Shown here: positions 1 to 64,000 of the stretch, in pieces
How the letters are laid out: the number at the start of each line of letters is the position of its first letter
Numbering within the stretch: the stretch's first letter is position 1
Source of the DNA: an uncultured Acidobacteriota bacterium
GTDB lineage: Bacteria > Acidobacteriota > UBA4820 > DSQY01
Length of the DNA: 64,000 bases
Direction of reading: 5' to 3'
NCBI GenBank assembly: GCA_963772255.1
Contig: CAVYWK010000022.1
Span: 242,525-306,524 of the forward strand
Translations under genes and position numbers: made by a program
The notes under the pieces: model-generated
The model's input: the letters and a program-made list of their open reading frames with translations, nothing else
The model's database searches: none
Told to the model about the DNA's origin: nothing

Positions 1-684
1 GCGGGCGAGCGCCCCCGCCTCATCATGGCCTGGATGCGCGGCGCCGACGGGCCGGGCCATGCGGAGGGCCCCGACGGGGAGGGCGTGCATCGGGCTATGG
101 CCTCGGCCGATGGCCTCCTGGCAGAACTGCGGGCGGGGCTCAAGACGCTGGATCCTCCCGTGCCCGTGGACCTTCTGCTCGTGAGCGACCACGGCATGGC
201 CAAGGTGGATCGCATCGTGGACCCGCTGAAGGCCATCCCCAAGGAGGGTTACTTCCCCTTCGTGGCCAGCTCCGGGCCCGTGTGCAATATCACCGTGAAG
301 AACGAGGCCCAGCGACGCCAGGTGGCGGCGGGGCTCCATCGGCTTCCCAAGGATGTCCTAGCCATGACCCGCACGGAGGCCGCTGCGCGCTTCCGCTACG
401 AGTGTCCCGGCCGCACGGGCGACTTCGTGCTCCTCTGCCCGCCCGGGGCCACTTTCTCCAGCCACAGCAAAAAGAGGACCCGTGACGTTCCCCGCGGCAT
501 GCACGGCTACGACCCGGCCCTGCAGGACATGGGCGGCATTTTCTACGCCGAAGGGCCCCATTTCCCCGCGGGAAAGGTCCTGGCCGAAGTCCGTGCGGAG
601 GACATCTCTCCCACCGTTTGCGCCTGTCTGGGCATGTCGCCTCCACCCCGGTGCGAGGGCCACAATCTGCTCAACGCACCCTGA
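1..684 (+). CDS. Alkaline-phosphatase-superfamily nucleotide pyrophosphatase/phosphodiesterase (NPP type), 5' partial
   Basis: Frame is open from base 1. Motifs D-GPGH, LLLVSDHGM and GMHGY match the C-terminal half of type I phosphodiesterases. Confidence 0.85.
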   Translation, partial: AGERPRLIMAWMRGADGPGHAEGPDGEGVHRAMASADGLLAELRAGLKTLDPPVPVDLLLVSDHGMAKVDRIVDPLKAIPKEGYFPFVASSGPVCNITVKNEAQRRQVAAGLHRLPKDVLAMTRTEAAARFRYECPGRTGDFVLLCPPGATFSSHSKKRTRDVPRGMHGYDPALQDMGGIFYAEGPHFPAGKVLAEVRAEDISPTVCACLGMSPPPRCEGHNLLNAP

Positions 685-689
685 GGCGA

Positions 690-1541
690 TCAGGCATCCA
701 TAAAGAGGGTGCACCCTTTGCCGGCGGACTTGGCCCCGTACATGGCCCGATCCGCGGCGTGGAGGAGGGCGTCCACGGACTCGGGCGGTCGGACGAACGC
801 CACCGCCCCGATGCTGAACCCGATGGGCCAATTTGCCTTCGCGGCCAAGTGCTCCAAGTCCTCGCGCAGGCGCCCCAGGACCGCTTCGGCTTCCTCGCGC
901 CCGGCGTCCGTCAGGAGGAGGGCGAACTCATCCCCGCCGATGCGAGCCACCGCATCCGATTCCCTCGTGGCGGCCTTCAGCACCCCAGCCACGGCGCACA
1001 GGATCCCGTCCCCCGCGCTGTGCCCGCTCCGGTCGTTGCACGCCTTGAAATCGTCCAGGTCCAGGTAGGCCGCGGTGAGGCGGGCGCCGGTCCTGCCGGA
1101 GCGGGCGATCTCTGCGGAGGCGCGCTCGCGGAAGCCCCGGCCGTTGTCAATTCCCGTCAGGGAGTCGCTCTTGGAGCAGACGCGCTCCTTGCGCAAGAGC
1201 CGCTCCCGCGAAACCTCCAGAACCGACAGAAGGGCGAAGATCGCCGTACGGACGAGGGCGTTCCAGAGGTGCTGCTCCGCGCTCGCTTCGGCCGGCTTTT
1301 GAAAGAGGTCGGAGAGGAACCATCCAGCCCCTGCGGAGGCGGAGACCAGGAGGCTGGGACCAAGCCCGGAGAACCGTGCCACGACGAGGACCGGCACCGT
1401 GCAGAGCAGGAGCAGGCTTTCCCGGAGGGACAGGGTCCAGTCCAGAAGCCAGATGGCGGTCAGCATCGCCAGCCCGAGGGCCAGGATCGCCGGCCTGGAC
1501 AATCCTTCCAGGAATGCCCGGATGCGCTTGAGGCCTTCCAT
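690..1541 (-). CDS. Membrane-anchored diguanylate cyclase (GGDEF)
   Basis: N-terminal hydrophobic helices, D-LTGIDN, YLDLDDFK, RESD I-site and intact RIGGDEF. ATG 1541 chosen over the longer ORF start. Confidence 0.9.
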   Translation of the reverse strand: MEGLKRIRAFLEGLSRPAILALGLAMLTAIWLLDWTLSLRESLLLLCTVPVLVVARFSGLGPSLLVSASAGAGWFLSDLFQKPAEASAEQHLWNALVRTAIFALLSVLEVSRERLLRKERVCSKSDSLTGIDNGRGFRERASAEIARSGRTGARLTAAYLDLDDFKACNDRSGHSAGDGILCAVAGVLKAATRESDAVARIGGDEFALLLTDAGREEAEAVLGRLREDLEHLAAKANWPIGFSIGAVAFVRPPESVDALLHAADRAMYGAKSAGKGCTLFMDA

Positions 1542-1684
1542 CGGTCCCCCCCCCGAGGAAGAATAACGGGCGCGGGTCTCCCTCACAAGAGCCGGTCGTG
1601 GATCGGTCCCATCGGTTCCGGCCCTCTTCGGGTAAACTAGGCACTCTGAATTCGGGACCGACATTTGGCCAGGGGAGGAAGGCC

Positions 1685-2890
1685 ATGGAGCCCAAACCCT
1701 CAAAGGAGAGGACCCCCGAGGGAGTCTGGCTCCTCCTGTCGGCGCAGGTGGCTTCACAGATGGGCGACGCGGCCTTCGGCGTCCTCCTCCTCTGGTCGGT
1801 CCTCGGCATGTCCGACAGCAAGGCGGTAGTGGGCGCCGTAGCGACCCTCAACTACTTGCCCATCCTTCTCTTCGGCATGGTAGGCGGCCTCGCGGCGGAC
1901 CGGTTCCCCCGCCGGGGCCTCATGGTGGCCTCCGACGGCGCTCGGGCGGCGGTCGCATTCTCAGTCCCGGTCCTCGGACACTTCGGGCTGTTAGACCCCT
2001 GGGTTCTGGCGGCGGCGGGGTTCTCGCTGTTCACGGCCTCGGCCTTCTTCAACCCGGCCCGGGACGCCTACATACCCTCCCTCGTGGACAAGCGCGACCT
2101 GGTGCGCGCCAATGCGCTCATCCAGGTGAGTGTTCCCATGGGCTGGCTCTTTGGTCCCGCCCTGTGCTCGCTGTTCTTGAAGTGGGTGTCCCCGGAGAAC
2201 CTGATGGGGGGGGTGGGAGGCCTTTTCCTGGTGTCTGTGGCCTTCCTGTTGGCCCTCCCCGGCTTCAGGACGATGCAGCGGGAGAGCGCCCCCGCCTTGA
2301 AGGCCATCGGGGAGGGCCTCTCCGCGGCCTGGCGAGACGTTCGTCTCCGCTGGCTCCTGATCCTCACGGCGGTGGACAACCTCTTCATCATGGGCCCCGC
2401 CATCGTGGGGACACCCCTGCTGGTGAAGGGTCCCTACGGCGGGACGGGAACCGACTATGCCCTTCTGGAGGCGGCCCTGGCCGCGGGTGTCTTCCTGGGC
2501 CTGCCCCTCACGGCCTGGCTCAACCGCCGCATGGGCCAGGGCAAGGTCCTCATCGCCGGGATTTTTCTCGACGGCATCACCTACCTGCCCCTCCTCTGGA
2601 TCGACCACCTCTGGGCGGCGGGCGTGGCCATCGGCCTGCACGGCATTTCCATTCCGCTCATCACGGTGACGCGCTCGAGCCTCATCCAGCGCATAGCCCC
2701 TCCCGAACAACTCGGCCGAATTTTCGCGTTCGTTGGCATCACCGTCTTGGGCCTCACCGCCGCGTCTTCGGGCCTCACGGGCCTGCTCGCCACCGTCGTT
2801 CCCGTCAAGGTCATCTTCGGGGGCATTGCCATTTGCGCCGCGCTGTGCGGCCCGGCGGCGTGGATGAGCAAGGCCTTCCGGGAGGCGTAG
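1685..2890 (+). CDS. MFS transporter
   Basis: About 12 hydrophobic segments and motif-A-like GLAADRFPRR. RBS ggggagg precedes ATG 1685. Confidence 0.88.
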   Translation: MEPKPSKERTPEGVWLLLSAQVASQMGDAAFGVLLLWSVLGMSDSKAVVGAVATLNYLPILLFGMVGGLAADRFPRRGLMVASDGARAAVAFSVPVLGHFGLLDPWVLAAAGFSLFTASAFFNPARDAYIPSLVDKRDLVRANALIQVSVPMGWLFGPALCSLFLKWVSPENLMGGVGGLFLVSVAFLLALPGFRTMQRESAPALKAIGEGLSAAWRDVRLRWLLILTAVDNLFIMGPAIVGTPLLVKGPYGGTGTDYALLEAALAAGVFLGLPLTAWLNRRMGQGKVLIAGIFLDGITYLPLLWIDHLWAAGVAIGLHGISIPLITVTRSSLIQRIAPPEQLGRIFAFVGITVLGLTAASSGLTGLLATVVPVKVIFGGIAICAALCGPAAWMSKAFREA

Positions 2891-3015
2891 CGTGCATCGC
2901 CGGGACGTGCGCCGCCAGTCTCGGACCTCGGGCGTGGTCAGGCTGCGGCGACCAACCCTGCGACGTACCAGGTTGCATCCGAAGCTGCCGCAAGAGTGGC
3001 GGCCCTTTTCGCTGG

Positions 3016-3594
3016 TCAGGGTTCAGATTCGACGAGGGCGCAGAGCAGGTGCCCGAGGACCGCGTGGAACTCCTGGATTCGCGGGGTCTGCTGGGCCCCG
3101 TAGACCAGCGCCACGTCCACCTCGGCCGCCATGGTCCCTCCGTCCCGCCCGAGGACGGCCACGGTCCGACAACCCATGGCCTTGGCCTTCTTGAGGGCGA
3201 GACGAACATTGGGGGAAGTGCCCGAGGTGGAGATACCCACGGCCGCGTCGCCGGGGCGGGCCAGAGCCTCCACCTGCCGGGCAAAGATGTGATCGAAGCC
3301 GTAATCGTTGCCGATGGCCGTCAGCGCGGAGGTGTCGGTAGTGAGCGCGATGGCGGCCAACCCCGGCCGCTCCCTCAGGTAACGTCCCGTGAGTTCTGCG
3401 GCCCAATGCTGGGCGTCGGCGGCGCTTCCGCCGTTTCCGAAGAGGAGCACCTTCCCTCCGGCGGCCATGGTGCTGCGGAGCAGTTCCGCGGCGTTGAGAA
3501 TGCTCCCGCGCAGGGCTTCCAGGGCTTCCCCCTGGCGGCGCAGGTTTTCCTGGATGGAACGCCGTTCGGCATCGAACACGCTGCCCAAACTCAT
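3016..3594 (-). CDS. gmhA: D-sedoheptulose-7-phosphate isomerase
   Basis: [29 protein letters not shown] and RIQEFH motifs. Confidence 0.95.
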
Positions 3595-3640
3595 CCTTAC
3601 CTCCTACCCACGAGGGTTCAGGGACAAGTATACTTCAGCC

Positions 3641-5080
3641 ATGGAACGCCTGGGCCCCGTTGTTGCCACAGTCCCTGCGGCCACCGTCTCCTCGGCCCGT
3701 GCCGCGGCCCGTGCCGCGCGGGCCGCCGGAGCGGCCCGCGCCGAAATGAGGCTGGACCACCTGGATCGGGGCGAGGACCCGCTCTCCCTGGCGGACCTCG
3801 CCCGGGAGATGCCGCTCCTGCTCTCCGGCCGTCGGGACGCGTTTCGCACCGAGGACCTGCCCGCATTCAGGCGAGGACAGGCTCTGGGCGCCTGGGTGGA
3901 TCTGCCATTTTCTACCCACCTGCCCGAGGATCTCTTCGGTCTGGACCCTTCGAAGATGGTTCTTTCGTGGCACGACTTCGAGGGGACGCCCCCGAAACCG
4001 GAGGCCGTCCTTGAGCGAATGCGGACCCGCCGCGCCGCGGCCTACAAGATCGTCACGACGGCCCGGGACCTTCCCGACGCCCTTTCGATGCTTCGCTTTG
4101 TGGACCACCGGGGGACCGAGGGAGACCTCTGCGCGTTCGCCATGGACGGCCCGGGCGCGCCCAGCCGGGTGCTCGCCCTGGCATGGGGATCCTGCGCCAC
4201 CTACGCTACCGCGCCGGGGTGCGAGGCCGCCGCCGCCGGACAGATGGGCCTGGAGGAGTTCCTCGGTGACTACCGGCCCGGGGATCTTGGCCGGCAGGAT
4301 CCCCTGTACGCCCTGGCGGGATGGCCCCTGGCCCACACTCGGACGCCTTCGTTCTTCAACCGATGGCTGGCGAATACGGGCCTCCCCGGCCGGTACCTGC
4401 CGATCCCGTGCACGAATCCCTCGGCTCTTCTGGAGGGCGGCCTGCCCCTGGGGGGAGTGGCGATCACCATCCCCCACAAGGAGACCGTCGTGTCCCTGGC
4501 GGGTCGCTCCTCGCACCTGGTTCGAGCGACGGGCGCCTGCAACACGCTCCTGCCCACACCGGCCTGCTGGCTCGCCGCGAATACGGACGTCTTCGGCGTG
4601 AGGCGAGCCTTGCGCCACGTGCCTCGGGGTTCCCGGTGCCTGCTGCTCGGATACGGCGGCGCGGCCGCAGCCGCGGCGTTCGCGCTGGCAGGCCGCGGAC
4701 CCGTGTCCGTCTCGGGGCGCGATGACGAAAAGGCCGCAGCCTTTGCTCGGAGGTGGGGGTTGCTGGCCGCTCCCTGGGAAGAGAGGGGATCGGCCCGCTG
4801 GGACCTCCTGGTCAACGCCACGCCGGTGGGGCGTCACGACGGCGAAATGCCCTATCCGGTCGATCGCCTTTGCGGTTCTTGGGTCTTCGATATGGTGGTA
4901 CGCCCCGGCAGAACGACGCTTTTGAAATCCGCCTCCGACCGTGGACTGGCGGCCATCCAGGGCGAAGCCATGCTCATTCCCCAGGCCGCCTTGCAGTACC
5001 GCCTCTGGACAGGGCGGAGGCCGTCGAGGGAAGGTGGCATGGAGCATTCATTCCTTGACGGGGCACCCTTTCCTCGCTAG
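3641..5080 (+). CDS. aroDE: Type I 3-dehydroquinate dehydratase / shikimate dehydrogenase fusion (AroD-AroE)
   Basis: N-half has AEMRLD, LSWHDF, YKIV and AFAM. C-half has ITIPHKE, GACNT, NTD, LGYGGAA, NATPVG and MLIPQAALQ. Confidence 0.85.
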   Translation: MERLGPVVATVPAATVSSARAAARAARAAGAARAEMRLDHLDRGEDPLSLADLAREMPLLLSGRRDAFRTEDLPAFRRGQALGAWVDLPFSTHLPEDLFGLDPSKMVLSWHDFEGTPPKPEAVLERMRTRRAAAYKIVTTARDLPDALSMLRFVDHRGTEGDLCAFAMDGPGAPSRVLALAWGSCATYATAPGCEAAAAGQMGLEEFLGDYRPGDLGRQDPLYALAGWPLAHTRTPSFFNRWLANTGLPGRYLPIPCTNPSALLEGGLPLGGVAITIPHKETVVSLAGRSSHLVRATGACNTLLPTPACWLAANTDVFGVRRALRHVPRGSRCLLLGYGGAAAAAAFALAGRGPVSVSGRDDEKAAAFARRWGLLAAPWEERGSARWDLLVNATPVGRHDGEMPYPVDRLCGSWVFDMVVRPGRTTLLKSASDRGLAAIQGEAMLIPQAALQYRLWTGRRPSREGGMEHSFLDGAPFPR

Positions 5081-5157
5081 ATTGGGAGGGTGAACCCGAA
5101 GGAGACGATCGACCTCATCCTGACCGAATGCCTCGCTTTGGCCACAGGGAAAGGACC

Positions 5158-5910
5158 ATGAAGCGACGCACGTTCGTCCGCGTGGCAGGGCGCCTCACCC
5201 TCGCCGCAGCGGTGTTCCCTCGCACGACTCTCGCAAGAATCGCCGGGGAGATTTCCATCCCCGGCCACCCCAACCCGCAAGGAGGACGACCCATGGCTTA
5301 CGAAGCGAAAGTTCATCTGAAACCATCCGGACTCAAGGGAATTTCCGAGAACCAGATCGCCCAGCACTGGAAGCTCTACGAGGGATACGTGGCCAATACC
5401 AACGGCCTCATCACCGAGCTCGAGGCCATGCGGAAGGAGGGCAAGGGGGGGACGCCGATCTACGCAGACCGGCGGCGCCGGTTCGGGTTCGAATACAACG
5501 GCATGGTCCTCCACGAGTACTACTTCGGCAACCTCAAAACCGGCGTGGCCGCGCCCGGTGATGCCACGGCCTTCAAGAAGGCCCTGGCCGAGCAGTTCGG
5601 CTCCTTCGACGCCTGGAAGGAGGATTTCGTCAAGACCGGAGCCTCCCGCTCCATCGGCTGGGCCATCCTCTACCTCGACCCGGCCACAGGCACCCTCACC
5701 AACGATTTCATCCAGCTCCACGAGGAAGGCAACGTGGCCGGGTTCATCCCCGTCCTGGTCATGGATGTCTGGGAGCACGCCTACATGGTGGACCAGCCCG
5801 CCACGGGCCGCCCCGAATACATCAAGGCCTTCTTCGAGAACGTCAACTGGTCCGTCGCCGAGAAACGCTTCGACGAGGCCAAGGCAGGGAAGATCCCCGC
5901 CCGGTGGTGA
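5158..5910 (+). CDS. sod: Fe/Mn superoxide dismutase, divergent subtype, with in-frame twin-arginine leader (second RBS+ATG at 5293)
   Basis: Metal-ligand segments AQHWKLY, LHEYYF and DVWEHAY. Leader MKRRTFVR. A purine-rich RBS precedes each ATG. Confidence 0.88.
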   Translation: MKRRTFVRVAGRLTLAAAVFPRTTLARIAGEISIPGHPNPQGGRPMAYEAKVHLKPSGLKGISENQIAQHWKLYEGYVANTNGLITELEAMRKEGKGGTPIYADRRRRFGFEYNGMVLHEYYFGNLKTGVAAPGDATAFKKALAEQFGSFDAWKEDFVKTGASRSIGWAILYLDPATGTLTNDFIQLHEEGNVAGFIPVLVMDVWEHAYMVDQPATGRPEYIKAFFENVNWSVAEKRFDEAKAGKIPARW

Positions 5911-5988
5911 GGTCGGCATGGTGCACTGGGGACTAGACTCGGCGTGCGGACGGGTCGAGCCAAGACCGGAAGAGGATCGCGCATCGGC

Positions 5989-6014
5989 AAAGGCGGGCTT
6001 AGGCCCGCCTTTTT
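5989..6014. terminator. Intrinsic terminator, probably bidirectional
   Basis: AAAGGCGGGC-TTAG-GCCCGCCTTTTT between convergent genes. Confidence 0.8.
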
Positions 6015-6047
6015 CGTCATCGGAACCCGGCCCCGTCCTGCGGCCTG

Positions 6048-6539
6048 CTAGCGCTTGCGGGCTCGGGACCTGGGAGCGAGGAGCGTGCCCCGGCATCGGG
6101 GTGTTCCGCAGTGACAGGGGTACCGCGCCTTCACGGCGCGGGTGTGGCGGCCCTCGAGGTCGAGGGCGTAATCGTAGGTCAGTTCCTCGCCCGGCAGAAT
6201 GTCCCTCAGGGCTTCGATGAAAATGCGCCCCGCGTCCTCCACGGCCTGGCAGGAGGGTTCGCACGAGTGGTTGATGAAGCGGGCCTCGTTGCCCCGCACG
6301 GCACCGTCGATGACCGTGCGGTCATCCACCGCGAACAGCACCACGTGGATCGCGTCTCCGGGGGTGTCTTCATGGCGCCGGGAGGCTTCTTCGTGGGTGA
6401 TCCGCTGCCCCATGTACTCGAGGATCCTGGTCCCTGAAGCCATGGGGCGACGGGCGAAGACCCCCGTTCCATGTATGGGGGAGGTTCGCACTTCCCACTT
6501 CGGCGCACGAATCGTGACCGCGCCTCCCGAACCCCTCAA
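6048..6539 (-). CDS. SET-domain protein-lysine methyltransferase with post-SET Cys cluster
   Basis: HGTGVFA, RFINHSCEP, EELTYDY and CHCGTPRCRG. TTG start overlaps the upstream stop (TTGA). Confidence 0.9.
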   Translation of the reverse strand: MRGSGGAVTIRAPKWEVRTSPIHGTGVFARRPMASGTRILEYMGQRITHEEASRRHEDTPGDAIHVVLFAVDDRTVIDGAVRGNEARFINHSCEPSCQAVEDAGRIFIEALRDILPGEELTYDYALDLEGRHTRAVKARYPCHCGTPRCRGTLLAPRSRARKR

Positions 6540-7336
6540 CCTTCCTCCCGCTCCGCGGCGGCGGCTTCCATTCTTCGGCTGAGGGCGCACCCGAGGAATA
6601 GGAAAAGCGCGGTGTAGACCGCCAGGAACACGAGCGCGGCGGTTCGGGATTCGCTGGCCGCGAGCATCTGCTCGATCACCCCTTGGGGAGCCGTGTTGTG
6701 GGGCAGGAGCGTGTGCAGGTGGAACAGGAGCGTGAGCCTCTTGAGGAAGCCCGGAAGCCACGCCACCAGGTTCTCCCAGCCGAACCCGATGATGAGGCCC
6801 CAGAATAGGGGCTTCTTCACGGCCAAACCGATAAAGGCGAAGAGGGCGCCGTAGGCCAACACGCCCAGCCCCGTGGTGGCCAAGTCTCCAAGGAGGGTCC
6901 CCATTTCCCGGCCCAGCGCTCCGGCGCCGTCGATGGAGAGGGACAAGAGATAGGTGCCCGCGATGCTCAGCCAGCTCCCCGCCACCAGCACCGCCACCAT
7001 GGCGGCGACCTTGGCCAGGTAGACCCTCTCGCGCCGCACGGGGCGGCCGAAGAGGTAGGGCAGGGTCCCGCCCTCCACCTCGTCGGCGATGAGCGAGGTC
7101 CCGAAGAAGAGCGTGGAGAGGGGGACCAGGAAGCCGGTGATGTAGGCCAGCACCAGGATGCCGTAGAGGGTCACGCCTCCCAGCGGCACCTGGACGCCCC
7201 GCCATATGAGCAGGCGGAGGAAGAGGGCCGCGGCCCAGGGCACCGCCAGGAGGAGCCCGAACAGCCAGCCCTTCACCGAGCGGGTCATACCCCGCGCCGT
7301 GAAACTGAAAATCGCCCGCACCGCGCCGTCGATCAT
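6536..7336 (-). CDS. ABC transporter permease (ABC-2 type)
   Basis: About 6 TM segments and SLIADEVEGGTLPYLFGRPVRR (EAA-like loop). Start overlaps the upstream ATPase stop. Confidence 0.85.
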   Translation of the reverse strand: MIDGAVRAIFSFTARGMTRSVKGWLFGLLLAVPWAAALFLRLLIWRGVQVPLGGVTLYGILVLAYITGFLVPLSTLFFGTSLIADEVEGGTLPYLFGRPVRRERVYLAKVAAMVAVLVAGSWLSIAGTYLLSLSIDGAGALGREMGTLLGDLATTGLGVLAYGALFAFIGLAVKKPLFWGLIIGFGWENLVAWLPGFLKRLTLLFHLHTLLPHNTAPQGVIEQMLAASESRTAALVFLAVYTALFLFLGCALSRRMEAAAAEREEG

Positions 7337-8250
7337 CACGCCACCAGGTAGGAAAAGACCGCCGACAGGTTGTCGTCGAGCGGGTTCAGGAGGTCCAAGC
7401 CCAGTTCGCGCTCGGCCATGAGGTCGCCCAGGCGCAGGCGGAAGTCGCCCATGTCCGTCACCTCGGCGGTGAGGATCTTGGCGTCCGCCCCGAAGGTCAC
7501 CGACTGCACGCAGGGCCAACCGATGAGCGATGCCGCCAGCGCGCGGGCGTCCGTGCAGCGCACGAACACGTGCATGGGCCTGGAGGCGATGGCCTGCCGA
7601 ACCTGCGGCACTTCGCCGGAGGCCAGAAGCTTGCCGTGGTGCAGGAGGAGGATGCGGCTGGTCATGGCCTCCACCTCGTGGAGCATGTGTGAGGACACCA
7701 GCACGCACTTGCCCTCTTCGCCCCAGCGGCGGATGGCCGCGATGGCCTGGGCCCGGCTGGGCGGATCCATACCGTTGAGGGGCTCGTCCAGCAGGAGCAC
7801 CGGCGGGTCGTGCACGAGGGCCTGGGCCATCTTCACTTTCTGGCGCATACCCTTGCTCATGGCCCGGACCTTTTTGCCCGCCTCCTCGCCCAGGGCCACT
7901 TCGTTGCAGGCGCTTCGGGCGCGGTCCCGGGCGTCGGCGGGGGAGAGACCGGATAGGCGACCCAGGTAGGCCACGAATTCGAGACCCGTGACATCCTCGT
8001 AGAAGTGGTCGGGGCTGGGGCAGTATCCCATCTGCTTGAGGGCGTCGGGGTTGGCGAAAAGGGCCTTGCCGTCCAGGTCCACCGTCCCCGAACTAGGCTG
8101 CAAGAGCCCCGCCATGAGGTTGAGGAGCGTGCTCTTGCCCGCCCCGTTGACGCCCAGCAGGCCGGTGACGCCGGGCTCGATGGTGAGGGAGATGCGGTTC
8201 ACACCCACCACCAGCCCATACCATTTTGAGACATTCTGGACACGGATCAT
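7336..8250 (-). CDS. ABC transporter ATP-binding protein
   Basis: GVNGAGKST, MSKGMRQK, LLLDEP and SSHML. Confidence 0.93.
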   Translation of the reverse strand: MIRVQNVSKWYGLVVGVNRISLTIEPGVTGLLGVNGAGKSTLLNLMAGLLQPSSGTVDLDGKALFANPDALKQMGYCPSPDHFYEDVTGLEFVAYLGRLSGLSPADARDRARSACNEVALGEEAGKKVRAMSKGMRQKVKMAQALVHDPPVLLLDEPLNGMDPPSRAQAIAAIRRWGEEGKCVLVSSHMLHEVEAMTSRILLLHHGKLLASGEVPQVRQAIASRPMHVFVRCTDARALAASLIGWPCVQSVTFGADAKILTAEVTDMGDFRLRLGDLMAERELGLDLLNPLDDNLSAVFSYLVA

Positions 8251-9125
8251 TGCAGCACCGCCCGGCGCGAGAACCGGACCACCAGCACCGCCACACTGGC
8301 GGCGGCCAGCCCGATGAAGTAAAGCGCCACGAGGGCCGGATGGAGGTCGGCTGAGGCGAAGGGTGCCGGCGCCCCAAGGCAGAGGTGCGCCAGTGCCGTG
8401 AGCTCCCGGGAGAGGGAGAAGAACCATACGGAGGTGACCTTGGTGATGGCGTAGACGATCCCGCAGGCGATGTCGCCGAAGAACACCAGCGCGATGAAGG
8501 CCAGGCCCACCACCCGCGGGGAGCGGGCCATGGAGGACAGGGCCAGCGTGAAGAGCACGATCACGCCTGGACCGATGGCCGTGTAGAGCAGGGTGCCCCA
8601 CAGGATCCGGGCGTGGGAGAAGAGCCAGGCGGCGTCCCCCGTGAGCCCCACCTGGAAGATCACCAGGACCAGCGTGGGCAGGAGGGAGAAGATGAGGAGG
8701 AACGCGCCGAGTGCTGTGCCCTTGGCCCACAGGTACTGGAAGGAGGAGACGGCCCGGCCCAGGAACACGTCCAGGGTCATGTCCTTGCGGTCCCTGGACA
8801 CGAGGCCGGACCCCACCCAGATGGACACGATGAACAGCAGGAAGAGGTCGTACCCGTTGGTGAGCAGCTTGGCCACGAGTTTCTCGTCCACCACGGGGAG
8901 CTGTTTGACCAGGTCCTTGGCCCAGTCCGCGTCCCCGAGCTGGGTATGGAGGAACGTGAGCGCCACGCCGTACATCCACGGAAGGAGGGCCACCACCAGC
9001 AGGAACACGAAGACCCTGCGACGGAAGTACGGCAGGATCTCCTCCCGGAAGAGCGGCCACCACCGGCGGTTCAGGGGGAGGCGGTCTCCCGTGTAGACTT
9101 CGTAGCCCTGCTCATAGACCGGCAT
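8247..9125 (-). CDS. ABC transporter permease
   Basis: About 6 TM segments and GSGLVSRDRK loop. Lies between two ABC ATPases with overlapping stops and starts. Confidence 0.85.
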   Translation of the reverse strand: MPVYEQGYEVYTGDRLPLNRRWWPLFREEILPYFRRRVFVFLLVVALLPWMYGVALTFLHTQLGDADWAKDLVKQLPVVDEKLVAKLLTNGYDLFLLFIVSIWVGSGLVSRDRKDMTLDVFLGRAVSSFQYLWAKGTALGAFLLIFSLLPTLVLVIFQVGLTGDAAWLFSHARILWGTLLYTAIGPGVIVLFTLALSSMARSPRVVGLAFIALVFFGDIACGIVYAITKVTSVWFFSLSRELTALAHLCLGAPAPFASADLHPALVALYFIGLAAASVAVLVVRFSRRAVLQ

Positions 9126-10050
9126 GGTTGTCCCCGTTTTTTTGCAGGGCCGAGAGGAAAAGTTCCTCCAGGGAGGTCTCCTCGCGGACGAATCGGTTCA
9201 CGGCCCCTCCCGCTTCGCGCGCCACGCGGAACACCGCCCTTGCGCTCTCGCCGGGCGGGAGCACCAGCTTGAAGAGGCCATCCTTCCTGGGCTCGACGGC
9301 CCAGCCCGCTCCGGCGCACGCGGCGGTGAACGCTTCGCCTGGGCCATCGCCCTCCCACTGGACCAGGAAGTGCTGAGCCTCGCTGTGCGTCCAGTCCTCC
9401 ACCGAGACGCCCGCCTGGACCTGGCCCCTGTGGAGGATTACCACCTGTTTGCAGAGCGTTTCCACATCTTTGAGGATGTGGGTGGAGAGGAGGACGGTCT
9501 TGCCCTGTCTCACGATGTCCTGGCATAGGGCCAGCATTTCTTCCCGCCCCACGGGATCCATGCCCGAGGTGGGCTCGTCCAACAGCAGGAGGGCCGGGTC
9601 GTGCACGAGGGCGGCGGCCAGCTTGAGGCGCTGGCGCATGCCCGTGGAGAAGGTCTCGGCATTGCGGTACCGGCTCTCCTCGAGGCCGACATACTGCAGG
9701 ACCTCGTGGGCGCGTTCCACGGCGGCCCGGCGCGGAAGTCCGGAGAGCTCGCCCAGAAGGGCAACCCACGCCACGCCGCTCAATCCCGGCCTCAGGCCCT
9801 CCCGCTCGGGCACGTAGCCCACGCGGTCGCGCAATGCGGGCCCCAGGGAGCCGCTGTCCTGCCCCATGAGGCTGAATCGGCCCGCGCTGAGGGGCACGAG
9901 CCCGAGAAGGGCCTTGATGAGCGTGGACTTTCCCGCCCCGTTGGGGCCGAGCAGCCCCACGGCGCCACCCTCGATGTCGAAGGTCACGCCCCTCAGGGCT
10001 TCGGTGGATCCATAGCGCACGCGGATGTCGTGGATCGACAAGACGCTCAT
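9112..10050 (-). CDS. ABC transporter ATP-binding protein
   Basis: GPNGAGKST, FSTGMRQR, LLLDEPT and STHIL. Confidence 0.93.
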   Translation of the reverse strand: MSVLSIHDIRVRYGSTEALRGVTFDIEGGAVGLLGPNGAGKSTLIKALLGLVPLSAGRFSLMGQDSGSLGPALRDRVGYVPEREGLRPGLSGVAWVALLGELSGLPRRAAVERAHEVLQYVGLEESRYRNAETFSTGMRQRLKLAAALVHDPALLLLDEPTSGMDPVGREEMLALCQDIVRQGKTVLLSTHILKDVETLCKQVVILHRGQVQAGVSVEDWTHSEAQHFLVQWEGDGPGEAFTAACAGAGWAVEPRKDGLFKLVLPPGESARAVFRVAREAGGAVNRFVREETSLEELFLSALQKNGDNHAGL

Positions 10051-11681
10051 GCCGTTCCTCTACGCCGCGTGGAAGGGGAAGGTTTCATCCCGCGCTCCTC
10101 CTTGCTCCCCGGACCAGGCCCCAGCAAGCGCCGCACGGACCCCCGGTCGAACTTTTTCCACAGGCCCGAGAGCCGCGCCCGGCGCTCGCCTGCGATCTCC
10201 CGCTGGACCTGGATGAGTCCGCCCATATCGAGGAGGGCCTGAAGGGGAAGATCGCCCCTGGCGGCCATTTCGCGGGCCAGGAGTTCCACCCGCGCCGCTG
10301 CCACGACCGCGTCCTGGTGCTCTCCGAGACAGTCCTGAAACTTCACCATGGCCTCAAGGAGAGGATCGAGGCGCTTCCCAAGGGCCGGGGCGAAGAACTC
10401 GCTGGCATAGCGCAGCCGCTTGAAGAGGATGCGGAGCCGGTGCAGGGCCGCAGGCGTGGAGACCGCCTCCGGGCCGGCTCCGGAGACGGGTACGGAAACC
10501 CGGCCCTGTTTCACCACGCGCCGGTAAGCCTGCCTCAGAAAGAGCGGTCCCGCCGTATCGGCCCGCTGCGCCGAAAGACCCCGCGGCCATTGGGGTGGAG
10601 CGGAGCTAGCCAGCGCGTGAAGCCGCGCCATGAGGTTCGCAAACCGCTTCCCCTCCATGGCGCTCACCAGGGTCTCCCGGGCGGGTCCACGCCGGACCCA
10701 CAGCTCGGCCTCCAGGGCCATGGCCACGCGGGCCGCTTCGCCCAACCGCCCAGATTGGCCCCTGAGTCCCTCGATGAAGACATCCAGGTCCCGAACCTCG
10801 CCCAGCAAGCCTGCGAGCCAACCCAGCTCCAGGCGAAGCGATTCGGCGCGTTTCGGACCCAGCGCCGGCCCCAGGAGGTTGAGAGCTGATCGCGCCCTGC
10901 GGGTGGCGACCCGCAGGTCGTGGAGGTATTCCGGATCCAGGTCCAGGAGCGTTCCTTCGATATTGGCGCGCATCTTCAGGACCTGTCCGACCAGCACCTT
11001 CCTCGCCGCCAGCGCCAGCGGGTCCTCCGGGCGAACCCTGTTGGCCTCGGGGGCTTGGCCTCCGGGTTCGGGACGCCCGAGGGCCTCCAGCGCCAGGCCA
11101 CACGCATCCAGGGATGTGGGGACCAGGCCCAGGCGGTCTCGAAGGTACACCGCGAGGTAATCCGCTTCACCCGGGGCACCCTCCACCAGGCGCGCCGTGA
11201 GCAGGGTCCCCCTCATGGACTGCGTTGTTGGGGTGAACGGGGGGACGGCGGCGCGCAGGGTTTCGCAACAGAGATCGATGCGTCCGCCACCCGGGGCGGT
11301 TAAGGCCGCCTCCGTCCAAGTCAGCCTGAGCGTCAAAACCGGAAAAAGGGGCCTGGCCCCCGCGAGTGCAGCCGCCGATTCTGGAAGACCCGCGCCCTCC
11401 GAAGGTAACGGCCACGGCCCTTGTGCCATGCGGTAGGGCGCCTCCACCACGGAGCCCTCCGCCGGGTCGAAGCGAAAGAGCCAGGAGCCCGCCCTCGCCC
11501 GCAGCCTGAGGCGTGACCCGGCTCGCGCGAACCGGCCGTCCTGTGTGTCGAGAAACCGGTCCGCCACGACCGCCGCGGGGCCGCGCTCCACACCGTATCC
11601 CGCCCGGGACAGGGCCCCGAGAACTCCCTTCGGGGTCCGCCCGCTCGGGACTAAGAATCGGACCACGACCACGGCGTCCAC
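10047..11681 (-). CDS. CYTH-like + CHAD domain protein (polyphosphate-binding)
   Basis: CHAD motifs LHDLRVATRRARS, LGEVRDLDV, LHRLRILFKRLRY and QDCLGEHQD. N-terminus has DT..RLRLR typical of CYTH. Start may be GTG 11672. Confidence 0.88.
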   Translation of the reverse strand: MDAVVVVRFLVPSGRTPKGVLGALSRAGYGVERGPAAVVADRFLDTQDGRFARAGSRLRLRARAGSWLFRFDPAEGSVVEAPYRMAQGPWPLPSEGAGLPESAAALAGARPLFPVLTLRLTWTEAALTAPGGGRIDLCCETLRAAVPPFTPTTQSMRGTLLTARLVEGAPGEADYLAVYLRDRLGLVPTSLDACGLALEALGRPEPGGQAPEANRVRPEDPLALAARKVLVGQVLKMRANIEGTLLDLDPEYLHDLRVATRRARSALNLLGPALGPKRAESLRLELGWLAGLLGEVRDLDVFIEGLRGQSGRLGEAARVAMALEAELWVRRGPARETLVSAMEGKRFANLMARLHALASSAPPQWPRGLSAQRADTAGPLFLRQAYRRVVKQGRVSVPVSGAGPEAVSTPAALHRLRILFKRLRYASEFFAPALGKRLDPLLEAMVKFQDCLGEHQDAVVAAARVELLAREMAARGDLPLQALLDMGGLIQVQREIAGERRARLSGLWKKFDRGSVRRLLGPGPGSKEERGMKPSPSTRRRGTA

Positions 11682-11713
11682 TCCTTCAGTTCCCGGCCTT
11701 CAACGCTTCGTCC

Positions 11714-12499
11714 TCACCGGCGCACGCCGCGGACCAAGTCCGCAGGCATGGCTCTCGGAACCTTGCGCGTCTTGAGGTCGGCCACCACCGATTCCACGGG
11801 GTAGGAGAACCGTACGATCCGCGCCCGCGGATGCGCGCCTTCGCGCAGGTCCACGAGAGCATAGGAGCCTCGCGGGTCCCCGTCCACCGGCCGCCCCACC
11901 GAACCGCTGTTGACCACCAGGACCCCCGCCACGGTGCGGACGAAGGGGATGTGCGAATGGCCGCATGCCAGGAGCGCGGGTCGCTCCACGCCGAGCTTCC
12001 CCAAAAGGGCCGGCTCGGTGATGCTGGGAAAGATGTAGTCCGTGTCCGCCAGGGGACTCCCGTGGACCACCAGGATGTCCGCTCCACCCGCGGAGAACCG
12101 AAGCGACCCGGGGAGCGCGGCCATCCAGGCCAGCTCGGCGGGTCCCAGAACCTTGGCCGTCCAGGCCAGAGGGGCCCGCTTCCTGTGGCGACTGGCGCGC
12201 CGGAGCCGCTTGGGGGCGGACGCCAGGGCGCAGACCTTCCGGTCTACATTGCCGGCCAACGTGGGGAGCCGCTGCTCCATGAGGAGCCGAATGACCTCTG
12301 TGGGGTGGGGGCCTCCGCCCACCAGGTCCCCCGCGCACAACACCCGATCGGCACCGGCCGCGGAGGCATGCTCCAGGGCCACGCACAGGGCGGGAAAATT
12401 GGCGTGGATGTCCGATAGAAAGGCAATTTTCATGGGTTCTTTCGGCGGGGCGAGGTGCTCGGTCTCTACATCTCCCGCTCCCCCGCTCGACCCCCTCAC
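11714..12499 (-). CDS. Calcineurin-like metallophosphoesterase
   Basis: SDIHAN, GDLVG, GNVD, HGSP, GHSH and NSGSVG. ATG 12499 overlaps the upstream stop; alternative ATG 12433. Confidence 0.9.
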   Translation of the reverse strand: MRGSSGGAGDVETEHLAPPKEPMKIAFLSDIHANFPALCVALEHASAAGADRVLCAGDLVGGGPHPTEVIRLLMEQRLPTLAGNVDRKVCALASAPKRLRRASRHRKRAPLAWTAKVLGPAELAWMAALPGSLRFSAGGADILVVHGSPLADTDYIFPSITEPALLGKLGVERPALLACGHSHIPFVRTVAGVLVVNSGSVGRPVDGDPRGSYALVDLREGAHPRARIVRFSYPVESVVADLKTRKVPRAMPADLVRGVRR

Positions 12500-12987
12500 C
12501 TGCCCGGCGGCATCTTGCTGGCCAGGACCATGAGGAGGAGTTCGATTCGGGCCAGGTCCTTGACCCGCCCCTTCTTGGGCTTGACCTTGAGCCCGCCGAA
12601 AGCCGCGGCCATGGCCGTCAGAGTCCGGGCGCTCGGCAGGAGCGCCTTTTCGCCGGGAAGGCTGTCCCCGTCCAAGAAGAGGGCGAGGGACGCGGCCTCG
12701 CCGTCCAGGCGGTCCACCACTCCGGACCCCACCTCTTTAAGGACGGACCGAACCTTGGAGAGTTCCACGGCCACCTGCCGTCCCAGCTCTTGGCGGGAAA
12801 CCTTGGGCGTCTTGCCCAGCGCTTTGGCCTTTTTCTTCGCAGGGGCCTTCCTCTTGGGAGTCTTGCCGCGGACCTTGTTTCCCTGGGTGGCGGGGGATTT
12901 CTTCTCGCGTTTTTCGGGCGGGGCCGTGCCGGCTCCGGCGGATTCCGCGGTGATACTAGCCTCTGGCGTCATGAATGATGACCTCAA
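12496..12987 (-). CDS. Hypothetical Lys/Arg-rich basic protein
   Basis: Coupled at both ends (TTGA, ATGA). Contains EKREKK..KTPKRKAPAKKKAKALGKTPK and KVKPKKGRVKD. Confidence 0.7.
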   Translation of the reverse strand: MRSSFMTPEASITAESAGAGTAPPEKREKKSPATQGNKVRGKTPKRKAPAKKKAKALGKTPKVSRQELGRQVAVELSKVRSVLKEVGSGVVDRLDGEAASLALFLDGDSLPGEKALLPSARTLTAMAAAFGGLKVKPKKGRVKDLARIELLLMVLASKMPPGR

Positions 12988-13685
12988 CCTTTCTCTCTGC
13001 GTGCCAAAACCTGCTGGACGCGGCCCTTAAGGTCGGCATCGAGGGCCGGGATCGTCCGGTTGGCATTCACCACCTCGAAACCGTATCGCTTCTGCATTCT
13101 AACAAATTCCTGGCGGATTTTCCGCTGGTACCTCAAGAAACTTCCGAACCAGTCTCTCCCCAGCCCGCAGTCCATACCCGACTCCCAGTAGTCCAGCTCG
13201 GCGTGGGTCTGAAACGTCCTGTCCACGAGGGTTTTCGAGGAGACCATGAGGTAGAACACGGCCTCCGGCACGGGTGCCATGGCGTAAATCGACTCCACCC
13301 ACTCGGGCTCGGCGCCGCGGACGATGTCGCGCGCCATGAGCGTGTAGATGTAGCGGTCCGCCAGGACCACGAATCCCGCTCTCAGGGCCGGCACGATCTG
13401 GTTTTCGAGTTGGTCGTAGAAGTCCGTGGCATAAAAGAGACTCAGTGTCCTGGGGCTGAGAATGTTCCCTTGCTTGGCCTTCTCGAGCTCCGCCGCCACC
13501 AGGTTCGAGCGCTTGAGCCCCACCTGGGCCACGGCGTGACCCTGCTCCTCGAGCCACTGGCGCAGGAGACCGATGTGCGTGGACCGTCCGGAGGAGTCGG
13601 GACCCTCTAGGACGATGAGTGTCCCGGTGAGTTTGCCGGCGTCCACGCCCGGGGGGGCGATGTGGTAAAAGCGCTGGGGGCTCAT
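12984..13685 (-). CDS. Thymidylate-kinase-fold protein with degenerate P-loop (candidate regulatory PPK3-type subunit)
   Basis: LEGPDSSGRST (Walker A Lys->Arg) and LADRY. Paralogous to the upstream gene; ATGA overlap. Confidence 0.8.
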   Translation of the reverse strand: MSPQRFYHIAPPGVDAGKLTGTLIVLEGPDSSGRSTHIGLLRQWLEEQGHAVAQVGLKRSNLVAAELEKAKQGNILSPRTLSLFYATDFYDQLENQIVPALRAGFVVLADRYIYTLMARDIVRGAEPEWVESIYAMAPVPEAVFYLMVSSKTLVDRTFQTHAELDYWESGMDCGLGRDWFGSFLRYQRKIRQEFVRMQKRYGFEVVNANRTIPALDADLKGRVQQVLARREKG

Positions 13686-14365
13686 TGGGCAAACCTCTTG
13701 TGAAAGAGGGCCAGGTCGATGCGCTCTTGGATGAGTTGGCGCACGCGTGTCTGCTGGGCATGCACCGAGAGCGTCGCGTCCAAGACCGTAAACCCAAACT
13801 CCTCCACCATGCTCATATATTGGTCCAGGACCCTTCCCTGGAAAATCCTGAAGCTCTCCGTGATGTCTGGGCTCAACCCCAGGTCCATGCCGGCCTCGAA
13901 GTACTTGAGCTGGGGGCGCCCCTCCAGGATGCGGCCCAGGGCCACCTCCAGCGGCAGCCTGAAGAAGAAGGTGATGTCCGGGATCCTCGCGAACCCGTAC
14001 ATCTTCCGAAGCCACGCCTCGTCACAGCCTCTCGTGGCGTCTCGGGCGAAGGAGGTGAAAATGTACCGGTCGCACAGGACGATGTAGCCTGCCCTCAGGA
14101 GAGGGAGCATCTGCCGCTCGTACCGGTCGGCAAAATCCGTGGCGTGGATGAGGCTGAAGGTCGTGGGGGTCAGGAGCTGACGTTTCTTGCCCTTCTTGGT
14201 GGCTTCCCGCACCAGGGAAGAGCTGTTCCACTCCGTGAAAAAGACGCGGTACCCCTTGCTTTTGAGCCACTGGTGAACCAGGTGGATCTGCGTCGATTTG
14301 CCCGATCCGTCCAGGCCCTCCACGGCGATGAGCTTGCCCGGGAGCTTCTCGTCTCTCGGCCTCAC
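13682..14365 (-). CDS. Thymidylate-kinase-fold protein with intact P-loop (candidate catalytic PPK3-type polyphosphate kinase subunit)
   Basis: VEGLDGSGKST and LCDRY, but FTEWNS in place of the TMK REPG motif. GTGA overlap with the ppx stop. Confidence 0.8.
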   Translation of the reverse strand: MRPRDEKLPGKLIAVEGLDGSGKSTQIHLVHQWLKSKGYRVFFTEWNSSSLVREATKKGKKRQLLTPTTFSLIHATDFADRYERQMLPLLRAGYIVLCDRYIFTSFARDATRGCDEAWLRKMYGFARIPDITFFFRLPLEVALGRILEGRPQLKYFEAGMDLGLSPDITESFRIFQGRVLDQYMSMVEEFGFTVLDATLSVHAQQTRVRQLIQERIDLALFHKRFAQ

Positions 14366-15981
14366 GGTTTTCCCCCTTTTCTCCGCCCGCTGGTTGAGAC
14401 CTCCACCGACAGGCCGTAGGTCTTTTTTAGGAGATCGGACTTCCGCTTGAGCGCCCAACCCTCAAGGAGAAGATCCCCGTCTCCGTCGAGGGTGAGTTTC
14501 AGAGTATGTCCCACCGTTCTGGCCAAGACCCCGGAAACCTTCTGACGATGCTCCCGGTCTAGGGCGTCCGCGAGTCGCAGAAGGGCGGCCAGCTTGCTGG
14601 CCACCGCTCGCCCTTGAGGGTCCAGGGCCGAGTAGGACTCGTGTTCCAACTTGGGCATGTTACGCCGATGGTACCGGGCCACATTGGCGGCCAATTGGAC
14701 CTCCCGGGGGGCGAACCCGGCGAGGTCGGCGTGGGCGATGAGGTAGAGGCTGTGCTTGTGGTGGCGGCTGTAGCTCACGAAGGTTCCGATGTCATGGAGG
14801 AGCGCCGCCGCGTGCAGGACGGCACGCTCTCCATCTCCCATCTGGTGAAGGGGCCGGAGTTGATCGAAGAGACTCAGGGCCAGGCGCGCCACATGAATCC
14901 CGTGGGCCTCGTCGAACCGGTATTTGCGCCCGATGGCGACAGCCGCCTGGTGAACCTGCTGCTCCCTCTTCCCCGAGGACGGAAGACCCGTTCCTTGGTG
15001 GTCCGCCATGTCGAGAACGATTCCCTCACGGACCCCTACAAAGGGCACGGTGATCTCCTTGAGTCCGGAAAGGCGGGCCAGTCGCTCGTACACGATGGCC
15101 GCCGGAAGGATGACGTCGGCCCGGTCCTCCCTCAGGCCCAACTGGGTGACGCGCTCGTGGTAGCTCAAGCGAGCAAGTTGCCGGATGAGTCGAGACAGCG
15201 TGCTCACGGGCACTCTCGACACGCCGTCCGGGTCCGGGACCGCCATGGCCATCTGGGCGAGGGTCTCCATGTTTCCCCCCGTGGCGACGAACCCCACAGG
15301 GCTCTGGCCCACCAATCCCGCGGGAATCCGGAGCGTCTCGGCGTATTCCTGCAGCAGCCTGAGAACACCCTGGGGATCCGCCGACCCGCCCGCCAGTTCT
15401 TCCAGGAGACGAACCGATCCCATGGTGTGGGATTCACTCCACAAGACGCCCGTTTGGTCGGCGAGGGAAACCTCCACGCTGCCCCCGCCCAGGTCCGCCA
15501 TCATCCAGACGTCCGAGCCGAGTTCCAGGCGGCTCGCGACCGCCCGGCAGACGAGCCGGGCCTCTTCCGATCCGCTGATGATCTCCAGGTCCATGCCCGA
15601 TGCCCGCCGGACGCGGGCGAGGAAGCTCTTCCCGTTGGAACTCTCCCGCAGGGCGCTGGTGGCTACCGCCCGGTGCCGCGTGACCCCCAGTTCCCGCATG
15701 ATGCCGGCGTATTCTTTCAAGACCTTCACCGCGGCCGTCATCACGCCCGGGGACAGCCTGCCGCTCACAAAAACGCCGTGTCCCAGGCGCACGGGACTCC
15801 TGTCGGCCCGGATCACGGTATAGCTCTGGGGAGAGGAGAACTCGGCCACGAGGAGGCGTATCGCGTTGGAACCCACATCCACGGCAGCGGCGCGAAGGGG
15901 AAACGCGCGGTGAGGCCCCGGGTTCTTCCTGGGTTTCGTGGGGCGGCGCACCGCGTTGACTTTCTCACCCATCTTGGCCAC
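14362..15981 (-). CDS. ppx: Exopolyphosphatase / pppGpp 5'-phosphohydrolase (Ppx/GppA with HD domain)
   Basis: DVGSNAIRL, SGSEEARL, DLGGGSVEV, LLHDIG and RLADALD. Confidence 0.95.
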   Translation of the reverse strand: MAKMGEKVNAVRRPTKPRKNPGPHRAFPLRAAAVDVGSNAIRLLVAEFSSPQSYTVIRADRSPVRLGHGVFVSGRLSPGVMTAAVKVLKEYAGIMRELGVTRHRAVATSALRESSNGKSFLARVRRASGMDLEIISGSEEARLVCRAVASRLELGSDVWMMADLGGGSVEVSLADQTGVLWSESHTMGSVRLLEELAGGSADPQGVLRLLQEYAETLRIPAGLVGQSPVGFVATGGNMETLAQMAMAVPDPDGVSRVPVSTLSRLIRQLARLSYHERVTQLGLREDRADVILPAAIVYERLARLSGLKEITVPFVGVREGIVLDMADHQGTGLPSSGKREQQVHQAAVAIGRKYRFDEAHGIHVARLALSLFDQLRPLHQMGDGERAVLHAAALLHDIGTFVSYSRHHKHSLYLIAHADLAGFAPREVQLAANVARYHRRNMPKLEHESYSALDPQGRAVASKLAALLRLADALDREHRQKVSGVLARTVGHTLKLTLDGDGDLLLEGWALKRKSDLLKKTYGLSVEVSTSGRRKGGKP

Positions 15982-16001
15982 CCCCCTCGCGGGTGTCTTT
16001 C

Positions 16002-16030
16002 AGTATAGCCCGCCAGAGTGCTGGACGCAA
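16002..16030 (-). promoter_or_regulatory. Putative sigma70 promoter of the ppx operon
   Basis: Minus strand TTGCGT-17 nt-TATACT, about 20 bp upstream of the GTG. Confidence 0.6.
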
Positions 16031-16230
16031 AAAGGGACCTGCTTTGTTATCCCAGGCCCCCCTTCCTGGGGCGGCCCTAACTTGATCTGCGGTCTCCCTG
16101 GAGGGGAGCTTCCAGGGTCATCATCGGGGGGCTCGAGAGCAGTTGGCCGCCCCCTGCCTTCCGCTGGGTCTCGGGGGTGAAAAGCTGGCGCGAGGTGCAC
16201 TCTTGGAGACTCCTTCGGCGTGGTCCATTA

Positions 16231-16280
16231 TGGTATACTCGGTGGGTCAGGAGAGGGCCCTTTTCCACATCTGTGGAAAT
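16231..16280 (+). promoter_or_regulatory. dnaA promoter (extended -10) with two downstream DnaA boxes
   Basis: TGG-TATACT at 16231-16239. Inverted boxes TTTTCCACA (16261-69) and TGTGGAAAT (16272-80) fit autoregulation. Confidence 0.6.
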
Positions 16281-16293
16281 ACCTGTGAAAAAC

Positions 16294-17634
16294 ATGCCGG
16301 CTGATCTTTGGTCAAAGGTACTGAAATCGGTGAAAGGACGGGTCCCGGAGGGGACCTACAACACGTGGTTTGCTCCCCTGAAACCCGTCCAGGTTTCCGG
16401 GTGCCAGATCCGCGCCGTGGCACCCAATCCCCTGTTTATCGAATGGATCGAAAAGCACTACGCAGGGCTTTTTGGAGAGGTGGGGAGGGACCTGAACCTG
16501 CCGGACCTCATGGTCGAACTCCTGGAGGCGCCCCCGGAGGACCTTATCCTCGCACCCCCCGCATCGGGCAAGCCCAAGGAAAGCAAGGCCTCAGCGAAGA
16601 AATCTTCGGATGTCCCCGACCTCGGATTCAACCCCCTCTACCGTTTTGAGGCTTTCGTGGAGGGTCCCTCGAACCGGTTTGCCTACGCCGCATGCAAGGC
16701 AGTCGCGCAGAGTCCCTCGAAGGCCTATAACCCTCTTTATGTCTACGGGGGGGTCGGGCTGGGGAAAACCCACCTCATGCAGTCCATCGGCCATTTCATC
16801 CGGGACAACTTTCCCGCGCTCAAGGTCTCCTATCTGTCGGCTGAGCGCTTCATGAACGAGATGATCAGCGCCATCGGAAACAAATCTACGCCGGACTTCA
16901 GGAACAGGTACCGCCAGATGGATGTCCTTCTCCTGGATGACGTGCAATTTTTGGCCAACAAGACGGGCACGCAGGAGGAGATCTTTCATACCTTCAACGC
17001 GCTCCACGAGGCCCGCAAACAGATCGTCATCAGCAGCGACTGTCCTCCCCGTGATCTCCAGAGTATCGAGGAGCGTCTTCGGTCCCGGTTCGAGTGGGGC
17101 CTCATTGCCGATATTCAGCCCCCCGAACTTGAGACCAAGGTGGCGATCCTCTACAAGAAAGCAGAGGCCTATCACGTCAAGCTTCCCGAAGACGTGGCCC
17201 TCTTTGTTGCCAGTCGCATCAAGACCAACATCCGCGAGTTGGAAGGCTGTTTGGTACGCCTCATCGCCATGTCGTCATTCAGGGACCTGCCCATCAATCT
17301 CGACCTTGCCCATGAAACCCTCCACACCCTCTTTCGGGAGGATGGGCGATCGGTGACGGCCGAGGGGATTCAAAAGCAAGTCGCGGCCTATTTCAGAATG
17401 AAGGTTCAGGATCTGAAATCTACCAGCCACAAGGCTCAGGTGGTTCTTCCCCGGCAGGTCGCCATGTACCTCTGCAAAGAACTCACGGGGGCATCACTCC
17501 CCGAAATAGGCCGGAAGTTCGGCGGAAAGCACCACACCACCGTTCTTCACTCCATCCGAAAGGTGGAGCAGAAAATGGCCTCCGATCCGCAGTTTCAACA
17601 GCAGATCCACACCTTTATGCGTTCGTTTTGTTGA
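16294..17634 (+). CDS. dnaA: Chromosomal replication initiator
   Basis: YNTWF, NPLYVYGGVGLGKTHL, LLDDVQF, SRFEWGL, NIRELEG and domain IV HHTTVLHS. Confidence 0.98.
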   Translation: MPADLWSKVLKSVKGRVPEGTYNTWFAPLKPVQVSGCQIRAVAPNPLFIEWIEKHYAGLFGEVGRDLNLPDLMVELLEAPPEDLILAPPASGKPKESKASAKKSSDVPDLGFNPLYRFEAFVEGPSNRFAYAACKAVAQSPSKAYNPLYVYGGVGLGKTHLMQSIGHFIRDNFPALKVSYLSAERFMNEMISAIGNKSTPDFRNRYRQMDVLLLDDVQFLANKTGTQEEIFHTFNALHEARKQIVISSDCPPRDLQSIEERLRSRFEWGLIADIQPPELETKVAILYKKAEAYHVKLPEDVALFVASRIKTNIRELEGCLVRLIAMSSFRDLPINLDLAHETLHTLFREDGRSVTAEGIQKQVAAYFRMKVQDLKSTSHKAQVVLPRQVAMYLCKELTGASLPEIGRKFGGKHHTTVLHSIRKVEQKMASDPQFQQQIHTFMRSFC

Positions 17635-17830
17635 GGTTTCCCAATGATTGTGGAAAGGGTCCTGTGCATGATCTGTGGAAAACCCACTCCTTCGTGGCCT
17701 GGCCGGTTTCCACACAGGAGACATGTGGATTGTCCACACAGTTTTAGTCGAGTTTTTTGCGTGCCCGGCCAAGGCCGTTTGGCACATTTCCACACTTCCA
17801 CAGGCCCTACTGGCTCTACTGGTTAAGAGG
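17635..17830. other. oriC: DnaA-box cluster with DnaA-trio-like element
   Basis: About nine box-like 9-mers at 17649, 17663, 17674, 17706, 17724, 17730, 17778, 17786 and 17794. T-rich patch at 17741-59. The last box is followed by GGCC-CTACTGGCTCTACTGG. Confidence 0.85.
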
Positions 17831-17840
17831 AGAGGCTTCT

Positions 17841-18964
17841 ATGAATATTCGTGTAGACGCTAAAGCGCTGCAGACCGAGTTGAGCCTGGCCCTGGGCATC
17901 GTGGAAACCAAGGCCACCATTCCGATCCTTTCCAACCTTCTCATCCGGGCGGAGGGCGACCACCTCGAACTCGCCGCCACGGACCTGGAGGTCACGCTCA
18001 AAACGCGATGTCCCGCAGAGGTGACCCAAGCAGGTGCCATCACTGTTCCGGCTAAAACCTTCGGCCCCATCGTGAAGGCCTTCGCCGGCCAGGATGCGCC
18101 GCTGGCCATTCACTCCACGCCTGAGAACAAGCTCTTCATCCAACCCGAGGGCGGAAAACAGGAGTACCTGTTGCACACCCTTCCGGAAGAGGACTATCCG
18201 ACCCTCCTTCAGGCGGCCGATGCCGAGTCTCTCACGGTGCCTTCCGAAGCTCTCAGGCGCTGTGTCCAGGAAGCTCTGGTTTCCGTGGGAACGGACGACA
18301 ACCGCTACTCCATCCGGGGTGCGCTCATGATCCTGGAGCCCGAGGGCCTCACGGTGGTATCCACGGATTCGCACCGGCTCACATTTACGCAGTGGAGCGG
18401 ATCCCTAGACGTCCAGGCCAGCCGACGGGCGCTTGTGCCGCGGAAGACACTTTTGGAGTTTCTCAAACTGGAGAGCGGCGGCGAGGTCAAACTCTCCTTC
18501 AAAGATAACCATATCTTTATGGAATTGGGTAGCCGGCTCTTGTACAGCCGGCTCTTGGACTCGTCTTTCCCAGCTTATGAGCGCGTCTTGCCCGCCGATT
18601 CGGACAAGAGGGCCCTGGTCAACCGAGCCTCGTTCCTGGAGCGCTTGAAGCGCGTGGGTATGGTCGCCGAGACGAAGACACGCGCCGTGACCCTCCTGTT
18701 CAGCCCGGGCGGGACCGTCGAGATGGTGGTCCGGAACCAGGAGACCGGGGACGAGGGGCGCGAGTACTTGGTTTGTGAGAGCTATGAAGGTGAGGCCGTG
18801 ACGATCTGTTTCAATGTGGACTTCCTCATCGAGTTTCTCTCGGTGAGTTCGGCGGAGCAGGTGAGCCTGGGCATGCGAGATCCCGGTGCTCAAACGGTGT
18901 TCCAACCGGTCCGCCCCGAGTCGGAGGGGATCCATAAATACGTGGTCATGCCCTTGAGGTTGGA

Positions 18965-18968
<4 letters not shown>
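17841..18968 (+). CDS. dnaN: DNA polymerase III beta clamp
   Basis: TIPILSN, AATDLE, STDSHRL, FPAYERV, FNVDF and YVVMPLRL. RBS gaggagagg. Confidence 0.97.
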
Positions 18969-22445
<3,477 letters not shown>

Positions 22446-22549
22446 GCGGTAGCGGGGAGCAGGAAGCGGGGAGCGGGTGAGGATTCCCCACGGCTCCCAG
22501 CTCACCGCTCCCGGCTCCCGAACGAAGGAAAGCCCTCAGAGGAAGAAAA

Positions 22550-25054
22550 ATGACTGAACCCCACCTGTTCGACCGCCCGGTGCCGGTGCACCTGGAGGAG
22601 GAGCTCAAGAAGAGTTACCTCGACTACGCCATGAGCGTCATCATCGGGCGCGCCTTGCCCGACGTGCGGGACGGACTCAAACCCGTGCACCGGCGGATCC
22701 TCTACGGCATGTACCTGGGCGGGAACCACTGGAACCGCGCCTACAAGAAATCGGCCCGCATCGTGGGCGATGTCATGGGCAAATTCCACCCCCACGGCGA
22801 CGCCGCCATATACGACTCCATCGTGAGGATGGCCCAGGACTTTTCCATGCGGCACCCACTCGTGGACGGCCAGGGCAATTTCGGTTCCATCGACGGGGAC
22901 GCGGCGGCCGCCATGCGGTACACCGAGATCCGGATGACCAAGCTCGCCCACCAGATGCTCGCCGACATCGAGAAGGACACGGTGGAATTCGTCCCCAACT
23001 ACGACGGGGAGGAGACGGAGCCCTCGGTGCTGCCCACGCTCGTTCCGAACCTGCTCGTGAACGGTTCGGCGGGCATCGCCGTGGGTATGGCCACCAACAT
23101 TCCGCCCCACAACCTCGGCGAAGTGTGCGACGCCGTGGTGGCGACGGTTGAGAACCCGGAGATCGGCAACGCCGAGCTCATGCGTCTCGTGCCCGGTCCC
23201 GACTTCCCCACCGCGGGGTTCGTCCTGGGGCGCGAGGGGATCCGTCAGGCCTATGAGACCGGCAAGGGTCTGGTGCGCGTGCGGGCCCGGGCCCACATCG
23301 AGGAGTACAGGAAGGACCGGGAGGCCATCATCATCACGGAGGTGCCCTTCCAGGTCAACAAGGCGAACCTCATCACCAAAATCGCCGAACTGGTGCGGGA
23401 GAAGCGCATTTCGGGCATCACGGATATCCGGGACGAGTCGAGCCGCGAGGGGATCCGCGTGGTGCTGGAGCTGGGCCGGGGCGAGATCCCGGACATCATC
23501 CTCAAGTCCCTCTACAAGTTCACCGAAATGGAGACCACTTTCGGCGTTCAGCTTCTGGCCATTTCCAATAACCAGCCGAGGCTCTTCACGCTCAAGGGCA
23601 TCATCGAGTCGTTCATCGAGCACCGGAAGGAGACCATCGTCCGGAGGACGCGCTTCGACCTGGCGCGCGCCAAGGAGCGGGCCCACATTTTAGAAGGCCT
23701 GGCCACGGCTCTGGACCACCTGGACGAGGTCATCGCACTCATCCGCGCCGCCAAGACCCCCGACGACGCCCGTGCCGGCCTCATGGAGCAATTCCGGCTC
23801 AGCGAGCTGCAGGCCAAGGCCATCCTGGACATGCGCCTCCAGCGCCTCACGGGCTTGGAGCGGGACAAGATCCTCCAGGAATACCGTGAAATCCTCCTGC
23901 GAATTCAGGAGTTGAGCGAAATCCTGGGAAGCGAGGCGAGGGTTAATGCCATCCTCTGCGAGGAGACCAAGGCCCAGAAGGCGGAGTTCGCCACGCCCCG
24001 CCGGACGCAATTCCTGGAGGCCGTGGGCGACATCACCATGGAGGAGCTCATCCCCGACGAGGAGATGGTCGTTACGGTATCCCACACGGGCTACATCAAA
24101 CGAACCTCCCTCACCGAGTTCCGCTCCCAGCACCGGGGGGGTAAGGGCAAATCGGGCATGGGCACGAGGGACGACGATTTCGTGGAGCGCCTCTTCATCG
24201 CCACGAACCACGAGACGTTCCTGTACTTCACCAACAAGGGGAAAGTCTACGCCCTGAAGGTCTACGAGATTCCCGAGGCCTCCCCCACGGCCAAGGGGCG
24301 GGCGTTGGTGAACCTGCTCAGCCTGGAGGAGGGGGAAAAGATCCTGGGGATGCTCTCCACGCGGGGATGCTTCGACGAAGGGCACTTCCTGGTCATGTCC
24401 ACACGCGAGGGGCTGATCAAGAGAACCGTCATGACCGAATTCGCCTCCATCCGGACCAACGGAAAGATCGCCATCACGTTCCAGGAAGGCGACGAACTGG
24501 TGGGCGCGGGCGTGAGCTGCGGTTCGGACCACCTCTTCCTCGCCACGCGAAACGGTCATTGCATCACCTTCGCGGAGGACGATGTGCGCTCCACCGGGCG
24601 GACGAGCATGGGGGTCATCGGCATCCGCCTGCGAGCGGGCGACCGCGTCGTCGAGATGGAGATCCTGCGGGGCGCGGTGGTGGAATCCTCCGACGAGGAG
24701 GGCCAGGGCAAGGCCGTGGCCATGGAGGGCGACATTCTCACCGTCACCGAACGCGGCTACGCCAAGCGGACGCCCCTCGGCCACTACCGCATCCAGGGCC
24801 GGGGCGGCTACGGCGTCATCAACATCCAGGTGACGGCCAAGAACGGCCCCGTGGTGGGTGGCCTGCACGCCCACGACAAGGACGAGATCGTGGTCATCAC
24901 CGCGGGTGGGCAGATCCTGAGAACCCCCGTGAAGGGCATCTCCCGCGTCGGGCGCCGAACGCAAGGTTACAAGCTGATCACCCCGACGGCCGGCGACCCC
25001 GTGGCCGCCATCGCGCATGTCGTGGCGGAAGAGGCCGAGGGCGAGAGCGCGTGA
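22550..25054 (+). CDS. gyrA: DNA gyrase subunit A
   Basis: [21 protein letters not shown] and GyrA-box QHRGGKG (distinguishes it from ParC). Confidence 0.98.
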
Positions 25055-25196
25055 GTGGCATCTGGGGGGGCGCCTGGTTCTGCGGGTGGCCCCCTGAGCG
25101 GATTCACCCGACTTTCCCAGTGCCCGCCGCCGCCGCTGGAAATGTCTTCGCTTGCGATGTATACTCCCTCTAGATCTTATTTGAGGGAGAACGGTC

Positions 25197-25862
25197 ATGA
25201 CCGATGGACCCCCGGGAACGGGTTTCTATATGGTCCGTTGCCACAGGTGCCTTGAGGAATTCAACGCCATGGAGAGCTCCTGGTGCTCCTGCCTGGCCGT
25301 GTCCCCCACCCTGGTCTGCCCGCACTGTCTGCAGTGCAGTTGTCAGGCGCCGCACGCCTACAAGACGGCGTTCTGGGCCGCTGCGCCGCCGGAACTGTTC
25401 CGCAAGCGCCAGGAACTCAAGCACCGCAAAAACGCCACCTCCGAAACCGGTAGCCCCACCGAGCCGCCCGATCATCCTTTCGTGCTCGTGGTGGAAGATG
25501 AGGCGGATCTGAGAGAGTTGGCCAGCGAATTGCTGCGGGAACTCGGTTACCCCGTGGTGGTGGCGGCCAACGGGGAACAAGGGTATCTTCTGGCCACGAC
25601 GCTCAAGCCGGACCTGGTCCTCTCCGACGCCGTGCTTCCCCGCATGGACGGACGGGAGATGTGCCTGCGGATCAAGCACAACCCGGAAACGCGAGAGATC
25701 CCCGTGGTCATCATGTCCGGAATCTTTACCAGGGAAACGCACAAGACGGAAGCCCTCAAAACGTTTCGGGCCAACGCATTCCTTCGCAAGCCGGTGAGCC
25801 TTAAGGAACTGAGCGACGTCTGCCGCCAGCTCATGGGCCCGGCTCCCCGGCCGCCAGCTTAG
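25197..25862 (+). CDS. Response regulator receiver with N-terminal 8-Cys module
   Basis: VVEDE, phosphoacceptor [14 protein letters not shown] and RKP. N-terminus has CHRC, WCSC, CPHC and QCSC. Confidence 0.85.
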
Positions 25863-25886
25863 GGAGACGGTGCGGAAAGATCCGAG

Positions 25887-25920
25887 AAGAAAGGGCCCCG
25901 GTTCCCCGGGGCCCTTTCTT
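25887..25920. terminator. Bidirectional intrinsic terminator
   Basis: Perfect 15-bp inverted repeat AAGAAAGGGCCCCGG-TTCC-CCGGGGCCCTTTCTT between convergent genes. Confidence 0.85.
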
Positions 25921-25936
25921 GCTTCATGCGAGTTTC

Positions 25937-26552
<616 letters not shown>

Positions 26553-26709
26553 GGGTTCCTCCGGATCGTATCTTGCTAGTGGTCCTTCCCTGCCCAGGTC
26601 CGGGAAAGCGTCCCGGAAAAAGGCCGGAAGGGGGCCCAGCCACGAGCGGCCGGCCACGGGAAGTCAAAACCCTTGGCAGCGAAGGTTTATTGCGCCGGGG
26701 GTGAGGTGG

Positions 26710-27486
26710 TTACTTGAAAAGCTCCTGCAAAAAATCCCTCATGGCCGTCCATGAGCGGGCATCGGCCCTGGCGTCATAGGCGGCTCCACGCCGGGGGTCC
26801 GATCCCGCGCCGGGGTTCGTGAAGGCGTGGACCGCGCCCCCGTAATAGATCATCTGCCAGTCCACCCCGGCCTTCCGCATCTCGTCCTGAAAGGCGGCCA
26901 CGTCCGCGGGAGGATTGAAGGGGTCGTCGGCCCCGTGGAGCACGAGCACCCGGCCCTTGATGGCCTTGGCGTCCTCGGGGTGGAGACTGTCGAGACCGCC
27001 GTGGAAGCTCACCACGCCCGCCACGTCCGCACCGCTGCGGGCCAACTCGATGACGCCCGTGCCCCCGAAGCAGTAACCGATGGCGGCGACCTTGGATCCG
27101 TCCACGTGAACATCTTTCCTGAGCTGGGCCAGCGCCAAGGCGAGCCGCTTCCGGAAAAGTGCGCGGTCGCCCTTGTACAGGCCGGCCAGCTTCCCGGCCT
27201 CCTCCGGGGTCGAGGGCCGGATCCCCTTGCCGTAAATGTCCGCGGCAAACGCCACGTATCCCAGGCCGGCGAGCATGTCACAGCGCCGACGCGTCTCCGG
27301 GCTCACGCCCATCCAATCGTGGACCACCAGGACTCCGGGTCTCCGGGAGGAGAGGGCCTCGTCGTAGGCGATGTACCCCTCAAAGGAGAGGGCCCCGTCC
27401 TTGTAATCCACCGCATGCCCGACGACCTTGGCCTGGACCGAGGCCGAGAGGACCAAAAACACGAAAGCTACGAGCGCACCTTTCAT
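26710..27486 (-). CDS. Dienelactone hydrolase family protein with signal peptide
   Basis: HDWMG, GYCFGG, SFHGGL, HGADD and HAFTN. RBS ggagg precedes ATG 27486. Confidence 0.92.
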   Translation of the reverse strand: MKGALVAFVFLVLSASVQAKVVGHAVDYKDGALSFEGYIAYDEALSSRRPGVLVVHDWMGVSPETRRRCDMLAGLGYVAFAADIYGKGIRPSTPEEAGKLAGLYKGDRALFRKRLALALAQLRKDVHVDGSKVAAIGYCFGGTGVIELARSGADVAGVVSFHGGLDSLHPEDAKAIKGRVLVLHGADDPFNPPADVAAFQDEMRKAGVDWQMIYYGGAVHAFTNPGAGSDPRRGAAYDARADARSWTAMRDFLQELFK

Positions 27487-27586
27487 GAAAACCTCCAAGA
27501 AAAGCTAAACAACGGAATCGCCTTCCTTCATCCGGCCGGTGGTGTACACTGCCCCTCCGCACGCCGGGGCGCGCAGGGGGTGGGAC

Positions 27587-28153
27587 ATGGGAACCTGGGA
27601 ACTGATGGCCCTGGCCGTGGCGCTGGCCATGGATGCGTTTGCGGTGGCCGTGGCCACGGGCGTCACCCTCCGCCGGGTCTCGGGACGCCAGACCTTCCGC
27701 CTCGCCTACCATTTCGGTCTGTTTCAGGCCCTCATGCCCGTCCTGGGCTGGGCCGCGGGCCGCACGTTCTCCAAGGCCATGGAGGCCTTCGACCACTGGG
27801 CCGCCTTCGGGCTCCTGTTCTTGGTGGGAGGGCACATGATCTGGGAGGCCGTCCGGAGGGGCGAGGAGCGCGAGGCCCGGGACCCTACCCGCGGGGCGAC
27901 GCTCGTGGTGCTCTCGCTGGCCACCAGCATGGACGCCCTGGCCGTGGGCCTGAGCTTGTCCTTCCTCGGCGTGTCCATTCTTTGGCCGGCGTGCATCATC
28001 GGCCTGGTCTGCGCCGCGTTCACCGCCGGCGGGCTTCATCTGGGGCGGCTGGCGGGTGCCGCGACCCGGCTGGGCCGAGCCGCAGAGGTTCTCGGGGGAG
28101 TCGTCCTGATCGCCATCGGAGCCAAAATTCTATCCCAGCACGGCGTCTTCTGA
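27587..28153 (+). CDS. mntP: Manganese efflux pump MntP family
   Basis: ALAMDAFAVA, FQALMP, DHWAAF, ATSMDALAVG and GGVVLIAIG. Confidence 0.9.
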   Translation: MGTWELMALAVALAMDAFAVAVATGVTLRRVSGRQTFRLAYHFGLFQALMPVLGWAAGRTFSKAMEAFDHWAAFGLLFLVGGHMIWEAVRRGEEREARDPTRGATLVVLSLATSMDALAVGLSLSFLGVSILWPACIIGLVCAAFTAGGLHLGRLAGAATRLGRAAEVLGGVVLIAIGAKILSQHGVF

Positions 28154-28191
28154 GGAGGGACCCCGGCAGGGCATGCCGTACCGCCGAACCC

Positions 28192-28527
28192 TCAGCGTTT
28201 GTGGGGCCTGGGGTAGGCCTTGAGCGCCCAGAGGAGTTCGCGTGCCTCCCCCTGGAGGGAGGCGGAGAGCTTGTCGCCGGCATCCAGGCTGAGGATGGCC
28301 TCCTGGAAGGCGGCCAACCGGCATGGATTCTGGAGCGGGTGGGGGGCCGGGATTCCCCAGTCGCAGGCGGCGCACGACTCGTCACATCCGATGGCCCGGA
28401 GGGCCTCGGGCAAGTTCATCTGGCGCATGTGGTCCTGGAGGGAGCCCAGAGAGCTGAGTTTCTTCGTGTGGACGCACTCCTCCAGGAGCGAGGCCACTTC
28501 CTTGAGCCATTCCTGCGTGGACTTCAC
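28192..28527 (-). CDS. Hypothetical 111-aa protein with Cx3Cx2C-x13-C (paralogue of 37489-37824)
   Basis: RBS gggagg + GTG. Aligns without gaps to the second copy. Confidence 0.8.
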   Translation of the reverse strand: MKSTQEWLKEVASLLEECVHTKKLSSLGSLQDHMRQMNLPEALRAIGCDESCAACDWGIPAPHPLQNPCRLAAFQEAILSLDAGDKLSASLQGEARELLWALKAYPRPHKR

Positions 28528-28605
28528 GGCGGATCCTCCCCTTCAGGCCATCAGTTTGCCTCAAGGCAGGCCAGGCTGACAAGGTCCCGGGTCGCGGTCC
28601 GCCCC

Positions 28606-28634
28606 TTGACAGGGGGACGAGGCCACATTAGCGT
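28606..28634 (+). promoter_or_regulatory. Putative sigma70 promoter for amrS
   Basis: TTGACA-17 nt-TAGCGT. Confidence 0.5.
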
Positions 28635-28651
28635 CCAACCAGGGGGACGGC

Positions 28652-29899
28652 ATGAAGGAGAAGGACCTCTCCCGGCGAGGGTTCCTGGGGATGGCCGCAC
28701 GGTACGGGTCCGTCCTGGGGGGGGTGGGTGCGCTCCTTTCCAGCCCCGAGTTGCTCCGGCTCCTGGGGTGCGACCCCCTGGATCCGTCCGCGGAGCCCGT
28801 CGACGACATCATCCGGCGGTCTCCTGTGGCAAGGTACTGGACATCGCCCGCAACCCTCGCCCCCGACTGCGGGGCCTGTCATTCTGCGGCGGAACTGGCC
28901 AAGGGCTCCAGGCACACCCACAAGACCCGCGCGGTGAAGTGCCTCCTCTGCGCCCACGGCTGCCTCATCGCCGAGGGGGAACGCGGGCGGTGCCGCGCGC
29001 GCATGAACCTCCGGGGGGAACTGCGCTCCCTGGTCTACGGGCGACCCATGGCCGAGCACGTGGACCCCATCGAGAAGAAGCCGTTCTACCACTTTCTACC
29101 CGGCGCGCAGGCGTACTCCCTGGCCACGTCGGGGTGCCCGCTGCGCTGCAAATTTTGCCAGAACTGGGTCATCAGCCAGGCCCGGCCCGAGGACTACGAC
29201 GCGCCGTTCTGTCCCGCCCCGGCCATGGCGAACCGGGCCAGGGGCCGCGGTGCGCCCGTGCTGGCCTTCACCTACAACGAGCCCACGGTGTTTATCGAGT
29301 ACCTCACGGACATCGCCCGAGCCGCGAGGCCACAGGGGTTGCGGTCGGTGCTCATCTCCTGCGGTTTCATGAACGAGGGACCGCTCAAGGAGATGACCGG
29401 CGTGCTCGATGCCATCAAGATCGACCTGAAGGGATTCTCCCCCAAGTTCTACAGGGAGGTTTGCGGCGCCGAGCTGGCCCCCGTCCTTCGGAGCATCAAG
29501 CAGGTCGCACGGTCGGGCTGCCACCTGGAGATCGTCAACCTCGTGGTGCCCACGCTCAACGACTCGGACACGATGATGACCGAACTGATCAAGTGGATCG
29601 CCGGCGAAACGGGCCCCGACACCCCCGTGCACTTCACGCGCTTCCACCCCGACTACCAGCTCATGAATCTTCCCCCCACGCCCGTGGCCACGCTGGAGAG
29701 GGCCCGAGATGCGGCCATGGGAGCGGGACTGCACTATGCCTACGTGGGCAACGTGCCGGGTCACCCCGGGAACCATACCTACTGCCCCAAGTGCAACATG
29801 GCGGTCATCGAGCGCTCGGGGATGTTTGTCACCGCCATGAGACTCAAGGGCGGGGCCTGTCCCGCGTGCGGTACCAAGATTCCCGGAGTCTGGGTCTAG
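28652..29899 (+). CDS. amrS: AmmeMemoRadiSam radical SAM enzyme with twin-arginine leader
   Basis: SRRGFLG leader, CLLCAHGC..RC, DPIEKKPFYHF, GCPLRCKFCQN, TYNEP, HFTRFHPDY and YVGNV. Confidence 0.92.
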   Translation: MKEKDLSRRGFLGMAARYGSVLGGVGALLSSPELLRLLGCDPLDPSAEPVDDIIRRSPVARYWTSPATLAPDCGACHSAAELAKGSRHTHKTRAVKCLLCAHGCLIAEGERGRCRARMNLRGELRSLVYGRPMAEHVDPIEKKPFYHFLPGAQAYSLATSGCPLRCKFCQNWVISQARPEDYDAPFCPAPAMANRARGRGAPVLAFTYNEPTVFIEYLTDIARAARPQGLRSVLISCGFMNEGPLKEMTGVLDAIKIDLKGFSPKFYREVCGAELAPVLRSIKQVARSGCHLEIVNLVVPTLNDSDTMMTELIKWIAGETGPDTPVHFTRFHPDYQLMNLPPTPVATLERARDAAMGAGLHYAYVGNVPGHPGNHTYCPKCNMAVIERSGMFVTAMRLKGGACPACGTKIPGVWV

Positions 29900-30001
29900 C
29901 GGTCACCGCCAGGGCACCGGACGCGAAGAGATCCACTCGGTCTACCGGACAAAAGGCGGGGAACCGGGCACGAAGCGAAAGAGGCAGATGAGGAGAACCT
30001 C

Positions 30002-31555
30002 ATGAAAAGGCTCTTGATGCCTGGCAAGACCACCTTCGCCTCCGCGCTTCTGGTCACCATGGTGTCTGGGTGGTTCATCTTATCTCCGTCGGATGTCGCG
30101 TCGGAGCCGGTGGACGCCATCGTGCGGCCGCCGGCGGTGGCGGGCAAGTTCTACCCCCAGGACGGGAAAAAACTCCGGTCCGCCGTGGAGGCGTATCTCG
30201 CCGATGCTCTGCCGCCCAAGGGCGAGCAACCCCTGGCCCTGGTGGCGCCCCATGCGGGATACATCTATTCGGGCCAAGTTGCGGCGGATGCCTTCAAGCA
30301 GGCGGCCGGGTATGAGATCGACCTGGTGGTCATCCTCGGGACGAACCACACCGTGCCGCCCTTCGATTCGGTCTCCGTCTTTCAAGGACGAGGCTACGCA
30401 ACCCCGCTTGGCGTGGCGATGACGGACCAGCCGGTGGCCCAGGCGCTCCTGGCGAGCGGGTTCGTCTACAGCCCCGAGGCCCACGCGGCGGAGCATTCGG
30501 AAGAGGTCCAGGTGCCCTTCGTTCAGGTGCTGTTCCCGAAAGCGAAAATCGTGACGGCCATCGTGGGGCGGCAAGACCTGACCCTGGCCACACGGTTCGG
30601 TCAGGCGCTGGCGAGGGTGATCAAGGGTCGAAAGGCGCTCGTCGTGGCGTCTTCGGATCTTTCCCACTATCCGCCCTACGATGAGGCGGCGGCGGCGGAC
30701 AGGGCCACCCTGATGGCGGTGGCGTCTCTGGACCCCAAGGCCGCCGCGGAATCCATCGCTCGGCAGATGAGAACCGGCCGCCCCGGGCTGGAGACCTGCG
30801 CCTGCGGCGAGGGCGCGATCCTCGCGGCCATGGTGGCGGCCAAGGCCATGGGCGCCACCCGGGGCACGGTTCTGAGCTACGCAAATTCCGGTGATACGGC
30901 CATCGGCGAGCGCGACCGCGTGGTGGGCTACGGGGCGGTGGTCTTCACCGCGGGCCCCGGAGGGACCGACACGGCTGCACTGGATGTGCCGCGGGTCGAC
31001 CGCGATGCCCAGCTCTCCGAGGCCGACAAACTGGTCCTGCTGAAGATCGCGCGCTCCACCGTGGAGCGGTATCTCACCACGGGTACGCTCCCCCTCCCCA
31101 GGGCCTCGACCCCCGCACTCCGGGCGAAGCAGGGGGCGTTTGTCACCCTCAAGAAGCACGGCGATCTCCGGGGTTGCATCGGTCACATGGCGGAGGACAC
31201 GCCCCTGGCCCAGGTCGTCTCTCGCATGGCCCTCGCGGCGGCCTTCGAGGACACGCGGTTTCCGCCCGTGCGCTCCGAAGAGCTCGCCTCTTTGGAGGTG
31301 GAGATCTCGGTCCTCACCCCGCTGTCCCCCGTTCCGGGGCCGGGCGCCGTGGTGGTGGGGCGAGACGGCGTGGTGGTTCGAAAGGCGGGGCGCAGTGCGG
31401 TGTTCCTGCCGCAAGTGGCACCCGAGCAGGGCTGGAGCCGGGACGAGCTTCTCGACCACCTCTGCGAGAAGGCGGGCCTGCCCCGCGACTGCTGGCGCGG
31501 GGGCTGTGAGCTCCTCACGTTCCGCGCCATCGTTTTCGAGGAGAAGAAGAAATAA
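30002..31555 (+). CDS. amrBA: AmmeMemoRadiSam protein B (MEMO1-like) - protein A (AMMECR1-like) fusion with N-terminal signal/anchor
   Basis: RPPAVAGKFYP, PHAGYIYSG, EHSEEVQ, SSDLSHY and CG for MEMO. GAFVTL..LRGCIG, DTRF, EISVL and FLPQV for AMMECR1. Confidence 0.92.
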   Translation: MKRLLMPGKTTFASALLVTMVSGWFILSPSDVASEPVDAIVRPPAVAGKFYPQDGKKLRSAVEAYLADALPPKGEQPLALVAPHAGYIYSGQVAADAFKQAAGYEIDLVVILGTNHTVPPFDSVSVFQGRGYATPLGVAMTDQPVAQALLASGFVYSPEAHAAEHSEEVQVPFVQVLFPKAKIVTAIVGRQDLTLATRFGQALARVIKGRKALVVASSDLSHYPPYDEAAAADRATLMAVASLDPKAAAESIARQMRTGRPGLETCACGEGAILAAMVAAKAMGATRGTVLSYANSGDTAIGERDRVVGYGAVVFTAGPGGTDTAALDVPRVDRDAQLSEADKLVLLKIARSTVERYLTTGTLPLPRASTPALRAKQGAFVTLKKHGDLRGCIGHMAEDTPLAQVVSRMALAAAFEDTRFPPVRSEELASLEVEISVLTPLSPVPGPGAVVVGRDGVVVRKAGRSAVFLPQVAPEQGWSRDELLDHLCEKAGLPRDCWRGGCELLTFRAIVFEEKKK

Positions 31556-31666
31556 GACATCACATCCGAGGCCGAAAGAACTCCAGGGAGGAACCGGACA
31601 TCCTCAAGGAGAACAGATTCCCATCCTGGCGCGCGCGGTGAGGTTTCTTTTCTCGGGTGGCGGACG

Positions 31667-33802
31667 ATGCTGTGGCTGGTGGCAGTGGGGCTCGTGACCC
31701 TTTGGGGGCAAGTGCTGCTCCTGAGGGAACTCCTGGTGGCTTTCTACGGCAACGACCTGGTCTACATCGTCGCCCTGGGCGGCCTCATGCTGTTCGCGGG
31801 GCTCGGCGCCCTTCTGGAGCGAAGACTGGGCCGCCACTCCGGAGCGAAGGTGCCCGCGCTCCTCATCGCCTTTGCGGTGGCCCTGCCCGTCCTTCTCGTG
31901 ATCCTCCGCGCGCTGGGGGTCCTGCTCGGCGGGACACCCGGCGCCGAACTCCCCCTGGGCCATCAGTTCCTGGCCCTGGGTCTCGTGCTCGCGCCCTACG
32001 GAATCCTGGCGGGGCTCCTTTTTCAGGGCGCGGCCACGCGCTATCTGAAAGCGGGCGGGACACTGGCGGGCGCCTATGCCACCGAGAGCTCCGGCGCCCT
32101 CGCGGGGGGACTTCTGGCCACGGTCACGGCGTTCCTGGGAATTTCCTGTTTCGCGGGAACGCTCCTGTGCGCGCTCGCGGCGGCTTGCGCGGCCTGCGTA
32201 CCTTGGACCGGCCGGCCACGCTGGCTCGCGGGGGTTGCGGCGCCGGTCATCCTCCTTCTCATGGCCGGATTGGCGCTCTCTCCGGGGCTCGACCGGAGCC
32301 TGACCGCGCTCAGCCATCCGGATCTTCGTGCCGCGGTGGACACGCCCTACGGCAGGACGGTGGTGGCGGGGGGCCTCGGGCAGGTGACGGTTTTTCACAA
32401 CGGCACCCTGGTCAGCGAGAGCCAGGGGACATCCTCGGAGGAATTCGTCCATCTGGCCGCATTGGAATGCGAGCTGCCTCGCCGGGTGTTGATTCTCGGG
32501 GGTACGTCGGAGGGACTCGCGGCCAGGGCCCTGGAACATGGTCCGCAACGCGTGGACCTGGTCGAGATGGACCGCGGCGCAGTGGACATCGAGAGCGGCT
32601 TCCTTCCGGAGAGGGACCGGGCGGCCCTCGCGGACGCGCGCGTGAAGCGTTCTTTCAAAGATCCCCGGCGGTTCCTGGCGGGAGCGGGCTCCTACGACCT
32701 CATCCTGTCGGCGGCGCCGGAACCCGGGTCGGGGGAGTCCAACCGCCTTTTCACCCGCGAGTTCTTTTCGCTATGCCGGGAGCACCTGTCCGCAGAGGGC
32801 GTGCTGGCCCTGCGCCTGCCCTCCTCCGAAAACCTCTGGACGAAGGCCCTCGCTTCGCGGAACGCCAGCGTGCTGGTCGCCCTGCGCGCCGTCTTCCCCC
32901 GGACCCTCGTCCTTCCAGGCACATCCGATCTGGTGCTCGCGTCTCCACGGCCCCTGGTGCGCGACCCCCGGATCCTCGCGGAAAGATGGAGAGCGCGAGG
33001 GATTGCGGCGCGCCTGGTGAACCCCGAGTACATCGCCTACCTCCTGACCAACGATCGTATCGCGGCGGCGGAATCGGCGTTGGCGCGGACCCAGGCTCCA
33101 GAAAATGCCGACGCGCGCCCGGCGTGCTACCCGTTCACGATGCTCCTGTGGCTCTCGAAGTTCTTCCCCGCCCTCGGGAATGTGTCAGCGCCGGGGACCC
33201 TGCCCTGGTACGGATTCGCCCTTCTCCCTGGTCTTCTCGCCGGCGCCGCGCTGCCGGCCCGCCGGCGCAACACGCTCCGCCGAGCCCTCTTCGTGGGTTC
33301 CGCCGGGTTCGCGGGAATGCTTCTGGAGGGCGCGCTCTTGCTTGCGTATCAGGCGCGGCGAGGCGCGCTATACCAGGACCTCGGCCTCCTCCTGACCTGC
33401 TTCATGGGCGGCCTGTGCCTCGGGGCTTGGGGCATGGGCCGCGTGGGGCGCAGGAAGGGGTCGGGTCTTGCAATAGCCCTCTGCACCTCCTCGGTGGGGG
33501 CGGTGTGCGCGTGGGCCATCCAGACGGGAGGGGCGGCGGGCCGGATGGGAACCGGGCTCCTTCTCGCGGCGGCCGGCGCCTGTGTGGGCGCCGCCTTCGC
33601 GTGGGCGGGGGACCAGGGCCAGGCCAACCCGTCAGCCCTGTCGGATCCCTCGCGGGGAATGGCCCCCCTCTACGCGGCGGATCTCTGGGGAGGATGCCTG
33701 GGCGCCCTGCTGGGAAGCTTGGTCTTCCTGCCCTTCTCGGGCCTCGCGTCCAGCGCCGGGCTTGTCTCACTCGTGGGGCTCGCCATGCTCCTGCTGGTTT
33801 GA
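31667..33802 (+). CDS. Multi-TM membrane protein with spermidine-synthase-like (Rossmann MTase-fold) domain
   Basis: Two TM blocks flank VLILGG, VDLVEMD, DPRRFL, YDLIL and LFTREFF. Confidence 0.8.
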   Translation: MLWLVAVGLVTLWGQVLLLRELLVAFYGNDLVYIVALGGLMLFAGLGALLERRLGRHSGAKVPALLIAFAVALPVLLVILRALGVLLGGTPGAELPLGHQFLALGLVLAPYGILAGLLFQGAATRYLKAGGTLAGAYATESSGALAGGLLATVTAFLGISCFAGTLLCALAAACAACVPWTGRPRWLAGVAAPVILLLMAGLALSPGLDRSLTALSHPDLRAAVDTPYGRTVVAGGLGQVTVFHNGTLVSESQGTSSEEFVHLAALECELPRRVLILGGTSEGLAARALEHGPQRVDLVEMDRGAVDIESGFLPERDRAALADARVKRSFKDPRRFLAGAGSYDLILSAAPEPGSGESNRLFTREFFSLCREHLSAEGVLALRLPSSENLWTKALASRNASVLVALRAVFPRTLVLPGTSDLVLASPRPLVRDPRILAERWRARGIAARLVNPEYIAYLLTNDRIAAAESALARTQAPENADARPACYPFTMLLWLSKFFPALGNVSAPGTLPWYGFALLPGLLAGAALPARRRNTLRRALFVGSAGFAGMLLEGALLLAYQARRGALYQDLGLLLTCFMGGLCLGAWGMGRVGRRKGSGLAIALCTSSVGAVCAWAIQTGGAAGRMGTGLLLAAAGACVGAAFAWAGDQGQANPSALSDPSRGMAPLYAADLWGGCLGALLGSLVFLPFSGLASSAGLVSLVGLAMLLLV

Positions 33803-33882
33803 GTGGTCGGTCTCAGTCGACGATGAAGACGCGGGCGCCCCGATCGGAGATGGCGCTGTGGGGGTTGGCTTCGTCGTCGGGT

Positions 33883-35173
33883 TCAGGTTTTGGCGAGGAG
33901 TGCTTCGAGGTAGCGCGATTTCACCTGCCGCGAGGCCAGCGCCTGCTTGATCGGCGGCATCTTGAGGAGGACGCCCAGGATGGCGGCGACGGCCCGGTGC
34001 CCGTAGGAGGCCTGGCCGTCCACGAGGAGTTCTGCGAAACATCCCCGCTCGATGGCCATGAGGACGACCTTGTGCGAGGTGTTGAGGGGGGTGAGGACGC
34101 GCTCCGCCCTGGCGCGGAGGTGGATCGCCTCCTCCGGGCAGGCCTGGACGCAGACGCCGCAGCCCAGGCACCGGTCCTCCTCCAGCTTGGCCGCCTTGGC
34201 GGCCGGTCGCCGGGCGTTGTGGGCGGAGACGAGTTCCAGGGCATCCACGGGGCACGCCGAGACGCACTTCCCGCACCCGTTGCAGGCGGCTCCCGTCAAG
34301 TTCGGGCAGGAAGTTGGTCGTGTGGACGGGACGCATGAAGCCGAAGCGCCGGGCGGCGATCAAGGCTTCGCAGCAGCACCCGCAGCAGTTGCAGATGAAG
34401 CTCACGCCTTCCCTCACGTTCTCCCCAAATTGCACGAGCCCCGTCTCCCTCGCCGCCGCCAGCAGATCCAGGCACTCCGCCGCCTCCACCCTCCTCGCCG
34501 CGCCGTGCCGAGTGAGGGAGGAGGCGGCCGTGCCGAAGGTCATGCAGATGTCCAGGGGGGCGTCGCAGGCCCGGTCCAGGTGGGCCATCTTGTGCCGGCA
34601 GTAGCAGAGGCCCACGCCGATGGCCGCGGCCCCCCGCACGACTTCGCTGGCCCGTTCGTAGTCCAGGACCTGGAGGGGGCCCCTGGCTTCAGCCTTGGGG
34701 TTCACGAGGGCCGTTTCGTTGACGAAAACCCGCCCGAGCTGCGTCTCACCTCGGGCGAAGAGCTCTCGGACGAAATCTTCCTCCACGTTGAGGTACTGGT
34801 AGAAGAGCTCGGAGAGGGCTCTCTGGTCCACGTCGCCTCTCACGCGCATGAGGGAGAACTCGAAAAAACCCGCCATGGGGGGCGGGAGGACATACCGCGT
34901 CTCCCCGTCCTCGGGGTAGTCCAGGAGGAGGGCCCGGTCCGCCAGGGCATCGAGAATCTTCCGCGCGTCCCCTTCGGGCAGGCGCCAGAGCGACGCGGCC
35001 CGCTTGGCCGTAAAGGGCCGGATGGGAAGCTGCGCCACCAGGGCGGCCTCGCGCTCGCTCAGCAGAATCTTCAGAATCTTGAAGAGCAACTCGGAGGGGG
35101 GCGCGCCCTGGGGAAATCGATTGAGCCGATCCACCAGGTCGTCGTAGCTCCCCTTCAGCGTTTGATGGGCCAT
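33883..35173 (-). pseudogene. 4Fe-4S dicluster protein interrupted by a +1 frameshift (may be a sequence error)
   Basis: CYCR and ICNCCGCCC are in one frame; two CxxCxxCxxxCP ferredoxin motifs are in the next. Deleting one base of the 3-base run at 34292-94 gives a 429-aa ORF. Confidence 0.8.
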
Positions 35174-35266
35174 GGCCGGTGCGCTCCCGAACCCCAAGAA
35201 TACACCCAACGGGGCGCGCTAAACTTCTGCCGGTTTCGGGCGTACCATGGCACGGGAGGGAGAGCC

Positions 35267-36487
35267 ATGAGCCGAGCGCGCTACGCATCGCTGAAACCCG
35301 TCTTGGAACCGGACCGCCGGGATTTTCTGAAGACCCTGGGCGTGGCCGCCGCGGGGGGCTTGGTTTTGGGAGTGCCCGATTTCGCGGACGAGCAACCTCC
35401 CGCCAAGCCGGCGCCTCCACCCGCGGAGGTGGAGACCAACATCGCCGACTTCATGAAGGTCCCCAAGGGCAAGTTCGCCCTCCCCGGCCCCTTTCCCGGC
35501 AAGGTGGTCCAGGTCACCGATGCCAAGTCCATGAAGGACCGTAACGTGGACCCCAAAGTGGTGTCCAAGATGTTTGAGAAGGGGCTCACCGAACTCACGG
35601 GGCTGTCGCCCCGGAAGAGCTTCGAACTGCTCTTCACCAAGGATGACGTGGTGGGGATCAAGGTCAACCCCGTGGGCGCCCCCCTCATCAACACCACCCC
35701 CGCGCTCGCCCTGGCCGTGGTTTCTTGGCTCGAAGCCAACGGCCTGCCCCGGAAGAACATCATCATCTGGGACCGCTTCGACGACATGCTCAAGGAGGCC
35801 GGGTTCACGGCCGAGCGCTTCCCCGGCGTCCGCATCGAGTCCCTCCAGACCATGGCCGAGGACGGAAAACCCTGGAAGAACGACAAGGGTGAACACCCCA
35901 GCGCGGCCAATTTCGACAAGGACGCCTACTACTTCGCCAAGGGCGTCATGGGCGCGGGCGTGAAGGGCTACGAGAACGACGACGCCTACGCCAACCAGCA
36001 CGTCTTCACCGGAGAGTATTCCTACTTCGGCAAACTCGTCACCGGCGGCCTCACCAAAATCATCAACCTGGCGGCCTTCAAGAACGCCGGCAACGGCATC
36101 TCCATGGCCACGAAGAACCTGGGCTACGGCGCCATCTGCAACACCGGCCGCCTCCACGCCCCCCTCTTTTTCAAGGTGTGCACGGAGGTCTGCGCCGCGC
36201 CCTGGGTGAGGGACAAGCTCGTCCTGAACGTCACCGACGGCATCCGCGGCCAGTACGACGGCGGGCCCATGGGCAACGAGCAGTTCTACTTCCCGAACCA
36301 TTCGCTCTACTTCGCCACCGACCCCTTCGCGCTGGACCGGGTCTGCCACGACCAGATCGTGTCCAAGCGAAAGGCCATGGGCGTCAAGGTCAACGACCAT
36401 CCGCGCTTCACCGATTACCTGGACTATGCCCAGAAACTCGGACTCGGCGTGGCCGACCCCATGAAAATCAAGCTCTACAAAGTGTGA
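35267..36487 (+). CDS. DUF362-like protein with twin-arginine signal
   Basis: DRRDFLK leader, VGIKVN, IIIWDR, MATKNLGYG, FATDPFALD and LGLG. Confidence 0.78.
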   Translation: MSRARYASLKPVLEPDRRDFLKTLGVAAAGGLVLGVPDFADEQPPAKPAPPPAEVETNIADFMKVPKGKFALPGPFPGKVVQVTDAKSMKDRNVDPKVVSKMFEKGLTELTGLSPRKSFELLFTKDDVVGIKVNPVGAPLINTTPALALAVVSWLEANGLPRKNIIIWDRFDDMLKEAGFTAERFPGVRIESLQTMAEDGKPWKNDKGEHPSAANFDKDAYYFAKGVMGAGVKGYENDDAYANQHVFTGEYSYFGKLVTGGLTKIINLAAFKNAGNGISMATKNLGYGAICNTGRLHAPLFFKVCTEVCAAPWVRDKLVLNVTDGIRGQYDGGPMGNEQFYFPNHSLYFATDPFALDRVCHDQIVSKRKAMGVKVNDHPRFTDYLDYAQKLGLGVADPMKIKLYKV

Positions 36488-36498
36488 GGCCCAACGCC

Positions 36499-37392
36499 AT
36501 GAGATGCCTCGGGGTGCTGACGGCGTTGCTTTTCTTCGGCGTGGCCGCCTCGGCCGCCGGTGATGCGGCCCTCCTGCCCGCAAACGGGTTCGCGCCGGGT
36601 TGGACGCAAGATGGGCAGGCGAAAATCTATGAGGGAGAGGCCCTCTACGACCACATCGACGGAGGCGGGGAAGCATTCCTGGAACTGGGCTTCGAGGCCT
36701 GCATCGTCCAGCGGTATCGGAAGGCCCCGAACCAATTCACCTTCGAACTCTACCGGATGAAAGACACCGCCGCGGCCCTCGGAGTGTACCTCACGAACTG
36801 CGGTCGCGAGACACCCGACGAGTCCTTCGCGGAGCGCCACACGGTAGGCCGCAACCAACTCCTGGCACAGAAGGGCCGGTACTACCTGGTAGCCACGAGC
36901 CCGGAGGCCTCTCCGGGCATGCCGCAGGCCCTCCTGGCCGCGGCCAGAGCCGTGACCGAACGGCTCCCTCAGACTGAACCGCCGGCCATCTTGGCGCTCC
37001 TGCCCAGAGAGGGTCTCATTCCCCATTCTGAGCGTATCGTGCGGGGCTCCATAGGCTTGCAGGCGTTCGTGACCCTCGGTGAGGGGGACGTGCTCCTGCT
37101 CGATCGCAGGGCCACGGCCGTGGCGGGGGACTATCAGGGAAAGGGTGGCGGACAGCGGACGCTGATCGTGGCCGAGTATGCCTCGGATCAAGAGGCGTCT
37201 GCCGCCCTGCGACACCTCACCACCAACCTGGATCCGACGCTGTCCGTTCTCTTTGCGGGCGACCGCGTTCTGGCGTTGAAGGATAGCAAGGGCCGCTTCG
37301 GTGAGGCCACCCTTCAGGGTGCCCGCCTGACGATCCAGCTCGGTTTGGAGACGCCACCCTCCCAACCCCCACAGCGAGGGTCCGCGCGCTGA
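36499..37392 (+). CDS. Secreted hypothetical protein (DUF6599-like)
   Basis: Sec signal (..AASA-AG) and LYDHIDGGGEAFLELGF..YRM..AALGVY pattern recalled for this family. Confidence 0.6.
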   Translation: MRCLGVLTALLFFGVAASAAGDAALLPANGFAPGWTQDGQAKIYEGEALYDHIDGGGEAFLELGFEACIVQRYRKAPNQFTFELYRMKDTAAALGVYLTNCGRETPDESFAERHTVGRNQLLAQKGRYYLVATSPEASPGMPQALLAAARAVTERLPQTEPPAILALLPREGLIPHSERIVRGSIGLQAFVTLGEGDVLLLDRRATAVAGDYQGKGGGQRTLIVAEYASDQEASAALRHLTTNLDPTLSVLFAGDRVLALKDSKGRFGEATLQGARLTIQLGLETPPSQPPQRGSAR

Positions 37393-37488
37393 TTAAGCCC
37401 GGGAGGTCAAGTCAACCTCCACGGCGCGCCTGACTCTGTCAGGATCGGAGTCACCGGAGCGGAGTTCCCGCTCCCGTAAGAAAAGGGT

Positions 37489-37824
37489 TCAGTGCTTCCG
37501 GTGCACGGGTAGGCTGTCCAAGATCTCCAGGAGGGCCGCCGTGTCCCGCGGGGCGGGGGTCTCGCGGTTGGGGATCGCCTGCAGATCCTCGATAGCCTCC
37601 TGAAGCGCCACGAGTCTGCAGGTCCCGCGAAGCGGGTGCCCTCCAAGAAAGCCCCAGGAGCATTCCGAGCAGTGGTCCCCGCAACCCAGATCGGTCTCGG
37701 CCTGGCTCATGTCGATTTTCGTAATGTGGTCCTGGAGGAAGTCGGCCAAGTTGCGTCGCCCGCCCCAACGCGCCGTCTTCAGATATTTTCTCGCCTGCTG
37801 TATCCAGCGCTCGGTTTCATTCAC
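37489..37824 (-). CDS. Hypothetical 111-aa protein with Cx3Cx2C-x13-C (paralogue of 28192-28527)
   Basis: RBS aggagg + GTG. Aligns without gaps to the first copy. Confidence 0.8.
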   Translation of the reverse strand: MNETERWIQQARKYLKTARWGGRRNLADFLQDHITKIDMSQAETDLGCGDHCSECSWGFLGGHPLRGTCRLVALQEAIEDLQAIPNRETPAPRDTAALLEILDSLPVHRKH

Positions 37825-38078
37825 GTGGGCCTCCTGCCGGGGGAAAAAGGGTGCACCCGCGGCCTACTTAGAAGAGAACCGTCCTTGCGTGCGATTTGTT
37901 CCGTTCCCCCGTCCCTTGAGGAAGAATCGCACGACGGGTGTGTCACACGAAGTCCTGCGGGAGCCTCCAGGGTGAGCTGGTCATCGGCCATGGATTCGGC
38001 CATGGATTACGCCCCATGCGAACGAGGCGGGCGGTTGGACCGCCCGCCTCGCAATGGGGTGGGACAGCGCACGTGCCG

Positions 38079-38429
38079 TTAGGTCTTGCGGATCTGTCCG
38101 ACCCTCAGGCCCGGGAGTCCGTCGCGCTCCACCAGCACACCGCTCACCGTGGCCCATTGATCCCGGCCCGCCAGGCGCTCTGCGGTATTGAACGCGGCCT
38201 CTGCGTTCGATGACGGGAGGAGGAGATAGACCTGTCCCTCGGGCGTCACGACGCCCAGCTTGTAAGTGACCCCGGTGGGGGTTTCGCCTACTCTCACGTG
38301 CTCGACCTGGCCGTTCACCTCGATGGATTTGGCCCCATGCATTGCCGAAGAGGCGAATGCCGCGGGCGCCAAGCCCATGGTCGCGCAAACCGCCGCCACA
38401 CCAATCATTTGTTTCAGTTGGATCTTCAT
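38079..38429 (-). CDS. Small secreted hypothetical protein
   Basis: RBS aggagg, signal peptide ending AFA-SS and beta-rich mature region. Confidence 0.75.
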   Translation of the reverse strand: MKIQLKQMIGVAAVCATMGLAPAAFASSAMHGAKSIEVNGQVEHVRVGETPTGVTYKLGVVTPEGQVYLLLPSSNAEAAFNTAERLAGRDQWATVSGVLVERDGLPGLRVGQIRKT

Positions 38430-38765
38430 GGCCGTAACCTCCTAGCTGACGGGTGAGCCGCAAGGCTCGTGCCAGTGCCTGAGAAGGGATAACTACTTGA
38501 TAAAATGGCAGTTATGTCTGAATAGCGCCCAGGCGGCCGCGCCACCGTGGCGTGCCAGGGCGGCAGAGTCCCGCGCGGTGATCGAGGCCTCATGCCCGTC
38601 ATTCCGAAAGGACCGTGCACCGATCGGCCCTGCCGCCACCTAATGCGCCCGGCGCCGCGCGCGCGACGGTGCCCTACTTACAGATAGGCCCATCGTCCCA
38701 CCATGGTGGTCAAGCCTGGTGAGTTCTCCCTAGGTATTTCCCCCCTCCACGCCCGAACGATTCGC

Positions 38766-39599
38766 TCAGGCTTCCTCATCGGGAGGCGGGGGCTTGCGTG
38801 CCTTGGCGGGCTTGGGAGGGCGCTCAACGCGGAGAACCGCCGTGTGGACAACTCGATCGTGGGGCAGGCGGCGGTTGGAATCCCGCCAGAGGGACACGAG
38901 GGATAGACCCAGGGTGGCCGGGATCTCCAGGTACGCTGCGGCCCGCTCGAAACTCTCGAAGAGACCGAGCCGCTCCCCACCCAGTTGCACGACCCGGATC
39001 CCAAGGAGGCGCTTCCCGAGGGTCTGCCCCCGGCGCGAGGCGTGGCAGAGGGTGAAGTAAAGGGCCGCCACCCCGAAAAGGGCGAGGGCCCGGAAAGGCT
39101 TGGGGATGAGCTTCTCGACCTCCAAGAGGATCATCTTGTGGGGCAGGTGGACCTCTGGCCGCTCGCCGATGGCCAGCGCGACCATCATGTCGTAGCCCTC
39201 GAAGGCCGCAGCGAGTCTCACCTTATCGCCCCGCTCTACGGCCTCGACTGCTTCGGCAGGCAGGCCGGGGGCTTCGATGCGAACCAGGAGGGCCCCCACC
39301 GCCTCCCAGGCCACCTTGGCTTCGGGGGGGGCGGGCTTGGTGAATAGGAGGGTCTGGAGCCCCCGGTAGGCTTCGGGGTCGGTCATCCGCAAGGAACAGG
39401 CGGCGGCCGCGATGGCCACCGCCAGCGCCGGAAGGAGGAGGATCAGATAGTCTATGCCGAGTGCTACGGCCCGCCGGAGAGGCCCGGCCAGCGGTTGGCC
39501 GAGAAGCTCCGGCGCTACGTACATGGGTTCGTTCGTCAAATGGCGCGGACCCGTCTTCCCCCAGATGCCCATACGCATTCCTCCCCACCCTCCGGGCAT
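38766..39599 (-). CDS. RDD family membrane protein (start uncertain: 39599, 39539 or 39524)
   Basis: RRAVALGID, GQTLGKRLLGIRVV, FER and HDRVVHTAV. Confidence 0.88.
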   Translation of the reverse strand: MPGGWGGMRMGIWGKTGPRHLTNEPMYVAPELLGQPLAGPLRRAVALGIDYLILLLPALAVAIAAAACSLRMTDPEAYRGLQTLLFTKPAPPEAKVAWEAVGALLVRIEAPGLPAEAVEAVERGDKVRLAAAFEGYDMMVALAIGERPEVHLPHKMILLEVEKLIPKPFRALALFGVAALYFTLCHASRRGQTLGKRLLGIRVVQLGGERLGLFESFERAAAYLEIPATLGLSLVSLWRDSNRRLPHDRVVHTAVLRVERPPKPAKARKPPPPDEEA

Positions 39600-39623
39600 G
39601 CCCCCGGAGGAACAGGCAAAGGC

Positions 39624-41987
39624 TCAGGTGGCGGACCCCTGCTCGGTCCGGGTGATGATCTCCTCCTGCAGGGCCGCCGACAGATCGCAGAAGTAATCAC
39701 TGTAGCCGGCCACTCGAACGATGAGGTCCCGATGCTGCTCCGGGTGGTACTGGGCCTCCCGGAGAGTTGCCGCGCTCACCACGTTGAACTGTACGTGGTG
39801 GCCGTCCAGTTTGAAGTAGCCTCGAACCAGCCGGGTCAGGGCTTCGATGCCCTCTTCCCCCGCGAGAAGGGAAGGGGTGAATTTCATGTTGAGGAGGGTC
39901 CCTCCCGTCTTCACATGGTCCATTTTCCCCGCGGAACGAAGGACCGCCGTGGGCCCGTGCCGGTCGGCCCCCTGCACCGGGGAGATGCCCTCGGAAAGAG
40001 GGAGGAGAGCTCGGCGACCGTCGGGGGTGGCCCCCGTTTTGGAGCCGAAGTACACGTGGCACGTGGTGGGTAGCATCTCAACGCGGTGGTGGCCGCCCTT
40101 CCCGTTGGGGCGCCCGTCCACCCGCCTCAGGAGTTCCTGGAACACGCGGACCATGAGGTCGTCGGCGAAGTCATCGTCATTCCCATATTTGCGGGTCTTG
40201 TTCACCAGCCGTTGGCGCAGGGGCTCGCGCCCTTCGTAATCGGTGTCCAGCGCGGCGATGAATTCGGCGGGTGAAAGGGCGCCCTCCTCGAAGGCCAGCT
40301 GCTTCAGGGCCGAAAGGCTGTCGGCGATGGTCCCTATGCCCACGAATTGGATGAAGGTGTTGTTGTAGCGTGCCCCTCCCGCGTTGTAATCCCTGGCGGT
40401 CCCGATGCAGTCGTCCGTGAGGACCGAGAGGAAGGGGGCCGGCATGAGGGTGGCGAACATCCGCTCCACGAGCATGTTCCCGCGGATCTTGATGTCGAGA
40501 AAGTGCCCCAACTGGACGGCGAAGGCATCGAAGAGGTGGTCGAAGGAGGTGAACGTGTCGGGCGCTCCCGTCTTGGGGCCTAGCTGGTTCCCGGTGAAGG
40601 GATCCACGCCGTCGTGCAGGGCCAGTTCCAAGATTTTGGGAAGGTTGAAATAGCCCGTAAGGATGTAGGCCTCTTTCCCGAAGGCCCCCACCTCTACGCA
40701 GCCGCTGCAGCCCCCGGCGCGGGCATCCTCGATGGTCTTGCCCTGGCGGAGTTGCTCCTCCACCACGGCATCGGCGTTGAAGACCGAGGGGAAGCCATAC
40801 CCCTTTCGGATGACCCGCAGGGCACGCTTCAGGAAGGCGTCGGGGGTCTTTCGAGAGATCTGCACGTTGCTGCTGGGTTGGAGCAGGTGCATCTCGTCCA
40901 CGATTTCGAGGAGGAGATGGGAAACCTCGTTCGAGCCATCGGAACCGTCGGGGAGGAGTCCGCCCAGGTTGATGTTGGCGAAATCCGTATAGGTGCCGCT
41001 CTCTGCCGCGGTCACCCCCACCTTGGGCGGCGCCGGGTGGTTGTTGAACTTCACGAAGAAAGCCTCGAGGAGTTCCCGGGCGCCCTCCACCGTCAGGGTC
41101 CCCTCCTCCAGTCCGCGCCGGTAGAAAGGCAGGAGGTGGAGGTCGAGATGGCCCGGGCTGAAGGCATCCCAGCCGTTCAGTTCGGTGATCACGGCGAGGT
41201 GACAGAACCAATAGGCCTGGAGGGCCTCGTGGAGATCCCGCGGGGCGTGCGCGGGGACCTGGCGGCAAACCCCGGCGATCTTGAGAAGCTCGGCGCGGCG
41301 GGTCGCGTCCCGCTCGGAGGCGGCCATCTCCTCTGCGAGGGCGGCATGCCGGTGGGCAAAATGGATGGCCGCGTCGCAGGCGATGGCCATGGCCCGGAGC
41401 TGCTCCCGCTTGCCGTAGGCCTCCCCATCGGTGGCAAAGTCCAGGGCGCCTATGGCGCCGGCGATGTCTTCTTTGAATTCCAGCAGACCCTTCCTGTAAA
41501 TTTTGCCGTCCAGGACCGTGTGTCCCGGGGCGCGTTGTTCCATGAACTCGGTGAAGATGCCAGCCCCGTACGCTTCATGCCATTCCTCCGGAAGTTCGGC
41601 GAAGAGGCGGTCCCTCATGGAGCGCCCCTCCCAGTAAGGGATGACCACCGTCTCGTAGGCATCCAAGCATGCGCCGTCCACGAGATAGCGGGTCTTCTCG
41701 CGGGTGTTGAGGATGCGGAGGTCCTCCAGGGTGTGGCACGTGAGCTCGGGGTAGGTGGGGACACGCTTGGGTGCGGGGCCGCGCTCCCCCACGATGAGCT
41801 CCCCTTCGCCGATCCACAGGGTCTTGCGCTGGCACAGGCGCTCGAAGCAGCGAGCCCGCATGACGGCGACCGAGAGCTTTCCCCCATGCTCCTTGTAGAA
41901 TTCCGTGACGAGCAGGGCCCGCTCCTCGGAAAGGGAGGCGGGAGTCGCCAGGCTTTGCTGGCGAAGCCATCTCGTTCGCTCGTTCAT
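39624..41987 (-). CDS. hypD: Glycyl radical enzyme, trans-4-hydroxy-L-proline dehydratase type
   Basis: EFMEQRAPGH, ELNGWDAF, NNHPAPPKVG, ESGTYTDF, SGCVE, LPTTCHVYFG and RVAGYS. These match the HypD active-site segments as I recall them. Confidence 0.9.
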   Translation of the reverse strand: MNERTRWLRQQSLATPASLSEERALLVTEFYKEHGGKLSVAVMRARCFERLCQRKTLWIGEGELIVGERGPAPKRVPTYPELTCHTLEDLRILNTREKTRYLVDGACLDAYETVVIPYWEGRSMRDRLFAELPEEWHEAYGAGIFTEFMEQRAPGHTVLDGKIYRKGLLEFKEDIAGAIGALDFATDGEAYGKREQLRAMAIACDAAIHFAHRHAALAEEMAASERDATRRAELLKIAGVCRQVPAHAPRDLHEALQAYWFCHLAVITELNGWDAFSPGHLDLHLLPFYRRGLEEGTLTVEGARELLEAFFVKFNNHPAPPKVGVTAAESGTYTDFANINLGGLLPDGSDGSNEVSHLLLEIVDEMHLLQPSSNVQISRKTPDAFLKRALRVIRKGYGFPSVFNADAVVEEQLRQGKTIEDARAGGCSGCVEVGAFGKEAYILTGYFNLPKILELALHDGVDPFTGNQLGPKTGAPDTFTSFDHLFDAFAVQLGHFLDIKIRGNMLVERMFATLMPAPFLSVLTDDCIGTARDYNAGGARYNNTFIQFVGIGTIADSLSALKQLAFEEGALSPAEFIAALDTDYEGREPLRQRLVNKTRKYGNDDDFADDLMVRVFQELLRRVDGRPNGKGGHHRVEMLPTTCHVYFGSKTGATPDGRRALLPLSEGISPVQGADRHGPTAVLRSAGKMDHVKTGGTLLNMKFTPSLLAGEEGIEALTRLVRGYFKLDGHHVQFNVVSAATLREAQYHPEQHRDLIVRVAGYSDYFCDLSAALQEEIITRTEQGSAT

Positions 41988-41991
41988 GGCA

Positions 41992-42881
41992 TCATCCTCC
42001 GATGGTCACGGTGAGGCCCGCGCGCTCGAAGGGTTTCGCGAGCCGCGCCAGGTGTTCACCTGAAAGGGCTGGGGCGATTGGCGGCAACGGGGGCCTCCCC
42101 AGCCGAACCCCCTTCTCCGTCCCAAAGTCGTGGCAGGGCAAAAGGCTCACGCGCCGGACGCCCGGAAGGACCGAAGCGAGGTCCGCCACGGCGGCCATAT
42201 TGTCCAGATCGTCGTTCACACCGGCCACCACGGGGATGCGGAGCCAAAGGTTGGAGTGGACCCGCGACACGGCGCGGAGGTTCTCCAGGATGACTTCGTT
42301 GGAGCCCCCCGTGAAGCGCTCGTGGAGGCCCTTGTCCATGACCTTCACATCGAAGAGGACCAGGTCCGCAAGGCGGGCGGCTGCCAGAAGGTCCCCCGTG
42401 GGAGCGAAGGCGCAGGTGTCGAGGGCCGAGTGCAATCCCTCGGCTCGGCACGCCTCGAGGCACGCCATGAGAAAGGCCGGCTGAGCCAGGGGTTCGCCGC
42501 CGGAAAAGGTGACACCGCCCCGAGACTCCTCGTAGAAAATCCGATCCCGCAGAATCTGGGCCATCACCTCGGTGAGGGTGAACTGGCGGCCCATCACCTC
42601 CCGGGCGCCCGTGGGGCAGGCGTCGGCGCAGCTCCCGCAGCGGTCGCAGGTCGCCTCCCCCCGGTCGCGGCACCGGTGGGACAGGCCTCACGGCAAGCTC
42701 CGCACCGGATGCATCGGCCCGCGGACCACATCACCTCCGGGGAGGCAACCTGGCTCTCGGGATTGTGGCACCAGTGACAGCGGAGGGGGCACCCCTTGAA
42801 GAAGACGGTGGTGCGGAGGCCCGGACCGTCGTGGACCGAGAACCGCTGTATGTTGAAGATGAGGCCCGATGGTTCGCTCAC
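41992..42881 (-). pseudogene. Glycyl-radical activating enzyme interrupted by a -1 frameshift in a G6 run (may be a sequence error)
   Basis: [21 protein letters not shown] and the first CxxCxxC are in one frame; the second CxxCxxC, SGGEPL and LRIPV are in another. One added base at 42657-62 gives 296 aa. Confidence 0.88.
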
Positions 42882-42918
42882 GGACTCCTCTCCCCCGCGC
42901 GGATCTGTCCCGCGGTGG

Positions 42919-44295
42919 TCAGTTCTCCAGCCGTTCTAAGAAACGGATGAGGGATTCTGTGCCGCCGTAGAAGTTCTCGATGAGGAACTTCTCGTTGGGC
43001 CCGTGCGCGGCGCAGTCGGGAAGGCCGAAGCCCATGAGGAGCGAGGGGGCCTTAAGATATTTCCCAAAGGCGGCCACGATGGGGATGGAGCCTCCGGTCC
43101 GGATGAACACGGTTTCCTTGCCGTAGACTGCTCGCATGGCGTCCGCGGCCACCTGGACGAACCGGTTGTCCGTGTCCACCACGATGGCCTCGCCCGCGCC
43201 CAACAATTTCACATCGATGCGGATGCCTCTGGGGCAGAGGGATCTCACGTAGGCTTGATAGAGTTCGAAGATTTCTACCGGGTCCTGATCGGGCACGAGG
43301 CGCATGGAAACTTTGGCCGAGGCCCTGGCGGGGATGACGGTCTTGGCGCCAGCGCCCGTGAACCCCCCCGGCATGCCGTGGACTTCGAGGGTGGGACGGG
43401 CCCAGGTCCGATACATGACCGAATACCCAGGCTCCCCCGTGAGTTCCGTGGATCCCACCTCGTTCTTGAGATATTCGGCCTCGTCGAAGGGCAGGGAGGC
43501 CCAGGCCTTCAATTCCGCCTCCGTGGGGGGCTTCACCTTCTCGTAAAAACCGGGGACGAGAATGCGGCCGTTCTCATCCTTCAGCTTGGCGATGATCTGG
43601 CAGAGTGCGAAGAGGGGATTGGGCGAGGCCCCCCCGTAGGAGCCCGAGTGGAGGTCGCTTGCCGGCCCCTGAGCCTCGATCTGGGTGTAGACCATGCCGC
43701 GCAGCCCCACGGTCAGGCTGGGCAGACCGGGGGCGAACATCTCGGTGTCCGAGACCACCACCACATCGCAGGCCAGGCGCTCGGGGTGGGCCTTGATGAA
43801 CGCGTCGATGCCCGCACCGCTGACCTCCTCTTCGCCCTCGATGATCACCCGGACGTTGAGTGGAAGCCTGCCGCCGCGCGTCTTCATGAGGGATTCGAGG
43901 GCCTTCAGGTGCATGACCATCTGCCCCTTGTCGTCCGTGGATCCCCGGGCGTAGAGGTTCCCGTCGCGCTCCACGGGCTCGAAGGGCGGCGAGGTCCACT
44001 CCTCGATGGGGTCAGCGGGCTGCACGTCGTAGTGGCCGTAACACAGGACCGTGGGGGTGCCAGGAGCGTGGAGCCAGTCGCCGTAGACCAGCGGATGTCC
44101 CGCCGTGGGGATGATCTCCACGTGCTCCATGCCGGCCCGGGTCAGGTCGTCGGCCACCCATCGGGCCGCCCGCAGCATGTCGGGTTGGTGCTCCGGGAGC
44201 GTACTCACGCTCGGGATCCGGAGCAGCTCCTTCAACTCTTCTAAGAATCGCTCGCGGTTTGCGCGGGCGTACGCGATGGCGGGAGAGTCATTCAT
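42919..44295 (-). CDS. M20 family dipeptidase
   Basis: [26 protein letters not shown] and HGPNEK. Confidence 0.92.
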
Positions 44296-44423
44296 GACCT
44301 GAACCTCCTGGGACAAGTTTAGCGCATCGGGGCGGTGCGGTGGCGTGCGATCGAAGCCACATCGAACCCGCGGGATTGAAACTCAACTTTGAACGCGCCG
44401 TAAGACATCGCAGGAGGTGGTTC

Positions 44424-45050
44424 ATGCGAAACATCCTGACTTCACCTAAGACCTTCACCGCCCTGCTGGCGGGCGTCCTGTCCTTCTTTCTTGCGCTTCC
44501 TGCCCTTGCGGCCGAGCCGGCGGCGGAGTTCGTGGCCCTCCGGATCCAAGGCAGCCACGACCAAGTGATCATCGAGATGCCCGCCCAGCTCCTCCAGTTC
44601 CTCGCCGAGCACAGCAAGGACGAGAAGTTCGACGTGGGGAACATCGGGGGCCGAGACGCCAAGTTCACGATGGCGGACCTGGTGAAGGTCGTCCAGAGCG
44701 GCAAGGCGAGGGACCACGAGGTGCTGTTTTTCACCGAGAAGGACGAGCACGGAGAGACGGGGACCTTCTACGTGAAGACCTTCACACGGAGGGGCCACGG
44801 TAGCCCGGGCAAGCCCAGCGGCCTGGTGTTCACGGTCCTCAAGGACGGCAAGGAGAAGGTCAGCCTCAGCGTGTCCATGGACACGGTGGCGTCCTGGGCG
44901 AAGGACTTCGGAAGCGACGAAACGGGCAAGGAGGCCGACGACTTCGGCCCCCTCGTCCGTTCGGCGCTGGCCTCAGCCAAGGAGCTGGGAGTGGGCGTCC
45001 TGCTCCGCATTGAATCGAAGGACGCGGAACTCATCTTCTCCCTGAAGTAG
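44424..45050 (+). CDS. Secreted hypothetical protein
   Basis: RBS aggagg, signal peptide ending ALA-AE, no recognised domain. Confidence 0.72.
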   Translation: MRNILTSPKTFTALLAGVLSFFLALPALAAEPAAEFVALRIQGSHDQVIIEMPAQLLQFLAEHSKDEKFDVGNIGGRDAKFTMADLVKVVQSGKARDHEVLFFTEKDEHGETGTFYVKTFTRRGHGSPGKPSGLVFTVLKDGKEKVSLSVSMDTVASWAKDFGSDETGKEADDFGPLVRSALASAKELGVGVLLRIESKDAELIFSLK

Positions 45051-45122
45051 ACGCCGGGCCTCGCTCCAGGCCTGGGCCGCCAGCAGAGATTCCGGCCCAG
45101 GCGGGGTTCTCTCGGTCGTCCG

Positions 45123-47297
45123 TTATCCCTTCTTCCCTCCGGGCCCCTGCACGGTCACGCCCAGCTGATAGAAGAGGAACGAGTAGACGTCCACGTTTTC
45201 CGTGATGCGTTCGGCGAGGGCCATGTCGATCCCGTGGCCGCTGCTGGAGCTCGTCCGGAGCAGGATGGGGGCTCCCGAAACACTGGCCGCCTGGAGGCGC
45301 GCCACGAACTTGCGGGACTGCATGGGGTCCACACGGGGGTCATTGGCCCCCGTGAGGAAGAGGGCGGGGGGGTAAGAGGTCTTGTCCGTCACGCCGTGGT
45401 AGGGAGAATAGGCGTAAAGCGCCTTGAACTGCAGGGGGTCTTTGACGCTGCCGTATTCGGTGACGTTGAAGGCGCCGTTGGTGGAGAGTTCTACGCGGAG
45501 CATGTCGTAGATCCCCACGAAGCTCACCACGGTCCGGAACATTTCAGGGTGCTGCACGAGTTCGGCGCCCATAAGGAGCCCGCCGTTGCTCCCCCCGATG
45601 ATGGCCAGGCGCGCGGGCTTGGTGTATCCCTTTTCGACCAGCGCGCGGGCACAGGCGGCAAAATCATCGAACACGTTCTGCTTGCGGGTCAGCCTTCCGG
45701 CGTCGTGCCAGGCTTCGCCGAACTCACCGCCGCCTCTCAGGCTGGCGATGGCGTAGATGCCCCCCTGCTCGATCCAGACGCGCTTGGCGGCGCTGAAGGT
45801 GGGCGTCTGGCTGATGCCGAACCCGCCGTATCCCGTGAGGAGCGCAGGGTTGTTGCCGTCCAGGGGCGTCCCCTTGCGCATGAGGATCACCAGGGGGACC
45901 TTGGTGCCGTCTTTGGACACGGCCTGGGTGGTGACCACCTCCGTGTCCGAGAAATCCGCGGGGGAGGTCTGCACCAGGGCCGTCTTTGAGATCTTCCCCG
46001 TGTGGGCGATGAACCGGACCCAGGCGGGCGGGTTGAGATACCCCTCCACGTCGAAAAGCAGGTCGTCCATTCCCGTGCGCACCAACTCCCCGACGCTGGT
46101 CTCCGGGGGGAGCGGGACCTCCCCGAGGGACTTGCCCTCGAGGTCGAAGATGCGGATGCGGGAGGGTCCGCCCAGCATTTCCCTGACATAGACGCGGGAG
46201 GCGGTGGGCCGGATTCCCTCCAGGACGGCTTCCGATTCGGGGACGACGACTCGGGCCTTGGTCAGGTCGGGCTCCGCCAGTGAAAGGCGAAGGACCTTTC
46301 CGCGCGGTGCGTCTTTGATGGAGAGGCAGTAGAGCGAGCCGCCTGGGCCGAACTCGGCGGCCTTCACCTGGTCCTTAAAGTCGGCCACGCGCGCCCACTT
46401 GCCCGAGGGGCCCATGAGGTAGAAGGCGTACTCGCCGCCGTCACCGTTGGCTACTGCGGCAAGGATGGCCGTCCCATCCTCGCTCCGCTTCAGTTCCGTC
46501 TCCGCGATCTTGGGGAAGTCGCGGCCGAGGGCGTACTCGTCCTTGGAATCGGGCGTCCCCAGGACGTGGTGGTAGATCTGCTGGTAGAAGTTCAGGTCCT
46601 CCGGGGGCCGTTCGGACCCACGGGGATAGCGGGTGTAGAAGAACCCCGTCCCGTCCTTGTCCCAGGCCACGCTACCGCCCCCCGTGCCCTCCTGGACGCG
46701 AACGATCTTCTCGTAGACCGGCTTGCCCGTGGCCACGTCGATGATCTGGAGCGTCCCGTCCTCGGAGCCGCCCACGGAGAGGGACACGGCCACGAACTTA
46801 CCGTCGGGGGAGGGGACGAACCAGTCGATGGCCGTGATGCCCCGCGGGTCTAAGAGGCCGGGATCCACCACCGGGTGGGCCGCATCGGGAGCGTCCAGCG
46901 GGAGCGTCACGAGAAAGGGCTGCTGCTTGGGCGGCTGGTTCTTCATGGCGAAGATGGTTCCCCCCTCGATGGTGAGGCCGTAGAACCGGGGCGAGGCTCC
47001 GCCCAGCAAGGCTGCAAATCGGGCCGCGAGCAGGTCCCGCCCCGGCAGCTTGTCGAGATAGAGGCGTGCGCACTCGTTTTGCGCACTGCTCCAGACCTTC
47101 ACCTTGATGTCGTTGCCATTTTCTAGCCAACGGTAGTCGTCCGTGACCCTCACCCCGTGGTAGGTGTCCGTCACGGGCAATTTGGGCGTCATGGGCGGGC
47201 ACCTGGGCCCGGGGGGAGCCGGTTGGGCAAATACCGAGAGCGAGGTGGCCAGCCATAGGGCCATGGGCAGAGCCAGAATCCGGGCGATGTGCTTCAT
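45123..47297 (-). CDS. Prolyl oligopeptidase (S9A), secreted
   Basis: Signal peptide, DDYRWLE, GYGGF, GGSNGG (Ser), DPRVDP (Asp) and SGHG (His). Confidence 0.95.
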   Translation of the reverse strand: MKHIARILALPMALWLATSLSVFAQPAPPGPRCPPMTPKLPVTDTYHGVRVTDDYRWLENGNDIKVKVWSSAQNECARLYLDKLPGRDLLAARFAALLGGASPRFYGLTIEGGTIFAMKNQPPKQQPFLVTLPLDAPDAAHPVVDPGLLDPRGITAIDWFVPSPDGKFVAVSLSVGGSEDGTLQIIDVATGKPVYEKIVRVQEGTGGGSVAWDKDGTGFFYTRYPRGSERPPEDLNFYQQIYHHVLGTPDSKDEYALGRDFPKIAETELKRSEDGTAILAAVANGDGGEYAFYLMGPSGKWARVADFKDQVKAAEFGPGGSLYCLSIKDAPRGKVLRLSLAEPDLTKARVVVPESEAVLEGIRPTASRVYVREMLGGPSRIRIFDLEGKSLGEVPLPPETSVGELVRTGMDDLLFDVEGYLNPPAWVRFIAHTGKISKTALVQTSPADFSDTEVVTTQAVSKDGTKVPLVILMRKGTPLDGNNPALLTGYGGFGISQTPTFSAAKRVWIEQGGIYAIASLRGGGEFGEAWHDAGRLTRKQNVFDDFAACARALVEKGYTKPARLAIIGGSNGGLLMGAELVQHPEMFRTVVSFVGIYDMLRVELSTNGAFNVTEYGSVKDPLQFKALYAYSPYHGVTDKTSYPPALFLTGANDPRVDPMQSRKFVARLQAASVSGAPILLRTSSSSGHGIDMALAERITENVDVYSFLFYQLGVTVQGPGGKKG

Positions 47298-47595
47298 GAA
47301 ATCCTCCTTGCAAGGCGCGGGACGTGAGGTCGCGCACGAGGAACGATTGTACTCCTGGGTCGAGGGGGCGGTGAACCGCTCGGCTCCGCCCCGGGCCACC
47401 CGAAGCGTGCATGGGATGTCAGGGACGCCCATGTGGCCGTGTCCGGGCGCGGGTCTCATGATACCGGGAGGCAGGGTGCAAATGGGAACCATCGGGGCCC
47501 GAACTGCGTAGAAGGATCCATTAGGGAGCCGACCCCCGATCTCGGGGGTCGCCGTGGGTGAATTTGTTGCGGCCGACGGGGCGAAAGGGGGCAAG

Positions 47596-49122
47596 ATGGG
47601 CCAGATTCACAGAAGGGACTTCATAAAGGTGGCCGGTGCGGGATTGGGGGCGGTGGCGGTCTCCTCCTTTTTCCACGACCGGCTCTGGGCGGGCACCGAA
47701 CCGCCCCCAGCAAGCGTCTTCGAGGACCGTTTCGGCGTGACCCGCGAGGACATGCGCAAGGTCCTCGCGGCCGCCCTTTCGAAGGGCGGGGATTTCGCCG
47801 AGCTGTTCTTCGAGTACAGGCTCGCCAACGCCGTCACCATGGAGGACGACATCATCAAGGAATCCTCCGAGGAGGTGGCGCTGGGCGTGGGCATCCGGGT
47901 CCTCAACGGCATGCAGACCGGGTACGGTTACACCAGCGACCTCTCCCTGCCGAAGATGAACGATGCGGCCCTCGCGGCCGCCGCCATCGCCAGCTCGGGC
48001 GGGAAGTTCGAGGCCAGGACCCTGGAGACCGTGAAGCCGGGGCGCCAGGTCTACACCATGGCCGCTCCGGTGGCGCAGGCTCCCCTGTCGGACAAGATCG
48101 CCCTCGTGAAGGAGGCCTATCTCGCCGCCCTGACCGCGGACAAACGCATCACCAAGGTTTCCTCGGGCCTCACCGATGAGCTGCAGTACATCACCATCGC
48201 GAACAGCGAGGGACTTCTGGTGTCCGACGCGCGGCCCCAGACGCGCATGCGGGTTCGCGCCACTGCGGAGGAGAACGGCGTGCGAAACACGGGTTCGGCC
48301 AACGCGGGCGGACGCGTGGGCATGGACTTCTACCGAGCCGAGGGAACCGGTCCCAGGGACCTGGGGAAAAAGGCGGTTTGGGAGGCGGTGACCCTCCTTT
48401 CCGCAGTCAATGCCCTGGCGGGTGACCAGCCCGTGGTCCTGGGCAAGGACGAATCGGGCGTCATGATCCACGAGGCCGTGGGGCACCCGCTGGAGGCCGA
48501 CGGCAACTGGAAGAAGACCTCCATCATGTGGGACAAGCTCGGCCAGATGGTGGCCAGCCCCCTGGTGACCATCAGCGACGATGCCACGATCCCCGGGTAC
48601 AGGGGAAGCCTCAACGTGGACGACGAGGGGACCGCCACCGGCTCGGCCCTGCTCATCGAGAAGGGCCGCCTCGTGGGCTACCTGCACGACCGCCTGTCGG
48701 CGCGCATCATGAAATTGCCCGCCAACGGACATGGCCGCAGGGAGGGGTTTACCCATATGCCCATCCCCAGGATGAACAACACCATCCTGGCCAAAGGTGA
48801 AGCGCGGCCGGAAGACATCCTCAAATCGGTGAAGAAGGGCTTCTACGCACAGACCTACCAGGGCGGTCAGGTGCAGGGGACGGGCAAGTTCACCTTCTCC
48901 GTGAATTTGGGCTTCCTCATCGAGGATGGCAAGCTCACGAGACCCGTGAAAAACGCCACCCTCATCGGGACCAACGTGCAGATCCTCAAGGAAGTGGAGA
49001 TGATCGGCAACGACATGGCCTTCTTCCTGGGAACCTGCGGCAAAGGCGGCCAGTGGCAGCCCGTCACCGCGGGAACCCCCACGCTGAAGATCCGACAGAT
49101 GACCGTAGGAGGCCGGGCATGA
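47596..49122 (+). CDS. tldD: TldD-family metalloprotease with twin-arginine signal
   Basis: HRRDFIK leader, HEAVGHPLEAD, DDEG, PRMNNT and TCGK. Confidence 0.93.
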   Translation: MGQIHRRDFIKVAGAGLGAVAVSSFFHDRLWAGTEPPPASVFEDRFGVTREDMRKVLAAALSKGGDFAELFFEYRLANAVTMEDDIIKESSEEVALGVGIRVLNGMQTGYGYTSDLSLPKMNDAALAAAAIASSGGKFEARTLETVKPGRQVYTMAAPVAQAPLSDKIALVKEAYLAALTADKRITKVSSGLTDELQYITIANSEGLLVSDARPQTRMRVRATAEENGVRNTGSANAGGRVGMDFYRAEGTGPRDLGKKAVWEAVTLLSAVNALAGDQPVVLGKDESGVMIHEAVGHPLEADGNWKKTSIMWDKLGQMVASPLVTISDDATIPGYRGSLNVDDEGTATGSALLIEKGRLVGYLHDRLSARIMKLPANGHGRREGFTHMPIPRMNNTILAKGEARPEDILKSVKKGFYAQTYQGGQVQGTGKFTFSVNLGFLIEDGKLTRPVKNATLIGTNVQILKEVEMIGNDMAFFLGTCGKGGQWQPVTAGTPTLKIRQMTVGGRA

Positions 49123-50459
49123 GCAGGGACACCCAGAGCATGAGGGGCTTGGCTGAAACCCTCCTCCGGTACGGAAAATCCAAGGGTGCCACCGAGATGG
49201 AGGTGGCCATCGACGAGGGCACCGAATTCAGCGTGAGGGTCCTCAACCAGGAGGTCGAGAAGCTCACCCAGGCGGGATCCAAGGGCATCGCCCTGCGCGT
49301 CATCGTGGAGGGCAAAACCGCCACGGCCTCCTCCTCGGACTTCACGAAGGCGACCCTGGAAAAACTGGTGGACGGTGCCGTGACCCGGGCGCGCCTTTCG
49401 GGAAAAGACCCCTTCGCGGGACTACCCGACCTGGAGGGTGTGGCCGTCGATGCCGCGACCCTCCAGATTTACGACCCCGCCGTGGGCGAGATCCCCGCCG
49501 AGAAGAAGCTGGCTCTGGCCCGAGAGGCGGAGGCCGCGGGCCTCAAGGAGAAGGGTGTCACCAAGTCCCTGGGAGCCGGTTGCGGCACCGTGGTCCTGGA
49601 TCGCCTCCTGGTCAACTCCAAGGGATTCGCCGGATCCTACCGGCGGACCTCCATCTTCCTGGGATCGTCCTACCAGGCGGGCGAGGGGGATAACCTCTTT
49701 CAGGACGGATGGTACGACAGCTCCGTGAGCCTCAAGGACCTCATGGGTGCGGAGGCCCTGGGCAAAAAGGCGGCCGGGCAGGTGACCCGCTTGGTGGGCG
49801 CGCGCAAGGTGCCCACGCAAAATGTGCCGGTGATCCTCGAGCCCCCTATGACTGGGCAGATCCTGGGCTTTCTGGCGCGGTGTCTCTCGGGGGACGCCGT
49901 GGACCAGCGCCAGACCTTTCTGGCAGGCAAGCTGGGCGAGGCCGTGGGCAACGGCCTGGTGAACATCGTGGACGACGGCCTCCTGCCCGCAGGCCGGGCC
50001 ACGGCACCCTTCGACGACGAAGGGGTCCCTGCCCGGCGGACCGCGGTCATCGAAAAGGGCCTCCTCAAGAGCTACCTGCTGGACACCTACTACGGCCGGA
50101 AGCTCAAGCTCAGATCCACGGGCAACGCCGCCGGCCCCACGAATTTCTACTGGGCCGCGGGGGACAAGACCCCCGAGCAGATTCTCAAGTCGGTGGACAG
50201 GGGGCTCCTGCTGACGGGGACCCTCGGGCAGGGCACTGTGCCCACCACGGGAGACATCTCCGTGGGCGCCTTCGGGCTCTGGATCGAAAAGGGCGAGGTG
50301 GTCCATCCCGTGGCCGAGATCACCATCTCGGGCAACCTGGGCGAACTGCTCAAAGGCGTGGAAATGGTGGGTAGCGACCTGGAGTTCCGCCGCGCGCTCA
50401 CGGGTCCCACCGTCAAGTTCTCCCAGATGACCGTGGGCGGCAAGGGCAGCGCGTCCTGA
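49119..50459 (+). CDS. tldE: TldE/PmbA-family partner
   Basis: ATGA-coupled to tldD. Has PFDDEG, GDISVG and EITISGN, and lacks HExxxH. Confidence 0.92.
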   Translation: MSRDTQSMRGLAETLLRYGKSKGATEMEVAIDEGTEFSVRVLNQEVEKLTQAGSKGIALRVIVEGKTATASSSDFTKATLEKLVDGAVTRARLSGKDPFAGLPDLEGVAVDAATLQIYDPAVGEIPAEKKLALAREAEAAGLKEKGVTKSLGAGCGTVVLDRLLVNSKGFAGSYRRTSIFLGSSYQAGEGDNLFQDGWYDSSVSLKDLMGAEALGKKAAGQVTRLVGARKVPTQNVPVILEPPMTGQILGFLARCLSGDAVDQRQTFLAGKLGEAVGNGLVNIVDDGLLPAGRATAPFDDEGVPARRTAVIEKGLLKSYLLDTYYGRKLKLRSTGNAAGPTNFYWAAGDKTPEQILKSVDRGLLLTGTLGQGTVPTTGDISVGAFGLWIEKGEVVHPVAEITISGNLGELLKGVEMVGSDLEFRRALTGPTVKFSQMTVGGKGSAS

Positions 50460-50480
50460 ATCCAGGGTTCAGTCGACGCA

Positions 50481-50514
50481 AAACGGGGAGGCGGTTTCGG
50501 CCACCTCCCCGTTT
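50481..50514. terminator. Bidirectional intrinsic terminator
   Basis: AAACGGGGAGG..TTCG..CCTCCCCGTTT between convergent genes. Confidence 0.78.
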
Positions 50515-50559
50515 GACGCTCAGCCTTCTTTCAACGATCCCGCGCACGAGGCGGGCTCT

Positions 50560-52185
50560 CTACAAAATAAAGTCCGTGGTGATGAAGCTCGAGCGGTGAT
50601 CGCGGACGATGTCCTCGATGAGGGCCTTGTTGGCCTCCGTGGTTTTGGCGGCGACGATGGTCCGGATGGAAAAGACGCGCAGGGCGTCGGAGACGGAGAG
50701 GGTGCCCTCCGCCGAATCCTTCCGGCCGCAGAAGGGGAACGTGTCGGGGCCGCGCTGGCACTGGCTGTTGATGTTCACGCGGCAGACCTGGTTCACGAGC
50801 GGGTCCACGAGCTTGCCGATGACGGCGGGGTCGGTCCCGAAAATGCTCACCTGCTGGCCGTAGGGCGAGTCGATGACGTACCGCACGGGCGTCTCGGTGT
50901 CGTCGAAGGCGGCCACGGGGATGATGGGTCCGAACTGCTCCTCGTGGTATACGCGCATGCTTGCGTCCACGGGGTAGAGGATGGCGGGACAGAAGAAGGT
51001 GCCTTCGAATTTTCCCCCTCCGGGATTGACGATGCGCGCACCCTTGGCCAGCGCGTCCTCCATGAGGGTGATCTGGTACTGGACCCGTTCCGGATCGGGC
51101 ATGGGCGTGATGCCGACGCCCGGGTCCCAGGGCATGCCGCACTTGAGGGCCGAAACGGCGTCGCAGAGCTTCTCCAGAAAGGTGCCCACCGCGTTCTTGT
51201 GGACCCAGAGGATCTTCAGGGCCGTGCACCGCTGACCGTTGTAGGACAATGCGCCCAGGGCGCTCTCGGACGCCGCTTGGTCGAGGTCCGCATCCTTGAG
51301 GATGATGGCCGCGTTCTTGGCCTCCAATCCCAGGACCGACCGAAGACGATGGGGCGTGGGATGCTGTTTTTTCAAGCTGTCCGCCACCTTGCTGGAACCG
51401 ATGAAAGCCAGGACGTCAATCTTGCCGGTGGCCATGAGGGGGTGGACCACCTCCTGACCCCGGCCGAAGAGGGTGTTCACCACCCCAGGCGGGAAGGAGT
51501 CCCGGAAGGCCTCCAGCAGTGGGAAGTGCAGGAGCACGCCCTGGCGCGGCGGTTTGAAGAGGACGGTGTTGCCCATGATGAGGGCCGGGATGAGGAAGGT
51601 GAAGGTTTCGTTGAGGGGATAGTTGTAGGGGCCCATGCAAAGGGCCACGCCCAGGGGCCCCCGCCGGATCTGCCCCACGATGCCCTGGGCGAGCGTGAAG
51701 CGGGAGGAGACCCGGTCCAGGTCCTTCAGGGCATCCATGGTGTCGCGGATGTATTCCAGCGTGCGGTCGAACTCCTTGGCCGCGTCGGCGTGTGTCTTGG
51801 CGATCTCCCACATGAGCAGGCGCACCATCTCGTCCCGCTTCTGCTTCATGCGGTGGGCGAAGCGCTCCATGTAGCCGATGCGCTCGCGCACGGACATGGT
51901 GGGCCATCGGCCGCGGCCGTGGTCGTAAGCCTTCACGGCGGCGTCGAGCGCCTCCATGGCATCGGGGGTGCCCATGAGGGGATAGCTCCCGAGCGGTCTT
52001 TGGCGAGGGCCCTGAGGTGTGCTCATGCAGACGGGGGAGAGGACTTCCCGCATGGGGCCACTCCAGGGCCTGATCTCTCCGTCTACGAGAATGCGGTCAC
52101 ATACCACCGGGCCGTCGAGGCGAAACTCGGCGGGGATATCCTTCTCCTGAGGGAACACAAACCCGCAGGCATCATTAACAGGCAT
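50560..52185 (-). CDS. gapN: Non-phosphorylating NADP-dependent glyceraldehyde-3-phosphate dehydrogenase (ALDH family)
   Basis: GPYNYPLNE, FIGSS, LGLEAKN, SYNGQRCTALK, EEQFGP and FPFCGRKDSAEG. Confidence 0.88.
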   Translation of the reverse strand: MPVNDACGFVFPQEKDIPAEFRLDGPVVCDRILVDGEIRPWSGPMREVLSPVCMSTPQGPRQRPLGSYPLMGTPDAMEALDAAVKAYDHGRGRWPTMSVRERIGYMERFAHRMKQKRDEMVRLLMWEIAKTHADAAKEFDRTLEYIRDTMDALKDLDRVSSRFTLAQGIVGQIRRGPLGVALCMGPYNYPLNETFTFLIPALIMGNTVLFKPPRQGVLLHFPLLEAFRDSFPPGVVNTLFGRGQEVVHPLMATGKIDVLAFIGSSKVADSLKKQHPTPHRLRSVLGLEAKNAAIILKDADLDQAASESALGALSYNGQRCTALKILWVHKNAVGTFLEKLCDAVSALKCGMPWDPGVGITPMPDPERVQYQITLMEDALAKGARIVNPGGGKFEGTFFCPAILYPVDASMRVYHEEQFGPIIPVAAFDDTETPVRYVIDSPYGQQVSIFGTDPAVIGKLVDPLVNQVCRVNINSQCQRGPDTFPFCGRKDSAEGTLSVSDALRVFSIRTIVAAKTTEANKALIEDIVRDHRSSFITTDFIL

Positions 52186-52223
52186 GGCGCGTGCCTCCTT
52201 TGTGAGCATTGTACGCCTATCCG

Positions 52224-52625
52224 CTACAGGTCCTTGTCTGGCCCGGCACCCCAGAAGTTGGTGGATTCCCGCGCATCCTCTCCATACCATCGCTCCTGCT
52301 CCTCGGTGATGAAGCAGGTGGCGTGGGATCCGTAAACCTTGGAGAAGACCACCGAGCCCCGCACGCCGGAGGAAGTAGAGAAGTGGATCTCGGCCCAGGC
52401 CTTTCCCTTGGCCGAGGAGAGGTCGCCACCGCAGACGGGACAGGCGAACTCCACCCGGTCACCCTTCTCCAGCTCCAAGCCGTGGGGGATGAACACGTCG
52501 TAGTTGCCGGGCTTGGGACTGAACAGCAAGAGGCCGTTCCGCTTCTTGTGCCGTGCTCGAAGGACGATCTTCACGTTGGGATTGAGCGTTGCGTGGCAGT
52601 GTGGACAGGTATAGGTCCGCTTCAT
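52224..52625 (-). CDS. Hypothetical protein with two CPxC motifs and a further HxxC
   Basis: CPHC, CPVC and HATC. RBS ggggaacc. Confidence 0.75.
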   Translation of the reverse strand: MKRTYTCPHCHATLNPNVKIVLRARHKKRNGLLLFSPKPGNYDVFIPHGLELEKGDRVEFACPVCGGDLSSAKGKAWAEIHFSTSSGVRGSVVFSKVYGSHATCFITEEQERWYGEDARESTNFWGAGPDKDL

Positions 52626-52754
52626 GGCGGTTCCCCCATGGGTTTCTGGCCTAAACTTAGTGCTCCATGTTCCCGCTGTAAAGCGCCTTCTTTAAAAAGC
52701 AGGGTCTTGGCGGCACGTCCTTGCCGGGCGCATCATTCTCCAAGGAGGGATCCT

Positions 52755-53798
52755 ATGAGGCGAGTTGGGCTTGGGCTGTTTCTTTGGGTGGCGAGTTCCC
52801 TGATCTCCTCGGTTTGGGCCGCATGGCCCGATCCCAGCATCTTCTTGCAACCCGATGGGGGCTATCTGGGCCAGAAGCCTCCCGGCAAGGATCCCGAGAT
52901 CTTCGCTCCCGGCGTGGTCAACACGGGGATGTACACCCGGGACGTGGCGATGACACCTGACGGGAACGAGATCTACTGGACGGCCACGGTGGGGAACTGG
53001 ACCATCACGACCATTTTGTTCAGCAAAAGGGTGGGGGGGCACTGGACGGCGCCCGAGGTGGCCCCCTTCGCCACGGACCCACGTGCGCACCACATCGAAC
53101 CCTGCATCTCACCCGACGGCCAGAAATTCTTCTTCGCGTCGGACCGGCCGGGTCCCAAGGAGGGGGAGGACGCGAATTTCGACATTTACGTCATGGAGCG
53201 CAAGGAGGGTGGTTGGAGCGAGCCCCAGAGCCTGGGACCAGCCATCAACACGCCCCGGGGGGAATTCTTCCCCTCAGTGACCAAGGAGGGCACCCTCTAC
53301 TTCACGAGAGACGATGGCCCGGCCTCCGGGCATATATGGCGGACCCGTTGGGTGGACGGGCACTATGCAGCACCGGAAAAGCTGCCTTCTCCGGTGAATC
53401 AGGGGGCCTCCCAGTTCAATGCGTTCGTCGCCGTCGACGAGAGCTACCTCGTCTTCTCGGTGCCCGGCAGGAGGACGAACCTCGGATCGGTAGACTACTA
53501 CGTGGCGTTTCGGAGCGGGGATGATGCCTGGAGCGATCCTGTCAATCTCGGGCCCGCCATCAATGGCAGGAAGTGCGAGGGCTACTCGTCCTATGTGTCC
53601 AGAGACGGCAAATACTTCTTTTTCGCCTCGGCACGCACCCGCAAGGACCTCCTCGGTCCGGGGGAAAAGTTGACCTGCGCCAAGTTGCGGGAGCTGCACG
53701 ACACGGGTGGAAACGGGACCTCGGCCATTTACTGGATGGACGCGGGGTTCATCGCGGACCTCAGGCCTCCACCACCCAGGCAGGCGCCTCCTGCTTAG
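52755..53798 (+). CDS. Secreted PD40 / TolB-like beta-propeller protein
   Basis: Signal peptide, YLGQKPPG..PEIFAPG, repeated P.ISPDG..FF.S.R and LGPAIN. Confidence 0.85.
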   Translation: MRRVGLGLFLWVASSLISSVWAAWPDPSIFLQPDGGYLGQKPPGKDPEIFAPGVVNTGMYTRDVAMTPDGNEIYWTATVGNWTITTILFSKRVGGHWTAPEVAPFATDPRAHHIEPCISPDGQKFFFASDRPGPKEGEDANFDIYVMERKEGGWSEPQSLGPAINTPRGEFFPSVTKEGTLYFTRDDGPASGHIWRTRWVDGHYAAPEKLPSPVNQGASQFNAFVAVDESYLVFSVPGRRTNLGSVDYYVAFRSGDDAWSDPVNLGPAINGRKCEGYSSYVSRDGKYFFFASARTRKDLLGPGEKLTCAKLRELHDTGGNGTSAIYWMDAGFIADLRPPPPRQAPPA

Positions 53799-53926
53799 CG
53801 TGTCGCAGAAATACCCGCATGGGGCGCGCGTAAGAGACATCCGTCGCCAGACGCCTCTGCGCTCCACGGCCGCCGCACCGGGAACCTTTTCCTCGGCGCG
53901 CTCGTCATGAAGGGTGAGGAGGCCGG

Positions 53927-54547
53927 ATGAACGGTTCCACACCTTCGCCAGATCTGTTCCTCGCTCGCCGCGCCGCGGCGGGGCACGATGACGCCTGGGC
54001 CGACCTCATCGACCGCCACGGACGGCGCCTCTACAATCTGGCGCTCCAGTTCAGCGGAGGCCGGGAGGAGGCCGAGGATCTGACCCAGGAGATCTTCATT
54101 CGGCTCTACCAAAACCTCCGGACTTACCGGGGAGAGGTCCCCCTCCTGGGTTGGGCGCTTCGGCTGTCCAGGAATCTATGCATCGATCACTACCGCCGGT
54201 CCCGCCAGGAGCGAAAGTGGCACCGCGTGACCGAGGCGGTCCTCGAACAGCTGCCAGCCACAGGAGACTTTGAAGCGGACCTCCAGCGCCGGCAACACCT
54301 TGAGGCGGTCTACGAGGCCCTCTCCGAGATCGAAGAGGTCCACGCCGAGGCGGTTCTTCTCTGCGACCTGCAGGGGCTCTCCCTGGAGGAGGCCTCCGTC
54401 TACCTGGACATCCCCCTCGGAACCCTCAAGTCTCGCCTGCACCGGGGCCGTCAGCACCTGACGGAGGTGGTTCGGGACCGGATCGGGTTGGGCCGCGGTG
54501 CGGGCGACATGGCCACGGGAACCACAAGGGGGAGAATGCCGTGCTGA
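53927..54547 (+). CDS. ECF RNA polymerase sigma factor
   Basis: AEDLTQEIF, WALRLSRNLCIDHYRR and LGTLKSRLHRGR. Confidence 0.93.
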   Translation: MNGSTPSPDLFLARRAAAGHDDAWADLIDRHGRRLYNLALQFSGGREEAEDLTQEIFIRLYQNLRTYRGEVPLLGWALRLSRNLCIDHYRRSRQERKWHRVTEAVLEQLPATGDFEADLQRRQHLEAVYEALSEIEEVHAEAVLLCDLQGLSLEEASVYLDIPLGTLKSRLHRGRQHLTEVVRDRIGLGRGAGDMATGTTRGRMPC

Positions 54548-55224
54548 AGGAGCGGTGCCGCGCCTTTCGCGAGGAATTCATGCCCGGCCTGACGGACGGG
54601 CACGGCGGCGAGTGCCCAGATTGCCTACAATGGGTCCAAGACATTGAACGCCTTCGCGCCTGCGGGGCGAACCTGCCCCTTCCCGGGGAGATTCGATCCC
54701 GCCTGGAACAGCTGCCTGCGGGCCAGGGGCAGCAGGATCCGGGACCCGCCCTCGGCAGGCTTCCCCAGGTTCCCCTTCCCGCCGGGTTGATGGCTGCCCT
54801 TTACAGAGTCCCTACCGAATCACCATCGAGGCGCGCGACGAATCCTGGCCTCGCCCGGACGGGCGAGATGGTGGCCGCGAGCCTCCTATTCTCCGCATTG
54901 CTCACGCTGGGGCTTGGCGGCAAGGTTTTCATCGAGGGCAACCGGCTGCCTCCCAACCTCTCCGCGGTGTCAACGGTCGCGGCCAAAGCTCTCCGCCAGG
55001 CTGGAGATGAGGGGAACCAGACGCTCCTGAGCGCGGGAGAGTCCATCGTCCGTGGATGCATCTTCGCCAACCGTTCCCTGGAGAGCCTGATCGAACGCAT
55101 GAGCTCTCCAGGATCCCCGCCCTCTCCCGATCCACCACCACCCTCGGCCGCTCCGGGCGCACCTTCGCAGCCCTCCCGTCCAGAAAAAAAGGAGACCCCC
55201 CATGGAAGCCACCCAGCCCGCTGA
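54541..55224 (+). CDS. Putative membrane-bound zinc-binding anti-sigma factor
   Basis: HGGECPDC (ZAS Hx3Cx2C), one TM helix, overlaps the sigma gene. Confidence 0.72.
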   Translation: MLKERCRAFREEFMPGLTDGHGGECPDCLQWVQDIERLRACGANLPLPGEIRSRLEQLPAGQGQQDPGPALGRLPQVPLPAGLMAALYRVPTESPSRRATNPGLARTGEMVAASLLFSALLTLGLGGKVFIEGNRLPPNLSAVSTVAAKALRQAGDEGNQTLLSAGESIVRGCIFANRSLESLIERMSSPGSPPSPDPPPPSAAPGAPSQPSRPEKKETPHGSHPAR

Positions 55225-55762
55225 ATCCCGTGTCGCCGAAGAGCATGTCCTGCCGCACCCCATTTCCGCTGCACCACCCATGATCAAGAGGCCCATGATT
55301 GCGGGTTTTCTCGCCCTTTTTCCCGGGATCGGGAACATCTACAACGGGCTCTACGTGCGCGGGGCGGTCTTTTTCACGATCATCGCCTGCCTGGTGGCCC
55401 TGGGCAACGATGGAGAGTCGCACTCCGTCCTCGGTTTTGTCGTGGCATTCGCCTGGATCTTCAATGTGCTCGATTCCTACCGGCAAGCCCAGCTTATCAA
55501 CCTCGGCGTGGGCCAGGACCTGGGCCTGAACGACCTGCCCGCCGCGCCCAAGGCGGGCCAGGGCGGCTTGTTGGCGGGCATCCTCATGCTCGTCCTCGGT
55601 ATCGTGGCCAGCCTGCAGGTGTACCTTGACATCGACCTCTCGTGGATCATCAAGTTCTGGCCCCTCGCCCTGGTGGGGATCGGAGGGTGGCTCATCTTCG
55701 CGTGGTTCCGGGAAAAACGACGGCGCGAGAATCCGGAAGTGGGCGAGGGCGACCTTAGGTAG
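55202..55762 (+). CDS. Membrane protein (LiaF-like / DUF5668-like)
   Basis: LFPGIGNIYNG, four TM segments and KFWPLALV. Confidence 0.7.
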   Translation: MEATQPAESRVAEEHVLPHPISAAPPMIKRPMIAGFLALFPGIGNIYNGLYVRGAVFFTIIACLVALGNDGESHSVLGFVVAFAWIFNVLDSYRQAQLINLGVGQDLGLNDLPAAPKAGQGGLLAGILMLVLGIVASLQVYLDIDLSWIIKFWPLALVGIGGWLIFAWFREKRRRENPEVGEGDLR

Positions 55763-55873
55763 CGGGGTTCTGGCCCGGGGAGGGGCAGGACACCTGCCCC
55801 TCCCACGGGTTCCGCCTGGTGAACGGTGGGTAGGTCTGCTGTACACTGGGTCCTTCCGTGGGGAGGGCCCGAG

Positions 55874-56458
55874 ATGAAAAAAAGCGCGTCGAGGGAACCC
55901 GGTGCGCCGCTGACCCCCCTGGATGTGGACCGAGCCCGCCTGGAATTCGTCTTCGACGGCGTGTTCGCCATCGCCATGACCCTCCTCGTCCTGGAACTGA
56001 AAGTCCCGGAACTGGCAGACACCCGCTCCGTGAGGGAGCTGATCTCGGGGCTCGCACACCACGGGGCGGCGTTCTTCAGCTACGGCCTGAGCTTTGCCAT
56101 GCTGGGCATCCTCTGGTATAACCACCAGCGCCAGTACCGGTTCATCCGCAGGGTGACCCCTGGCATCTTCATCGCCAACCTCATCCTCATGGCCACCGCA
56201 GCCGCGTTCCCGTTCTGCGCGGCCCTCTTCGGCCGCTACCCCCTCAACGGCTTTTCCGTCGTGCTCTACCTAGCCTGCCTCTTCGTCCACATGGCGGCTT
56301 CCTGCGCGCAATGGCGCCTCGCAGAGCGGGCAGGCGCCCTGAGTCCCGACCTCGAACCGGCACGCGCCGCGAAATTCCGGCGCGGGTCTCTCGCAGGGAG
56401 CCTCGCTCTGGGATTCCTCGCCCTGACCTACCTGGTCCTGGCCCTGAGCCGGCTCTGA
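55874..56458 (+). CDS. TMEM175-family potassium channel
   Basis: RLEFVFDGVFAIAMTLLVLEL, SFAMLGILWYNH and FPF. Confidence 0.88.
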   Translation: MKKSASREPGAPLTPLDVDRARLEFVFDGVFAIAMTLLVLELKVPELADTRSVRELISGLAHHGAAFFSYGLSFAMLGILWYNHQRQYRFIRRVTPGIFIANLILMATAAAFPFCAALFGRYPLNGFSVVLYLACLFVHMAASCAQWRLAERAGALSPDLEPARAAKFRRGSLAGSLALGFLALTYLVLALSRL

Positions 56459-56484
56459 TTGCTCGCAGCCTCCCGGGGGTCCAC

Positions 56485-57378
56485 TTGAACAGGGGATTCA
56501 CCTATACCGAAACCATTGGCAGGCGGGGCGAGGGCCGGGGGCTTTTGGAATACCTCTCCCGACGCTACGTTCACACGCCGGAACCCGCTTGGCGCGAGCG
56601 CATCGAGGGCGGCCTGGTTCTCGTGGACGGGAGGCGGGGAGACTGCCCGGAGATCCTCCGCACGGGCCAGACCGTCACTTGGTCTCGGCCGCCCTGGGAG
56701 GAGCCGGCCGCCCCACTAACGTACGCCGTCCTGTTCGAGGACGAGGACCTGCTGGCCGTAGCCAAACCCTCGGGCTTGCCGACGCTGCCGGGCGCCGGGT
56801 ACCTGGACAACACGCTGTTGGCCCTCGTCCGCCGCCGGACGCCCGGCGCTTCGCCCGTACACCGGCTGGGACGGGGCACTTCGGGCATCGTCCTTTTTTC
56901 CAGAACGCGCGCGGCCATGCGCGCCATCAGCGAAGATTGGCGAGAACACCGCGTCACGAAAATCTACCGGGGGCTGGCCACCGGAACGCCCGAAGCCGAC
57001 GAGTTCGTGGTGGAAACCCCTATCGGCCCGGTGCCGCACCCGGCGCTGGGGGTCGTGTACGCCGCGTCGCCGAATGGCAAGCCGGCCCGAAGCTTCGTGA
57101 GCGTGATCGAACGGCGGGAGGGATCGGCCCTACTGGAGGTTCGAATCGAGACGGGGCGGCCCCACCAGATCCGAATTCACATGGCCGCCATCGGGCACCC
57201 GCTCGTGGGCGATCCGCTCTATGTGGCCGGCGGCGGTATCCGCGAAGGCGAAAACGCACTCCCGGGCGACACGGGCTACTGGCTGCACGCCATGCGGCTG
57301 AGTCTCCCTCACCCGAGGACCGGGGAGCCCTTCTCGGTGGAATGCCCCCCTCCCCTCATGCTCCGGACCGACGCGTGA
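56485..57378 (+). CDS. RluA-family pseudouridine synthase
   Basis: KPSGLPT, HRLGRGTSG, TGRPHQIRIH, GHPLVGD and LHA. Catalytic HRLD reads HRLG here. Start approximate. Confidence 0.88.
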   Translation: MNRGFTYTETIGRRGEGRGLLEYLSRRYVHTPEPAWRERIEGGLVLVDGRRGDCPEILRTGQTVTWSRPPWEEPAAPLTYAVLFEDEDLLAVAKPSGLPTLPGAGYLDNTLLALVRRRTPGASPVHRLGRGTSGIVLFSRTRAAMRAISEDWREHRVTKIYRGLATGTPEADEFVVETPIGPVPHPALGVVYAASPNGKPARSFVSVIERREGSALLEVRIETGRPHQIRIHMAAIGHPLVGDPLYVAGGGIREGENALPGDTGYWLHAMRLSLPHPRTGEPFSVECPPPLMLRTDA

Positions 57379-57402
57379 GGCGGTGAAGGCGCTGCACTGC
57401 TT

Positions 57403-58974
57403 TTATAGGTTGGCCCAGTACTTCTCAAAGACCACGGCCGAGAGCAGGAACCCCAACGGAACATTGACCAGGACCCCTAGGGTGAAGGCCCAGAAGGGCT
57501 TGAGCCCGAAGGTCGCCAGATCTCTGAACCGCGTGGAGAGGCCGATACACAAGAAGCACAGCACGAACGCCCAGGAGCGCAGTTTCTTGACGGGCCCCAC
57601 GACCTGCGGGGTCAGGACGCTCTCGAACCAGTTCGTCCGGACGCGGAGGGCGTCCAGGGCGCGGGCCTGATCGGGCGTGGCGGACTCGGCCAGCAGCTTG
57701 CGGTCCTCCCGGGACATGGGCCCCTTGAAGGCAAGGGTCTTCCCCTGGGCATCCACCGTGAATCGGTCTGCCAGAGCCACGGGTATGGTGAACGCCGCGA
57801 AATCTGCCCGGTAGGAAAGGCCCTGGAAGCTACCCTCCCAAGGGCCCGTGGCCGTTCGTCCTGCAGGGGGGCGGGCGGAGACGAAGCTCATGATCACGGA
57901 GGCGGCCAGAAACCCGATGACGAACTTGGGGAAGCGCTCCCAGATGATGGCGGCGCTGACGCGGCCGGCTTTCTCGCCGGCGACCTTGTCCCAGGAGATC
58001 ACCGACACCACGGAAAGAATAAGGCACCAGATGCCGATCCAGATATCCCGCCCGATGACCTTCATGAGGGTGAAGGCATTGATGGGAGCGTCCCCGAAGC
58101 GCGTGGCCAATTCGGCCACTACGGCCAGGCCCGCCGCGTCGGCGAACTCGGAGTTGCCCACCCAGGCCCCCGCCACGCCCGGGGAGAGGGTGTTGGGAAC
58201 GAGTTGCTTGAGGAGGATGGTGAGGAAGAAGATCATGACGATGGCCCAGATGGTGACCACCGCGATGGCGATGGAGATGTGGTCCTTCTTGGCCTTCACC
58301 GCGCCGCCCACGGCGATGGAGGCCGAGACGCCGCAGACCGCCCCGGCGGCGCCCAGCACGGCTCCGAATTTGGGCTCGAGCTTGAAGATCCGCGTGGCGG
58401 CGAAATAGATGGTCAGCCACGTGGTCACGGAGACGATGGTGGCCTGCAAGAAGGCCACGGGTCCCGCCGTGAAGATCAAGGTGAGGGGCAGGGTCGCACC
58501 TAGGAGGACGATGCCCACCTTGATGTAAAACTCGGTGCAGAGGCAGTCCTTGCACCACTCGGGGATCTTGGCCACGTTGGAAATGAGAAGGCCCGCGATG
58601 AGAGCCAACAGGGGCGCCTCCAGGTTCCACTCCTCCATCACCTTCCAGCCCGCCAGGTAGAAGAGCGCCAGGGAGCCCGCGAAGAGCAGGATGAAGCCAG
58701 CCAGAAAGCGGCGGACGTTTCGGCCCATGACGGCGATGGCCAAGGCGAAGGCGGCCCCGAAGAGCACGAAGATGACGCCGTATCCCCAGGCGTGGGTGAC
58801 CAGGTCGCGGCCCGCCGCAGGCAGGGTGGACCACCGCGCCGGGGTCACCGCCCAGCCCTTGATAGAGCCTCCCGCCCAGAAGGTCCCAAGGGCCACCAGA
58901 ACCAGTCCCAGCCCCATCCAGACGGACCACCAGTCCTCGGTTTTCCACAAGGGTTCCAACTTGCGTGCGGCCAT
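57403..58974 (-). CDS. YeiH / putative sulfate exporter family membrane protein
   Basis: IKVGIVLLGA, GAVCGVSASIA, GAWVGNSE, MKVIGRD, FPKFVIGF and FLCIGLST. Confidence 0.85.
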   Translation of the reverse strand: MAARKLEPLWKTEDWWSVWMGLGLVLVALGTFWAGGSIKGWAVTPARWSTLPAAGRDLVTHAWGYGVIFVLFGAAFALAIAVMGRNVRRFLAGFILLFAGSLALFYLAGWKVMEEWNLEAPLLALIAGLLISNVAKIPEWCKDCLCTEFYIKVGIVLLGATLPLTLIFTAGPVAFLQATIVSVTTWLTIYFAATRIFKLEPKFGAVLGAAGAVCGVSASIAVGGAVKAKKDHISIAIAVVTIWAIVMIFFLTILLKQLVPNTLSPGVAGAWVGNSEFADAAGLAVVAELATRFGDAPINAFTLMKVIGRDIWIGIWCLILSVVSVISWDKVAGEKAGRVSAAIIWERFPKFVIGFLAASVIMSFVSARPPAGRTATGPWEGSFQGLSYRADFAAFTIPVALADRFTVDAQGKTLAFKGPMSREDRKLLAESATPDQARALDALRVRTNWFESVLTPQVVGPVKKLRSWAFVLCFLCIGLSTRFRDLATFGLKPFWAFTLGVLVNVPLGFLLSAVVFEKYWANL

Positions 58975-59045
58975 GTTCTCCCCCCGTCCAGTGCCGGTCC
59001 CGTCCTCCCCCGGATGAAGCGTCCCCCGTCCTCCCGGTGGAGACC

Positions 59046-60335
59046 TTAGGCCCCGGTGCGCACCTTCAAAACGGTCGTTTCCCTGAGTTTGTCCGCCGGG
59101 AGAAACTTCCCGTCCGGTCCCACGGCGTTCAACTGACTATTGGCGATGTAGTAGAGGGTGTCCCCCACCAGCGTTCCCGTGGTGGGCATGCCCACAAACA
59201 GCGGGTTGTGTGCCTCCAGGACCTCCACCCGGTCCACCTTGTCCAGGGTCTTGTTGAGCACCAACCGGGCCACCCTGCGCGCGCAGTTCTGGATGCCCAT
59301 TAGGCTCCCCCGGAAAAAGTACAGACCGTCGATCCCTCCGATGAACACCTTGGCCCCGTGCTGAAGTTCCCCCCGGTCCCCAGTTTTGAGGTTGACCGTT
59401 GCGATGCCCGAGGCGTGGGCCACGAAGAGGGTGGTCTCGTCGGAGGAAAGGGCGATGCCGTTGGGATATTCGTAGAGCCCGTAAGGGGTCAGGAGAACGA
59501 GGTCGTCCTGTTCGGGGGAAATGCGGTAAACGGCGCCGGCAAGGCTGTCCGTCGCGAAGACCACCCCCTGGGAGGTGACGACGAGATCGTTGAGGAGGTG
59601 CGGGCCGGTCTTCCCGTCCATGACGTACTTCTTCAGGAGTTTCCTGGAGGTCAGGTCGTACTTGAAGATCCCCGAAAGCCCAGCCGTCCCTTCGTTGTGG
59701 CCCTCCATCCTCGGTCGGTCGGCGGTGCAGACCCAGAGGATTCGTCGCGAGGCGTCCACGGTCGCGCCCAGGCCGCTGAGGAACCCGTCCTGCCCTGGGG
59801 CGATGAAGTCCGTCACGGTTCCGGCCTTGTCCCGCACCACGATTTTTCGCTTGAGGATGCTCGTGAGATAGAAGGCCTCCTGGGCGGGGTCGTAGGCGAT
59901 GCCCTCGGGGAATAGGTCCCGCTCTGCCAGGGTAAACGCGGTCTCGCTGCGCGCCACCGGCTTGCGTGCCACTTCCAGCTTGCCCAGGAACGCCTGAAAT
60001 CCCGGGCTATCTCTCAGCGAGGCCAGGTCGGGGTCCGAAGGAGCGTCCCAGCCCAATTCCATGCCGGCCAGCCTGTCCAGGGTCTTCACGGCTTCAGCCT
60101 TGTTTCCCGTGAGGGCGAAGGCGCAGGCCAGGTTGTAGAGCACAGCCGGATCGTCCCCGGACATCTCCTTGGCTTTCTTGAGGTTGTCCAGGAAGGCGGA
60201 GTAGTCCTTTTTCTGGTAGGCGTCGTCCGCCTTTCGCATGAAGCCCGCCACACTGCTTCCCCCTTGGGCCAAATAGGGTAGAGTCAGGCAAAAAAACAAC
60301 GCCACCGCACATAGGTTCGGGAGAATCTTCTTCAT
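59046..60335 (-). CDS. Secreted TPR + SMP-30/gluconolactonase-like beta-propeller protein
   Basis: Signal peptide, YNLACAFAL (TPR), FPEGIAYD, LNDL, YPNGI and GIDGL. Confidence 0.8.
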   Translation of the reverse strand: MKKILPNLCAVALFFCLTLPYLAQGGSSVAGFMRKADDAYQKKDYSAFLDNLKKAKEMSGDDPAVLYNLACAFALTGNKAEAVKTLDRLAGMELGWDAPSDPDLASLRDSPGFQAFLGKLEVARKPVARSETAFTLAERDLFPEGIAYDPAQEAFYLTSILKRKIVVRDKAGTVTDFIAPGQDGFLSGLGATVDASRRILWVCTADRPRMEGHNEGTAGLSGIFKYDLTSRKLLKKYVMDGKTGPHLLNDLVVTSQGVVFATDSLAGAVYRISPEQDDLVLLTPYGLYEYPNGIALSSDETTLFVAHASGIATVNLKTGDRGELQHGAKVFIGGIDGLYFFRGSLMGIQNCARRVARLVLNKTLDKVDRVEVLEAHNPLFVGMPTTGTLVGDTLYYIANSQLNAVGPDGKFLPADKLRETTVLKVRTGA

Positions 60336-60451
60336 AGCCACCTCGCTCGGCGCACATTTTCTCACAAAATGGAGAGCGGGGGTGGAACCCTGCGAGCCTC
60401 CCTTGCGTAAGAATGGCAAAGAGCGCCCGTGCGGCGCTGGGGGGGGCGGCC

Positions 60452-61930
60452 ATGAAAAGACATGGGGAATGGGTAGAACGGACGCTGGTTGCCGCGGTGG
60501 TGGTGGGCACGGGAGTTCTTGCCGCGGCGCAGGGACAATCTGCCGCCGTGGACGCGCTGGTCACCAAGTATGCCCAACTGGGTCAATTCAACGGAACGGT
60601 GCTGGTGGCCCGCGAGGGGAAGGTCGTTCTGGAGAAGGGCTACGGCATGGCCAACTTCGAGAACTCGGTCCCCAACCGGGCGGAGACCAAGCAGTGGATC
60701 GGTTCCGTCACCAAAGTTTTCACAGCCACGGCAGTGATGAAGCTTGCCGATGGCGGGAAGCTCAGCCTGGAAGACCGGGTCGCCGACCTCCTGCCATGGT
60801 ACCGGAAGGACACCGGCGCCAAGGTGACGGTGCGCGAGTTGCTCAATCACACGTCCGGGATCCCGGATTACATGCACCTTCCAGGAATCGGCAGGGAGGG
60901 CTTTCGCAAGGAGGCCGGAGAGGGTGTCATCGACGTGAAGGCCTTCGTTCAGAGATGGTGCAGCGGCGACCTCGCTTGGGAGCCGGGCACCCGGTGGGGG
61001 TACAGCAACTCGGGTTACGTCCTGCTGGGGGCCATCATTGAGCAGGTCACGGGGCGGACCTTCGACCAGGTTCTCCGGGAACTCGTCCTGGGACCGGCGG
61101 GTCTAGAGGCAACGGGAGACCTCGCCATGAGGCCTCGGGCGGTGGTGGACGGCCTGGCCAGCGGCTATGAGAAAGCCGGCGGAGCGCTGGTCACAAGGCG
61201 GGCGTGGAACGTCTCCACGGCCTATGCCGCGGGGGCCATGGTCTCCACCGTGGGCGACCTCTACCGCCTGGACCGGGCCCTCGACCGGCCGGGCTTCCTC
61301 TCCCCCCAGGCGAAGGAGGCCATGTTCACGGCCGGTCTCGGAAACTGGGGCTGCGGGTGGGAGGTGCGGACTCTGCCCGTGGGGCCCGGCGGGGCGGAGC
61401 GGAAGGTCGCGGGCCACGAGGGATTCATTTTCTGGACCCTCACGCGCATCTGCCGGATTCCCCAGGACAGAATCTTCATCGCGCTCGTTAACAACACGGG
61501 GGACGCTCCATTGCAGCCGCTGCTGGGGGGCATCACGGACATACTCTACGGTCGACCGCCCAAGCTTCCGGTGCCCTCCGTGGGCGACGCGCTCCGCGAG
61601 GCCATCGCCGCGGGCGGCCCCTCCGCCGCAGCGCCCAAATTCCGGGATCTCAGAGCCAAAGATCCCGCGGGGTGGGACTTTGGCGAGCGGGCCGTGAACG
61701 CCCTGGGGTATGAGTACCTTCAGGGCGGCCATCCCGGCGAGGCGGTGGCTGTCTTTCGCCTCAACGTGGAGGTGAACCCCCTGTCGGGAAACGCGTGGGA
61801 CAGCCTCGGCGAGGGCCTGGCGGCCCAGGGCAAGCGCGAGGAGGCCGTGAAGGCCTACGCCCACGCCCTCGAGCTGGACCCCGGGAACCGGAACGCCGTC
61901 CAGATGCTCCAAAAAATCACGGCGGACTGA
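60452..61930 (+). CDS. Serine hydrolase (beta-lactamase/PBP-like) with C-terminal TPR
   Basis: Signal peptide, SVTK (SxxK), LLNHTSG, YSN, AAG and C-terminal NALGY..NAWDSLGE. Confidence 0.9.
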   Translation: MKRHGEWVERTLVAAVVVGTGVLAAAQGQSAAVDALVTKYAQLGQFNGTVLVAREGKVVLEKGYGMANFENSVPNRAETKQWIGSVTKVFTATAVMKLADGGKLSLEDRVADLLPWYRKDTGAKVTVRELLNHTSGIPDYMHLPGIGREGFRKEAGEGVIDVKAFVQRWCSGDLAWEPGTRWGYSNSGYVLLGAIIEQVTGRTFDQVLRELVLGPAGLEATGDLAMRPRAVVDGLASGYEKAGGALVTRRAWNVSTAYAAGAMVSTVGDLYRLDRALDRPGFLSPQAKEAMFTAGLGNWGCGWEVRTLPVGPGGAERKVAGHEGFIFWTLTRICRIPQDRIFIALVNNTGDAPLQPLLGGITDILYGRPPKLPVPSVGDALREAIAAGGPSAAAPKFRDLRAKDPAGWDFGERAVNALGYEYLQGGHPGEAVAVFRLNVEVNPLSGNAWDSLGEGLAAQGKREEAVKAYAHALELDPGNRNAVQMLQKITAD

Positions 61931-61935
61931 CCCAC

Positions 61936-62024
61936 TGGACAACCGCCCCGTTTTGTGCTAGAGTCTCTTTGCACACTTTAGCAAACGGTTTGTTGAGGTG
62001 GTTGTAGCAACGTAGGAGTGTCAA
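61936..62024 (+). promoter_or_regulatory. csp-1 promoter and 5' leader
   Basis: TGGACA-17-TAGAGT with TG extension. Leader is nearly identical to that of csp-2. Confidence 0.65.
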
Positions 62025-62231
62025 GTGGTAAACGGAATTGTGAAGTGGTTCGACGAGAAGAAGGGCTATGGCTTCATCACGGTTGAAGGCGGCAAGGATG
62101 CCTTCGTCCATCACAGCAACATCGAGGGCAGCGGCTTCAAGACCCTCGCCGAGGGGCAGAACGTGACCCTCGAAGTGACCCAGGGTGCCAAAGGCCCCCA
62201 GGCGGAGCAGGTCCGCGTCGTCAACAGCTGA
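62025..62231 (+). CDS. csp: Cold-shock protein
   Basis: [12 protein letters not shown] (RNP1), FVHHS (RNP2), GFKTL and KGPQA. Confidence 0.97.
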
Positions 62232-62256
62232 CCTGATCCACACCCAGGTAAGTTGA

Positions 62257-62283
62257 AAGGGGCCTTCGGGCCCCTTATTTTTT
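62257..62283 (+). terminator. Intrinsic terminator
   Basis: AAGGGGCC-TTCG-GGCCCCTT followed by a T-rich tail. Confidence 0.85.
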
Positions 62284-62289
62284 GGGGAT

Positions 62290-62378
62290 TTGAAACGGTC
62301 AAAGTTCTGTGCTAACATCACCGCGCACACTTTAACAAACGGTTTGTTGAGGTGATGTACCAGCACTAGGAGTGTCAA
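62290..62378 (+). promoter_or_regulatory. csp-2 promoter and 5' leader
   Basis: TTGAAA-17-TAACAT with TG extension, offset 354 bp from the first copy. Confidence 0.7.
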
Positions 62379-62585
62379 GTGGTAAACGGAATTGTGAAGT
62401 GGTTCGACGAAAAGAAGGGCTACGGCTTCATCACGGTCGACGGCGGCAAGGACGCCTTCGTCCATCACAGCAACATCGAGGGCACCGGTTTCAAGACCCT
62501 CGTCGAGGGCCAGAAGGTCACCCTCGTGGTCACCCAGGGCGCCAAAGGCCCCCAGGCGGAGCAGGTCCGCGTCGTCAACGACTAG
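62379..62585 (+). CDS. csp: Cold-shock protein (tandem paralogue)
   Basis: Same motifs, only a few substitutions relative to the first copy. Confidence 0.97.
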
Positions 62586-62612
62586 CCTGCGCGCCAGTCA
62601 GGATAGCGATTC

Positions 62613-62637
62613 AAGGGGCCTTCGGGCCCCTTTTTTT
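62613..62637 (+). terminator. Intrinsic terminator
   Basis: Same AAGGGGCC-TTCG-GGCCCC stem followed by T7. Confidence 0.9.
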
Positions 62638-62714
62638 CCGCCTGGGACCCGCCTGAGATAGAATGGCCAAGGTCGAGGCGGATCGAGTCGAGGATTTTGC
62701 AGGAGGAGGACCGC

Positions 62715-62949
62715 ATGGCCCACCCGGGAGCATACCGCGGCAACAAGCGGCAGAAGGAAATCAAGCGATCTGGAGAAGCAAAAGGAGAAACGGGAGAAAC
62801 GCCAGCTCAAGAAGGCCGACGGATCCCCCATGGACGACGGCGTCCCCGAATTTCCGCTGGACGGACCCATTCTGCCCGAGGGATTCGTTGGGGAAGAACC
62901 CCCTGAGCCTGAAGTGCCGGGCCCACCCCCCGAGCCCGAGACTCCGTAG
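62715..62949 (+). pseudogene. Small basic-then-acidic/Pro-rich protein with a +1 frameshift
   Basis: RBS aggaggagga. Removing T62769 gives a 77-aa ORF: MAHPGAYRGNKRQKEIKRLEKQKEKREKRQLKK...EEPPEPEVPGPPPEPETP. Confidence 0.6.
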
Positions 62950-63368
62950 GTCTCAGCGCACGCCGCCGCACACCACGCCGCGCTCCATCCGGGGCCGGGC
63001 CGGGTTTCCCCGAGCCCCAAGCCCCATCCTCCCGATTCTTTCTTGCCGCCCCTGCCCGTCGCCAAGATTCTGGGCATCGCCATGGCTGCCCTTGACGGCC
63101 CTGCGGCTCAGGCCCGCCCGGGCGAGGTCCTTCGCGGTCCATCATGGGAAATTCATAAGTATTTACAGCTAGTTACGCCGGTTTCCCGCGATGCCATCCT
63201 GCCGGAAATATTCGTTCCCATGAGTCCGTTATTCCAGCCCTGTTTAGAAGGAGGACTGGTACCGAGCGTATGAGTGGGGGGCGGCCCACCGGATTCCCGT
63301 GGGCAGGAAGCCACTGTTCCTAACCGCCTTTTTCTCGTCCCGGGCAGGACCGGGACCGGAGGTACCCC

Positions 63369-64000
63369 ATGCAACCGAAGGTCGACGAAAAAAAGCTGAA
63401 CCTCTTCCTTGAGAAAATGCTGGAGGATATCGGCGCCGCCATGAGCGCCTCTCTGGTGGTCATTGGGGACAAGTTGGGCCTCTACAAGGTCCTCGCCCAG
63501 GGCGGACCCCTGGCCCCCATCGATCTGGCCAGAGCCACGGGCACAAACGAACGCTATGTCCGGGAGTGGCTGGCCAACCAGGCGGCTGGCGGCTACGTCT
63601 CCTACGATCCGAAAGCCCGATCCTACTACCTCTCACCCGAACAATCGGCCCTTCTCGCCGACGAGACGAGCGCCCACTTCATTCCTGGGGCCTTTGAGAT
63701 CATCACCTCCACCGCGAAGGACCAACCTCGCATCGAGCAACGCTTCCGAACGGGGGCGGGGCTGGAGTGGGGAGATCACGATCCCGGCCTCTTCCATGGC
63801 ACCGAGCGGTTCTTCGGGCCCAACTATGCGACGCACCTGGTCAAATCCTGGATCCCCGCCTTGGACGGGGTGGAGGACAAGCTGAAGCGGGGCATCGAAG
63901 TGGCCGACGTGGGTTGCGGCCACGGCATCTCCACGATCCTCATGGCCCAAGCCTATCCCAAGTCCCATTTTGTGGGTTATGACTACCACGAGGCTTCCAT
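63369..64000 (+). CDS. Class I SAM-dependent methyltransferase with N-terminal winged helix, 3' partial (not in ORF track)
   Basis: Read by hand: IGDKLGLYK, TNERYVREWL and VADVGCGHG. RBS ggagg. Runs off the window edge. Confidence 0.92.
   Translation, partial: MQPKVDEKKLNLFLEKMLEDIGAAMSASLVVIGDKLGLYKVLAQGGPLAPIDLARATGTNERYVREWLANQAAGGYVSYDPKARSYYLSPEQSALLADETSAHFIPGAFEIITSTAKDQPRIEQRFRTGAGLEWGDHDPGLFHGTERFFGPNYATHLVKSWIPALDGVEDKLKRGIEVADVGCGHGISTILMAQAYPKSHFVGYDYHEAS

What the first reader, a model, noticed from the sequence alone, without database searches (positions are those of the whole stretch)
6048..15981. 11-gene coupled polyphosphate operon: ppx - TMK-like x2 - basic protein - phosphoesterase - CYTH/CHAD - ABC(2+2) - SET
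Seen: one strand, nine of ten junctions overlap (GTGA, ATGA, TTGA, TGATG or 14 bp), one ~32-bp gap, one upstream promoter and one terminal hairpin. Known: Ppx degrades polyP, CHAD binds polyP, and CYTH/calcineurin-like phosphoesterases co-occur with CHAD. No ppk1 or canonical ppk2 is in the window. Inference: a self-contained polyP synthesis, storage and turnover system with extra components (basic protein, ABC, SET) that I do not recognise as a described arrangement.
Basis: partly seen in the sequence, partly recalled or inferred. Interest (0 to 1): 0.82.

Follow-up and report, generated by a model that had tools for sequence, protein, structure and literature searches.

The report
PPK3 polyphosphate operon beside ABC module
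The eleven tightly packed genes are real, but they are two units placed side by side: a six-gene polyphosphate module built on the recently described two-subunit kinase PPK3 (still labelled "dTMP kinase" in databases), which carries an undescribed small basic partner protein, and a separate ABC-exporter/SET module that also occurs without it.

Summary
There are eleven co-directional minus-strand genes (6048-15981). Nine of ten junctions overlap if the longest ORFs are taken, one gap is 32 bp, and there is a plausible promoter and a terminal hairpin.

The organism is an uncultured Acidobacteriota bacterium, and the cluster lies head-to-head with dnaA.

The two "TMK-like" genes are the catalytic and regulatory subunits of the family-3 polyphosphate kinase PPK3 (Hofmann et al., JBC 2026):
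- The first is 48% identical to the S. tokodaii cPPK3 homologue (PDB 2plr/5h70).
- The second has Walker-A Lys replaced by Arg and has lost the basic polyP-cleft residues.
- A canonical tmk lies elsewhere in the genome.
- PPK1 is absent from the whole order.

The functional unit is six genes: ppx, cPPK3, rPPK3, a small basic protein, a metallophosphoesterase, and a CYTH-like/CHAD protein. The last five recur as a block in several Acidobacteriota families.

The ABC (2+2) genes and SET are a separate module. In a sister genus they sit next to dnaA with the same flanks and no polyP genes. In another genus the two sets are unlinked.

The new element is the small basic protein. It has an invariant KPxKGRxxD motif, about 740 family representatives, no Pfam family and no PDB fold match, and it almost always follows rPPK3.

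The core is known; this is a modest new variant.

The parts
16002..16030 (-). Promoter-like site TTGCGT (16030-16025), 17-nt spacer, TATACT (16007-16002), upstream of ppx in the region shared with divergent dnaA
   Evidence: Read from the sequence. Not reported by the consensus scan because the -35 hexamer matches only 3 of 6. No transcript data.
14362..15981 (-). ppx: exopolyphosphatase (Ppx/GppA family with HD-like domain III). The likely start is ATG 15972.
   Evidence: PF02541 161 bits and PF21447 108 bits. TIGR03706 217 bits, below its 307-bit equivalog cut-off. Adjacent to the PPK3 pair in most relatives.
13682..14365 (-). cPPK3: catalytic subunit of the family-3 polyphosphate kinase. 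It has a dTMP-kinase fold, Walker A GLDGSGKST, and keeps KKGKKR, DRYER and the lid R/K residues.
   Evidence: E 9e-60 and 48% identity to S. tokodaii STK_15430 (2plr/5h70). Groups with it in the tree at 94/91. 61-92% identical copies occur in relatives.
12984..13685 (-). rPPK3: non-catalytic partner subunit. Walker A is GPDSSGRST (Lys to Arg), KKGKKR is replaced by EKAKQG, DRYER by DQLEN, and the lid basic residues are lost. DRY after strand 3 is kept.
   Evidence: E 6e-35 to 2plr. 38% identity to cPPK3. Motif comparison. Forms a separate rPPK3 clade. Follows cPPK3 in 78 of 80 loci; the other two contigs (L109, L121) end right after cPPK3.
12496..12987 (-). Small basic protein (pI 10.6). It has a disordered Lys/Pro/Ala-rich tail of about 60 residues, then a three-helix domain with an invariant K-P-x-K-G-R-x-x-D loop. 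It is an undescribed PPK3-associated family.
   Evidence: No Pfam or NCBIfam hit. Alignment A2. 743 representatives at E<=1e-3. AF2 pLDDT 69 overall, 75-87 in the helical part. No PDB fold match. Directly after rPPK3 in 33 of 33 loci, 29 of 30 genomes and 5 of 6 sampled metagenome contigs.
11714..12499 (-). YfcE-type calcineurin-like metallophosphoesterase. The DxH, GD, GNxD and GHxH motifs are present. The likely start is ATG 12433.
   Evidence: PF12850 86.5 bits. PDB 3rqz E 4e-16. Conserved after the small protein across Acidobacteriota families.
10047..11681 (-). CHAD polyphosphate-binding protein with a degenerate CYTH-like N-terminal domain of about 225 residues
   Evidence: PF05235 181 bits. 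CHAD structures 6qv7/6qv5 at E 3e-17. N-terminal domain: CYTH E 0.043, ExExK lost, model pLDDT 64, best fold hit the TTM enzyme 6yp4 at E 0.04.
9112..10050 (-). ABC ATPase 1 (DrrA/GldA-like), first gene of the separate A-P-A-P exporter module
   Evidence: PF00005 96 bits. TIGR01188 196 bits, below cut-off. The module occurs without polyP genes in L134, L135, L138, L136 and L175.
8247..9125 (-). ABC-2 permease 1
   Evidence: PF12679/PF12730, below cut-off. Narrow family of 46 clusters, labelled by JGI as COG 'multi-copper enzyme maturation permease'. Present in family genomes that lack PPK3.
7336..8250 (-). ABC ATPase 2
   Evidence: PF00005 101 bits. Order conserved in all copies.
6536..7336 (-). 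ABC-2 permease 2
   Evidence: PF12679 36.9 bits and PF12730 36.8 bits.
6048..6539 (-). SET-domain protein with NHSC, ELTYDY and a post-SET Cys cluster (TTG start overlapping the permease stop). It travels with the ABC module, not with the polyP genes.
   Evidence: PF00856 88 bits. Present after ABCp2 in G001, G005 and in genus g6, which has no polyP block. Absent in G004 and in genera g3 and g4.
5989..6012 (-). Terminal stem-loop (10-bp stem, 4-nt loop, A-tract before and UUU after). Probably a bidirectional terminator between SET and convergent SOD.
   Evidence: Sequence. Fold: -32.9 kcal/mol for the 73-nt stretch, z -1.7.

Best explanation
Two modules lie in tandem and are probably read from one promoter in this genus.

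Module 1 (10047-15981, six genes) is a polyphosphate system built on the family-3 polyphosphate kinase.
- cPPK3 reversibly transfers the terminal phosphate between ATP/ADP and polyP. rPPK3 (Walker-A Lys to Arg, polyP-cleft residues lost) acts as a non-catalytic scaffold/activator, as in the Sulfolobus alpha2beta2 enzyme.
- Ppx trims polyP to Pi.
- The CHAD protein binds the polymer or granule.
- The YfcE-type metallophosphoesterase probably clears short phosphoanhydride products or acts as a phosphatase in the same pathway. This step is inferred.
- The small basic protein is a dedicated PPK3 partner. My best guess is a polyP-binding adaptor that tethers the kinase to the polymer through its KPxKGRxxD loop and Lys-rich tail. 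This step is also inferred.

Module 2 (6048-10050) is an ABC-2 exporter with two ATPases and two permeases, plus a SET methyltransferase. Its substrate is unknown. It is ancestral to this Acidobacteriota family and functionally separable from polyP metabolism.

The polyP block is present between dnaA and the ABC module in some genera and absent from that site in others.
For: PPK3 identity:
- cPPK3 matches the S. tokodaii cPPK3 homologue at E 9e-60 and 48% identity and groups with it in the tree.
- A canonical tmk lies at G000:C23 (149 bits).
- The c+r pair is found in 78 of 80 loci from many phyla; the other two contigs end right after cPPK3.
- PPK1 is absent in all 23 genomes of the order and present in three phylum members that lack PPK3.

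Conserved block: cPPK3-rPPK3-small-MPE-CHAD recurs in families f1, f2 and f20, with partial versions in f13 and f89.

CHAD as a polyP binder: hits to 6qv7/6qv5 and bioRxiv 10.1101/567040.

Separateness of the ABC/SET module:
- Genus g6 has SIS, SOD, SET, ABCp2, a2, p1, a1, then divergent dnaA, with no polyP genes (L134, L135, L138).
- In G009 the PPK3 block (contig C5) and the ABC module (C19) are unlinked.
- Family f2 and all other phyla have PPK3 without this ABC module.
- A distant MAG has the same A-P-A-P module with no polyP genes nearby.

Co-transcription in the window: ATGA overlap at the CHAD/ABCa1 junction.
Against: - No transcript or biochemical data exist for this organism.
- Bacterial rPPK3 keeps the DRY arginine that the paper says is replaced in archaeal rPPK3. 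Its inactivity therefore rests on the Walker-A and basic-residue changes alone.
- The genome also has PPK2 genes, so PPK3 need not be the polyP synthase. The Sulfolobus enzyme favours ATP formation from polyP.
- The ten-gene arrangement, with short or overlapping CHAD-ABC junctions, is kept across three genera at 57-90% protein identity. That leaves room for a functional tie.
- The roles given to the small protein and the phosphoesterase are inference from linkage only.
Confidence: 0.78

Rival explanations
1. The eleven genes form one integrated polyphosphate machine. On this view the ABC (2+2) transporter moves polyP, phosphate or a counter-ion, and SET methylates the Lys-rich protein to tune polyP binding.
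For: - Translational-coupling overlaps run through the whole cluster.
- The ten-gene order is kept in genera g1, g3 and g4.
- A metagenome contig shows the same CHAD-ABCa1 junction (L177).
Against: - ABC+SET occur without any polyP genes in genus g6, at the same chromosomal site.
- The polyP block and the ABC module are on different contigs in G009.
- PPK3 blocks in family f2, other Acidobacteriota families and about ten other phyla never carry this ABC module.
- SET is missing in g3, g4 and one genome of the same genus, although the Lys-rich protein is there. SET is present in g6, where the Lys-rich protein is absent.
Confidence: 0.12
2. PPK3 here is only a polyP-consuming ADP kinase that acts as an emergency ATP buffer. 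On this view polyP is made by the PPK2 enzymes encoded elsewhere, so the operon is a utilisation module and not a self-contained synthesis system.
For: - SaPPK3 strongly favours ATP formation and makes polyP only at high ATP/ADP.
- The genome has three PPK2 domains at two loci.
- ppx and a phosphoesterase in the operon are both degradative.
Against: - PPK2 enzymes also generally favour nucleotide phosphorylation (background in PMC12995831).
- PPK1 is missing from the whole order, so some reversible kinase must build the polymer.
- Genus g6 keeps neither PPK1 nor PPK3. This shows that the lineage can do without PPK3, but not which enzyme makes polyP.
Confidence: 0.3
3. The two TMK-like proteins are ordinary (deoxy)nucleotide monophosphate kinases that happen to lie next to ppx.
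For: Both exceed the Pfam Thymidylate_kin cut-off. The first just passes TIGR00041 (87.4 bits against 83.25). Databases name them dTMP kinase.
Against: - A much better canonical tmk exists elsewhere in the genome (149 bits).
- The pair is far closer to the PPK3 clade than to canonical TMK.
- dTMP-binding residues are not conserved in PPK3 according to the paper.
- The second copy lacks the Walker-A lysine.
- Linkage to ppx, CHAD or Pho genes is constant.
Confidence: 0.03

Closest known systems
SaPPK3 operon of Sulfolobus acidocaldarius (sixA-ppx-saci_2019 cPPK3-saci_2020 rPPK3; Hofmann et al., JBC 2026, PMC12995831) and the S. tokodaii cPPK3 homologue STK_15430 (PDB 2plr/5h70)
   Same: - The gene order ppx-cPPK3-rPPK3 is the same.
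- The catalytic subunit is 48% identical to STK_15430.
- There is a second, degenerate paralogue 38% identical to the first.
- A canonical tmk lies elsewhere in the genome.
- There is no PPK1.
- A CHAD protein is in the neighbourhood.
   Different: - The host is a bacterium (Acidobacteriota).
- rPPK3 is degenerate in the Walker-A lysine and the basic cleft, but keeps the DRY arginine.
- There is no SixA.
- Extra conserved genes are present: a small KPxKGRxxD protein, a YfcE-type phosphoesterase and a CYTH-like domain on CHAD.
- PPK2 genes are also present in the genome.
- The cluster lies next to dnaA.
E. coli YgiF-type CYTH(TTM)-CHAD proteins and stand-alone CHAD polyP-binding proteins (Lorenzo-Orts et al., bioRxiv 10.1101/567040; PDB 6qv5/6qv7)
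   Same: The architecture is the same: a C-terminal CHAD domain (181 bits) preceded by a beta-rich domain of about 225 residues. It is encoded in an operon with a polyP kinase and a polyP phosphatase.
   Different: - The N-terminal domain lacks the ExExK signature.
- It fails the Pfam CYTH cut-off.
- It gives only a marginal fold match to a TTM enzyme.
- If it is a TTM domain, it is probably catalytically dead.
ABC-2 type exporters with DrrA/GldA-like ATPases and NosY/COG1277-like permeases
   Same: The Walker A, Walker B and signature motifs are intact in both ATPases. The permeases are of the ABC2_membrane_2/4 type.
   Different: The module has a fixed A-P-A-P four-gene arrangement of unknown substrate. 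It reaches no equivalog model. It is not tied to polyP genes outside three genera.

Membership tests
PPK3 (family-3 polyphosphate kinase, cPPK3+rPPK3) | The catalytic subunit is a close homologue of Saci_2019/STK_15430 and is distinct from canonical dTMPK | tested here: met
   E 9e-60 and 48% identity to 2plr/5h70, against E 1e-15 or worse for canonical TMKs. It groups with 2plr in the tree at 94/91, with the own-genome canonical TMK as a distant outgroup (long-branch warning applies).
PPK3 (family-3 polyphosphate kinase, cPPK3+rPPK3) | An adjacent second dTMPK-fold paralogue that lacks catalytic and polyP-binding residues | tested here: met
   Adjacent with an ATGA overlap and 38% identical. 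Walker A Lys is replaced by Arg. KKGKKR, DRYER and the lid basic residues are lost in the three rPPK3 sequences aligned (window plus two Verrucomicrobiota).
PPK3 (family-3 polyphosphate kinase, cPPK3+rPPK3) | The arginine of the DRX motif is replaced in rPPK3, as reported for archaeal rPPK3 | tested here: not met
   The window rPPK3 and two Verrucomicrobiota rPPK3 keep L-A-D-R-Y. No archaeal rPPK3 sequence could be fetched for a direct comparison.
PPK3 (family-3 polyphosphate kinase, cPPK3+rPPK3) | A canonical dTMP kinase is encoded elsewhere, and PPK1 is absent | tested here: met
   Canonical tmk at G000:C23:47359-47934 (149 bits). No PPK1 in the own genome or in 22 relatives of the order. 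PPK2 is present, unlike the majority described in the paper.
PPK3 (family-3 polyphosphate kinase, cPPK3+rPPK3) | Neighbourhood of polyP genes (PPX, CHAD and others) | tested here: met
   ppx lies upstream and CHAD downstream in the window and in relatives.
PPK3 (family-3 polyphosphate kinase, cPPK3+rPPK3) | Reversible ATP:polyP phosphotransferase activity of the heteromer | not testable with these tools
   This needs purified proteins.
CYTH / triphosphate tunnel metalloenzyme | N-terminal ExExK motif and a Pfam CYTH match | tested here: not met
   The motif reads V-V-V-R-F in the window and is likewise lost in family relatives. PF01928 scores 14.1 bits against a cut-off of 23.2.
CYTH / triphosphate tunnel metalloenzyme | Eight-stranded beta-tunnel fold | tested here: inconclusive
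   The AF2 model has mean pLDDT 64, and residues 48-113 are unmodelled. The best Foldseek hit is the TTM enzyme 6yp4 at E 0.04, probability 0.92 and TM 0.38-0.40. No hit reaches E<=0.001.
CHAD polyP-binding domain | Pfam CHAD match and similarity to solved CHAD domains | tested here: met
   PF05235 scores 181 bits against a cut-off of 25.6. 6qv7 at E 2.7e-17 and 6qv5 at E 1.9e-12.
Ppx/GppA exopolyphosphatase | Ppx-GppA ASKHA domains plus HD-like domain III | tested here: met
   PF02541 161 bits and PF21447 108 bits. The TIGR03706 'exo_poly_only' model scores 217 bits, below its 307-bit cut-off, so the Ppx versus GppA assignment is by context.
Single 11-gene functional system | Components co-occur (are gained and lost together) across relatives | tested here: not met
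   ABC+SET occur without polyP genes in genus g6. The two sets are unlinked in G009. PPK3 blocks occur without the ABC module everywhere outside family f1.

The most novel reading that the evidence does not exclude
The small basic protein is an undescribed third component of many bacterial PPK3 systems. It has a three-helix domain with an invariant KPxKGRxxD loop, and in this lineage also a histone-H1-like Lys-rich tail. On this reading it binds polyP and/or the cPPK3-rPPK3 heteromer. It would set where and on what the kinase works, for example by tethering it to polyP granules or to the nucleoid near the origin, or by priming chain growth.
Probability: 0.4. Interest if true: 0.55.

Novelty: new variant of a known kind. 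Interest (0 to 1): 0.4.

Why it matters
- It shows that PPK3, introduced as an archaeal enzyme found in 'a few bacteria', is very common in uncultured bacteria. More than 590 stretches matched in species-representative genomes, and at least 8000 clusters at 90% identity were found. All are labelled dTMP kinase.
- In this Acidobacteriota order PPK3 takes the place of PPK1.
- It defines a conserved bacterial accessory set: the small KPxKGRxxD protein, a YfcE-type phosphoesterase and a CYTH-like/CHAD protein. These give concrete candidates for how PPK3 is targeted and regulated.
- It is also a caution. Overlapping stop/start codons across eleven genes do not by themselves prove one functional system.

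Tried and rejected
- Supplementary tables of the PPK3 paper are not held. I could not check whether this lineage, or the small protein, is in its neighbourhood tables.
- An archaeal rPPK3 sequence for direct comparison could not be reached. The homologue search with cPPK3 was saturated by bacterial hits.
- Fold search of the small protein gave no match at E<=0.001. Pfam scans of 15 family members gave only scattered chance hits.
- I compared the dnaA-proximal intergenic regions of genera with and without the polyP block, to see whether one promoter was inherited. They are too divergent to say.
- I considered and rejected SET acting on the Lys-rich protein. Their presence and absence do not match across relatives.
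- I considered the ABC module as a phosphate or polyP transporter. No Pst-like or other phosphate-related signature was found, and the module is independent of polyP genes.

Full report
**Observation.** All eleven ORFs lie on the minus strand between 6048 and 15981, in a window of about 67% G+C.

Pfam and NCBIfam give the following:
- Ppx-GppA with domain III.
- Two Thymidylate_kin proteins.
- A 163-aa protein with no family.
- A Metallophos_2 phosphoesterase.
- A 544-aa CHAD protein.
- Two ABC ATPases, each followed by an ABC-2 permease.
- A 163-aa SET protein.

With the longest ORFs, the ten junctions are -4, -4, -4, -4, +32, -4, -14, -4, -1 and -4 bases. Three starts are uncertain:
- ppx probably starts at ATG 15972.
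- The small protein possibly starts at ATG 12972.
- The phosphoesterase probably starts at ATG 12433, because the Pfam match and all relatives begin near residue 19-23. That would make its junction a 62-bp gap.

A TTGCGT-17-TATACT promoter-like site lies 16030-16002. A 10-bp stem-loop at 5989-6012 separates SET from a convergent SOD gene. The CYTH label is not supported at the sequence level: E 0.043, 14 bits against a cut-off of 23.

**Setting.** The closest public record is 'MAG: Acidobacteriota bacterium' (L054, the same contig as G001:C1). Upstream and divergent from ppx lie dnaA, dnaN, recF, gyrB and gyrA, so the cluster abuts the replication-origin region. The assembly is 86% complete. 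It has no PPK1, and three PPK2 domains at two other loci.

**What the TMK-like pair is.** Hofmann et al. (JBC 2026, PMC12995831; preprint 10.1101/2024.08.28.610084) showed the following:
- Two 'thymidylate kinases' next to ppx in Sulfolobus acidocaldarius form a heteromeric, reversible polyphosphate kinase, PPK3.
- It has a catalytic subunit (cPPK3) and a regulatory subunit (rPPK3).
- Bacterial homologues exist, Acidobacteriota among them, with PPX, CHAD, SixA and Pst neighbours.

The evidence here fits that description:
- The first window gene hits the S. tokodaii cPPK3 homologue (PDB 2plr/5h70) at E 9e-60 and 48% identity over its full length. Canonical TMKs score E 1e-15 or worse.
- The second gene hits the same structure at E 6e-35 and is 38% identical to the first.
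- In a maximum-likelihood tree the archaeal protein joins the bacterial cPPK3 clade (94/91). rPPK3 forms its own clade (91/80). The genome's canonical tmk (G000:C23, 149 bits) is a distant outgroup (with a long-branch caveat).
- cPPK3 keeps GLDGSGKST, KKGKKR, DRYER and the lid R/K residues. rPPK3 reads GPDSSGRST, EKAKQG and DQLEN, and has lost the lid basic residues. The same pattern is seen in two Verrucomicrobiota rPPK3s.

This matches the paper's statement that the polyP-cleft residues are conserved in cPPK3 and not in rPPK3. One difference is that bacterial rPPK3 keeps the DRY arginine, which the paper reports as replaced.

**Distribution.**
- The pair is present in 23 of 41 sampled relatives, covering most of the family and all of the sister family.
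The best 80 are dominated by Verrucomicrobiota but span more than ten phyla. rPPK3 follows cPPK3 in 78 of the 80; the other two contigs end right after cPPK3.
- The protein database holds at least 8000 clusters at E<=1e-20. Where a source names them, the name is dTMP kinase.
- PPK1 is absent from all 23 genomes of the order. It is present in three phylum members that lack PPK3. This is the complementary pattern the paper describes.

**Which genes belong together.** I ran tblastn with the eleven proteins against 20-kb regions from relatives.
- Genera g1, g3 and g4 of the family keep dnaA <> ppx-cPPK3-rPPK3-small-MPE-CHAD-ABCa1-p1-a2-p2. SET is present only in some g1 genomes.
- Genus g6 (G010, G022, G014) has no PPK3 block. 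It keeps SIS, SOD, SET, ABCp2, a2, p1, a1 directly divergent from dnaA-dnaN-recF-gyrB.
- So the six polyP genes are present or absent as a block between dnaA and an otherwise unchanged ABC/SET module.
- In G009 (genus g5) the PPK3 block and the ABC module are on different contigs.
- The sister family f2 has cPPK3-rPPK3-small-MPE-CHAD and no such ABC module.
- None of the 79 loci outside the window's genus carries the ABC module.
- A distant MAG has the same A-P-A-P module beside AmmeMemoRadiSam genes, with no polyP genes within 10 kb.
- The ABCp1 family is small (46 clusters) and carries only a generic COG label.

The ABC/SET genes are therefore a separate module. In the window's genus they are probably co-transcribed with the polyP genes (ATGA overlap at the junction). 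They are not a component of the polyP system.

**The small basic protein.**
- It has no Pfam or NCBIfam family.
- Homologues align over about 100 residues, with R75 and a K-P-x-K-G-R-x-x-D loop invariant.
- A profile search of 1.84 billion representatives finds 743 members at E<=1e-3 and 509 at E<=1e-10, mostly 100-180 aa.
- The AlphaFold model (pLDDT 69 overall, 75-87 in the domain) shows a disordered Lys-rich tail (residues 1-59) and three helices, with the invariant loop between helices 2 and 3.
- Foldseek finds nothing in the PDB.

Its linkage to PPK3 is strong:
- All 33 hits in the fetched loci lie directly after rPPK3.
- In 301 Acidobacteriota genomes it occurs in 30. In 29 of those it follows cPPK3-rPPK3, and in the last it lies between ppx and CHAD.
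- Of six members sampled from the metagenome representatives, five follow an rPPK3 gene. One of these lies in a ppx-TMK-TMK-small-PhoB/R-like-PorinO_P-PstS locus, and one in a Verrucomicrobiota-type TMK-TMK-small-ROK-His_Phos_1-HD locus.
- The sixth is a DUF498 fusion elsewhere.

It is absent from most Verrucomicrobiota PPK3 loci. It is thus a frequent but not universal PPK3 partner. The main text of the PPK3 paper does not name it among the neighbours it lists, though that list ends 'among others'.

**Other module-1 genes.**
- The phosphoesterase has the DxH/GD/GNxD/GHxH motifs and resembles YfcE-type enzymes.
- The CHAD domain matches solved polyP-binding CHAD domains (bioRxiv 10.1101/567040).
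- Its N-terminal 225 residues lack ExExK in this family, although a sister-family copy keeps E-V-E-R-K.
- The model of that domain is poor (pLDDT 64). Its best fold match is a TTM enzyme at E 0.04. The domain is at most a degenerate, probably inactive CYTH relative.
- All six module-1 proteins are basic, with pI 8.6-10.6.

**Mechanism.**
- Shown by homology: a PPK3 heteromer, a Ppx and a CHAD polyP binder are encoded together.
- Established for the Sulfolobus enzyme and inferred here: reversible ATP/ADP-polyP phosphotransfer, activated by the non-catalytic subunit, with net direction set by the ATP/ADP ratio.
- Inferred from linkage only: the small protein as a polyP- or PPK3-binding adaptor, and the phosphoesterase as a helper hydrolase.
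- Open: whether PPK3 or the PPK2 enzymes build the polymer in vivo.

**Verdict.** The core is a bacterial member of the published PPK3 system, so it is no longer an unrecognised arrangement. The ABC and SET genes are a juxtaposed, separable module. The new content is the conserved Acidobacteriota accessory set, above all the small KPxKGRxxD protein family.

Earlier notes of this scan reached the same PPK3 assignment for other bacterial loci. They are not independent evidence.

Noticed in passing
window 15982-25054: The polyP operon lies head-to-head with dnaA-dnaN-recF-gyrB-gyrA, next to the replication-origin region. Relatives show TTATCCACA-type DnaA boxes beside the dnaA start. In genus g6 the ABC module occupies the same head-to-head position.
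   Followed up: partly
L175 (NCBI JAZDOK010000100.1) 4109-12553; window 28652-37392: In a distant MAG the same A-P-A-P ABC-2 module sits divergent from an AmmeMemoRadiSam set (radical SAM, Memo/AMMECR1 fusion, large spermine-synthase-like protein). The window carries such a set about 19 kb from its ABC module. This is only two data points.
   Followed up: no
L071 11449-13409, L115, L178 2106-4161: In Verrucomicrobiota the PPK3 pair is followed by a ROK-family sugar kinase (a possible polyP-glucokinase). A SixA-like His_Phos_1 protein and a Ppx or a stand-alone Ppx domain III/HD protein often follow. This is a different accessory set from the Acidobacteriota one.
   Followed up: partly
JGI 3300056388 contig of P0030 (no DNA held): The locus reads ppx-TMK-TMK-small protein-response regulator-histidine kinase-PorinO_P-PstS. 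Here a PPK3 operon, including the small protein, is embedded in a Pho-type phosphate-uptake neighbourhood.
   Followed up: no
L176 6001-6717 (P0081): One member of the small-protein family is fused to a C-terminal DUF498 domain and is not near any PPK3 genes. The domain can therefore occur in another context.
   Followed up: partly
protein database; genome contigs: Bacterial cPPK3 homologues number at least 8000 clusters at 90% identity and more than 590 stretches in species representatives. Where a source names them, the name is 'dTMP kinase'. This is far more than the 'few bacteria' stated in the PPK3 paper.
   Followed up: partly
G000:C1:244870-246307 and G000:C23:93050-93754: The genome has two adjacent PPK2 domains, which may be one two-domain protein or tandem genes, and a third PPK2 gene. 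Most PPK3 organisms in the paper have neither PPK1 nor PPK2.
   Followed up: no
window 5000-16400: The terminator-like scan found 16 sites against 6.7 +/- 2.5 in shuffles, but all lie inside coding regions. The real terminal hairpin at 5989-6012 was missed because its U-run is short.
   Followed up: partly

What the first reader, a model, noticed from the sequence alone, without database searches (positions are those of the whole stretch)
12496..12987. Unknown Lys-rich, histone-H1-like protein inside the polyP operon
Seen: 163 aa with a low-complexity basic tract (KTPKRKAPAKKKAKALGKTPK), a helical middle and a second basic patch (KVKPKKGRVKD), coupled at both ends. Inference: a polyP-granule or nucleoid-associated polycation that could drive condensates with polyP/DNA.
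Basis: partly seen in the sequence, partly recalled or inferred. Interest (0 to 1): 0.62.

Follow-up and report, generated by a model that had tools for sequence, protein, structure and literature searches.

The report
Small basic partner of bacterial PPK3
This is a real, conserved but undescribed small basic protein that nearly always sits directly behind the two subunits of the recently discovered polyphosphate kinase PPK3, so it is probably a missing accessory part of that bacterial polyphosphate machinery and not a generic histone-like protein.

Summary
The ORF is real. It most likely starts at ATG 12972 (158 aa) and not at TTG 12987 (163 aa). Homologues are under purifying selection (dN/dS 0.03-0.36).

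It has two parts:
- A disordered, Lys-rich N-terminal tail (residues 1-58, net charge +12).
- A confidently predicted three-helix domain (pLDDT 92) with a nearly invariant loop, K-P-x-K-G-R-x-K-D.

No Pfam, NCBIfam, PDB-sequence or Foldseek match exists.

The neighbouring "thymidylate kinase" pair is a bacterial PPK3 polyphosphate kinase (cPPK3-like and rPPK3-like). The operon reads ppx, cPPK3, rPPK3, X, metallophosphoesterase, CHAD.

Across about 100 family clusters, X lies directly after the rPPK3-like gene in every locus inspected but three. Those three read ppx-X or ppx-X-CHAD.

In 301 Acidobacteriota genomes, 29 of 31 X hits co-occur with PPK3, always adjacent. Another 19 PPK3 operons, all more divergent, lack X.

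The "H1-like" tail is the variable part: it is neutral or acidic in about 11% of members and nearly absent in several of those. The helical domain is the conserved unit.

Best reading (about 50%): a polyP-binding accessory or tether of one bacterial PPK3 clade. The link to polyP genes is well supported. Condensate formation and DNA binding are untested.

The parts
12496..12972 (-). Gene X: 158-aa basic protein (pI 10.5, net charge +18). The stop codon is 12496-12498. An alternative TTG start at 12987 would give 163 aa.
   Evidence: ORF list and sequence; 158-aa homologues with 100% coverage; dN/dS 0.03-0.36; charge.
12982..12985 (-). GAGG Shine-Dalgarno-like site, 9 nt upstream of ATG 12972, inside the end of the preceding gene.
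   Evidence: Read directly from the sequence.
12799..12972 (-). N-terminal tail, residues 1-58, predicted disordered, net charge +12. It is variable in length and sequence across the family.
   Evidence: pLDDT <50 for residues 1-53; alignments A1 and A2; tail statistics.
12802..12864 (-). Lys/Pro/Ala-rich tract KTPKRKAPAKKKAKALGKTPK (residues 37-57, net charge +10).
   Evidence: no tandem repeat at DNA level.
12499..12798 (-). Conserved C-terminal domain, residues 59-158. It is a three-helix fold with helices at about 60-100, 115-126 and 137-152.
   Evidence: AF2 with a 103-sequence alignment, pLDDT 92.1 and pTM 0.76; conservation profile; no PDB or BFVD fold match.
12556..12588 (-). Family signature loop KVKPKKGRVKD (K129-D139) between helices 2 and 3. 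K131, P132, K134, G135, R136, K138 and D139 are each >=91% conserved.
   Evidence: The motif PxKGRxKD or a close variant is present in 141 of 151 members.
12984..13685 (-). rPPK3-like thymidylate-kinase-fold subunit (233 aa). The Walker A is GPDSSGRST (Lys to Arg) and DRY is kept. The start overlaps the stop of the preceding gene (ATGA).
   Evidence: Pfam PF02223; PDB 2plr/5h70 at E=6e-35 against canonical Tmk at 2e-8; P-loop; overlap.
13682..14365 (-). cPPK3-like catalytic subunit (227 aa from GTG 14365), with intact Walker A GLDGSGKST and DRY. The GTGA overlaps the ppx stop.
   Evidence: PDB 2plr/5h70 (S. tokodaii cPPK3 homologue) at E=1.3e-59 against canonical Tmk at 1e-15.
14362..15981 (-). 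Exopolyphosphatase Ppx/GppA, first gene of the operon, divergent from dnaA.
   Evidence: Pfam PF02541 and PF21447; TIGR03706.
11714..12433 (-). YfcE-type metallophosphoesterase, next gene after X (62-nt spacer).
   Evidence: Pfam PF12850 at E=2e-24, with the match starting at residue 23 of the long ORF; conserved downstream of X in most close loci.
10047..11681 (-). CHAD-domain protein (544 aa) with a weakly CYTH-like N-terminal half.
   Evidence: Pfam CHAD at E=4e-53; CYTH only at E=0.043, below threshold.

Best explanation
X is the founding example, in this window, of an undescribed family of small accessory proteins that belong to one clade of bacterial PPK3-type polyphosphate (polyP) modules.

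Shown:
- It is a real gene under purifying selection.
- It is co-transcribed with, and closely spaced behind, the rPPK3-like gene in a ppx, cPPK3, rPPK3, X, metallophosphoesterase, CHAD operon.
- This placement is conserved down to about 30% identity and across at least two phyla.
- The protein is a basic, mostly disordered tail joined to a compact three-helix domain. That domain carries an almost invariant basic loop, KPxKGRxKD, at the N-terminus of helix 3.

Inferred:
- The conserved loop, together with conserved R75, R88 and R142, forms an anion (phosphate-chain) binding site.
- The polycationic tail adds non-specific avidity for polyP, and possibly for DNA.
- X therefore holds polyP next to the enzymes that make and degrade it. 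In effect it supplies in trans the kind of basic 'granule-addressing' tail that some PPK1 enzymes carry in cis.
- Retention of X next to ppx and CHAD in a genome with no PPK3 suggests that its primary ligand is the polymer or Ppx/CHAD, and not PPK3 alone.
For: Gene reality:
- 61 close homologues and 99 representative clusters.
- dN/dS 0.03-0.36 in the C-terminal domain.

Architecture:
- AF2 models.
- Conservation profile with K131, P132, K134, G135, R136, K138 and D139 at >=91%.
- Motif present in 141 of 151 members.
- Net charge +18.

The context is PPK3:
- The first Tmk-like gene matches PDB 2plr/5h70 at 1e-59 and the second at 6e-35. Both match far better than canonical Tmk.
- The family is defined in PMC12995831.
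- A canonical Tmk lies elsewhere in the genome and there is no PPK1.

Linkage:
- X lies directly after the rPPK3-like gene in the window and in L001-L019 and L043-L047, including members of 26-35% identity.
- In 301 Acidobacteriota genomes, 29 of 31 X hits are in PPK3 genomes and always adjacent. Fisher p is about 1e-25, not corrected for phylogeny.
- In the 101-genome sample from the phylum of L010 (an NC10 MAG), the only genome with PPK3 is also the only one with a strong X hit.

X without PPK3 but with ppx and CHAD: G256/L038.

Precedent:
- A basic C-terminal tail of Caulobacter Ppk1 is needed for granule association (PMC3806658).
- AlgP localises to polyP granules (PMC9239181).
Against: - No binding, localisation or expression data exist.
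- The fold has no solved relative, so a phosphate-binding site is inferred from conservation and charge only.
- The basic tail is missing or acidic in a minority of members, so it cannot be essential to the family's core function.
- 19 of 48 PPK3-bearing Acidobacteriota genomes, and the archaeal operon, work without X (PMC12995831). X is therefore not a general requirement of PPK3.
- Tight gene order after rPPK3 fits a protein-protein partner equally well.
Confidence: 0.5

Rival explanations
1. X is a strict protein-protein partner of the enzymes and does not bind the polymer. It would be a third regulatory or assembly subunit of bacterial PPK3, or a modulator of Ppx. Its invariant KPxKGRxKD loop would dock onto an acidic surface or reach into a nucleotide or polyP site of the kinase or phosphatase.
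For: - X is almost always the gene immediately after the rPPK3-like subunit, often with overlapping stop and start codons (L045 14-nt overlap, L047 4-nt overlap).
- Distant members (L044, L045, L047) keep only the Tmk pair as a neighbour, without the metallophosphoesterase or CHAD.
- X-containing operons form a distinct PPK3 sub-clade (cPPK3 VLCDRY, rPPK3 DSSGRS).
- A loop this invariant suggests a specific partner site.
Against: - X persists next to ppx and CHAD in a genome with no PPK3 (G256).
- It also follows ppx directly in L020 and L021.
- No fusion of the X domain to a Tmk, Ppx or CHAD protein appeared among 99 representative clusters.
- A strongly basic surface is what a polyanion binder needs.
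Confidence: 0.22
2. X is a nucleoid-associated, H1-like DNA-binding protein that tethers polyP granules to the chromosome (AlgP- or PhaM-like) and may drive polyP/DNA condensates. This is essentially the first reader's idea.
For: - Lys/Pro/Ala-rich disordered tract with net charge +10.
- Most family members keep a basic tail.
- Precedents are AlgP (PMC9239181) and PhaM (PMC3556143).
- In Acidobacteriota the operon lies next to dnaA and the origin region.
Against: - The tract is short (21 aa against 154 aa in AlgP) and not repetitive.
- It is not conserved in sequence, and is acidic or absent in some members.
- It matches no histone-like Pfam model.
- The conserved domain, not the tail, defines the family.
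- The dnaA adjacency is lost in the NC10 loci.
Confidence: 0.18
3. X is a small transcriptional or RNA-binding regulator of the polyP/Pho operon.
For: It is a small, basic helical protein inside an operon. In NC10 loci the cluster lies beside phoR/phoB-type and phoU genes.
Against: - It matches no helix-turn-helix or other DNA- or RNA-binding family.
- The loop between helices 2 and 3 is about 10 residues, unlike an HTH turn.
- Stoichiometric coupling to an enzyme subunit is unusual for a regulator.
Confidence: 0.05
4. The ORF is a chance open frame in GC-rich DNA and is not translated.
For: High-GC DNA gives many long spurious ORFs here. No expression data could be obtained.
Against: - Full-length homologues occur in two phyla and in low-GC contigs.
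- dN/dS is well below 1.
- The AF2 fold is confident.
- An SD-like site is correctly spaced.
Confidence: 0.01

Closest known systems
SaPPK3 operon of Sulfolobus acidocaldarius (sixA-ppx-cPPK3-rPPK3-CHAD; Hofmann et al., J Biol Chem 2026, PMC12995831)
   Same: - Same module logic: ppx, two thymidylate-kinase-fold subunits (one catalytic, one degenerate), and a CHAD protein.
- The window's first Tmk-like protein matches the S. tokodaii cPPK3 homologue 2plr/5h70 at E=1e-59.
- A canonical Tmk is encoded elsewhere in the genome.
   Different: - The archaeal operon as described has no X gene and no metallophosphoesterase.
- Here the degenerate subunit keeps DRY and instead has a Lys-to-Arg Walker A.
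- The paper mentions bacterial PPK3 only briefly, and in the text read here names no such accessory protein.
AlgP of Pseudomonas aeruginosa (histone-H1-like polyP-granule protein; PMC9239181)
   Same: It has a Lys/Pro/Ala-rich disordered basic region and a functional tie to polyP. AlgP localises to granules and spaces them.
   Different: - AlgP has a 154-aa KPAA-repeat C-terminal domain. X has a 21-aa non-repetitive N-terminal tract.
- No sequence relationship was found, and X matches no histone-like or other Pfam model. AlgP itself was not compared directly.
- X has its own conserved helical domain.
- X is encoded inside the polyP operon. To my knowledge, not checked here, algP is not.
Basic C-terminal tail of Caulobacter crescentus Ppk1 (PMC3806658)
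   Same: A short (22-residue, pI 11.8) polycationic tail is required to place the polyP kinase at granules and for normal granule production. This is the role proposed for X's tail.
   Different: That tail is part of PPK1 itself. X would provide it in trans to an unrelated kinase (PPK3), and X also has a structured conserved domain.
CHAD-domain polyP-granule proteins ('phosins')
   Same: They are helical, basic proteins co-encoded with polyP enzymes. One is encoded two genes downstream of X.
   Different: There is no homology: hhalign probability is 0.5% and there is no Pfam CHAD hit. X is about 100 residues with three helices and lacks the conserved histidines.
PhaM / PhaF adaptors of PHB/PHA granules (PMC3556143 for PhaM)
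   Same: The concept matches: a small adaptor links a storage-polymer granule and its synthase to the nucleoid. That it does so through a Lys-rich tail is from my own knowledge and was not verified in the text read.
   Different: The polymer and the families are different, and no sequence relationship was tested or expected.

Membership tests
Histone-H1-like / AlgP-type bacterial proteins | Long tandem array of KPAA/AKKA-type repeats (about 150 aa in AlgP) | tested here: not met
   Only a 21-residue basic tract is present. Tandem Repeats Finder finds nothing at 12400-13050. The tail is not alignable across the family.
Histone-H1-like / AlgP-type bacterial proteins | Sequence match to linker-histone, Hc1 or other histone-like models | tested here: not met
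   0 Pfam and 0 NCBIfam families for X. No such family appears among weak hits of 32 members.
Histone-H1-like / AlgP-type bacterial proteins | DNA binding and localisation to polyP granules | not testable with these tools
   This needs EMSA and fluorescence microscopy.
CHAD-domain polyP-binding proteins | CHAD domain (PF05235) with conserved His/Arg helices | tested here: not met
   No Pfam hit. Profile-profile comparison of A3 with CHAD alignment A4 gives probability 0.5%.
PPK3 polyphosphate kinase (applies to the two neighbouring genes, not to X) | Two adjacent dTMPK-fold paralogues, closer to the cPPK3 structure 5h70/2plr than to canonical Tmk, with a canonical Tmk elsewhere | tested here: met
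   E=1.3e-59 and 5.9e-35 to 2plr/5h70, against 1e-15 and 2e-8 to canonical Tmk. A third, canonical Tmk lies on another contig.
PPK3 polyphosphate kinase (neighbouring genes) | Operon neighbourhood with ppx and a CHAD protein | tested here: met
PPK3 polyphosphate kinase (neighbouring genes) | Regulatory subunit catalytically disabled (in SaPPK3, the DRX arginine is replaced) | tested here: inconclusive
   The second subunit keeps DRY but has Walker A GPDSSGRST (Lys to Arg) in all bacterial loci examined. This is a different lesion from the one described in PMC12995831.
PPK3 polyphosphate kinase (neighbouring genes) | ATP:polyP phosphotransferase activity | not testable with these tools
   This needs an enzyme assay.
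X family (defined here) | About 100-aa three-helix domain with the K-P-x-K-G-R-x-K-D loop, encoded next to ppx/PPK3 | tested here: met

The most novel reading that the evidence does not exclude
X is an obligate third subunit of this bacterial PPK3 clade. Its three-helix domain docks on the rPPK3 dimer. Its invariant KPxKGRxKD loop and cationic tail grip the nascent polyP chain, making the kinase processive and nucleating granules or condensates at the enzyme. This would be a 'synthase plus polymer-holding adaptor' arrangement not described for any polyphosphate kinase.
Probability: 0.2. Interest if true: 0.75.

Novelty: new variant of a known kind. Interest (0 to 1): 0.55.

Why it matters
PPK3 was described only in 2024-2026 and biochemically only from Sulfolobus. 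Its bacterial versions are untested.

This finding shows that one widespread bacterial PPK3 clade (Acidobacteriota, NC10/Methylomirabilota and unplaced metagenomic lineages) carries a conserved third gene of unknown fold, with an almost invariant basic loop. If X binds polyP or the kinase, three things follow:
- It would be a new, genetically tractable handle on how polyP is held, sized and positioned in cells.
- It would be a component that any reconstitution of bacterial PPK3 (for example for ATP regeneration or phosphorus-removal biotechnology) should include.
- It would be a new polyP-binding module for probes.

Tried and rejected
- **Family searches.** Pfam and NCBIfam scans of X gave nothing. 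A scan of 32 family members at E<=1 gave only scattered coiled-coil-type noise.
- **Solved structures.** A PDB sequence-profile search had best E=0.05, to designed helical repeats.
- **Fold searches.** Foldseek of the full-length model, which is poor (pTM 0.28), found nothing. Foldseek of the confident domain model against PDB and BFVD had best E about 0.9 and TM <=0.51.
- **Degenerate CHAD idea.** The idea that X is a degenerate half-CHAD domain was rejected by hhalign (probability 0.5%).
- **Fusion search.** No representative longer than 178 aa appeared, apart from one spurious 3453-aa repeat protein.
- **Non-homologous counterpart.** PPK3 operons without X show no small basic protein in its place; the rPPK3-like gene is followed by ppx or unrelated genes.
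- **Terminators.** The terminator scan found no convincing intergenic terminator on the coding strand.
- **Structural mapping.** Model coordinates are not exposed to the Python box, so conserved basic residues could not be mapped in 3D.

Full report
**What is there.**
On the minus strand, an ORF runs from 12987 (TTG) or 12972 (ATG) to the stop at 12496-12498. The ATG start is more likely. GAGG lies 9 nt upstream, and the closest homologues are 158 aa and cover the 158-aa query fully.

The product has net charge +18 and pI 10.5. Residues 1-58 carry +12, and the tract K37-K57 (KTPKRKAPAKKKAKALGKTPK) carries +10.

**It is a gene.**
A word-indexed search found 61 homologues of 88-178 aa, most of them 140-178 aa. 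An exhaustive HMMER search of 1.84 billion representatives found 99 clusters at E<=1e-3, almost all of about 100-180 aa. Codon comparisons of the C-terminal 100 codons give dN/dS of 0.03-0.36. The tail is less constrained, at about 0.1-0.45.

**Anatomy.**
With a shallow alignment, AlphaFold2 leaves residues 1-53 disordered. With a 103-sequence alignment of the domain (A3), the model of residues 55-158 is confident, with pLDDT 92.1 and pTM 0.76. It has a 41-residue helix (60-100), a loop (LPGE...LP), a short helix (115-126), the KPKKGRVKD loop, and a third helix (137-152).

Conservation is concentrated in E70, R75, E80 and R88 on helix 1 and in K131-P132-x-K134-G135-R136-x-K138-D139, followed by L140 and R142. 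Each of the loop positions is >=91% conserved across sequences that are otherwise 25-35% identical. The motif, allowing close variants, is present in 141 of 151 members.

The tail behaves differently. It is basic (net >=+5) in 78% of members and neutral or acidic in about 11%; for example, P0105 has net -11. In several of those neutral cases it is nearly absent. The 'H1-like' feature is therefore a common but dispensable appendage, and the helical domain is the family.

**No known relatives.**
- Pfam and NCBIfam give no hit.
- A PDB sequence-profile search gives nothing meaningful.
- Foldseek of the confident model against PDB and BFVD has best E about 0.9.
- Profile-profile comparison with CHAD domains gives probability 0.5%.
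- There is no tandem repeat at DNA level.

**Context: a bacterial PPK3 operon.**
The minus-strand cluster contains six genes:
- Ppx/GppA (14362-15981).
- Tmk-like A (13682-14365).
- Tmk-like B (12984-13685).
- X.
- A YfcE-type metallophosphoesterase (11714-12433).
- A CHAD protein (10047-11681).

Stop and start codons overlap at ppx/TmkA (GTGA) and at TmkA/TmkB (ATGA). X starts 11 nt after the TmkB stop.

TmkA matches the S. tokodaii protein 2plr/5h70 at E=1.3e-59, against about 1e-15 for canonical thymidylate kinases. TmkB matches it at 5.9e-35, against 2e-8. 5h70 is the cPPK3 homologue cited by Hofmann et al. (J Biol Chem 2026, PMC12995831). That paper showed that two such genes next to ppx and CHAD encode a heteromeric polyphosphate kinase, PPK3, found 'in a few bacteria'. 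The preprint version mentions Acidobacteriota.

The window's genome is a 3.5-Mb assembly, 86% complete. It has a separate canonical Tmk, no PPK1, and three PPK2 hits.

TmkA has an intact Walker A (GLDGSGKST). TmkB has GPDSSGRST, as do all bacterial rPPK3-like genes examined, and it keeps DRY. I checked that reading independently.

**Linkage of X to the module.**
- In the window and in loci L001-L019 and L043-L047, X is the gene immediately after the rPPK3-like gene, often overlapping it. This includes family members only 26-35% identical to the window protein, from low-GC contigs.
- Acidobacteriota loci share ppx, cPPK3, rPPK3, X, Mpe, CHAD and ABC-2 transporters, divergent from dnaA.
- NC10 loci keep cPPK3, rPPK3, X, Mpe and CHAD, next to phoR/phoB-type, PPK2, pstS-like and phoU genes.
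- Distant members keep only ppx, cPPK3, rPPK3 and X.
- In an even sample of 301 Acidobacteriota genomes, X was found in 31 and PPK3 pairs in 48. Of the 31 X hits, 29 are in PPK3 genomes, and X is adjacent to the pair in all 29. Fisher p is about 1e-25, not corrected for shared ancestry.
- Of the other two X hits, one (G022) is a weak partial match inside a 623-aa frame and is probably spurious.
- The other (G256) is a genuine variant reading ppx, X, CHAD, in a genome with no PPK3. Contigs L020 and L021 likewise show ppx followed directly by X.
- The 19 PPK3 genomes without X carry more divergent PPK3 (51-62% identity). In those inspected, the rPPK3-like gene is followed by ppx or unrelated genes, with no analogous small basic gene.
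- In the 101-genome sample from the phylum of L010 (an NC10 MAG), only the seed genome has PPK3, and it alone has a strong X hit.
- cPPK3 is 73-82% identical and rPPK3 72-75% identical between the two phyla, which points to horizontal transfer of the whole module.

**Interpretation.**
Shown: X is a conserved, translated accessory gene of one bacterial PPK3 clade, with a fold and motif that match nothing in Pfam, NCBIfam, the PDB or BFVD.

Inferred: the invariant Pro/Gly-containing basic loop at a helix N-terminus, backed by conserved arginines, looks like an anion-binding site, and the tail adds polycationic avidity. The simplest function is to bind polyP and keep it with its enzymes, as a tether, scaffold or processivity aid.

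Retention of X beside ppx and CHAD without PPK3 favours the polymer, or Ppx/CHAD, as the ligand over PPK3 alone. The near-universal position after rPPK3 keeps a direct PPK3 interaction a serious rival.

Precedents exist for basic tails acting on polyP granules:
- Caulobacter Ppk1 needs its 22-residue basic C-terminal tail for granule association (PMC3806658).
- AlgP, with a 154-aa KPAA domain, localises to and spaces granules (PMC9239181).

X is not a member of either family. Other notes of this scan report different basic partners in other bacterial PPK3 operons (e1-2778218, e1-3152264, e1-4426481). These are leads only. They suggest a recurrent theme.

**Verdict.**
The link to polyP genes holds strongly, but the H1-like tract is the variable part, and DNA binding and condensates are untested.

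Novelty: an uncharacterised protein family that defines a variant of the recently described PPK3 operon. Interest is moderate.

Noticed in passing
window 12984-14365 (-): The two Tmk-like genes are a bacterial PPK3 pair. In every bacterial locus examined, the second (regulatory-like) subunit has a Lys-to-Arg Walker A (G-x-D-x-x-G-R-S/T) and keeps the DRY motif. The Sulfolobus rPPK3 is instead described as having lost the DRX arginine.
   Followed up: partly
window 13682-14365 versus L010-L013 (NC10/Methylomirabilota MAGs): cPPK3-like proteins are 73-80% identical and rPPK3-like proteins 74-75% identical between Acidobacteriota and NC10. Only 1 of 101 sampled genomes from the phylum of L010 (an NC10 MAG) carries the module. 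This looks like recent horizontal transfer of the whole cassette.
   Followed up: partly
L038 (G256:C11:23000-33000), 3904-6870 (-): A variant cluster reads ppx, X homologue (129 aa, motif ARKGRVKD), CHAD. There is no PPK3 pair anywhere in that genome. It lies next to a GAF histidine kinase.
   Followed up: partly
window 6536-10050 (-): Two ABC-2-type transporter pairs (ATPase plus permease, twice) follow the CHAD gene. The first ATPase start overlaps the CHAD stop (ATGA at 10047-10050). This block is conserved downstream of the polyP operon in all Acidobacteriota loci but not in NC10. Its substrate is unknown.
   Followed up: partly
window 15982-16293 and 17634-17760: The polyP operon is divergent from dnaA-dnaN-recF-gyrB, and this arrangement is conserved in the Acidobacteriota loci. 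DnaA-box-like 9-mers with one mismatch occur at 16261, 17674 and 17730, but the window-wide count is not above chance (7 against 3.6 +/- 2.0).
   Followed up: partly
window 6048-6602 (-): A bacterial SET-domain protein (PF00856, E=9e-25) is encoded just downstream of the transporter genes.
   Followed up: no
own genome, G000:C1:244870-246307 and C23:93050-93754: The genome has no PPK1 but three PPK2-domain hits. Two of them are adjacent on contig 1 and may be a two-domain PPK2. PPK3 is therefore not the only possible polyP kinase here.
   Followed up: no
P0105 (L020/L021), P0104, P0154: Some family members have acidic N-terminal tails (net charge -5 to -11) in place of basic ones. Others (P0125, P0143, P0144, P0148, P0151) have almost no tail.
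   Followed up: partly
window 10992-11681 (-): The N-terminal half of the CHAD protein is only weakly CYTH-like (PF01928, E=0.043, below threshold). If it is a triphosphate tunnel domain, it is a divergent one.
   Followed up: no

What the first reader, a model, noticed from the sequence alone, without database searches (positions are those of the whole stretch)
12984..14365. Tandem TMK-fold pair directly after ppx: candidate bacterial heteromeric PPK3-type polyphosphate kinase
Seen: two paralogues coupled to ppx. The first has an intact Walker A (GLDGSGKST) and the second a degenerate one (GPDSSGRST). Neither has the TMK REPG motif. Recalled literature, not verified here: in Sulfolobus acidocaldarius two TMK-annotated genes downstream of ppx form a heteromeric polyP kinase (PPK3) with a catalytic and a regulatory subunit. 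Inference: the same catalytic + pseudo-kinase system in a bacterium, which automated pipelines would mislabel as dTMP kinases.
Basis: partly seen in the sequence, partly recalled or inferred. Interest (0 to 1): 0.88.

Follow-up and report, generated by a model that had tools for sequence, protein, structure and literature searches.

The report
Bacterial PPK3-type polyphosphate kinase pair
Two genes that look like thymidylate kinase genes, joined directly to an exopolyphosphatase gene, are a bacterial copy of the two-subunit polyphosphate kinase PPK3 described in Sulfolobus in 2026; that paper already predicted bacterial copies, so this is a well-supported example of a known kind.

Summary
On the minus strand, ppx (14362-15981), TMK-like 1 (13682-14365, Walker A GLDGSGKST) and TMK-like 2 (12984-13685, GPDSSGRST) are joined by 4-nt GTGA and ATGA overlaps. 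Neither has the REPG dTMP motif. A canonical tmk with STREPGGS lies on another contig.

Protein 1 matches the S. tokodaii cPPK3 homologue (PDB 2plr/5h70) at E 9e-60, against about 1e-15 for true TMKs. A tree splits PPK3 (C+R) from canonical TMKs with 100% support. Protein 2 is the regulatory-type paralogue.

Enzyme activity and the complex are inferred. The kind is not new: Höfmann et al. (JBC 2026, PMC12995831) already describe a mainly bacterial PPK3 clade with c+r pairs next to ppx and CHAD genes.

Modest additions:
- At least 502 species in at least 17 named phyla carry the pair.
- Bacterial-type R subunits keep the DRX arginine that Sulfolobales rPPK3 has lost. Their constant lesion is Walker A Lys to Arg.
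- PPK1 is absent from the whole order, while PPK2 coexists with PPK3.
- An uncharacterised small basic protein follows R in 16 of 80 loci.

The parts
14362..15981 (-). ppx: Ppx/GppA-family exopolyphosphatase with an HD-type domain III
   Evidence: PF02541 4.6e-47 and PF21447 7.8e-31. TIGR03706 scores 217 bits, below its cut-off. Its stop overlaps the next gene's start (GTGA).
13682..14365 (-). cPPK3-type catalytic subunit (P0001, 227 aa). Walker A GLDGSGKST at 14291-14317, TEWNSS in place of REPG, DRY at 14063-14071.
   Evidence: E 9e-60 to PDB 2plr/5h70 against about 1e-15 for TMKs. Falls in the C clade. Carries every basic residue that is conserved only in C: K61, R81, R84, R150, K154.
12984..13685 (-). 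rPPK3-type partner subunit (P0002, 233 aa). Walker A GPDSSGRST (Lys->Arg) at 13578-13604. DRY is retained at 13350-13358.
   Evidence: 38% identical to P0001. Falls in the R group. AF2 model has pLDDT 83; its best PDB match is 5h70, TM 0.82/0.92, rmsd 1.9 A. ATGA overlap with P0001.
12496..12987 (-). Small basic protein: a disordered Lys-rich N-tail plus a ~100-aa helical domain with the motif LKVKPKKGRVKDLARIE. Possible accessory of bacterial PPK3 operons.
   Evidence: TTGA overlap with rPPK3 and GTGA overlap with the next gene. A homologue lies directly after R in 16 of 80 loci from at least 9 named phyla. No Pfam or NCBIfam hit. Four-helix model, pLDDT 73, no PDB match. 87 representative clusters.
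11714..12499 (-). YfcE-like metallophosphoesterase
   Evidence: PF12850 2.4e-24. TIGR00040 scores 49.9 bits. PDB 3rqz at 2e-16. The same gene order occurs in L069, Thermoanaerobaculaceae.
10047..11681 (-). CHAD-domain protein (polyP-granule-binding family) with a weak CYTH-like N-terminal region
   Evidence: PF05235 3.8e-53. PDB CHAD 6qv7 at 2.7e-17. CYTH reaches only E 0.043.

Best explanation
The two genes encode the two subunits of a family-3 (thymidylate-kinase-fold) polyphosphate kinase. They are co-translated with an exopolyphosphatase and sit in one operon with a CHAD protein.

P0001 is the catalytic subunit. It has an intact P-loop lysine, the DRY clamp arginine, lid Arg/Lys residues and a set of extra conserved basic residues that would hold polyP where a TMK holds dTMP. 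It should catalyse polyP(n) + ADP <-> polyP(n-1) + ATP.

P0002 is the non-catalytic partner. Its P-loop lysine is arginine and the C-specific basic residues are gone, but the fold and most nucleotide-site residues are kept. By analogy with Saci_2020 it should oligomerise with P0001 (alpha2beta2) and raise its activity.

Shown here: homology, motif states, gene coupling, a separate tmk, and lack of PPK1 in the lineage. Inferred: the activity, the complex, and the direction of flux in vivo.
For: - P0001 matches the cPPK3 homologue STK_15430 (2plr/5h70) at E 9e-60 over its full length, against 1e-15 or weaker for TMKs. P0002 matches it at 5.6e-35.
- The tree splits C+R from canonical TMKs at 100% SH-aLRT. 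Window C and window R fall in matching 5-row clades (99% each), so the pair is inherited as a unit.
- C is followed by R in 77 of 77 loci. ppx lies within 6 kb in 38 of 80.
- Motifs match expectation. C has GxDGSGK[ST], TEWNSS and DRY. R has GxxxxGR[ST]. The canonical TMK has REPGG.
- Basic residues are conserved in C only, as PMC12995831 reports for the polyP cleft.
- A canonical tmk scores 149 bits on contig 23.
- PPK1 is absent in all 24 sampled genomes of the class, 23 of them in the window's order.
- 4-nt start/stop overlaps link ppx, C, R and the small protein.
- A CHAD protein is in the operon.
- SaPPK3 biochemistry and the prediction of bacterial operons are in PMC12995831.
Against: - I found no paper reporting an assay of a bacterial PPK3.
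- The window's R keeps the DRX arginine, which is replaced in the characterised rPPK3. Its inactivity is therefore less certain.
- The genome also has a two-domain PPK2 and a one-domain PPK2, so PPK3 is not its only polyP kinase. The paper says most PPK3 carriers lack PPK2.
- The AU test does not reject a separate origin of the Sulfolobales C/R pair (p 0.48). Transferring the 'regulatory' role from Saci_2020 therefore rests on shared substitutions, not on a resolved tree.
- The genome is a MAG, 86% complete.
Confidence: 0.8

Rival explanations
1. The bacterial-type R subunit is not an inert scaffold. It binds nucleotide, acting as an ATP/ADP sensor that sets the direction of the reaction, or it keeps weak kinase activity. 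In that case the bacterial enzyme works differently from SaPPK3.
For: All 73 bacterial R sequences and 8 bacterial-type archaeal R sequences keep DRY, the lid arginine (R156) and a basic residue (Arg) at the Walker A position. Only the Sulfolobales-type R has DGY. It is established knowledge that P-loop Lys->Arg mutants often still bind nucleotide. The R model closely matches ADP-bound 5h70.
Against: Walker A Lys->Arg usually abolishes phosphotransfer. The C-specific basic residues (R81, R84, R150, K154) are lost in R, so it has no obvious polyP site. There are no binding data.
Confidence: 0.25
2. The pair is a P-loop kinase for another acceptor, for example a nucleotide or an alarmone handled by the Ppx/GppA neighbour, and polyP is not its substrate.
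For: The neighbour belongs to the Ppx/GppA family and scores below the 'exopolyphosphatase only' cut-off. About half of the related loci, mostly Verrucomicrobiota, have no ppx within 6 kb.
Against: P0001 is about 50% identical to the archaeal cPPK3 type, whose S. acidocaldarius member has measured polyP kinase activity. The residues conserved between them include the C-specific basic set. CHAD, a polyP-granule protein family, is in the operon.
Confidence: 0.05
3. Both genes are ordinary, redundant dTMP kinases, as the databases annotate them.
For: Both hit PF02223. P0001 scores 87.4 bits against the TIGR00041 cut-off of 83.25. Sources name the homologues 'dTMP kinase'.
Against: The dTMP-binding REPG segment is replaced in both. 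A canonical tmk exists elsewhere (149 bits). A long, 100%-supported branch separates the pair from TMKs. Saci_2019 and Saci_2020 showed no dTMPK activity (PMC12995831).
Confidence: 0.03

Closest known systems
SaPPK3 of Sulfolobus acidocaldarius (Saci_2019 cPPK3 + Saci_2020 rPPK3; PMC12995831); structure of the cPPK3 homologue STK_15430 (PDB 2plr/5h70)
   Same: The gene order is the same (ppx, then c, then r) and a CHAD protein is in the operon. Both proteins have the TMK fold. C keeps the P-loop Lys, DRY and a conserved basic set. R lacks that basic set. A separate canonical dTMPK exists. P0001 is about 49% identical to STK_15430.
   Different: The window's R keeps the DRX arginine (DRY), where Sulfolobales R has DGY. 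There is no SixA gene here. Instead the operon has a small basic protein and a YfcE-like phosphoesterase. The host also has PPK2 enzymes. It is a bacterium, probably a mesophile, and nothing has been assayed.
Predicted bacterial PPK3 operons (Figs 5 and S19 of PMC12995831)
   Same: This is exactly that class: dTMPK paralogue pairs beside ppx or CHAD in bacteria that carry a canonical dTMPK elsewhere.
   Different: The abstract speaks of 'a few bacteria'. Within the window's phylum, 61 of 401 sampled species carry it. I could not check whether this lineage is in the paper's data set, because its supplementary tables are not held.
Canonical thymidylate kinase (TIGR00041 / PF02223)
   Same: The fold, the P-loop, the DRX motif and the lid are shared. 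P0001 even passes the equivalog cut-off.
   Different: The dTMP-binding REPG segment is lost, extra basic residues are present, and the pair forms a separate clade.
Two-domain class II PPK2 (inactive N-domain plus active C-domain)
   Same: The logic is the same: one active P-loop kinase module paired with a degenerate paralogous module. The paper draws this analogy. Such a PPK2 also exists in this genome (contig 1, 244870-246307).
   Different: It is a different family: neither protein hits PF03976. PPK2 fuses the two modules into one chain, whereas here they are two chains. Note that the 'PPK3' of Ruegeria pomeroyi in the biocatalysis literature is a PPK2-I enzyme and is unrelated to this family.

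Membership tests
PPK3 (TMK-fold heteromeric polyphosphate kinase, PMC12995831) | Both proteins fall in the clade of dTMPK paralogues that is separate from canonical dTMPKs and contains cPPK3 and rPPK3 | tested here: met
   The split between C+R and TMK has 100% SH-aLRT on a 102-row IQ-TREE tree. P0001 matches 2plr/5h70 at 9e-60 and P0002 at 5.6e-35, against 1e-15 and 2e-8 for the best TMKs.
PPK3 (TMK-fold heteromeric polyphosphate kinase, PMC12995831) | Adjacent c and r genes in one operon | tested here: met
   ATGA overlap in the window. C is followed by R in 77 of 77 loci not cut by a contig end.
PPK3 (TMK-fold heteromeric polyphosphate kinase, PMC12995831) | The dTMP-binding residues of dTMPK are not conserved | tested here: met
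   REPG is replaced by TEWNSS in C and GLKRS in R. The genome's own TMK has STREPGGS.
PPK3 (TMK-fold heteromeric polyphosphate kinase, PMC12995831) | Positively charged (polyP) residues are conserved in c but not in r | tested here: met
   K61, R81, R84, R150 and K154 are basic in at least 90% of 81 C sequences and in under 50% of 78 R sequences. P0001 has all of them and P0002 has none. I did not check that they line the cleft in three dimensions.
PPK3 (TMK-fold heteromeric polyphosphate kinase, PMC12995831) | The catalytic arginine of the DRX motif is replaced in rPPK3 | tested here: not met
   P0002 has DRY, as do all 73 bacterial R sequences and the 8 bacterial-type archaeal R sequences. 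Only the Sulfolobales-type R has DGY. This is a feature of the characterised rPPK3, not of the family as the paper delimits it by phylogeny.
PPK3 (TMK-fold heteromeric polyphosphate kinase, PMC12995831) | A canonical dTMPK is encoded elsewhere in the genome | tested here: met
   G000 contig 23, 47359-47934, scores 149.4 bits on PF02223.
PPK3 (TMK-fold heteromeric polyphosphate kinase, PMC12995831) | The genomic neighbourhood holds polyP genes (PPX, CHAD and others) | tested here: met
   ppx lies directly upstream, and a CHAD protein lies three genes downstream of rPPK3.
PPK3 (TMK-fold heteromeric polyphosphate kinase, PMC12995831) | Reversible polyP:ADP phosphotransfer, activated by the r subunit in an alpha2beta2 complex | not testable with these tools
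   This needs enzymology and SEC. No multimer prediction tool was available.
Canonical dTMP kinase (NCBIfam TIGR00041, equivalog) | Score above the curated cut-off (83.25 bits) | tested here: inconclusive
   P0001 scores 87.4 and passes. P0002 scores 67.6 and fails. The pass explains the database label but conflicts with the motif and tree evidence.
Canonical dTMP kinase (NCBIfam TIGR00041, equivalog) | The dTMP-binding R-E-P-G segment after the P-loop helix | tested here: not met
PPK2 (PF03976) | A match to the PPK2 profile | tested here: not met
   Neither protein hits PF03976 at E <= 0.01. The genome's real PPK2 genes score 161-283 bits elsewhere.

The most novel reading that the evidence does not exclude
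Bacterial-type PPK3 may be a distinct variant of the Sulfolobus enzyme. Its partner subunit keeps the DRX and lid arginines and has only Walker A Lys->Arg, so it could be a nucleotide-binding sensor that couples the direction of polyP synthesis or use to energy charge. In many lineages it may work with a third, uncharacterised small basic protein (motif KPxKGRxKD) encoded right after it. Under this reading, PPK3 rather than PPK1 would be the polyP synthase of large PPK1-less bacterial groups, including much of Verrucomicrobiota and part of the window's phylum.
Probability: 0.25. Interest if true: 0.6.

Novelty: new member of a known kind. Interest (0 to 1): 0.35.

Why it matters
I found no report of a bacterial PPK3 that has been assayed. 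The family is common in environmental bacteria: at least 502 species genomes, and 15% of sampled species in this phylum. It is systematically labelled dTMP kinase, so polyP metabolism in PPK1-less soil and water bacteria is being misread in genome surveys. Because the bacterial partner subunit keeps the DRX arginine, the published explanation for why rPPK3 is inactive may not carry over to it. A mesophilic bacterial PPK3 would also be a candidate ATP-regeneration enzyme. As a discovery, however, this repeats a prediction already in print.

Tried and rejected
- **AU test of R orthology.** I tested whether the Sulfolobales C and R could form their own clade, meaning an independent duplication. 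This was not rejected (p 0.48, delta lnL 2.0). Orthology of R across domains therefore rests on shared substitutions (G56, Y85 and Q92 in all R sequences, D165 and N95 in most) and on higher phmmer scores to P0002 than to P0001.
- **'Walker A K->R is universal in rPPK3.'** I rejected this after widening the archaeal sample. Four Sulfolobales-type R sequences have Lys (L127, L128, L129, L132).
- **Small basic protein.** Pfam at E <= 10, NCBIfam and a PDB fold search gave nothing significant.
- **CYTH domain in the CHAD protein.** The hit reaches only E 0.043, so I do not claim it.
- **Naming the organism.** Cluster look-ups returned no names. Named near relatives are labelled Acidobacteriota, NC10 or Methylomirabilis. 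The nearest named loci in the tree are Holophagales and Thermoanaerobaculaceae. The phylum is probably Acidobacteriota, but this is not settled.
- **Promoter scan.** It found no sigma-70-type site in 9800-16400.
- **Supplementary tables of the JBC paper.** They are not held, so I could not check whether this lineage is already listed.

Full report
**What is there.** The minus strand of 10047-15981 carries six tightly packed genes:
- a Ppx/GppA exopolyphosphatase (14362-15981; PF02541 4.6e-47 plus domain III)
- TMK-like P0001 (13682-14365)
- TMK-like P0002 (12984-13685)
- a 163-aa Lys-rich protein (12496-12987)
- a YfcE-like metallophosphoesterase (11714-12499)
- a CHAD-domain protein (10047-11681; PF05235 3.8e-53)

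Four junctions are 4-nt start/stop overlaps: ppx/P0001 (GTGA), P0001/P0002 (ATGA), P0002/small protein (TTGA) and small protein/phosphoesterase (GTGA). Only the last junction has a gap, 32 nt. dnaA lies divergently upstream.

**The observation.** GLDGSGKST is at 14291-14317 and GPDSSGRST at 13578-13604. The two proteins are 38% identical (E 1e-53), and both hit the thymidylate kinase Pfam family. Where TMKs bind dTMP, P0001 reads FTEWNSS and P0002 reads QVGLKRS. The genome's canonical TMK reads STREPGGS.

**Which family.**
- Against the PDB, P0001 matches S. tokodaii STK_15430 (2plr/5h70) at E 9e-60 over its full length. True TMKs reach 1e-15 at best. P0002 also matches STK_15430 best, at 5.6e-35.
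- STK_15430 is the homologue of Saci_2019, the catalytic subunit of the heteromeric polyphosphate kinase SaPPK3 (Höfmann et al., JBC 2026, PMC12995831).
- I built a 102-row tree from C and R proteins of 45 loci plus 12 canonical TMKs from the window's phylum. It separates C+R from TMKs with 100% SH-aLRT on a long branch. The R proteins form one side of a branch (support 84).
- Window C and window R sit in matching 5-row clades (99% each) with Holophagales, Thermoanaerobaculaceae, Goldiibacteriota and Longimicrobiales loci. The pair therefore evolves as a unit.
- An AF2 model of P0002 (pLDDT 83) superposes best on ADP-bound 5h70 (TM 0.82/0.92, rmsd 1.9 A). Canonical TMKs follow at a TM-score (query-normalised) of about 0.7.

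- A canonical tmk exists on contig 23 (149 bits).
- Neither protein hits the PPK2 profile.
- The genome has real PPK2 genes elsewhere: a two-domain gene and a one-domain gene.
- No PPK1 was found. That absence is a property of the lineage, not an assembly gap. None of the 24 sampled genomes of the class (23 in the window's order) has PPK1, including genomes 97-100% complete, while 3 of 7 more distant members of the phylum do.
- Within the family, the genera that lack PPK3 also lack PPK2.

**Comparative anatomy.**
The 80 kept loci comprise 5 Sulfolobales and 75 bacteria from at least 17 named phyla. Verrucomicrobiota and Acidobacteriota dominate.
- C is followed by R in all 77 loci not cut by a contig end. 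ppx lies within 6 kb in 38 of 80.
- In the window's phylum, 61 of 401 sampled species carry the pair. In Thermoproteota, 18 of 301 do.
- All C proteins have G[LIV]DGSGK[ST], TEWNSS and DRY.
- All 73 bacterial R proteins have GxxxxGR[ST] and keep DRY. So do 8 archaeal R proteins of a 'bacterial-type' group, probably the Nitrososphaeraceae of the paper, though that assignment is inferred.
- The Sulfolobales-type R proteins have DGY. Their Walker A residue is Arg in 11 cases and Lys in 4.
- Several basic residues are conserved in C only: K61, R81, R84, R150 and K154. P0001 has all of them and P0002 none. This matches the paper's statement that a positively charged polyP cleft is conserved in cPPK3 but not in rPPK3.

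**Mechanism.** The best reading is a reversible polyP:ADP phosphotransferase. P0001 is the catalyst and P0002 is a co-translated partner that activates it through oligomerisation, as shown for SaPPK3 (alpha2beta2, about 10-fold activation). Only homology, motifs and context are shown here. The activity, the complex and the physiological direction are inferred.

There is a real difference from the characterised enzyme. The paper attributes rPPK3 inactivity to loss of the DRX arginine, and the window's R, like all bacterial-type R proteins, keeps that arginine. Its visible lesions are Walker A Lys->Arg and the lost basic residues. P0002 may therefore still bind nucleotide. That is the main rival, or refinement, of the scaffold reading.

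The AU test does not exclude that the Sulfolobales pair arose by its own duplication (p 0.48). Substitutions shared by R proteins of both domains (G56, Y85 and Q92 in all; D165 and N95 in most) argue against that.

**Novelty.** The kind is known. PMC12995831 already states three things:
- The PPK3 clade consists mainly of bacterial dTMPK paralogues.
- The carrier genomes have a canonical dTMPK elsewhere.
- Predicted operons contain ppx or CHAD and always both c and r.

I found no paper reporting an assay of a bacterial member. This window is a new member of a known kind. The modest additions are:
- the breadth in bacteria, compared with 'a few bacteria' in the abstract
- the DRX-retaining bacterial R type
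- coexistence with PPK2
- the mechanics of the misannotation: P0001 scores 87.4 bits against the TIGR00041 equivalog cut-off of 83.25, and NCBIfam release 20 has no PPK3 model; sources call both proteins dTMP kinase

**The small basic protein.**
- An iterated profile finds its ~105-aa helical domain directly after R, on the same strand, in 16 of 80 loci from at least 9 named phyla. The motif is L+VKPxKGRxKDLxRI(D/E). In several loci it lies between R and ppx or CHAD.
- It has no Pfam or NCBIfam family.
- It has 87 representative clusters in a 1.8-billion-protein library.
- Its model has a disordered basic tail and four helices (pLDDT 73), with no PDB match.
- It is not among the PPK3 neighbours named in the paper.
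- It may be an accessory of bacterial PPK3 operons, for example a polyP- or complex-binding protein. This is unproven.

Noticed in passing
window 12496-12987 (-); also L014, L017, L018, L021, L022, L026, L029, L030, L031, L032, L041, L043, L056, L060, L069, L079: A small protein has a Lys/Arg-rich disordered N-tail and a conserved ~105-aa four-helix domain (motif VKPxKGRxKDLxRI). It is encoded directly after rPPK3 in 16 of 80 PPK3 loci from at least 9 named phyla. It has no Pfam, NCBIfam or PDB relative, and the PPK3 paper does not list it as a neighbour.
   Followed up: partly
L127, L128, L129, L132 (Sulfolobales-type loci): Four Sulfolobales-type R subunits keep the Walker A lysine (GxxxSGKTT) while lacking the DRX arginine (DGY). 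The two lesions of R subunits are therefore distributed differently. Bacterial-type R has Arg in the P-loop plus DRY. Sulfolobales-type R has DGY with either Lys or Arg in the P-loop.
   Followed up: partly
G000 contig 1, 244870-246307, and contig 23, 93050-93754; relatives G001-G030: PPK2 and PPK3 co-occur in the window's family. Four of the five sampled genomes without PPK3 (genera g2 and g6) also lack PPK2 and PPK1, so they have no recognisable polyP kinase. The fifth, G011 in genus g3, keeps PPK2. PPK1 is absent from all 24 sampled genomes of the class.
   Followed up: partly
P0001 against NCBIfam TIGR00041: P0001 scores 87.4 bits, just above the 83.25-bit equivalog cut-off for dTMP kinase. 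NCBIfam release 20 has no PPK3 model. This explains the systematic 'dTMP kinase' label on cPPK3 proteins in NCBI and JGI records.
   Followed up: yes
G231 (same phylum), contigs 5 and 51: One genome of the phylum carries two separate C-R pairs (four matches).
   Followed up: no
window 6048-10050 (-): Downstream of the CHAD gene, the same strand continues with ABC-transporter ATPase and permease genes (ORFs at 9112-10050 and 8247-9125). According to another first-stage note there is also a SET-domain gene. I did not examine whether they belong to the polyP operon.
   Followed up: no
window 15982-16176: The polyP operon is divergent from dnaA (16177-17634), which is followed by dnaN and recF. 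The locus is therefore next to the likely replication origin.
   Followed up: no
literature (PMC12525235): There is a name collision. 'PPK3' in the biocatalysis literature is a one-domain PPK2-I enzyme of Ruegeria pomeroyi and is unrelated to the TMK-fold PPK3 family.
   Followed up: yes

What the first reader, a model, noticed from the sequence alone, without database searches (positions are those of the whole stretch)
28192..37824. Two 111-aa paralogues with a conserved Cx3Cx2C-x13-C motif bracket the AmmeMemoRadiSam module
Seen: 28192-28527 and 37489-37824 are the same length and align without gaps, 33/111 identical by hand count. Shared residues include W7, LQDH30-33, GC48-x3-C52-x2-C55-xWG, HPL63-65, CRL69-71 and QEAI75-78. 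One is divergent from amrS and the other convergent after the DUF6599-like gene. The spacing matches the radical-SAM triad but the proteins are far too small for that fold and have a fourth Cys. Inference: an unrecognised small Fe-S or Zn protein family, perhaps a cluster carrier or sensor for this module.
Basis: partly seen in the sequence, partly recalled or inferred. Interest (0 to 1): 0.72.

Follow-up and report, generated by a model that had tools for sequence, protein, structure and literature searches.

The report
Orphan four-cysteine small protein pair
Two real, related 111-residue genes belong to an unnamed protein family found only in one order of uncultured Acidobacteriota; four invariant cysteines point to a bound metal, but their position on either side of the AmmeMemoRadiSam genes is a local gene-order quirk of one genus and not evidence of shared function.

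Summary
Both ORFs exist on the minus strand (28192-28527 and 37489-37824). Each has a strong ribosome-binding site and a GTG start. They are exactly 33/111 identical without gaps (shuffles 7.3±2.6; BLASTP E 6e-19).

They belong to a sharply bounded orphan family:
- 15 clusters at 50% identity among 1.84 billion proteins, and 48 clusters at 90% identity among 5.8 billion.
- All members are ~110 aa and named only "hypothetical protein".
- No Pfam, NCBIfam, PADLOC, PHROG or PDB sequence match.
- No Foldseek match to a confident AlphaFold model (pLDDT 87, five helices).

Family-wide, only C48, C52, C55 and C69 are invariant. dN/dS is 0.03-0.44. The family occurs in 23 of 25 sampled genomes of the window's taxonomic family and 3 of 4 of its sister family, but in 0 of 32 elsewhere in the phylum.

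A soluble Cys4 metalloprotein (Fe-S or Zn) is the best reading. The link to the Amr module is not supported: AmrS occurs in 54 of 61 relatives against 26 for the small family, and the two are adjacent only in the window's genus. Elsewhere the gene sits upstream of a BNR/Sortilin gene, overlaps ispG, or stands alone. Function remains untested. Interest is modest.

The parts
28192..28527 (-). Paralogue A: 111 aa, soluble (pI 6.4, 12.3 kDa). Belongs to the A-type clade and is the positional counterpart of the ancestral copy next to mntP. Invariant C48, C52, C55, C69; an extra non-conserved C18.
28535..28541 (-). Shine-Dalgarno sequence GGGGAGG, 7 nt upstream of the GTG start of A.
   Evidence: read directly from the sequence
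37489..37824 (-). Paralogue B: 111 aa, soluble (pI 6.2, 12.6 kDa). Belongs to the B-type clade, whose members elsewhere have no conserved neighbour. Invariant C48, C52, C55, C69.
37830..37835 (-). Shine-Dalgarno sequence AGGAGG, 5 nt upstream of the GTG start of B.
   Evidence: read directly from the sequence
37456..37474 (-). GC-rich 7-bp hairpin (GGAGCGG-GAACT-CCGCTCC) beginning 14 nt after the stop codon of B, between the convergent B and DUF6599 genes. It has no T-run, so the terminator scan did not call it.
   Evidence: read directly from the sequence; not reported
28528..28651 (.). 124-bp divergent intergenic region between A and amrS. A CCTGTCAAGG motif is conserved in 3 of 4 congeners. 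No sigma-70 consensus promoter and no Rfam element were found.

Best explanation
A and B are two anciently diverged paralogues (30% identity) of an orphan protein family confined to one order of Acidobacteriota. The proteins are soluble, cytoplasmic and about 12 kDa, with five predicted helices. The loop between helix 3 and helix 4 carries C-x3-C-x2-C-x13-C, the only invariant residues in the family. These four cysteines most likely bind one metal centre. I narrowly favour a fully Cys-ligated Fe-S cluster, because three clustered Cys plus one remote Cys is a typical cubane pattern, but a Zn(Cys)4 site is almost as likely. The protein then works as a free-standing small redox, cluster-handling or metal-dependent adaptor protein, not as a subunit of any one operon. 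Its position beside amrS in this window came about by a genus-specific rearrangement. The ancestral copy sat next to mntP, upstream of a BNR/Sortilin gene. In this genus that gene now lies on another contig and the AmrS-Memo/AMMECR1 genes occupy the neighbouring position. Shown: real genes under purifying selection, paralogy, narrow distribution, invariant Cys4, no known homologue or structural neighbour, and no conserved link to Amr. Inferred: metal binding, the kind of metal, and the cellular role.
For: The genes are real and related. The family is sharply bounded and unannotated: 15 clusters at 50% identity in 1.84 billion proteins and 48 clusters at 90% identity in 5.8 billion, with nothing between E = 1e-19 and 0.1. 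Sources name them only 'hypothetical protein'. Only C48, C52, C55 and C69 are invariant across members that share as little as 20-30% identity; G47, W57 and G58 are nearly invariant. There is no signal peptide or hydrophobic segment (maximum Kyte-Doolittle score over 19 residues 0.6), so conserved disulfides are unlikely. The AlphaFold model of A has pLDDT 87 and pTM 0.81, with helices at 4-21, 24-35, 39-45, 70-79 and 89-104 and isolated beta-bridges at C55, G58 and C69. B gives the same helix order at pLDDT 70. Distribution: 23 of 25 sampled genomes of family f1, 3 of 4 of f2, and 0 of 32 elsewhere in the phylum. AmrS occurs in 54 of 61. Gene order: MntP|A|AmrS in all 6 genomes of the window's genus only; small gene followed by BNR/Sortilin in g3, g4 and g6; etfA-ispG followed by the overlapping small gene in 3 of 3 genomes of g8; unrelated neighbours for B-type copies. 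The BNR orthologue of this genome is on contig C29. Weak support for Fe-S: translational coupling to ispG, which encodes a [4Fe-4S] enzyme that needs a low-potential electron donor (established knowledge), and adjacency to a radical SAM gene in this genus.
Against: No metal binding has been measured, and I could not inspect the model coordinates, so the convergence of the four Cys is inferred only from the DSSP bridges. The residues between the Cys are often acidic (CDESC, CGDHC, CNENC), which is unusual for Fe-S loops. An all-helical fold is not ferredoxin-like. The most widespread neighbour, a secreted BNR/Sortilin propeller, has no obvious link to redox or metals. The ispG and amrS adjacencies are each confined to one genus and could be chance.
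Confidence: 0.6

Rival explanations
1. One reading: A and B are dedicated Fe-S cluster carriers, electron donors or sensors for the AmmeMemoRadiSam module that they flank.
For: A is transcribed divergently from amrS across 124 bp, and this arrangement is kept in all 6 sampled genomes of the genus. AmrS is a radical SAM enzyme that needs a one-electron donor (established knowledge). The module also contains Fer4 and DUF362 genes. In a sister genus the small gene is coupled to another [4Fe-4S] enzyme gene, ispG.
Against: AmrS is present in 54 of 61 relatives, 28 of which lack the small family. In every genus other than the window's, both AmrS copies are on different contigs from the small gene. 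B-type copies elsewhere have unrelated neighbours. AmrS and Memo-AMMECR1 here carry export-type N-termini (earlier notes), whereas A and B are cytoplasmic.
Confidence: 0.1
2. A zinc-thiolate redox switch or regulator that works like ZAS anti-sigma factors such as RsrA. Zn(Cys)4 holds the helical bundle in a partner-binding form, and oxidation releases the zinc and the partner.
For: The size (~110 aa), the soluble helical bundle and the i, i+4, i+7 ligand spacing resemble H-x3-C-x2-C of ZAS domains (established knowledge). Several B-type copies lie convergent to a SpoIIE/PP2C phosphatase gene, a partner-switching enzyme type. SOD and MntP genes lie next to the A and C-type copies.
Against: The zf-HC2 model finds five ZAS domains in this genome but neither A nor B. 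hhalign of the family against those ZAS domains gives a probability of 0.4%. No sigma-factor gene is adjacent in any locus. Foldseek returns no anti-sigma structure. The fourth ligand lies downstream of the motif, not about 25 residues upstream as in ZAS. The SpoIIE adjacency comes from closely related genomes.
Confidence: 0.15
3. The protein binds no metal. The cysteines are instead substrates of modification (a RiPP-like precursor or radical-SAM substrate) or form structural disulfides.
For: A lies next to a radical SAM gene in this genus. Cys-rich small ORFs next to rSAM genes are often precursors (established knowledge).
Against: The Cys motif lies in the middle of a conserved, confidently folded 5-helix protein, with a conserved C-terminal helix after it. 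That is unlike a leader-core precursor. Most family members have no rSAM neighbour. No peptidase or transporter genes typical of RiPP loci are conserved nearby. The cytoplasmic location argues against disulfides.
Confidence: 0.05

Closest known systems
Radical SAM superfamily (PF04055), Cx3Cx2C cluster motif
   Same: Identical spacing of the first three cysteines (C-x3-C-x2-C). The only library hits, at noise level, align this stretch to B12-rSAM models (TIGR04072, E 0.0086, 14.8 bits against a cut-off of 360).
   Different: 111 aa and all-helical, whereas the radical SAM core is a (beta/alpha)6 partial barrel of about 200 aa or more. There is a fourth invariant Cys, which would leave no open iron for SAM. 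No PF04055 hit.
ZAS (zinc-binding anti-sigma) domains, e.g. RsrA; Pfam zf-HC2 PF13490
   Same: Small soluble helical proteins with three metal ligands at i, i+4 and i+7.
   Different: Cys replaces the first His. The fourth ligand is 13 residues downstream and not ~25 upstream. No HMM hit, hhalign probability 0.4%, no neighbouring sigma factor, and no structural match.
WhiB-like (Wbl) [4Fe-4S] proteins of Actinobacteria
   Same: Lineage-restricted, ~80-120 aa helical proteins with four invariant Cys and multiple paralogues per genome. This is an analogy of kind drawn from my own knowledge.
   Different: Different Cys spacing (C-xn-C-x2-C-x5-C), a different phylum, no Pfam hit, and no Wbl structure among the 50 best Foldseek matches listed.
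Bacterial 2x[4Fe-4S] ferredoxins (Fer4 families)
   Same: Small soluble proteins with 3+1 Cys ligation of a cubane cluster.
   Different: No CxxCxxCxxxCP motif, no Fer4 Pfam hit, and a helical fold instead of the (beta-alpha-beta)2 ferredoxin fold.

Membership tests
Radical SAM superfamily (PF04055) | Cx3Cx2C motif that binds the [4Fe-4S] cluster | tested here: met
   C48-x3-C52-x2-C55 is invariant across the family.
Radical SAM superfamily (PF04055) | Match to the family HMM and a partial TIM-barrel core of about 200 residues or more | tested here: not met
   No PF04055 hit for any of 32 members at E<=5. The protein is 111 aa and the model is all-helical.
ZAS anti-sigma domain (zf-HC2, PF13490) | HMM match, or profile similarity to genuine ZAS domains | tested here: not met
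   PF13490 finds 5 sites in this genome, none of them A or B. hhalign of A2 against the genome's own ZAS alignment gives a probability of 0.4%.
ZAS anti-sigma domain (zf-HC2, PF13490) | Gene adjacent to its cognate ECF sigma factor gene | tested here: not met
   No sigma factor gene beside any family member in more than 30 loci. A true ZAS gene in this genome (L064) does have one next to it.
AmmeMemoRadiSam system (AmrS TIGR04337 with AmrA/AmrB) | Co-occurrence and conserved adjacency with amrS across lineages | tested here: not met
   AmrS in 54 of 61 genomes against 26 of 61 for the small family. Adjacent only in the window's genus; on different contigs in the other genera.
4Fe-4S ferredoxin (Fer4 Pfam clan) | CxxCxxCxxxCP motif and an HMM match | tested here: not met
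   No Fer4-clan hit for any member. The motif spacing differs.
WhiB-like proteins (PF02467) | C-xn-C-x2-C-x5-C motif, HMM match, structural similarity | tested here: not met
   No Pfam hit. No Wbl structure among the 50 best Foldseek PDB matches listed (90 at E<=10). Different spacing.
Cys4 metalloprotein (generic kind) | Stoichiometric metal or cluster bound by the four cysteines | not testable with these tools
   Only indirect evidence: invariance of the four Cys, cytoplasmic location, and beta-bridges at C55 and C69 in the model.

The most novel reading that the evidence does not exclude
The family is a new, all-helical class of small Fe-S proteins that act as dedicated low-potential electron donors or cluster chaperones for [4Fe-4S] enzymes. 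It would serve IspG in the sister genus, where the genes overlap, and the exported-type AmrS radical SAM enzyme in this genus. That would give the enigmatic AmmeMemoRadiSam system its first identified accessory redox partner.
Probability: 0.12. Interest if true: 0.7.

Novelty: new variant of a known kind. Interest (0 to 1): 0.3.

Why it matters
If the Cys4 site is confirmed, this would be a protein family with no sequence or structural relative in current libraries, present in almost every sampled genome of one order of uncultured Acidobacteriota. That would make it a candidate lineage-specific redox or metal protein and a candidate new Pfam family. Its value is limited because the family is very narrow, it has no conserved partner, and no experimental system exists. 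The negative result is also useful. The small proteins should not be annotated as components of the AmmeMemoRadiSam system, whose function remains unknown.

Tried and rejected
1. Known-family assignment. Pfam and NCBIfam at E<=10 for A and B, Pfam at E<=5 for all 32 members, PADLOC and PHROGs gave only noise.
2. Solved structures. The profile against PDB sequences gave nothing below E 0.4. Foldseek of the pLDDT-87 model against PDB (best E 0.18, generic helical bundles such as the Vps28 C-terminal domain, the QseE sensor and hemerythrin, TM about 0.5 or less) and against BFVD (best E 0.74) gave nothing usable.
3. ZAS anti-sigma hypothesis. Rejected by the HMM search, hhalign and gene context.
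4. A third paralogue on contig C26. Rejected: it is a strain-variant contig.
5. BNR/Sortilin as an obligate partner. Rejected: the orthologue in this genome is on another contig, and a 59% identical orthologue exists in a family that lacks the small gene.
6. Distant relatives. A broadened profile that included the C-type and f2 members found no new annotated homologue. P0038 (909 aa) was a spurious repeat hit with no Cys.
7. Regulatory clues. No sigma-70 consensus promoter, no Rfam element (one sub-threshold whalefall-1 hit inside gene A, E 0.045), and no recognisable operator in the upstream alignment.
8. Expression evidence.
9. Literature. Nothing on this family, and no functional study of AmmeMemoRadiSam partners, in the held library.
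10. Cys-Cys distances in the model. The coordinates are not exposed to the Python box.
Full report
OBSERVATION. The two ORFs are real. Both lie on the minus strand, at 28192-28527 (A) and 37489-37824 (B), and each has 111 codons. Shuffling B 100,000 times gave 7.3±2.6 identities with a maximum of 20, and BLASTP gives E = 6e-19. Orthologue pairs from related genomes give dN/dS of 0.03-0.44, so these are protein-coding genes under purifying selection. Both proteins are soluble and slightly acidic (pI 6.2-6.4) and have no hydrophobic segment or signal peptide.

HOW MANY COPIES. The assembly is an 86%-complete MAG of 38 contigs and gives three hits. The third is on contig C26. That contig is 11,151 bp long and aligns end to end with window 28539-39465 at 93-98% identity. 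Its copy of B differs at 2 of 333 nucleotides. I read this as a strain-variant contig. The genome therefore has two paralogues, like four of its five congeners.

THE FAMILY. Word-seeded searches of 5.8 billion proteins found 10 relatives of A and 12 of B. All are about 110 aa, have no Pfam domain and carry only the name "hypothetical protein". An exhaustive HMMER profile search of 1.84 billion cluster representatives found only 15 clusters. One of these was a spurious Cys-free repeat protein. A broader profile that included the most divergent members recovered 48 clusters at 90% identity, with nothing between E = 1e-19 and 0.1. The family boundary is therefore sharp.

In whole genomes the family occurs in 23 of 25 sampled genomes of the window's taxonomic family and in 3 of 4 genomes of a sister family in the same order. 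It occurs in none of 32 genomes from the rest of the phylum. The titled records are all uncultured Acidobacteriota MAGs, and one is labelled Thermoanaerobaculaceae.

A maximum-likelihood tree resolves three clades:
- a "C-type" clade, usually single-copy, found in the window's family outside its own genus and the only type found in the sister family;
- the A-type clade, found in the window's genus;
- the B-type clade, found in several genera.

Across all of them only C48, C52, C55 and C69 are invariant. G47, W57, G58, L15, L98, L99 and L102 are nearly invariant. H33 and H63, which A and B share, are not conserved in the C-type clade.

NO KNOWN RELATIVE. Pfam and NCBIfam at E<=10 returned only a noise-level alignment of the Cys stretch to B12-radical-SAM models (14.8 bits against a cut-off of 360). 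Scanning all 32 members separately against Pfam at E<=5 gave no recurrent hit. PADLOC and PHROGs gave nothing. The family profile found no PDB sequence below E 0.4.

AlphaFold2 with the family alignment gave a confident model of A (pLDDT 87.3, pTM 0.81). It has helices at 4-21, 24-35, 39-45, 70-79 and 89-104. The Cys motif lies in the loop between helices 3 and 4, and there are isolated beta-bridges at C55, G58 and C69. B gave the same helix order with lower confidence (pLDDT 69.9). Foldseek found no significant neighbour in the PDB (best E 0.18, generic helical bundles, TM about 0.5 or less) or in the viral library.

The closest motif analogue I know of is the H-x3-C-x2-C of ZAS anti-sigma domains, so I tested it directly. 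The zf-HC2 model finds five genuine ZAS domains in this genome but neither A nor B. A profile-profile comparison with those domains gives a probability of 0.4%. No family member has a sigma-factor gene as a neighbour.

THE PROPOSED LINK TO THE AMR MODULE. Pfam annotation gives the following gene order in the window:
- DLH(-), MntP(+), A(-);
- AmrS radical SAM(+), Memo-AMMECR1 fusion(+), a spermidine-synthase-like membrane protein(+), a Fer4 protein(-), Tat-signal DUF362(+), DUF6599(+);
- B(-), a 116-aa secreted protein(-), an RDD protein(-) and a glycyl-radical enzyme(-).

The MntP|A|AmrS arrangement is kept in all six sampled genomes of the genus, and the full order through to B is seen where contigs are long enough (G001). 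It goes no further than the genus. AmrS (TIGR04337) is almost universal in the phylum, in 54 of 61 genomes, and 28 of those lack the small family. In every other genus that has the small gene, both AmrS copies are on different contigs.

In genera g3, g4 and g6 the C-type gene sits 60-125 bp upstream of, and on the same strand as, a secreted BNR/Sortilin propeller gene of about 1,120 aa. In g4 and g6 this gene in turn abuts mntP. A conserved unannotated 126-aa gene often lies just upstream of the small gene, also in g2. So A occupies the ancestral position beside mntP. In this genus the BNR gene now lies on contig C29, and amrS and its companions have become the neighbours. The BNR gene also exists in lineages without the small gene, so it is not an obligate partner either.

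In the low-GC sister genus g8 the small gene overlaps the 3' end of ispG, downstream of etfBA, in 3 of 3 genomes. B-type copies and others on long contigs have unrelated neighbours: a convergent SpoIIE/PP2C gene with a divergent PALP gene, a PIN/RHH toxin-antitoxin pair, a histidine phosphatase, Peptidase_S51 and DHOR. No partner is conserved across the family. The "bracketing" of the Amr module is gene order specific to one genus.

WHAT IT MOST LIKELY IS. Four cysteines are invariant in a cytoplasmic, confidently folded small protein whose other residues drift to 20-30% identity. That is the classic signature of a metal centre. The pattern of three clustered Cys and one remote Cys is typical of cubane Fe-S ligation. 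The two lineage-specific adjacencies to genes for [4Fe-4S] enzymes that need a reductant (ispG and amrS), in an organism with many anaerobic radical enzymes, tip me slightly towards an Fe-S cluster. The acidic residues within the motif, the all-helical fold and the ZAS-like i, i+4, i+7 spacing keep a Zn(Cys)4 site, structural or redox-switching, almost equally likely. Metal binding itself is inferred, not shown. I could not measure Cys-Cys distances because the model coordinates are not exposed. The literature held here says nothing about this family or about accessory proteins of AmmeMemoRadiSam.

VERDICT. The "for this module" part is not supported. The family is new in the sense of having no homologue or structural neighbour. 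It is also one of many lineage-restricted small Cys-rich proteins of unknown function, is very narrow in distribution, and has no conserved partner to guide function. Interest is modest (0.3). A low-probability reading would be considerably more interesting: a new helical Fe-S redox partner for IspG or AmrS.

Noticed in passing
window 25949-26552 (-): The Fe/Mn superoxide dismutase gene is frameshifted. An intact 202-aa orthologue matches 26552-26367 in frame -3 and then 26377-25949 in frame -1. This is either an assembly indel or a pseudogene.
   Followed up: partly
window 33886-35197 (-): The Fer4-domain gene inside the Amr neighbourhood is frameshifted near 34289-34320 (frame -1 to frame -2). 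The strain-variant contig C26 carries an intact 437-aa version (L004 4269-5582). Two frameshifts within 10 kb suggest indel errors in this assembly.
   Followed up: partly
G000 contig C26 (L004 1-11151) vs window 28539-39465: The whole 11-kb contig is a reversed copy of the amrS-to-RDD stretch at 93-98% identity. It has an extra 273-bp segment (L004 5590-5864) that forms part of a small cupin-like ORF which appears to lack an intact counterpart in the window. Strain heterogeneity in the MAG is the likely cause.
   Followed up: partly
L048 6881-8405 (+), L049 4921-6469 (-), L027: In the low-GC sister genus (G026, G027, G028) the small Cys4 gene overlaps the end of ispG, downstream of etfB-etfA. 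This suggests translational coupling to a [4Fe-4S] enzyme gene.
   Followed up: partly
L039 8416-8796 (-); also L040, L041, L043, L045, L026: A conserved 126-aa gene with no Pfam hit lies directly upstream of the C-type small gene in genera g2, g4 and g6. With the downstream BNR/Sortilin gene it forms a three-gene string.
   Followed up: no
window 28652-31555 (+): AmrS begins with a twin-arginine-like leader (SRRGFLG followed by a hydrophobic stretch), and the Memo-AMMECR1 fusion begins with a signal-peptide-like segment. Earlier first-reader notes flag the same features. Genomes of the window's taxonomic family usually carry two AmrS copies.
   Followed up: no
window 28242-28296 (+): A sub-threshold Rfam hit to whalefall-1 sRNA (22.6 bits against a gathering score of 37, E 0.045) lies antisense within gene A. 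It is most likely chance.
   Followed up: no
L056-L059 and L066, about 20 bp downstream of the B-type gene: A SpoIIE/PP2C phosphatase gene lies convergent to the B-type gene, with a divergent PALP (PLP-dependent enzyme) gene upstream. This is conserved in five related MAG contigs. A 797-aa SpoIIE gene also lies 2 kb from a C-type copy in L050.
   Followed up: partly
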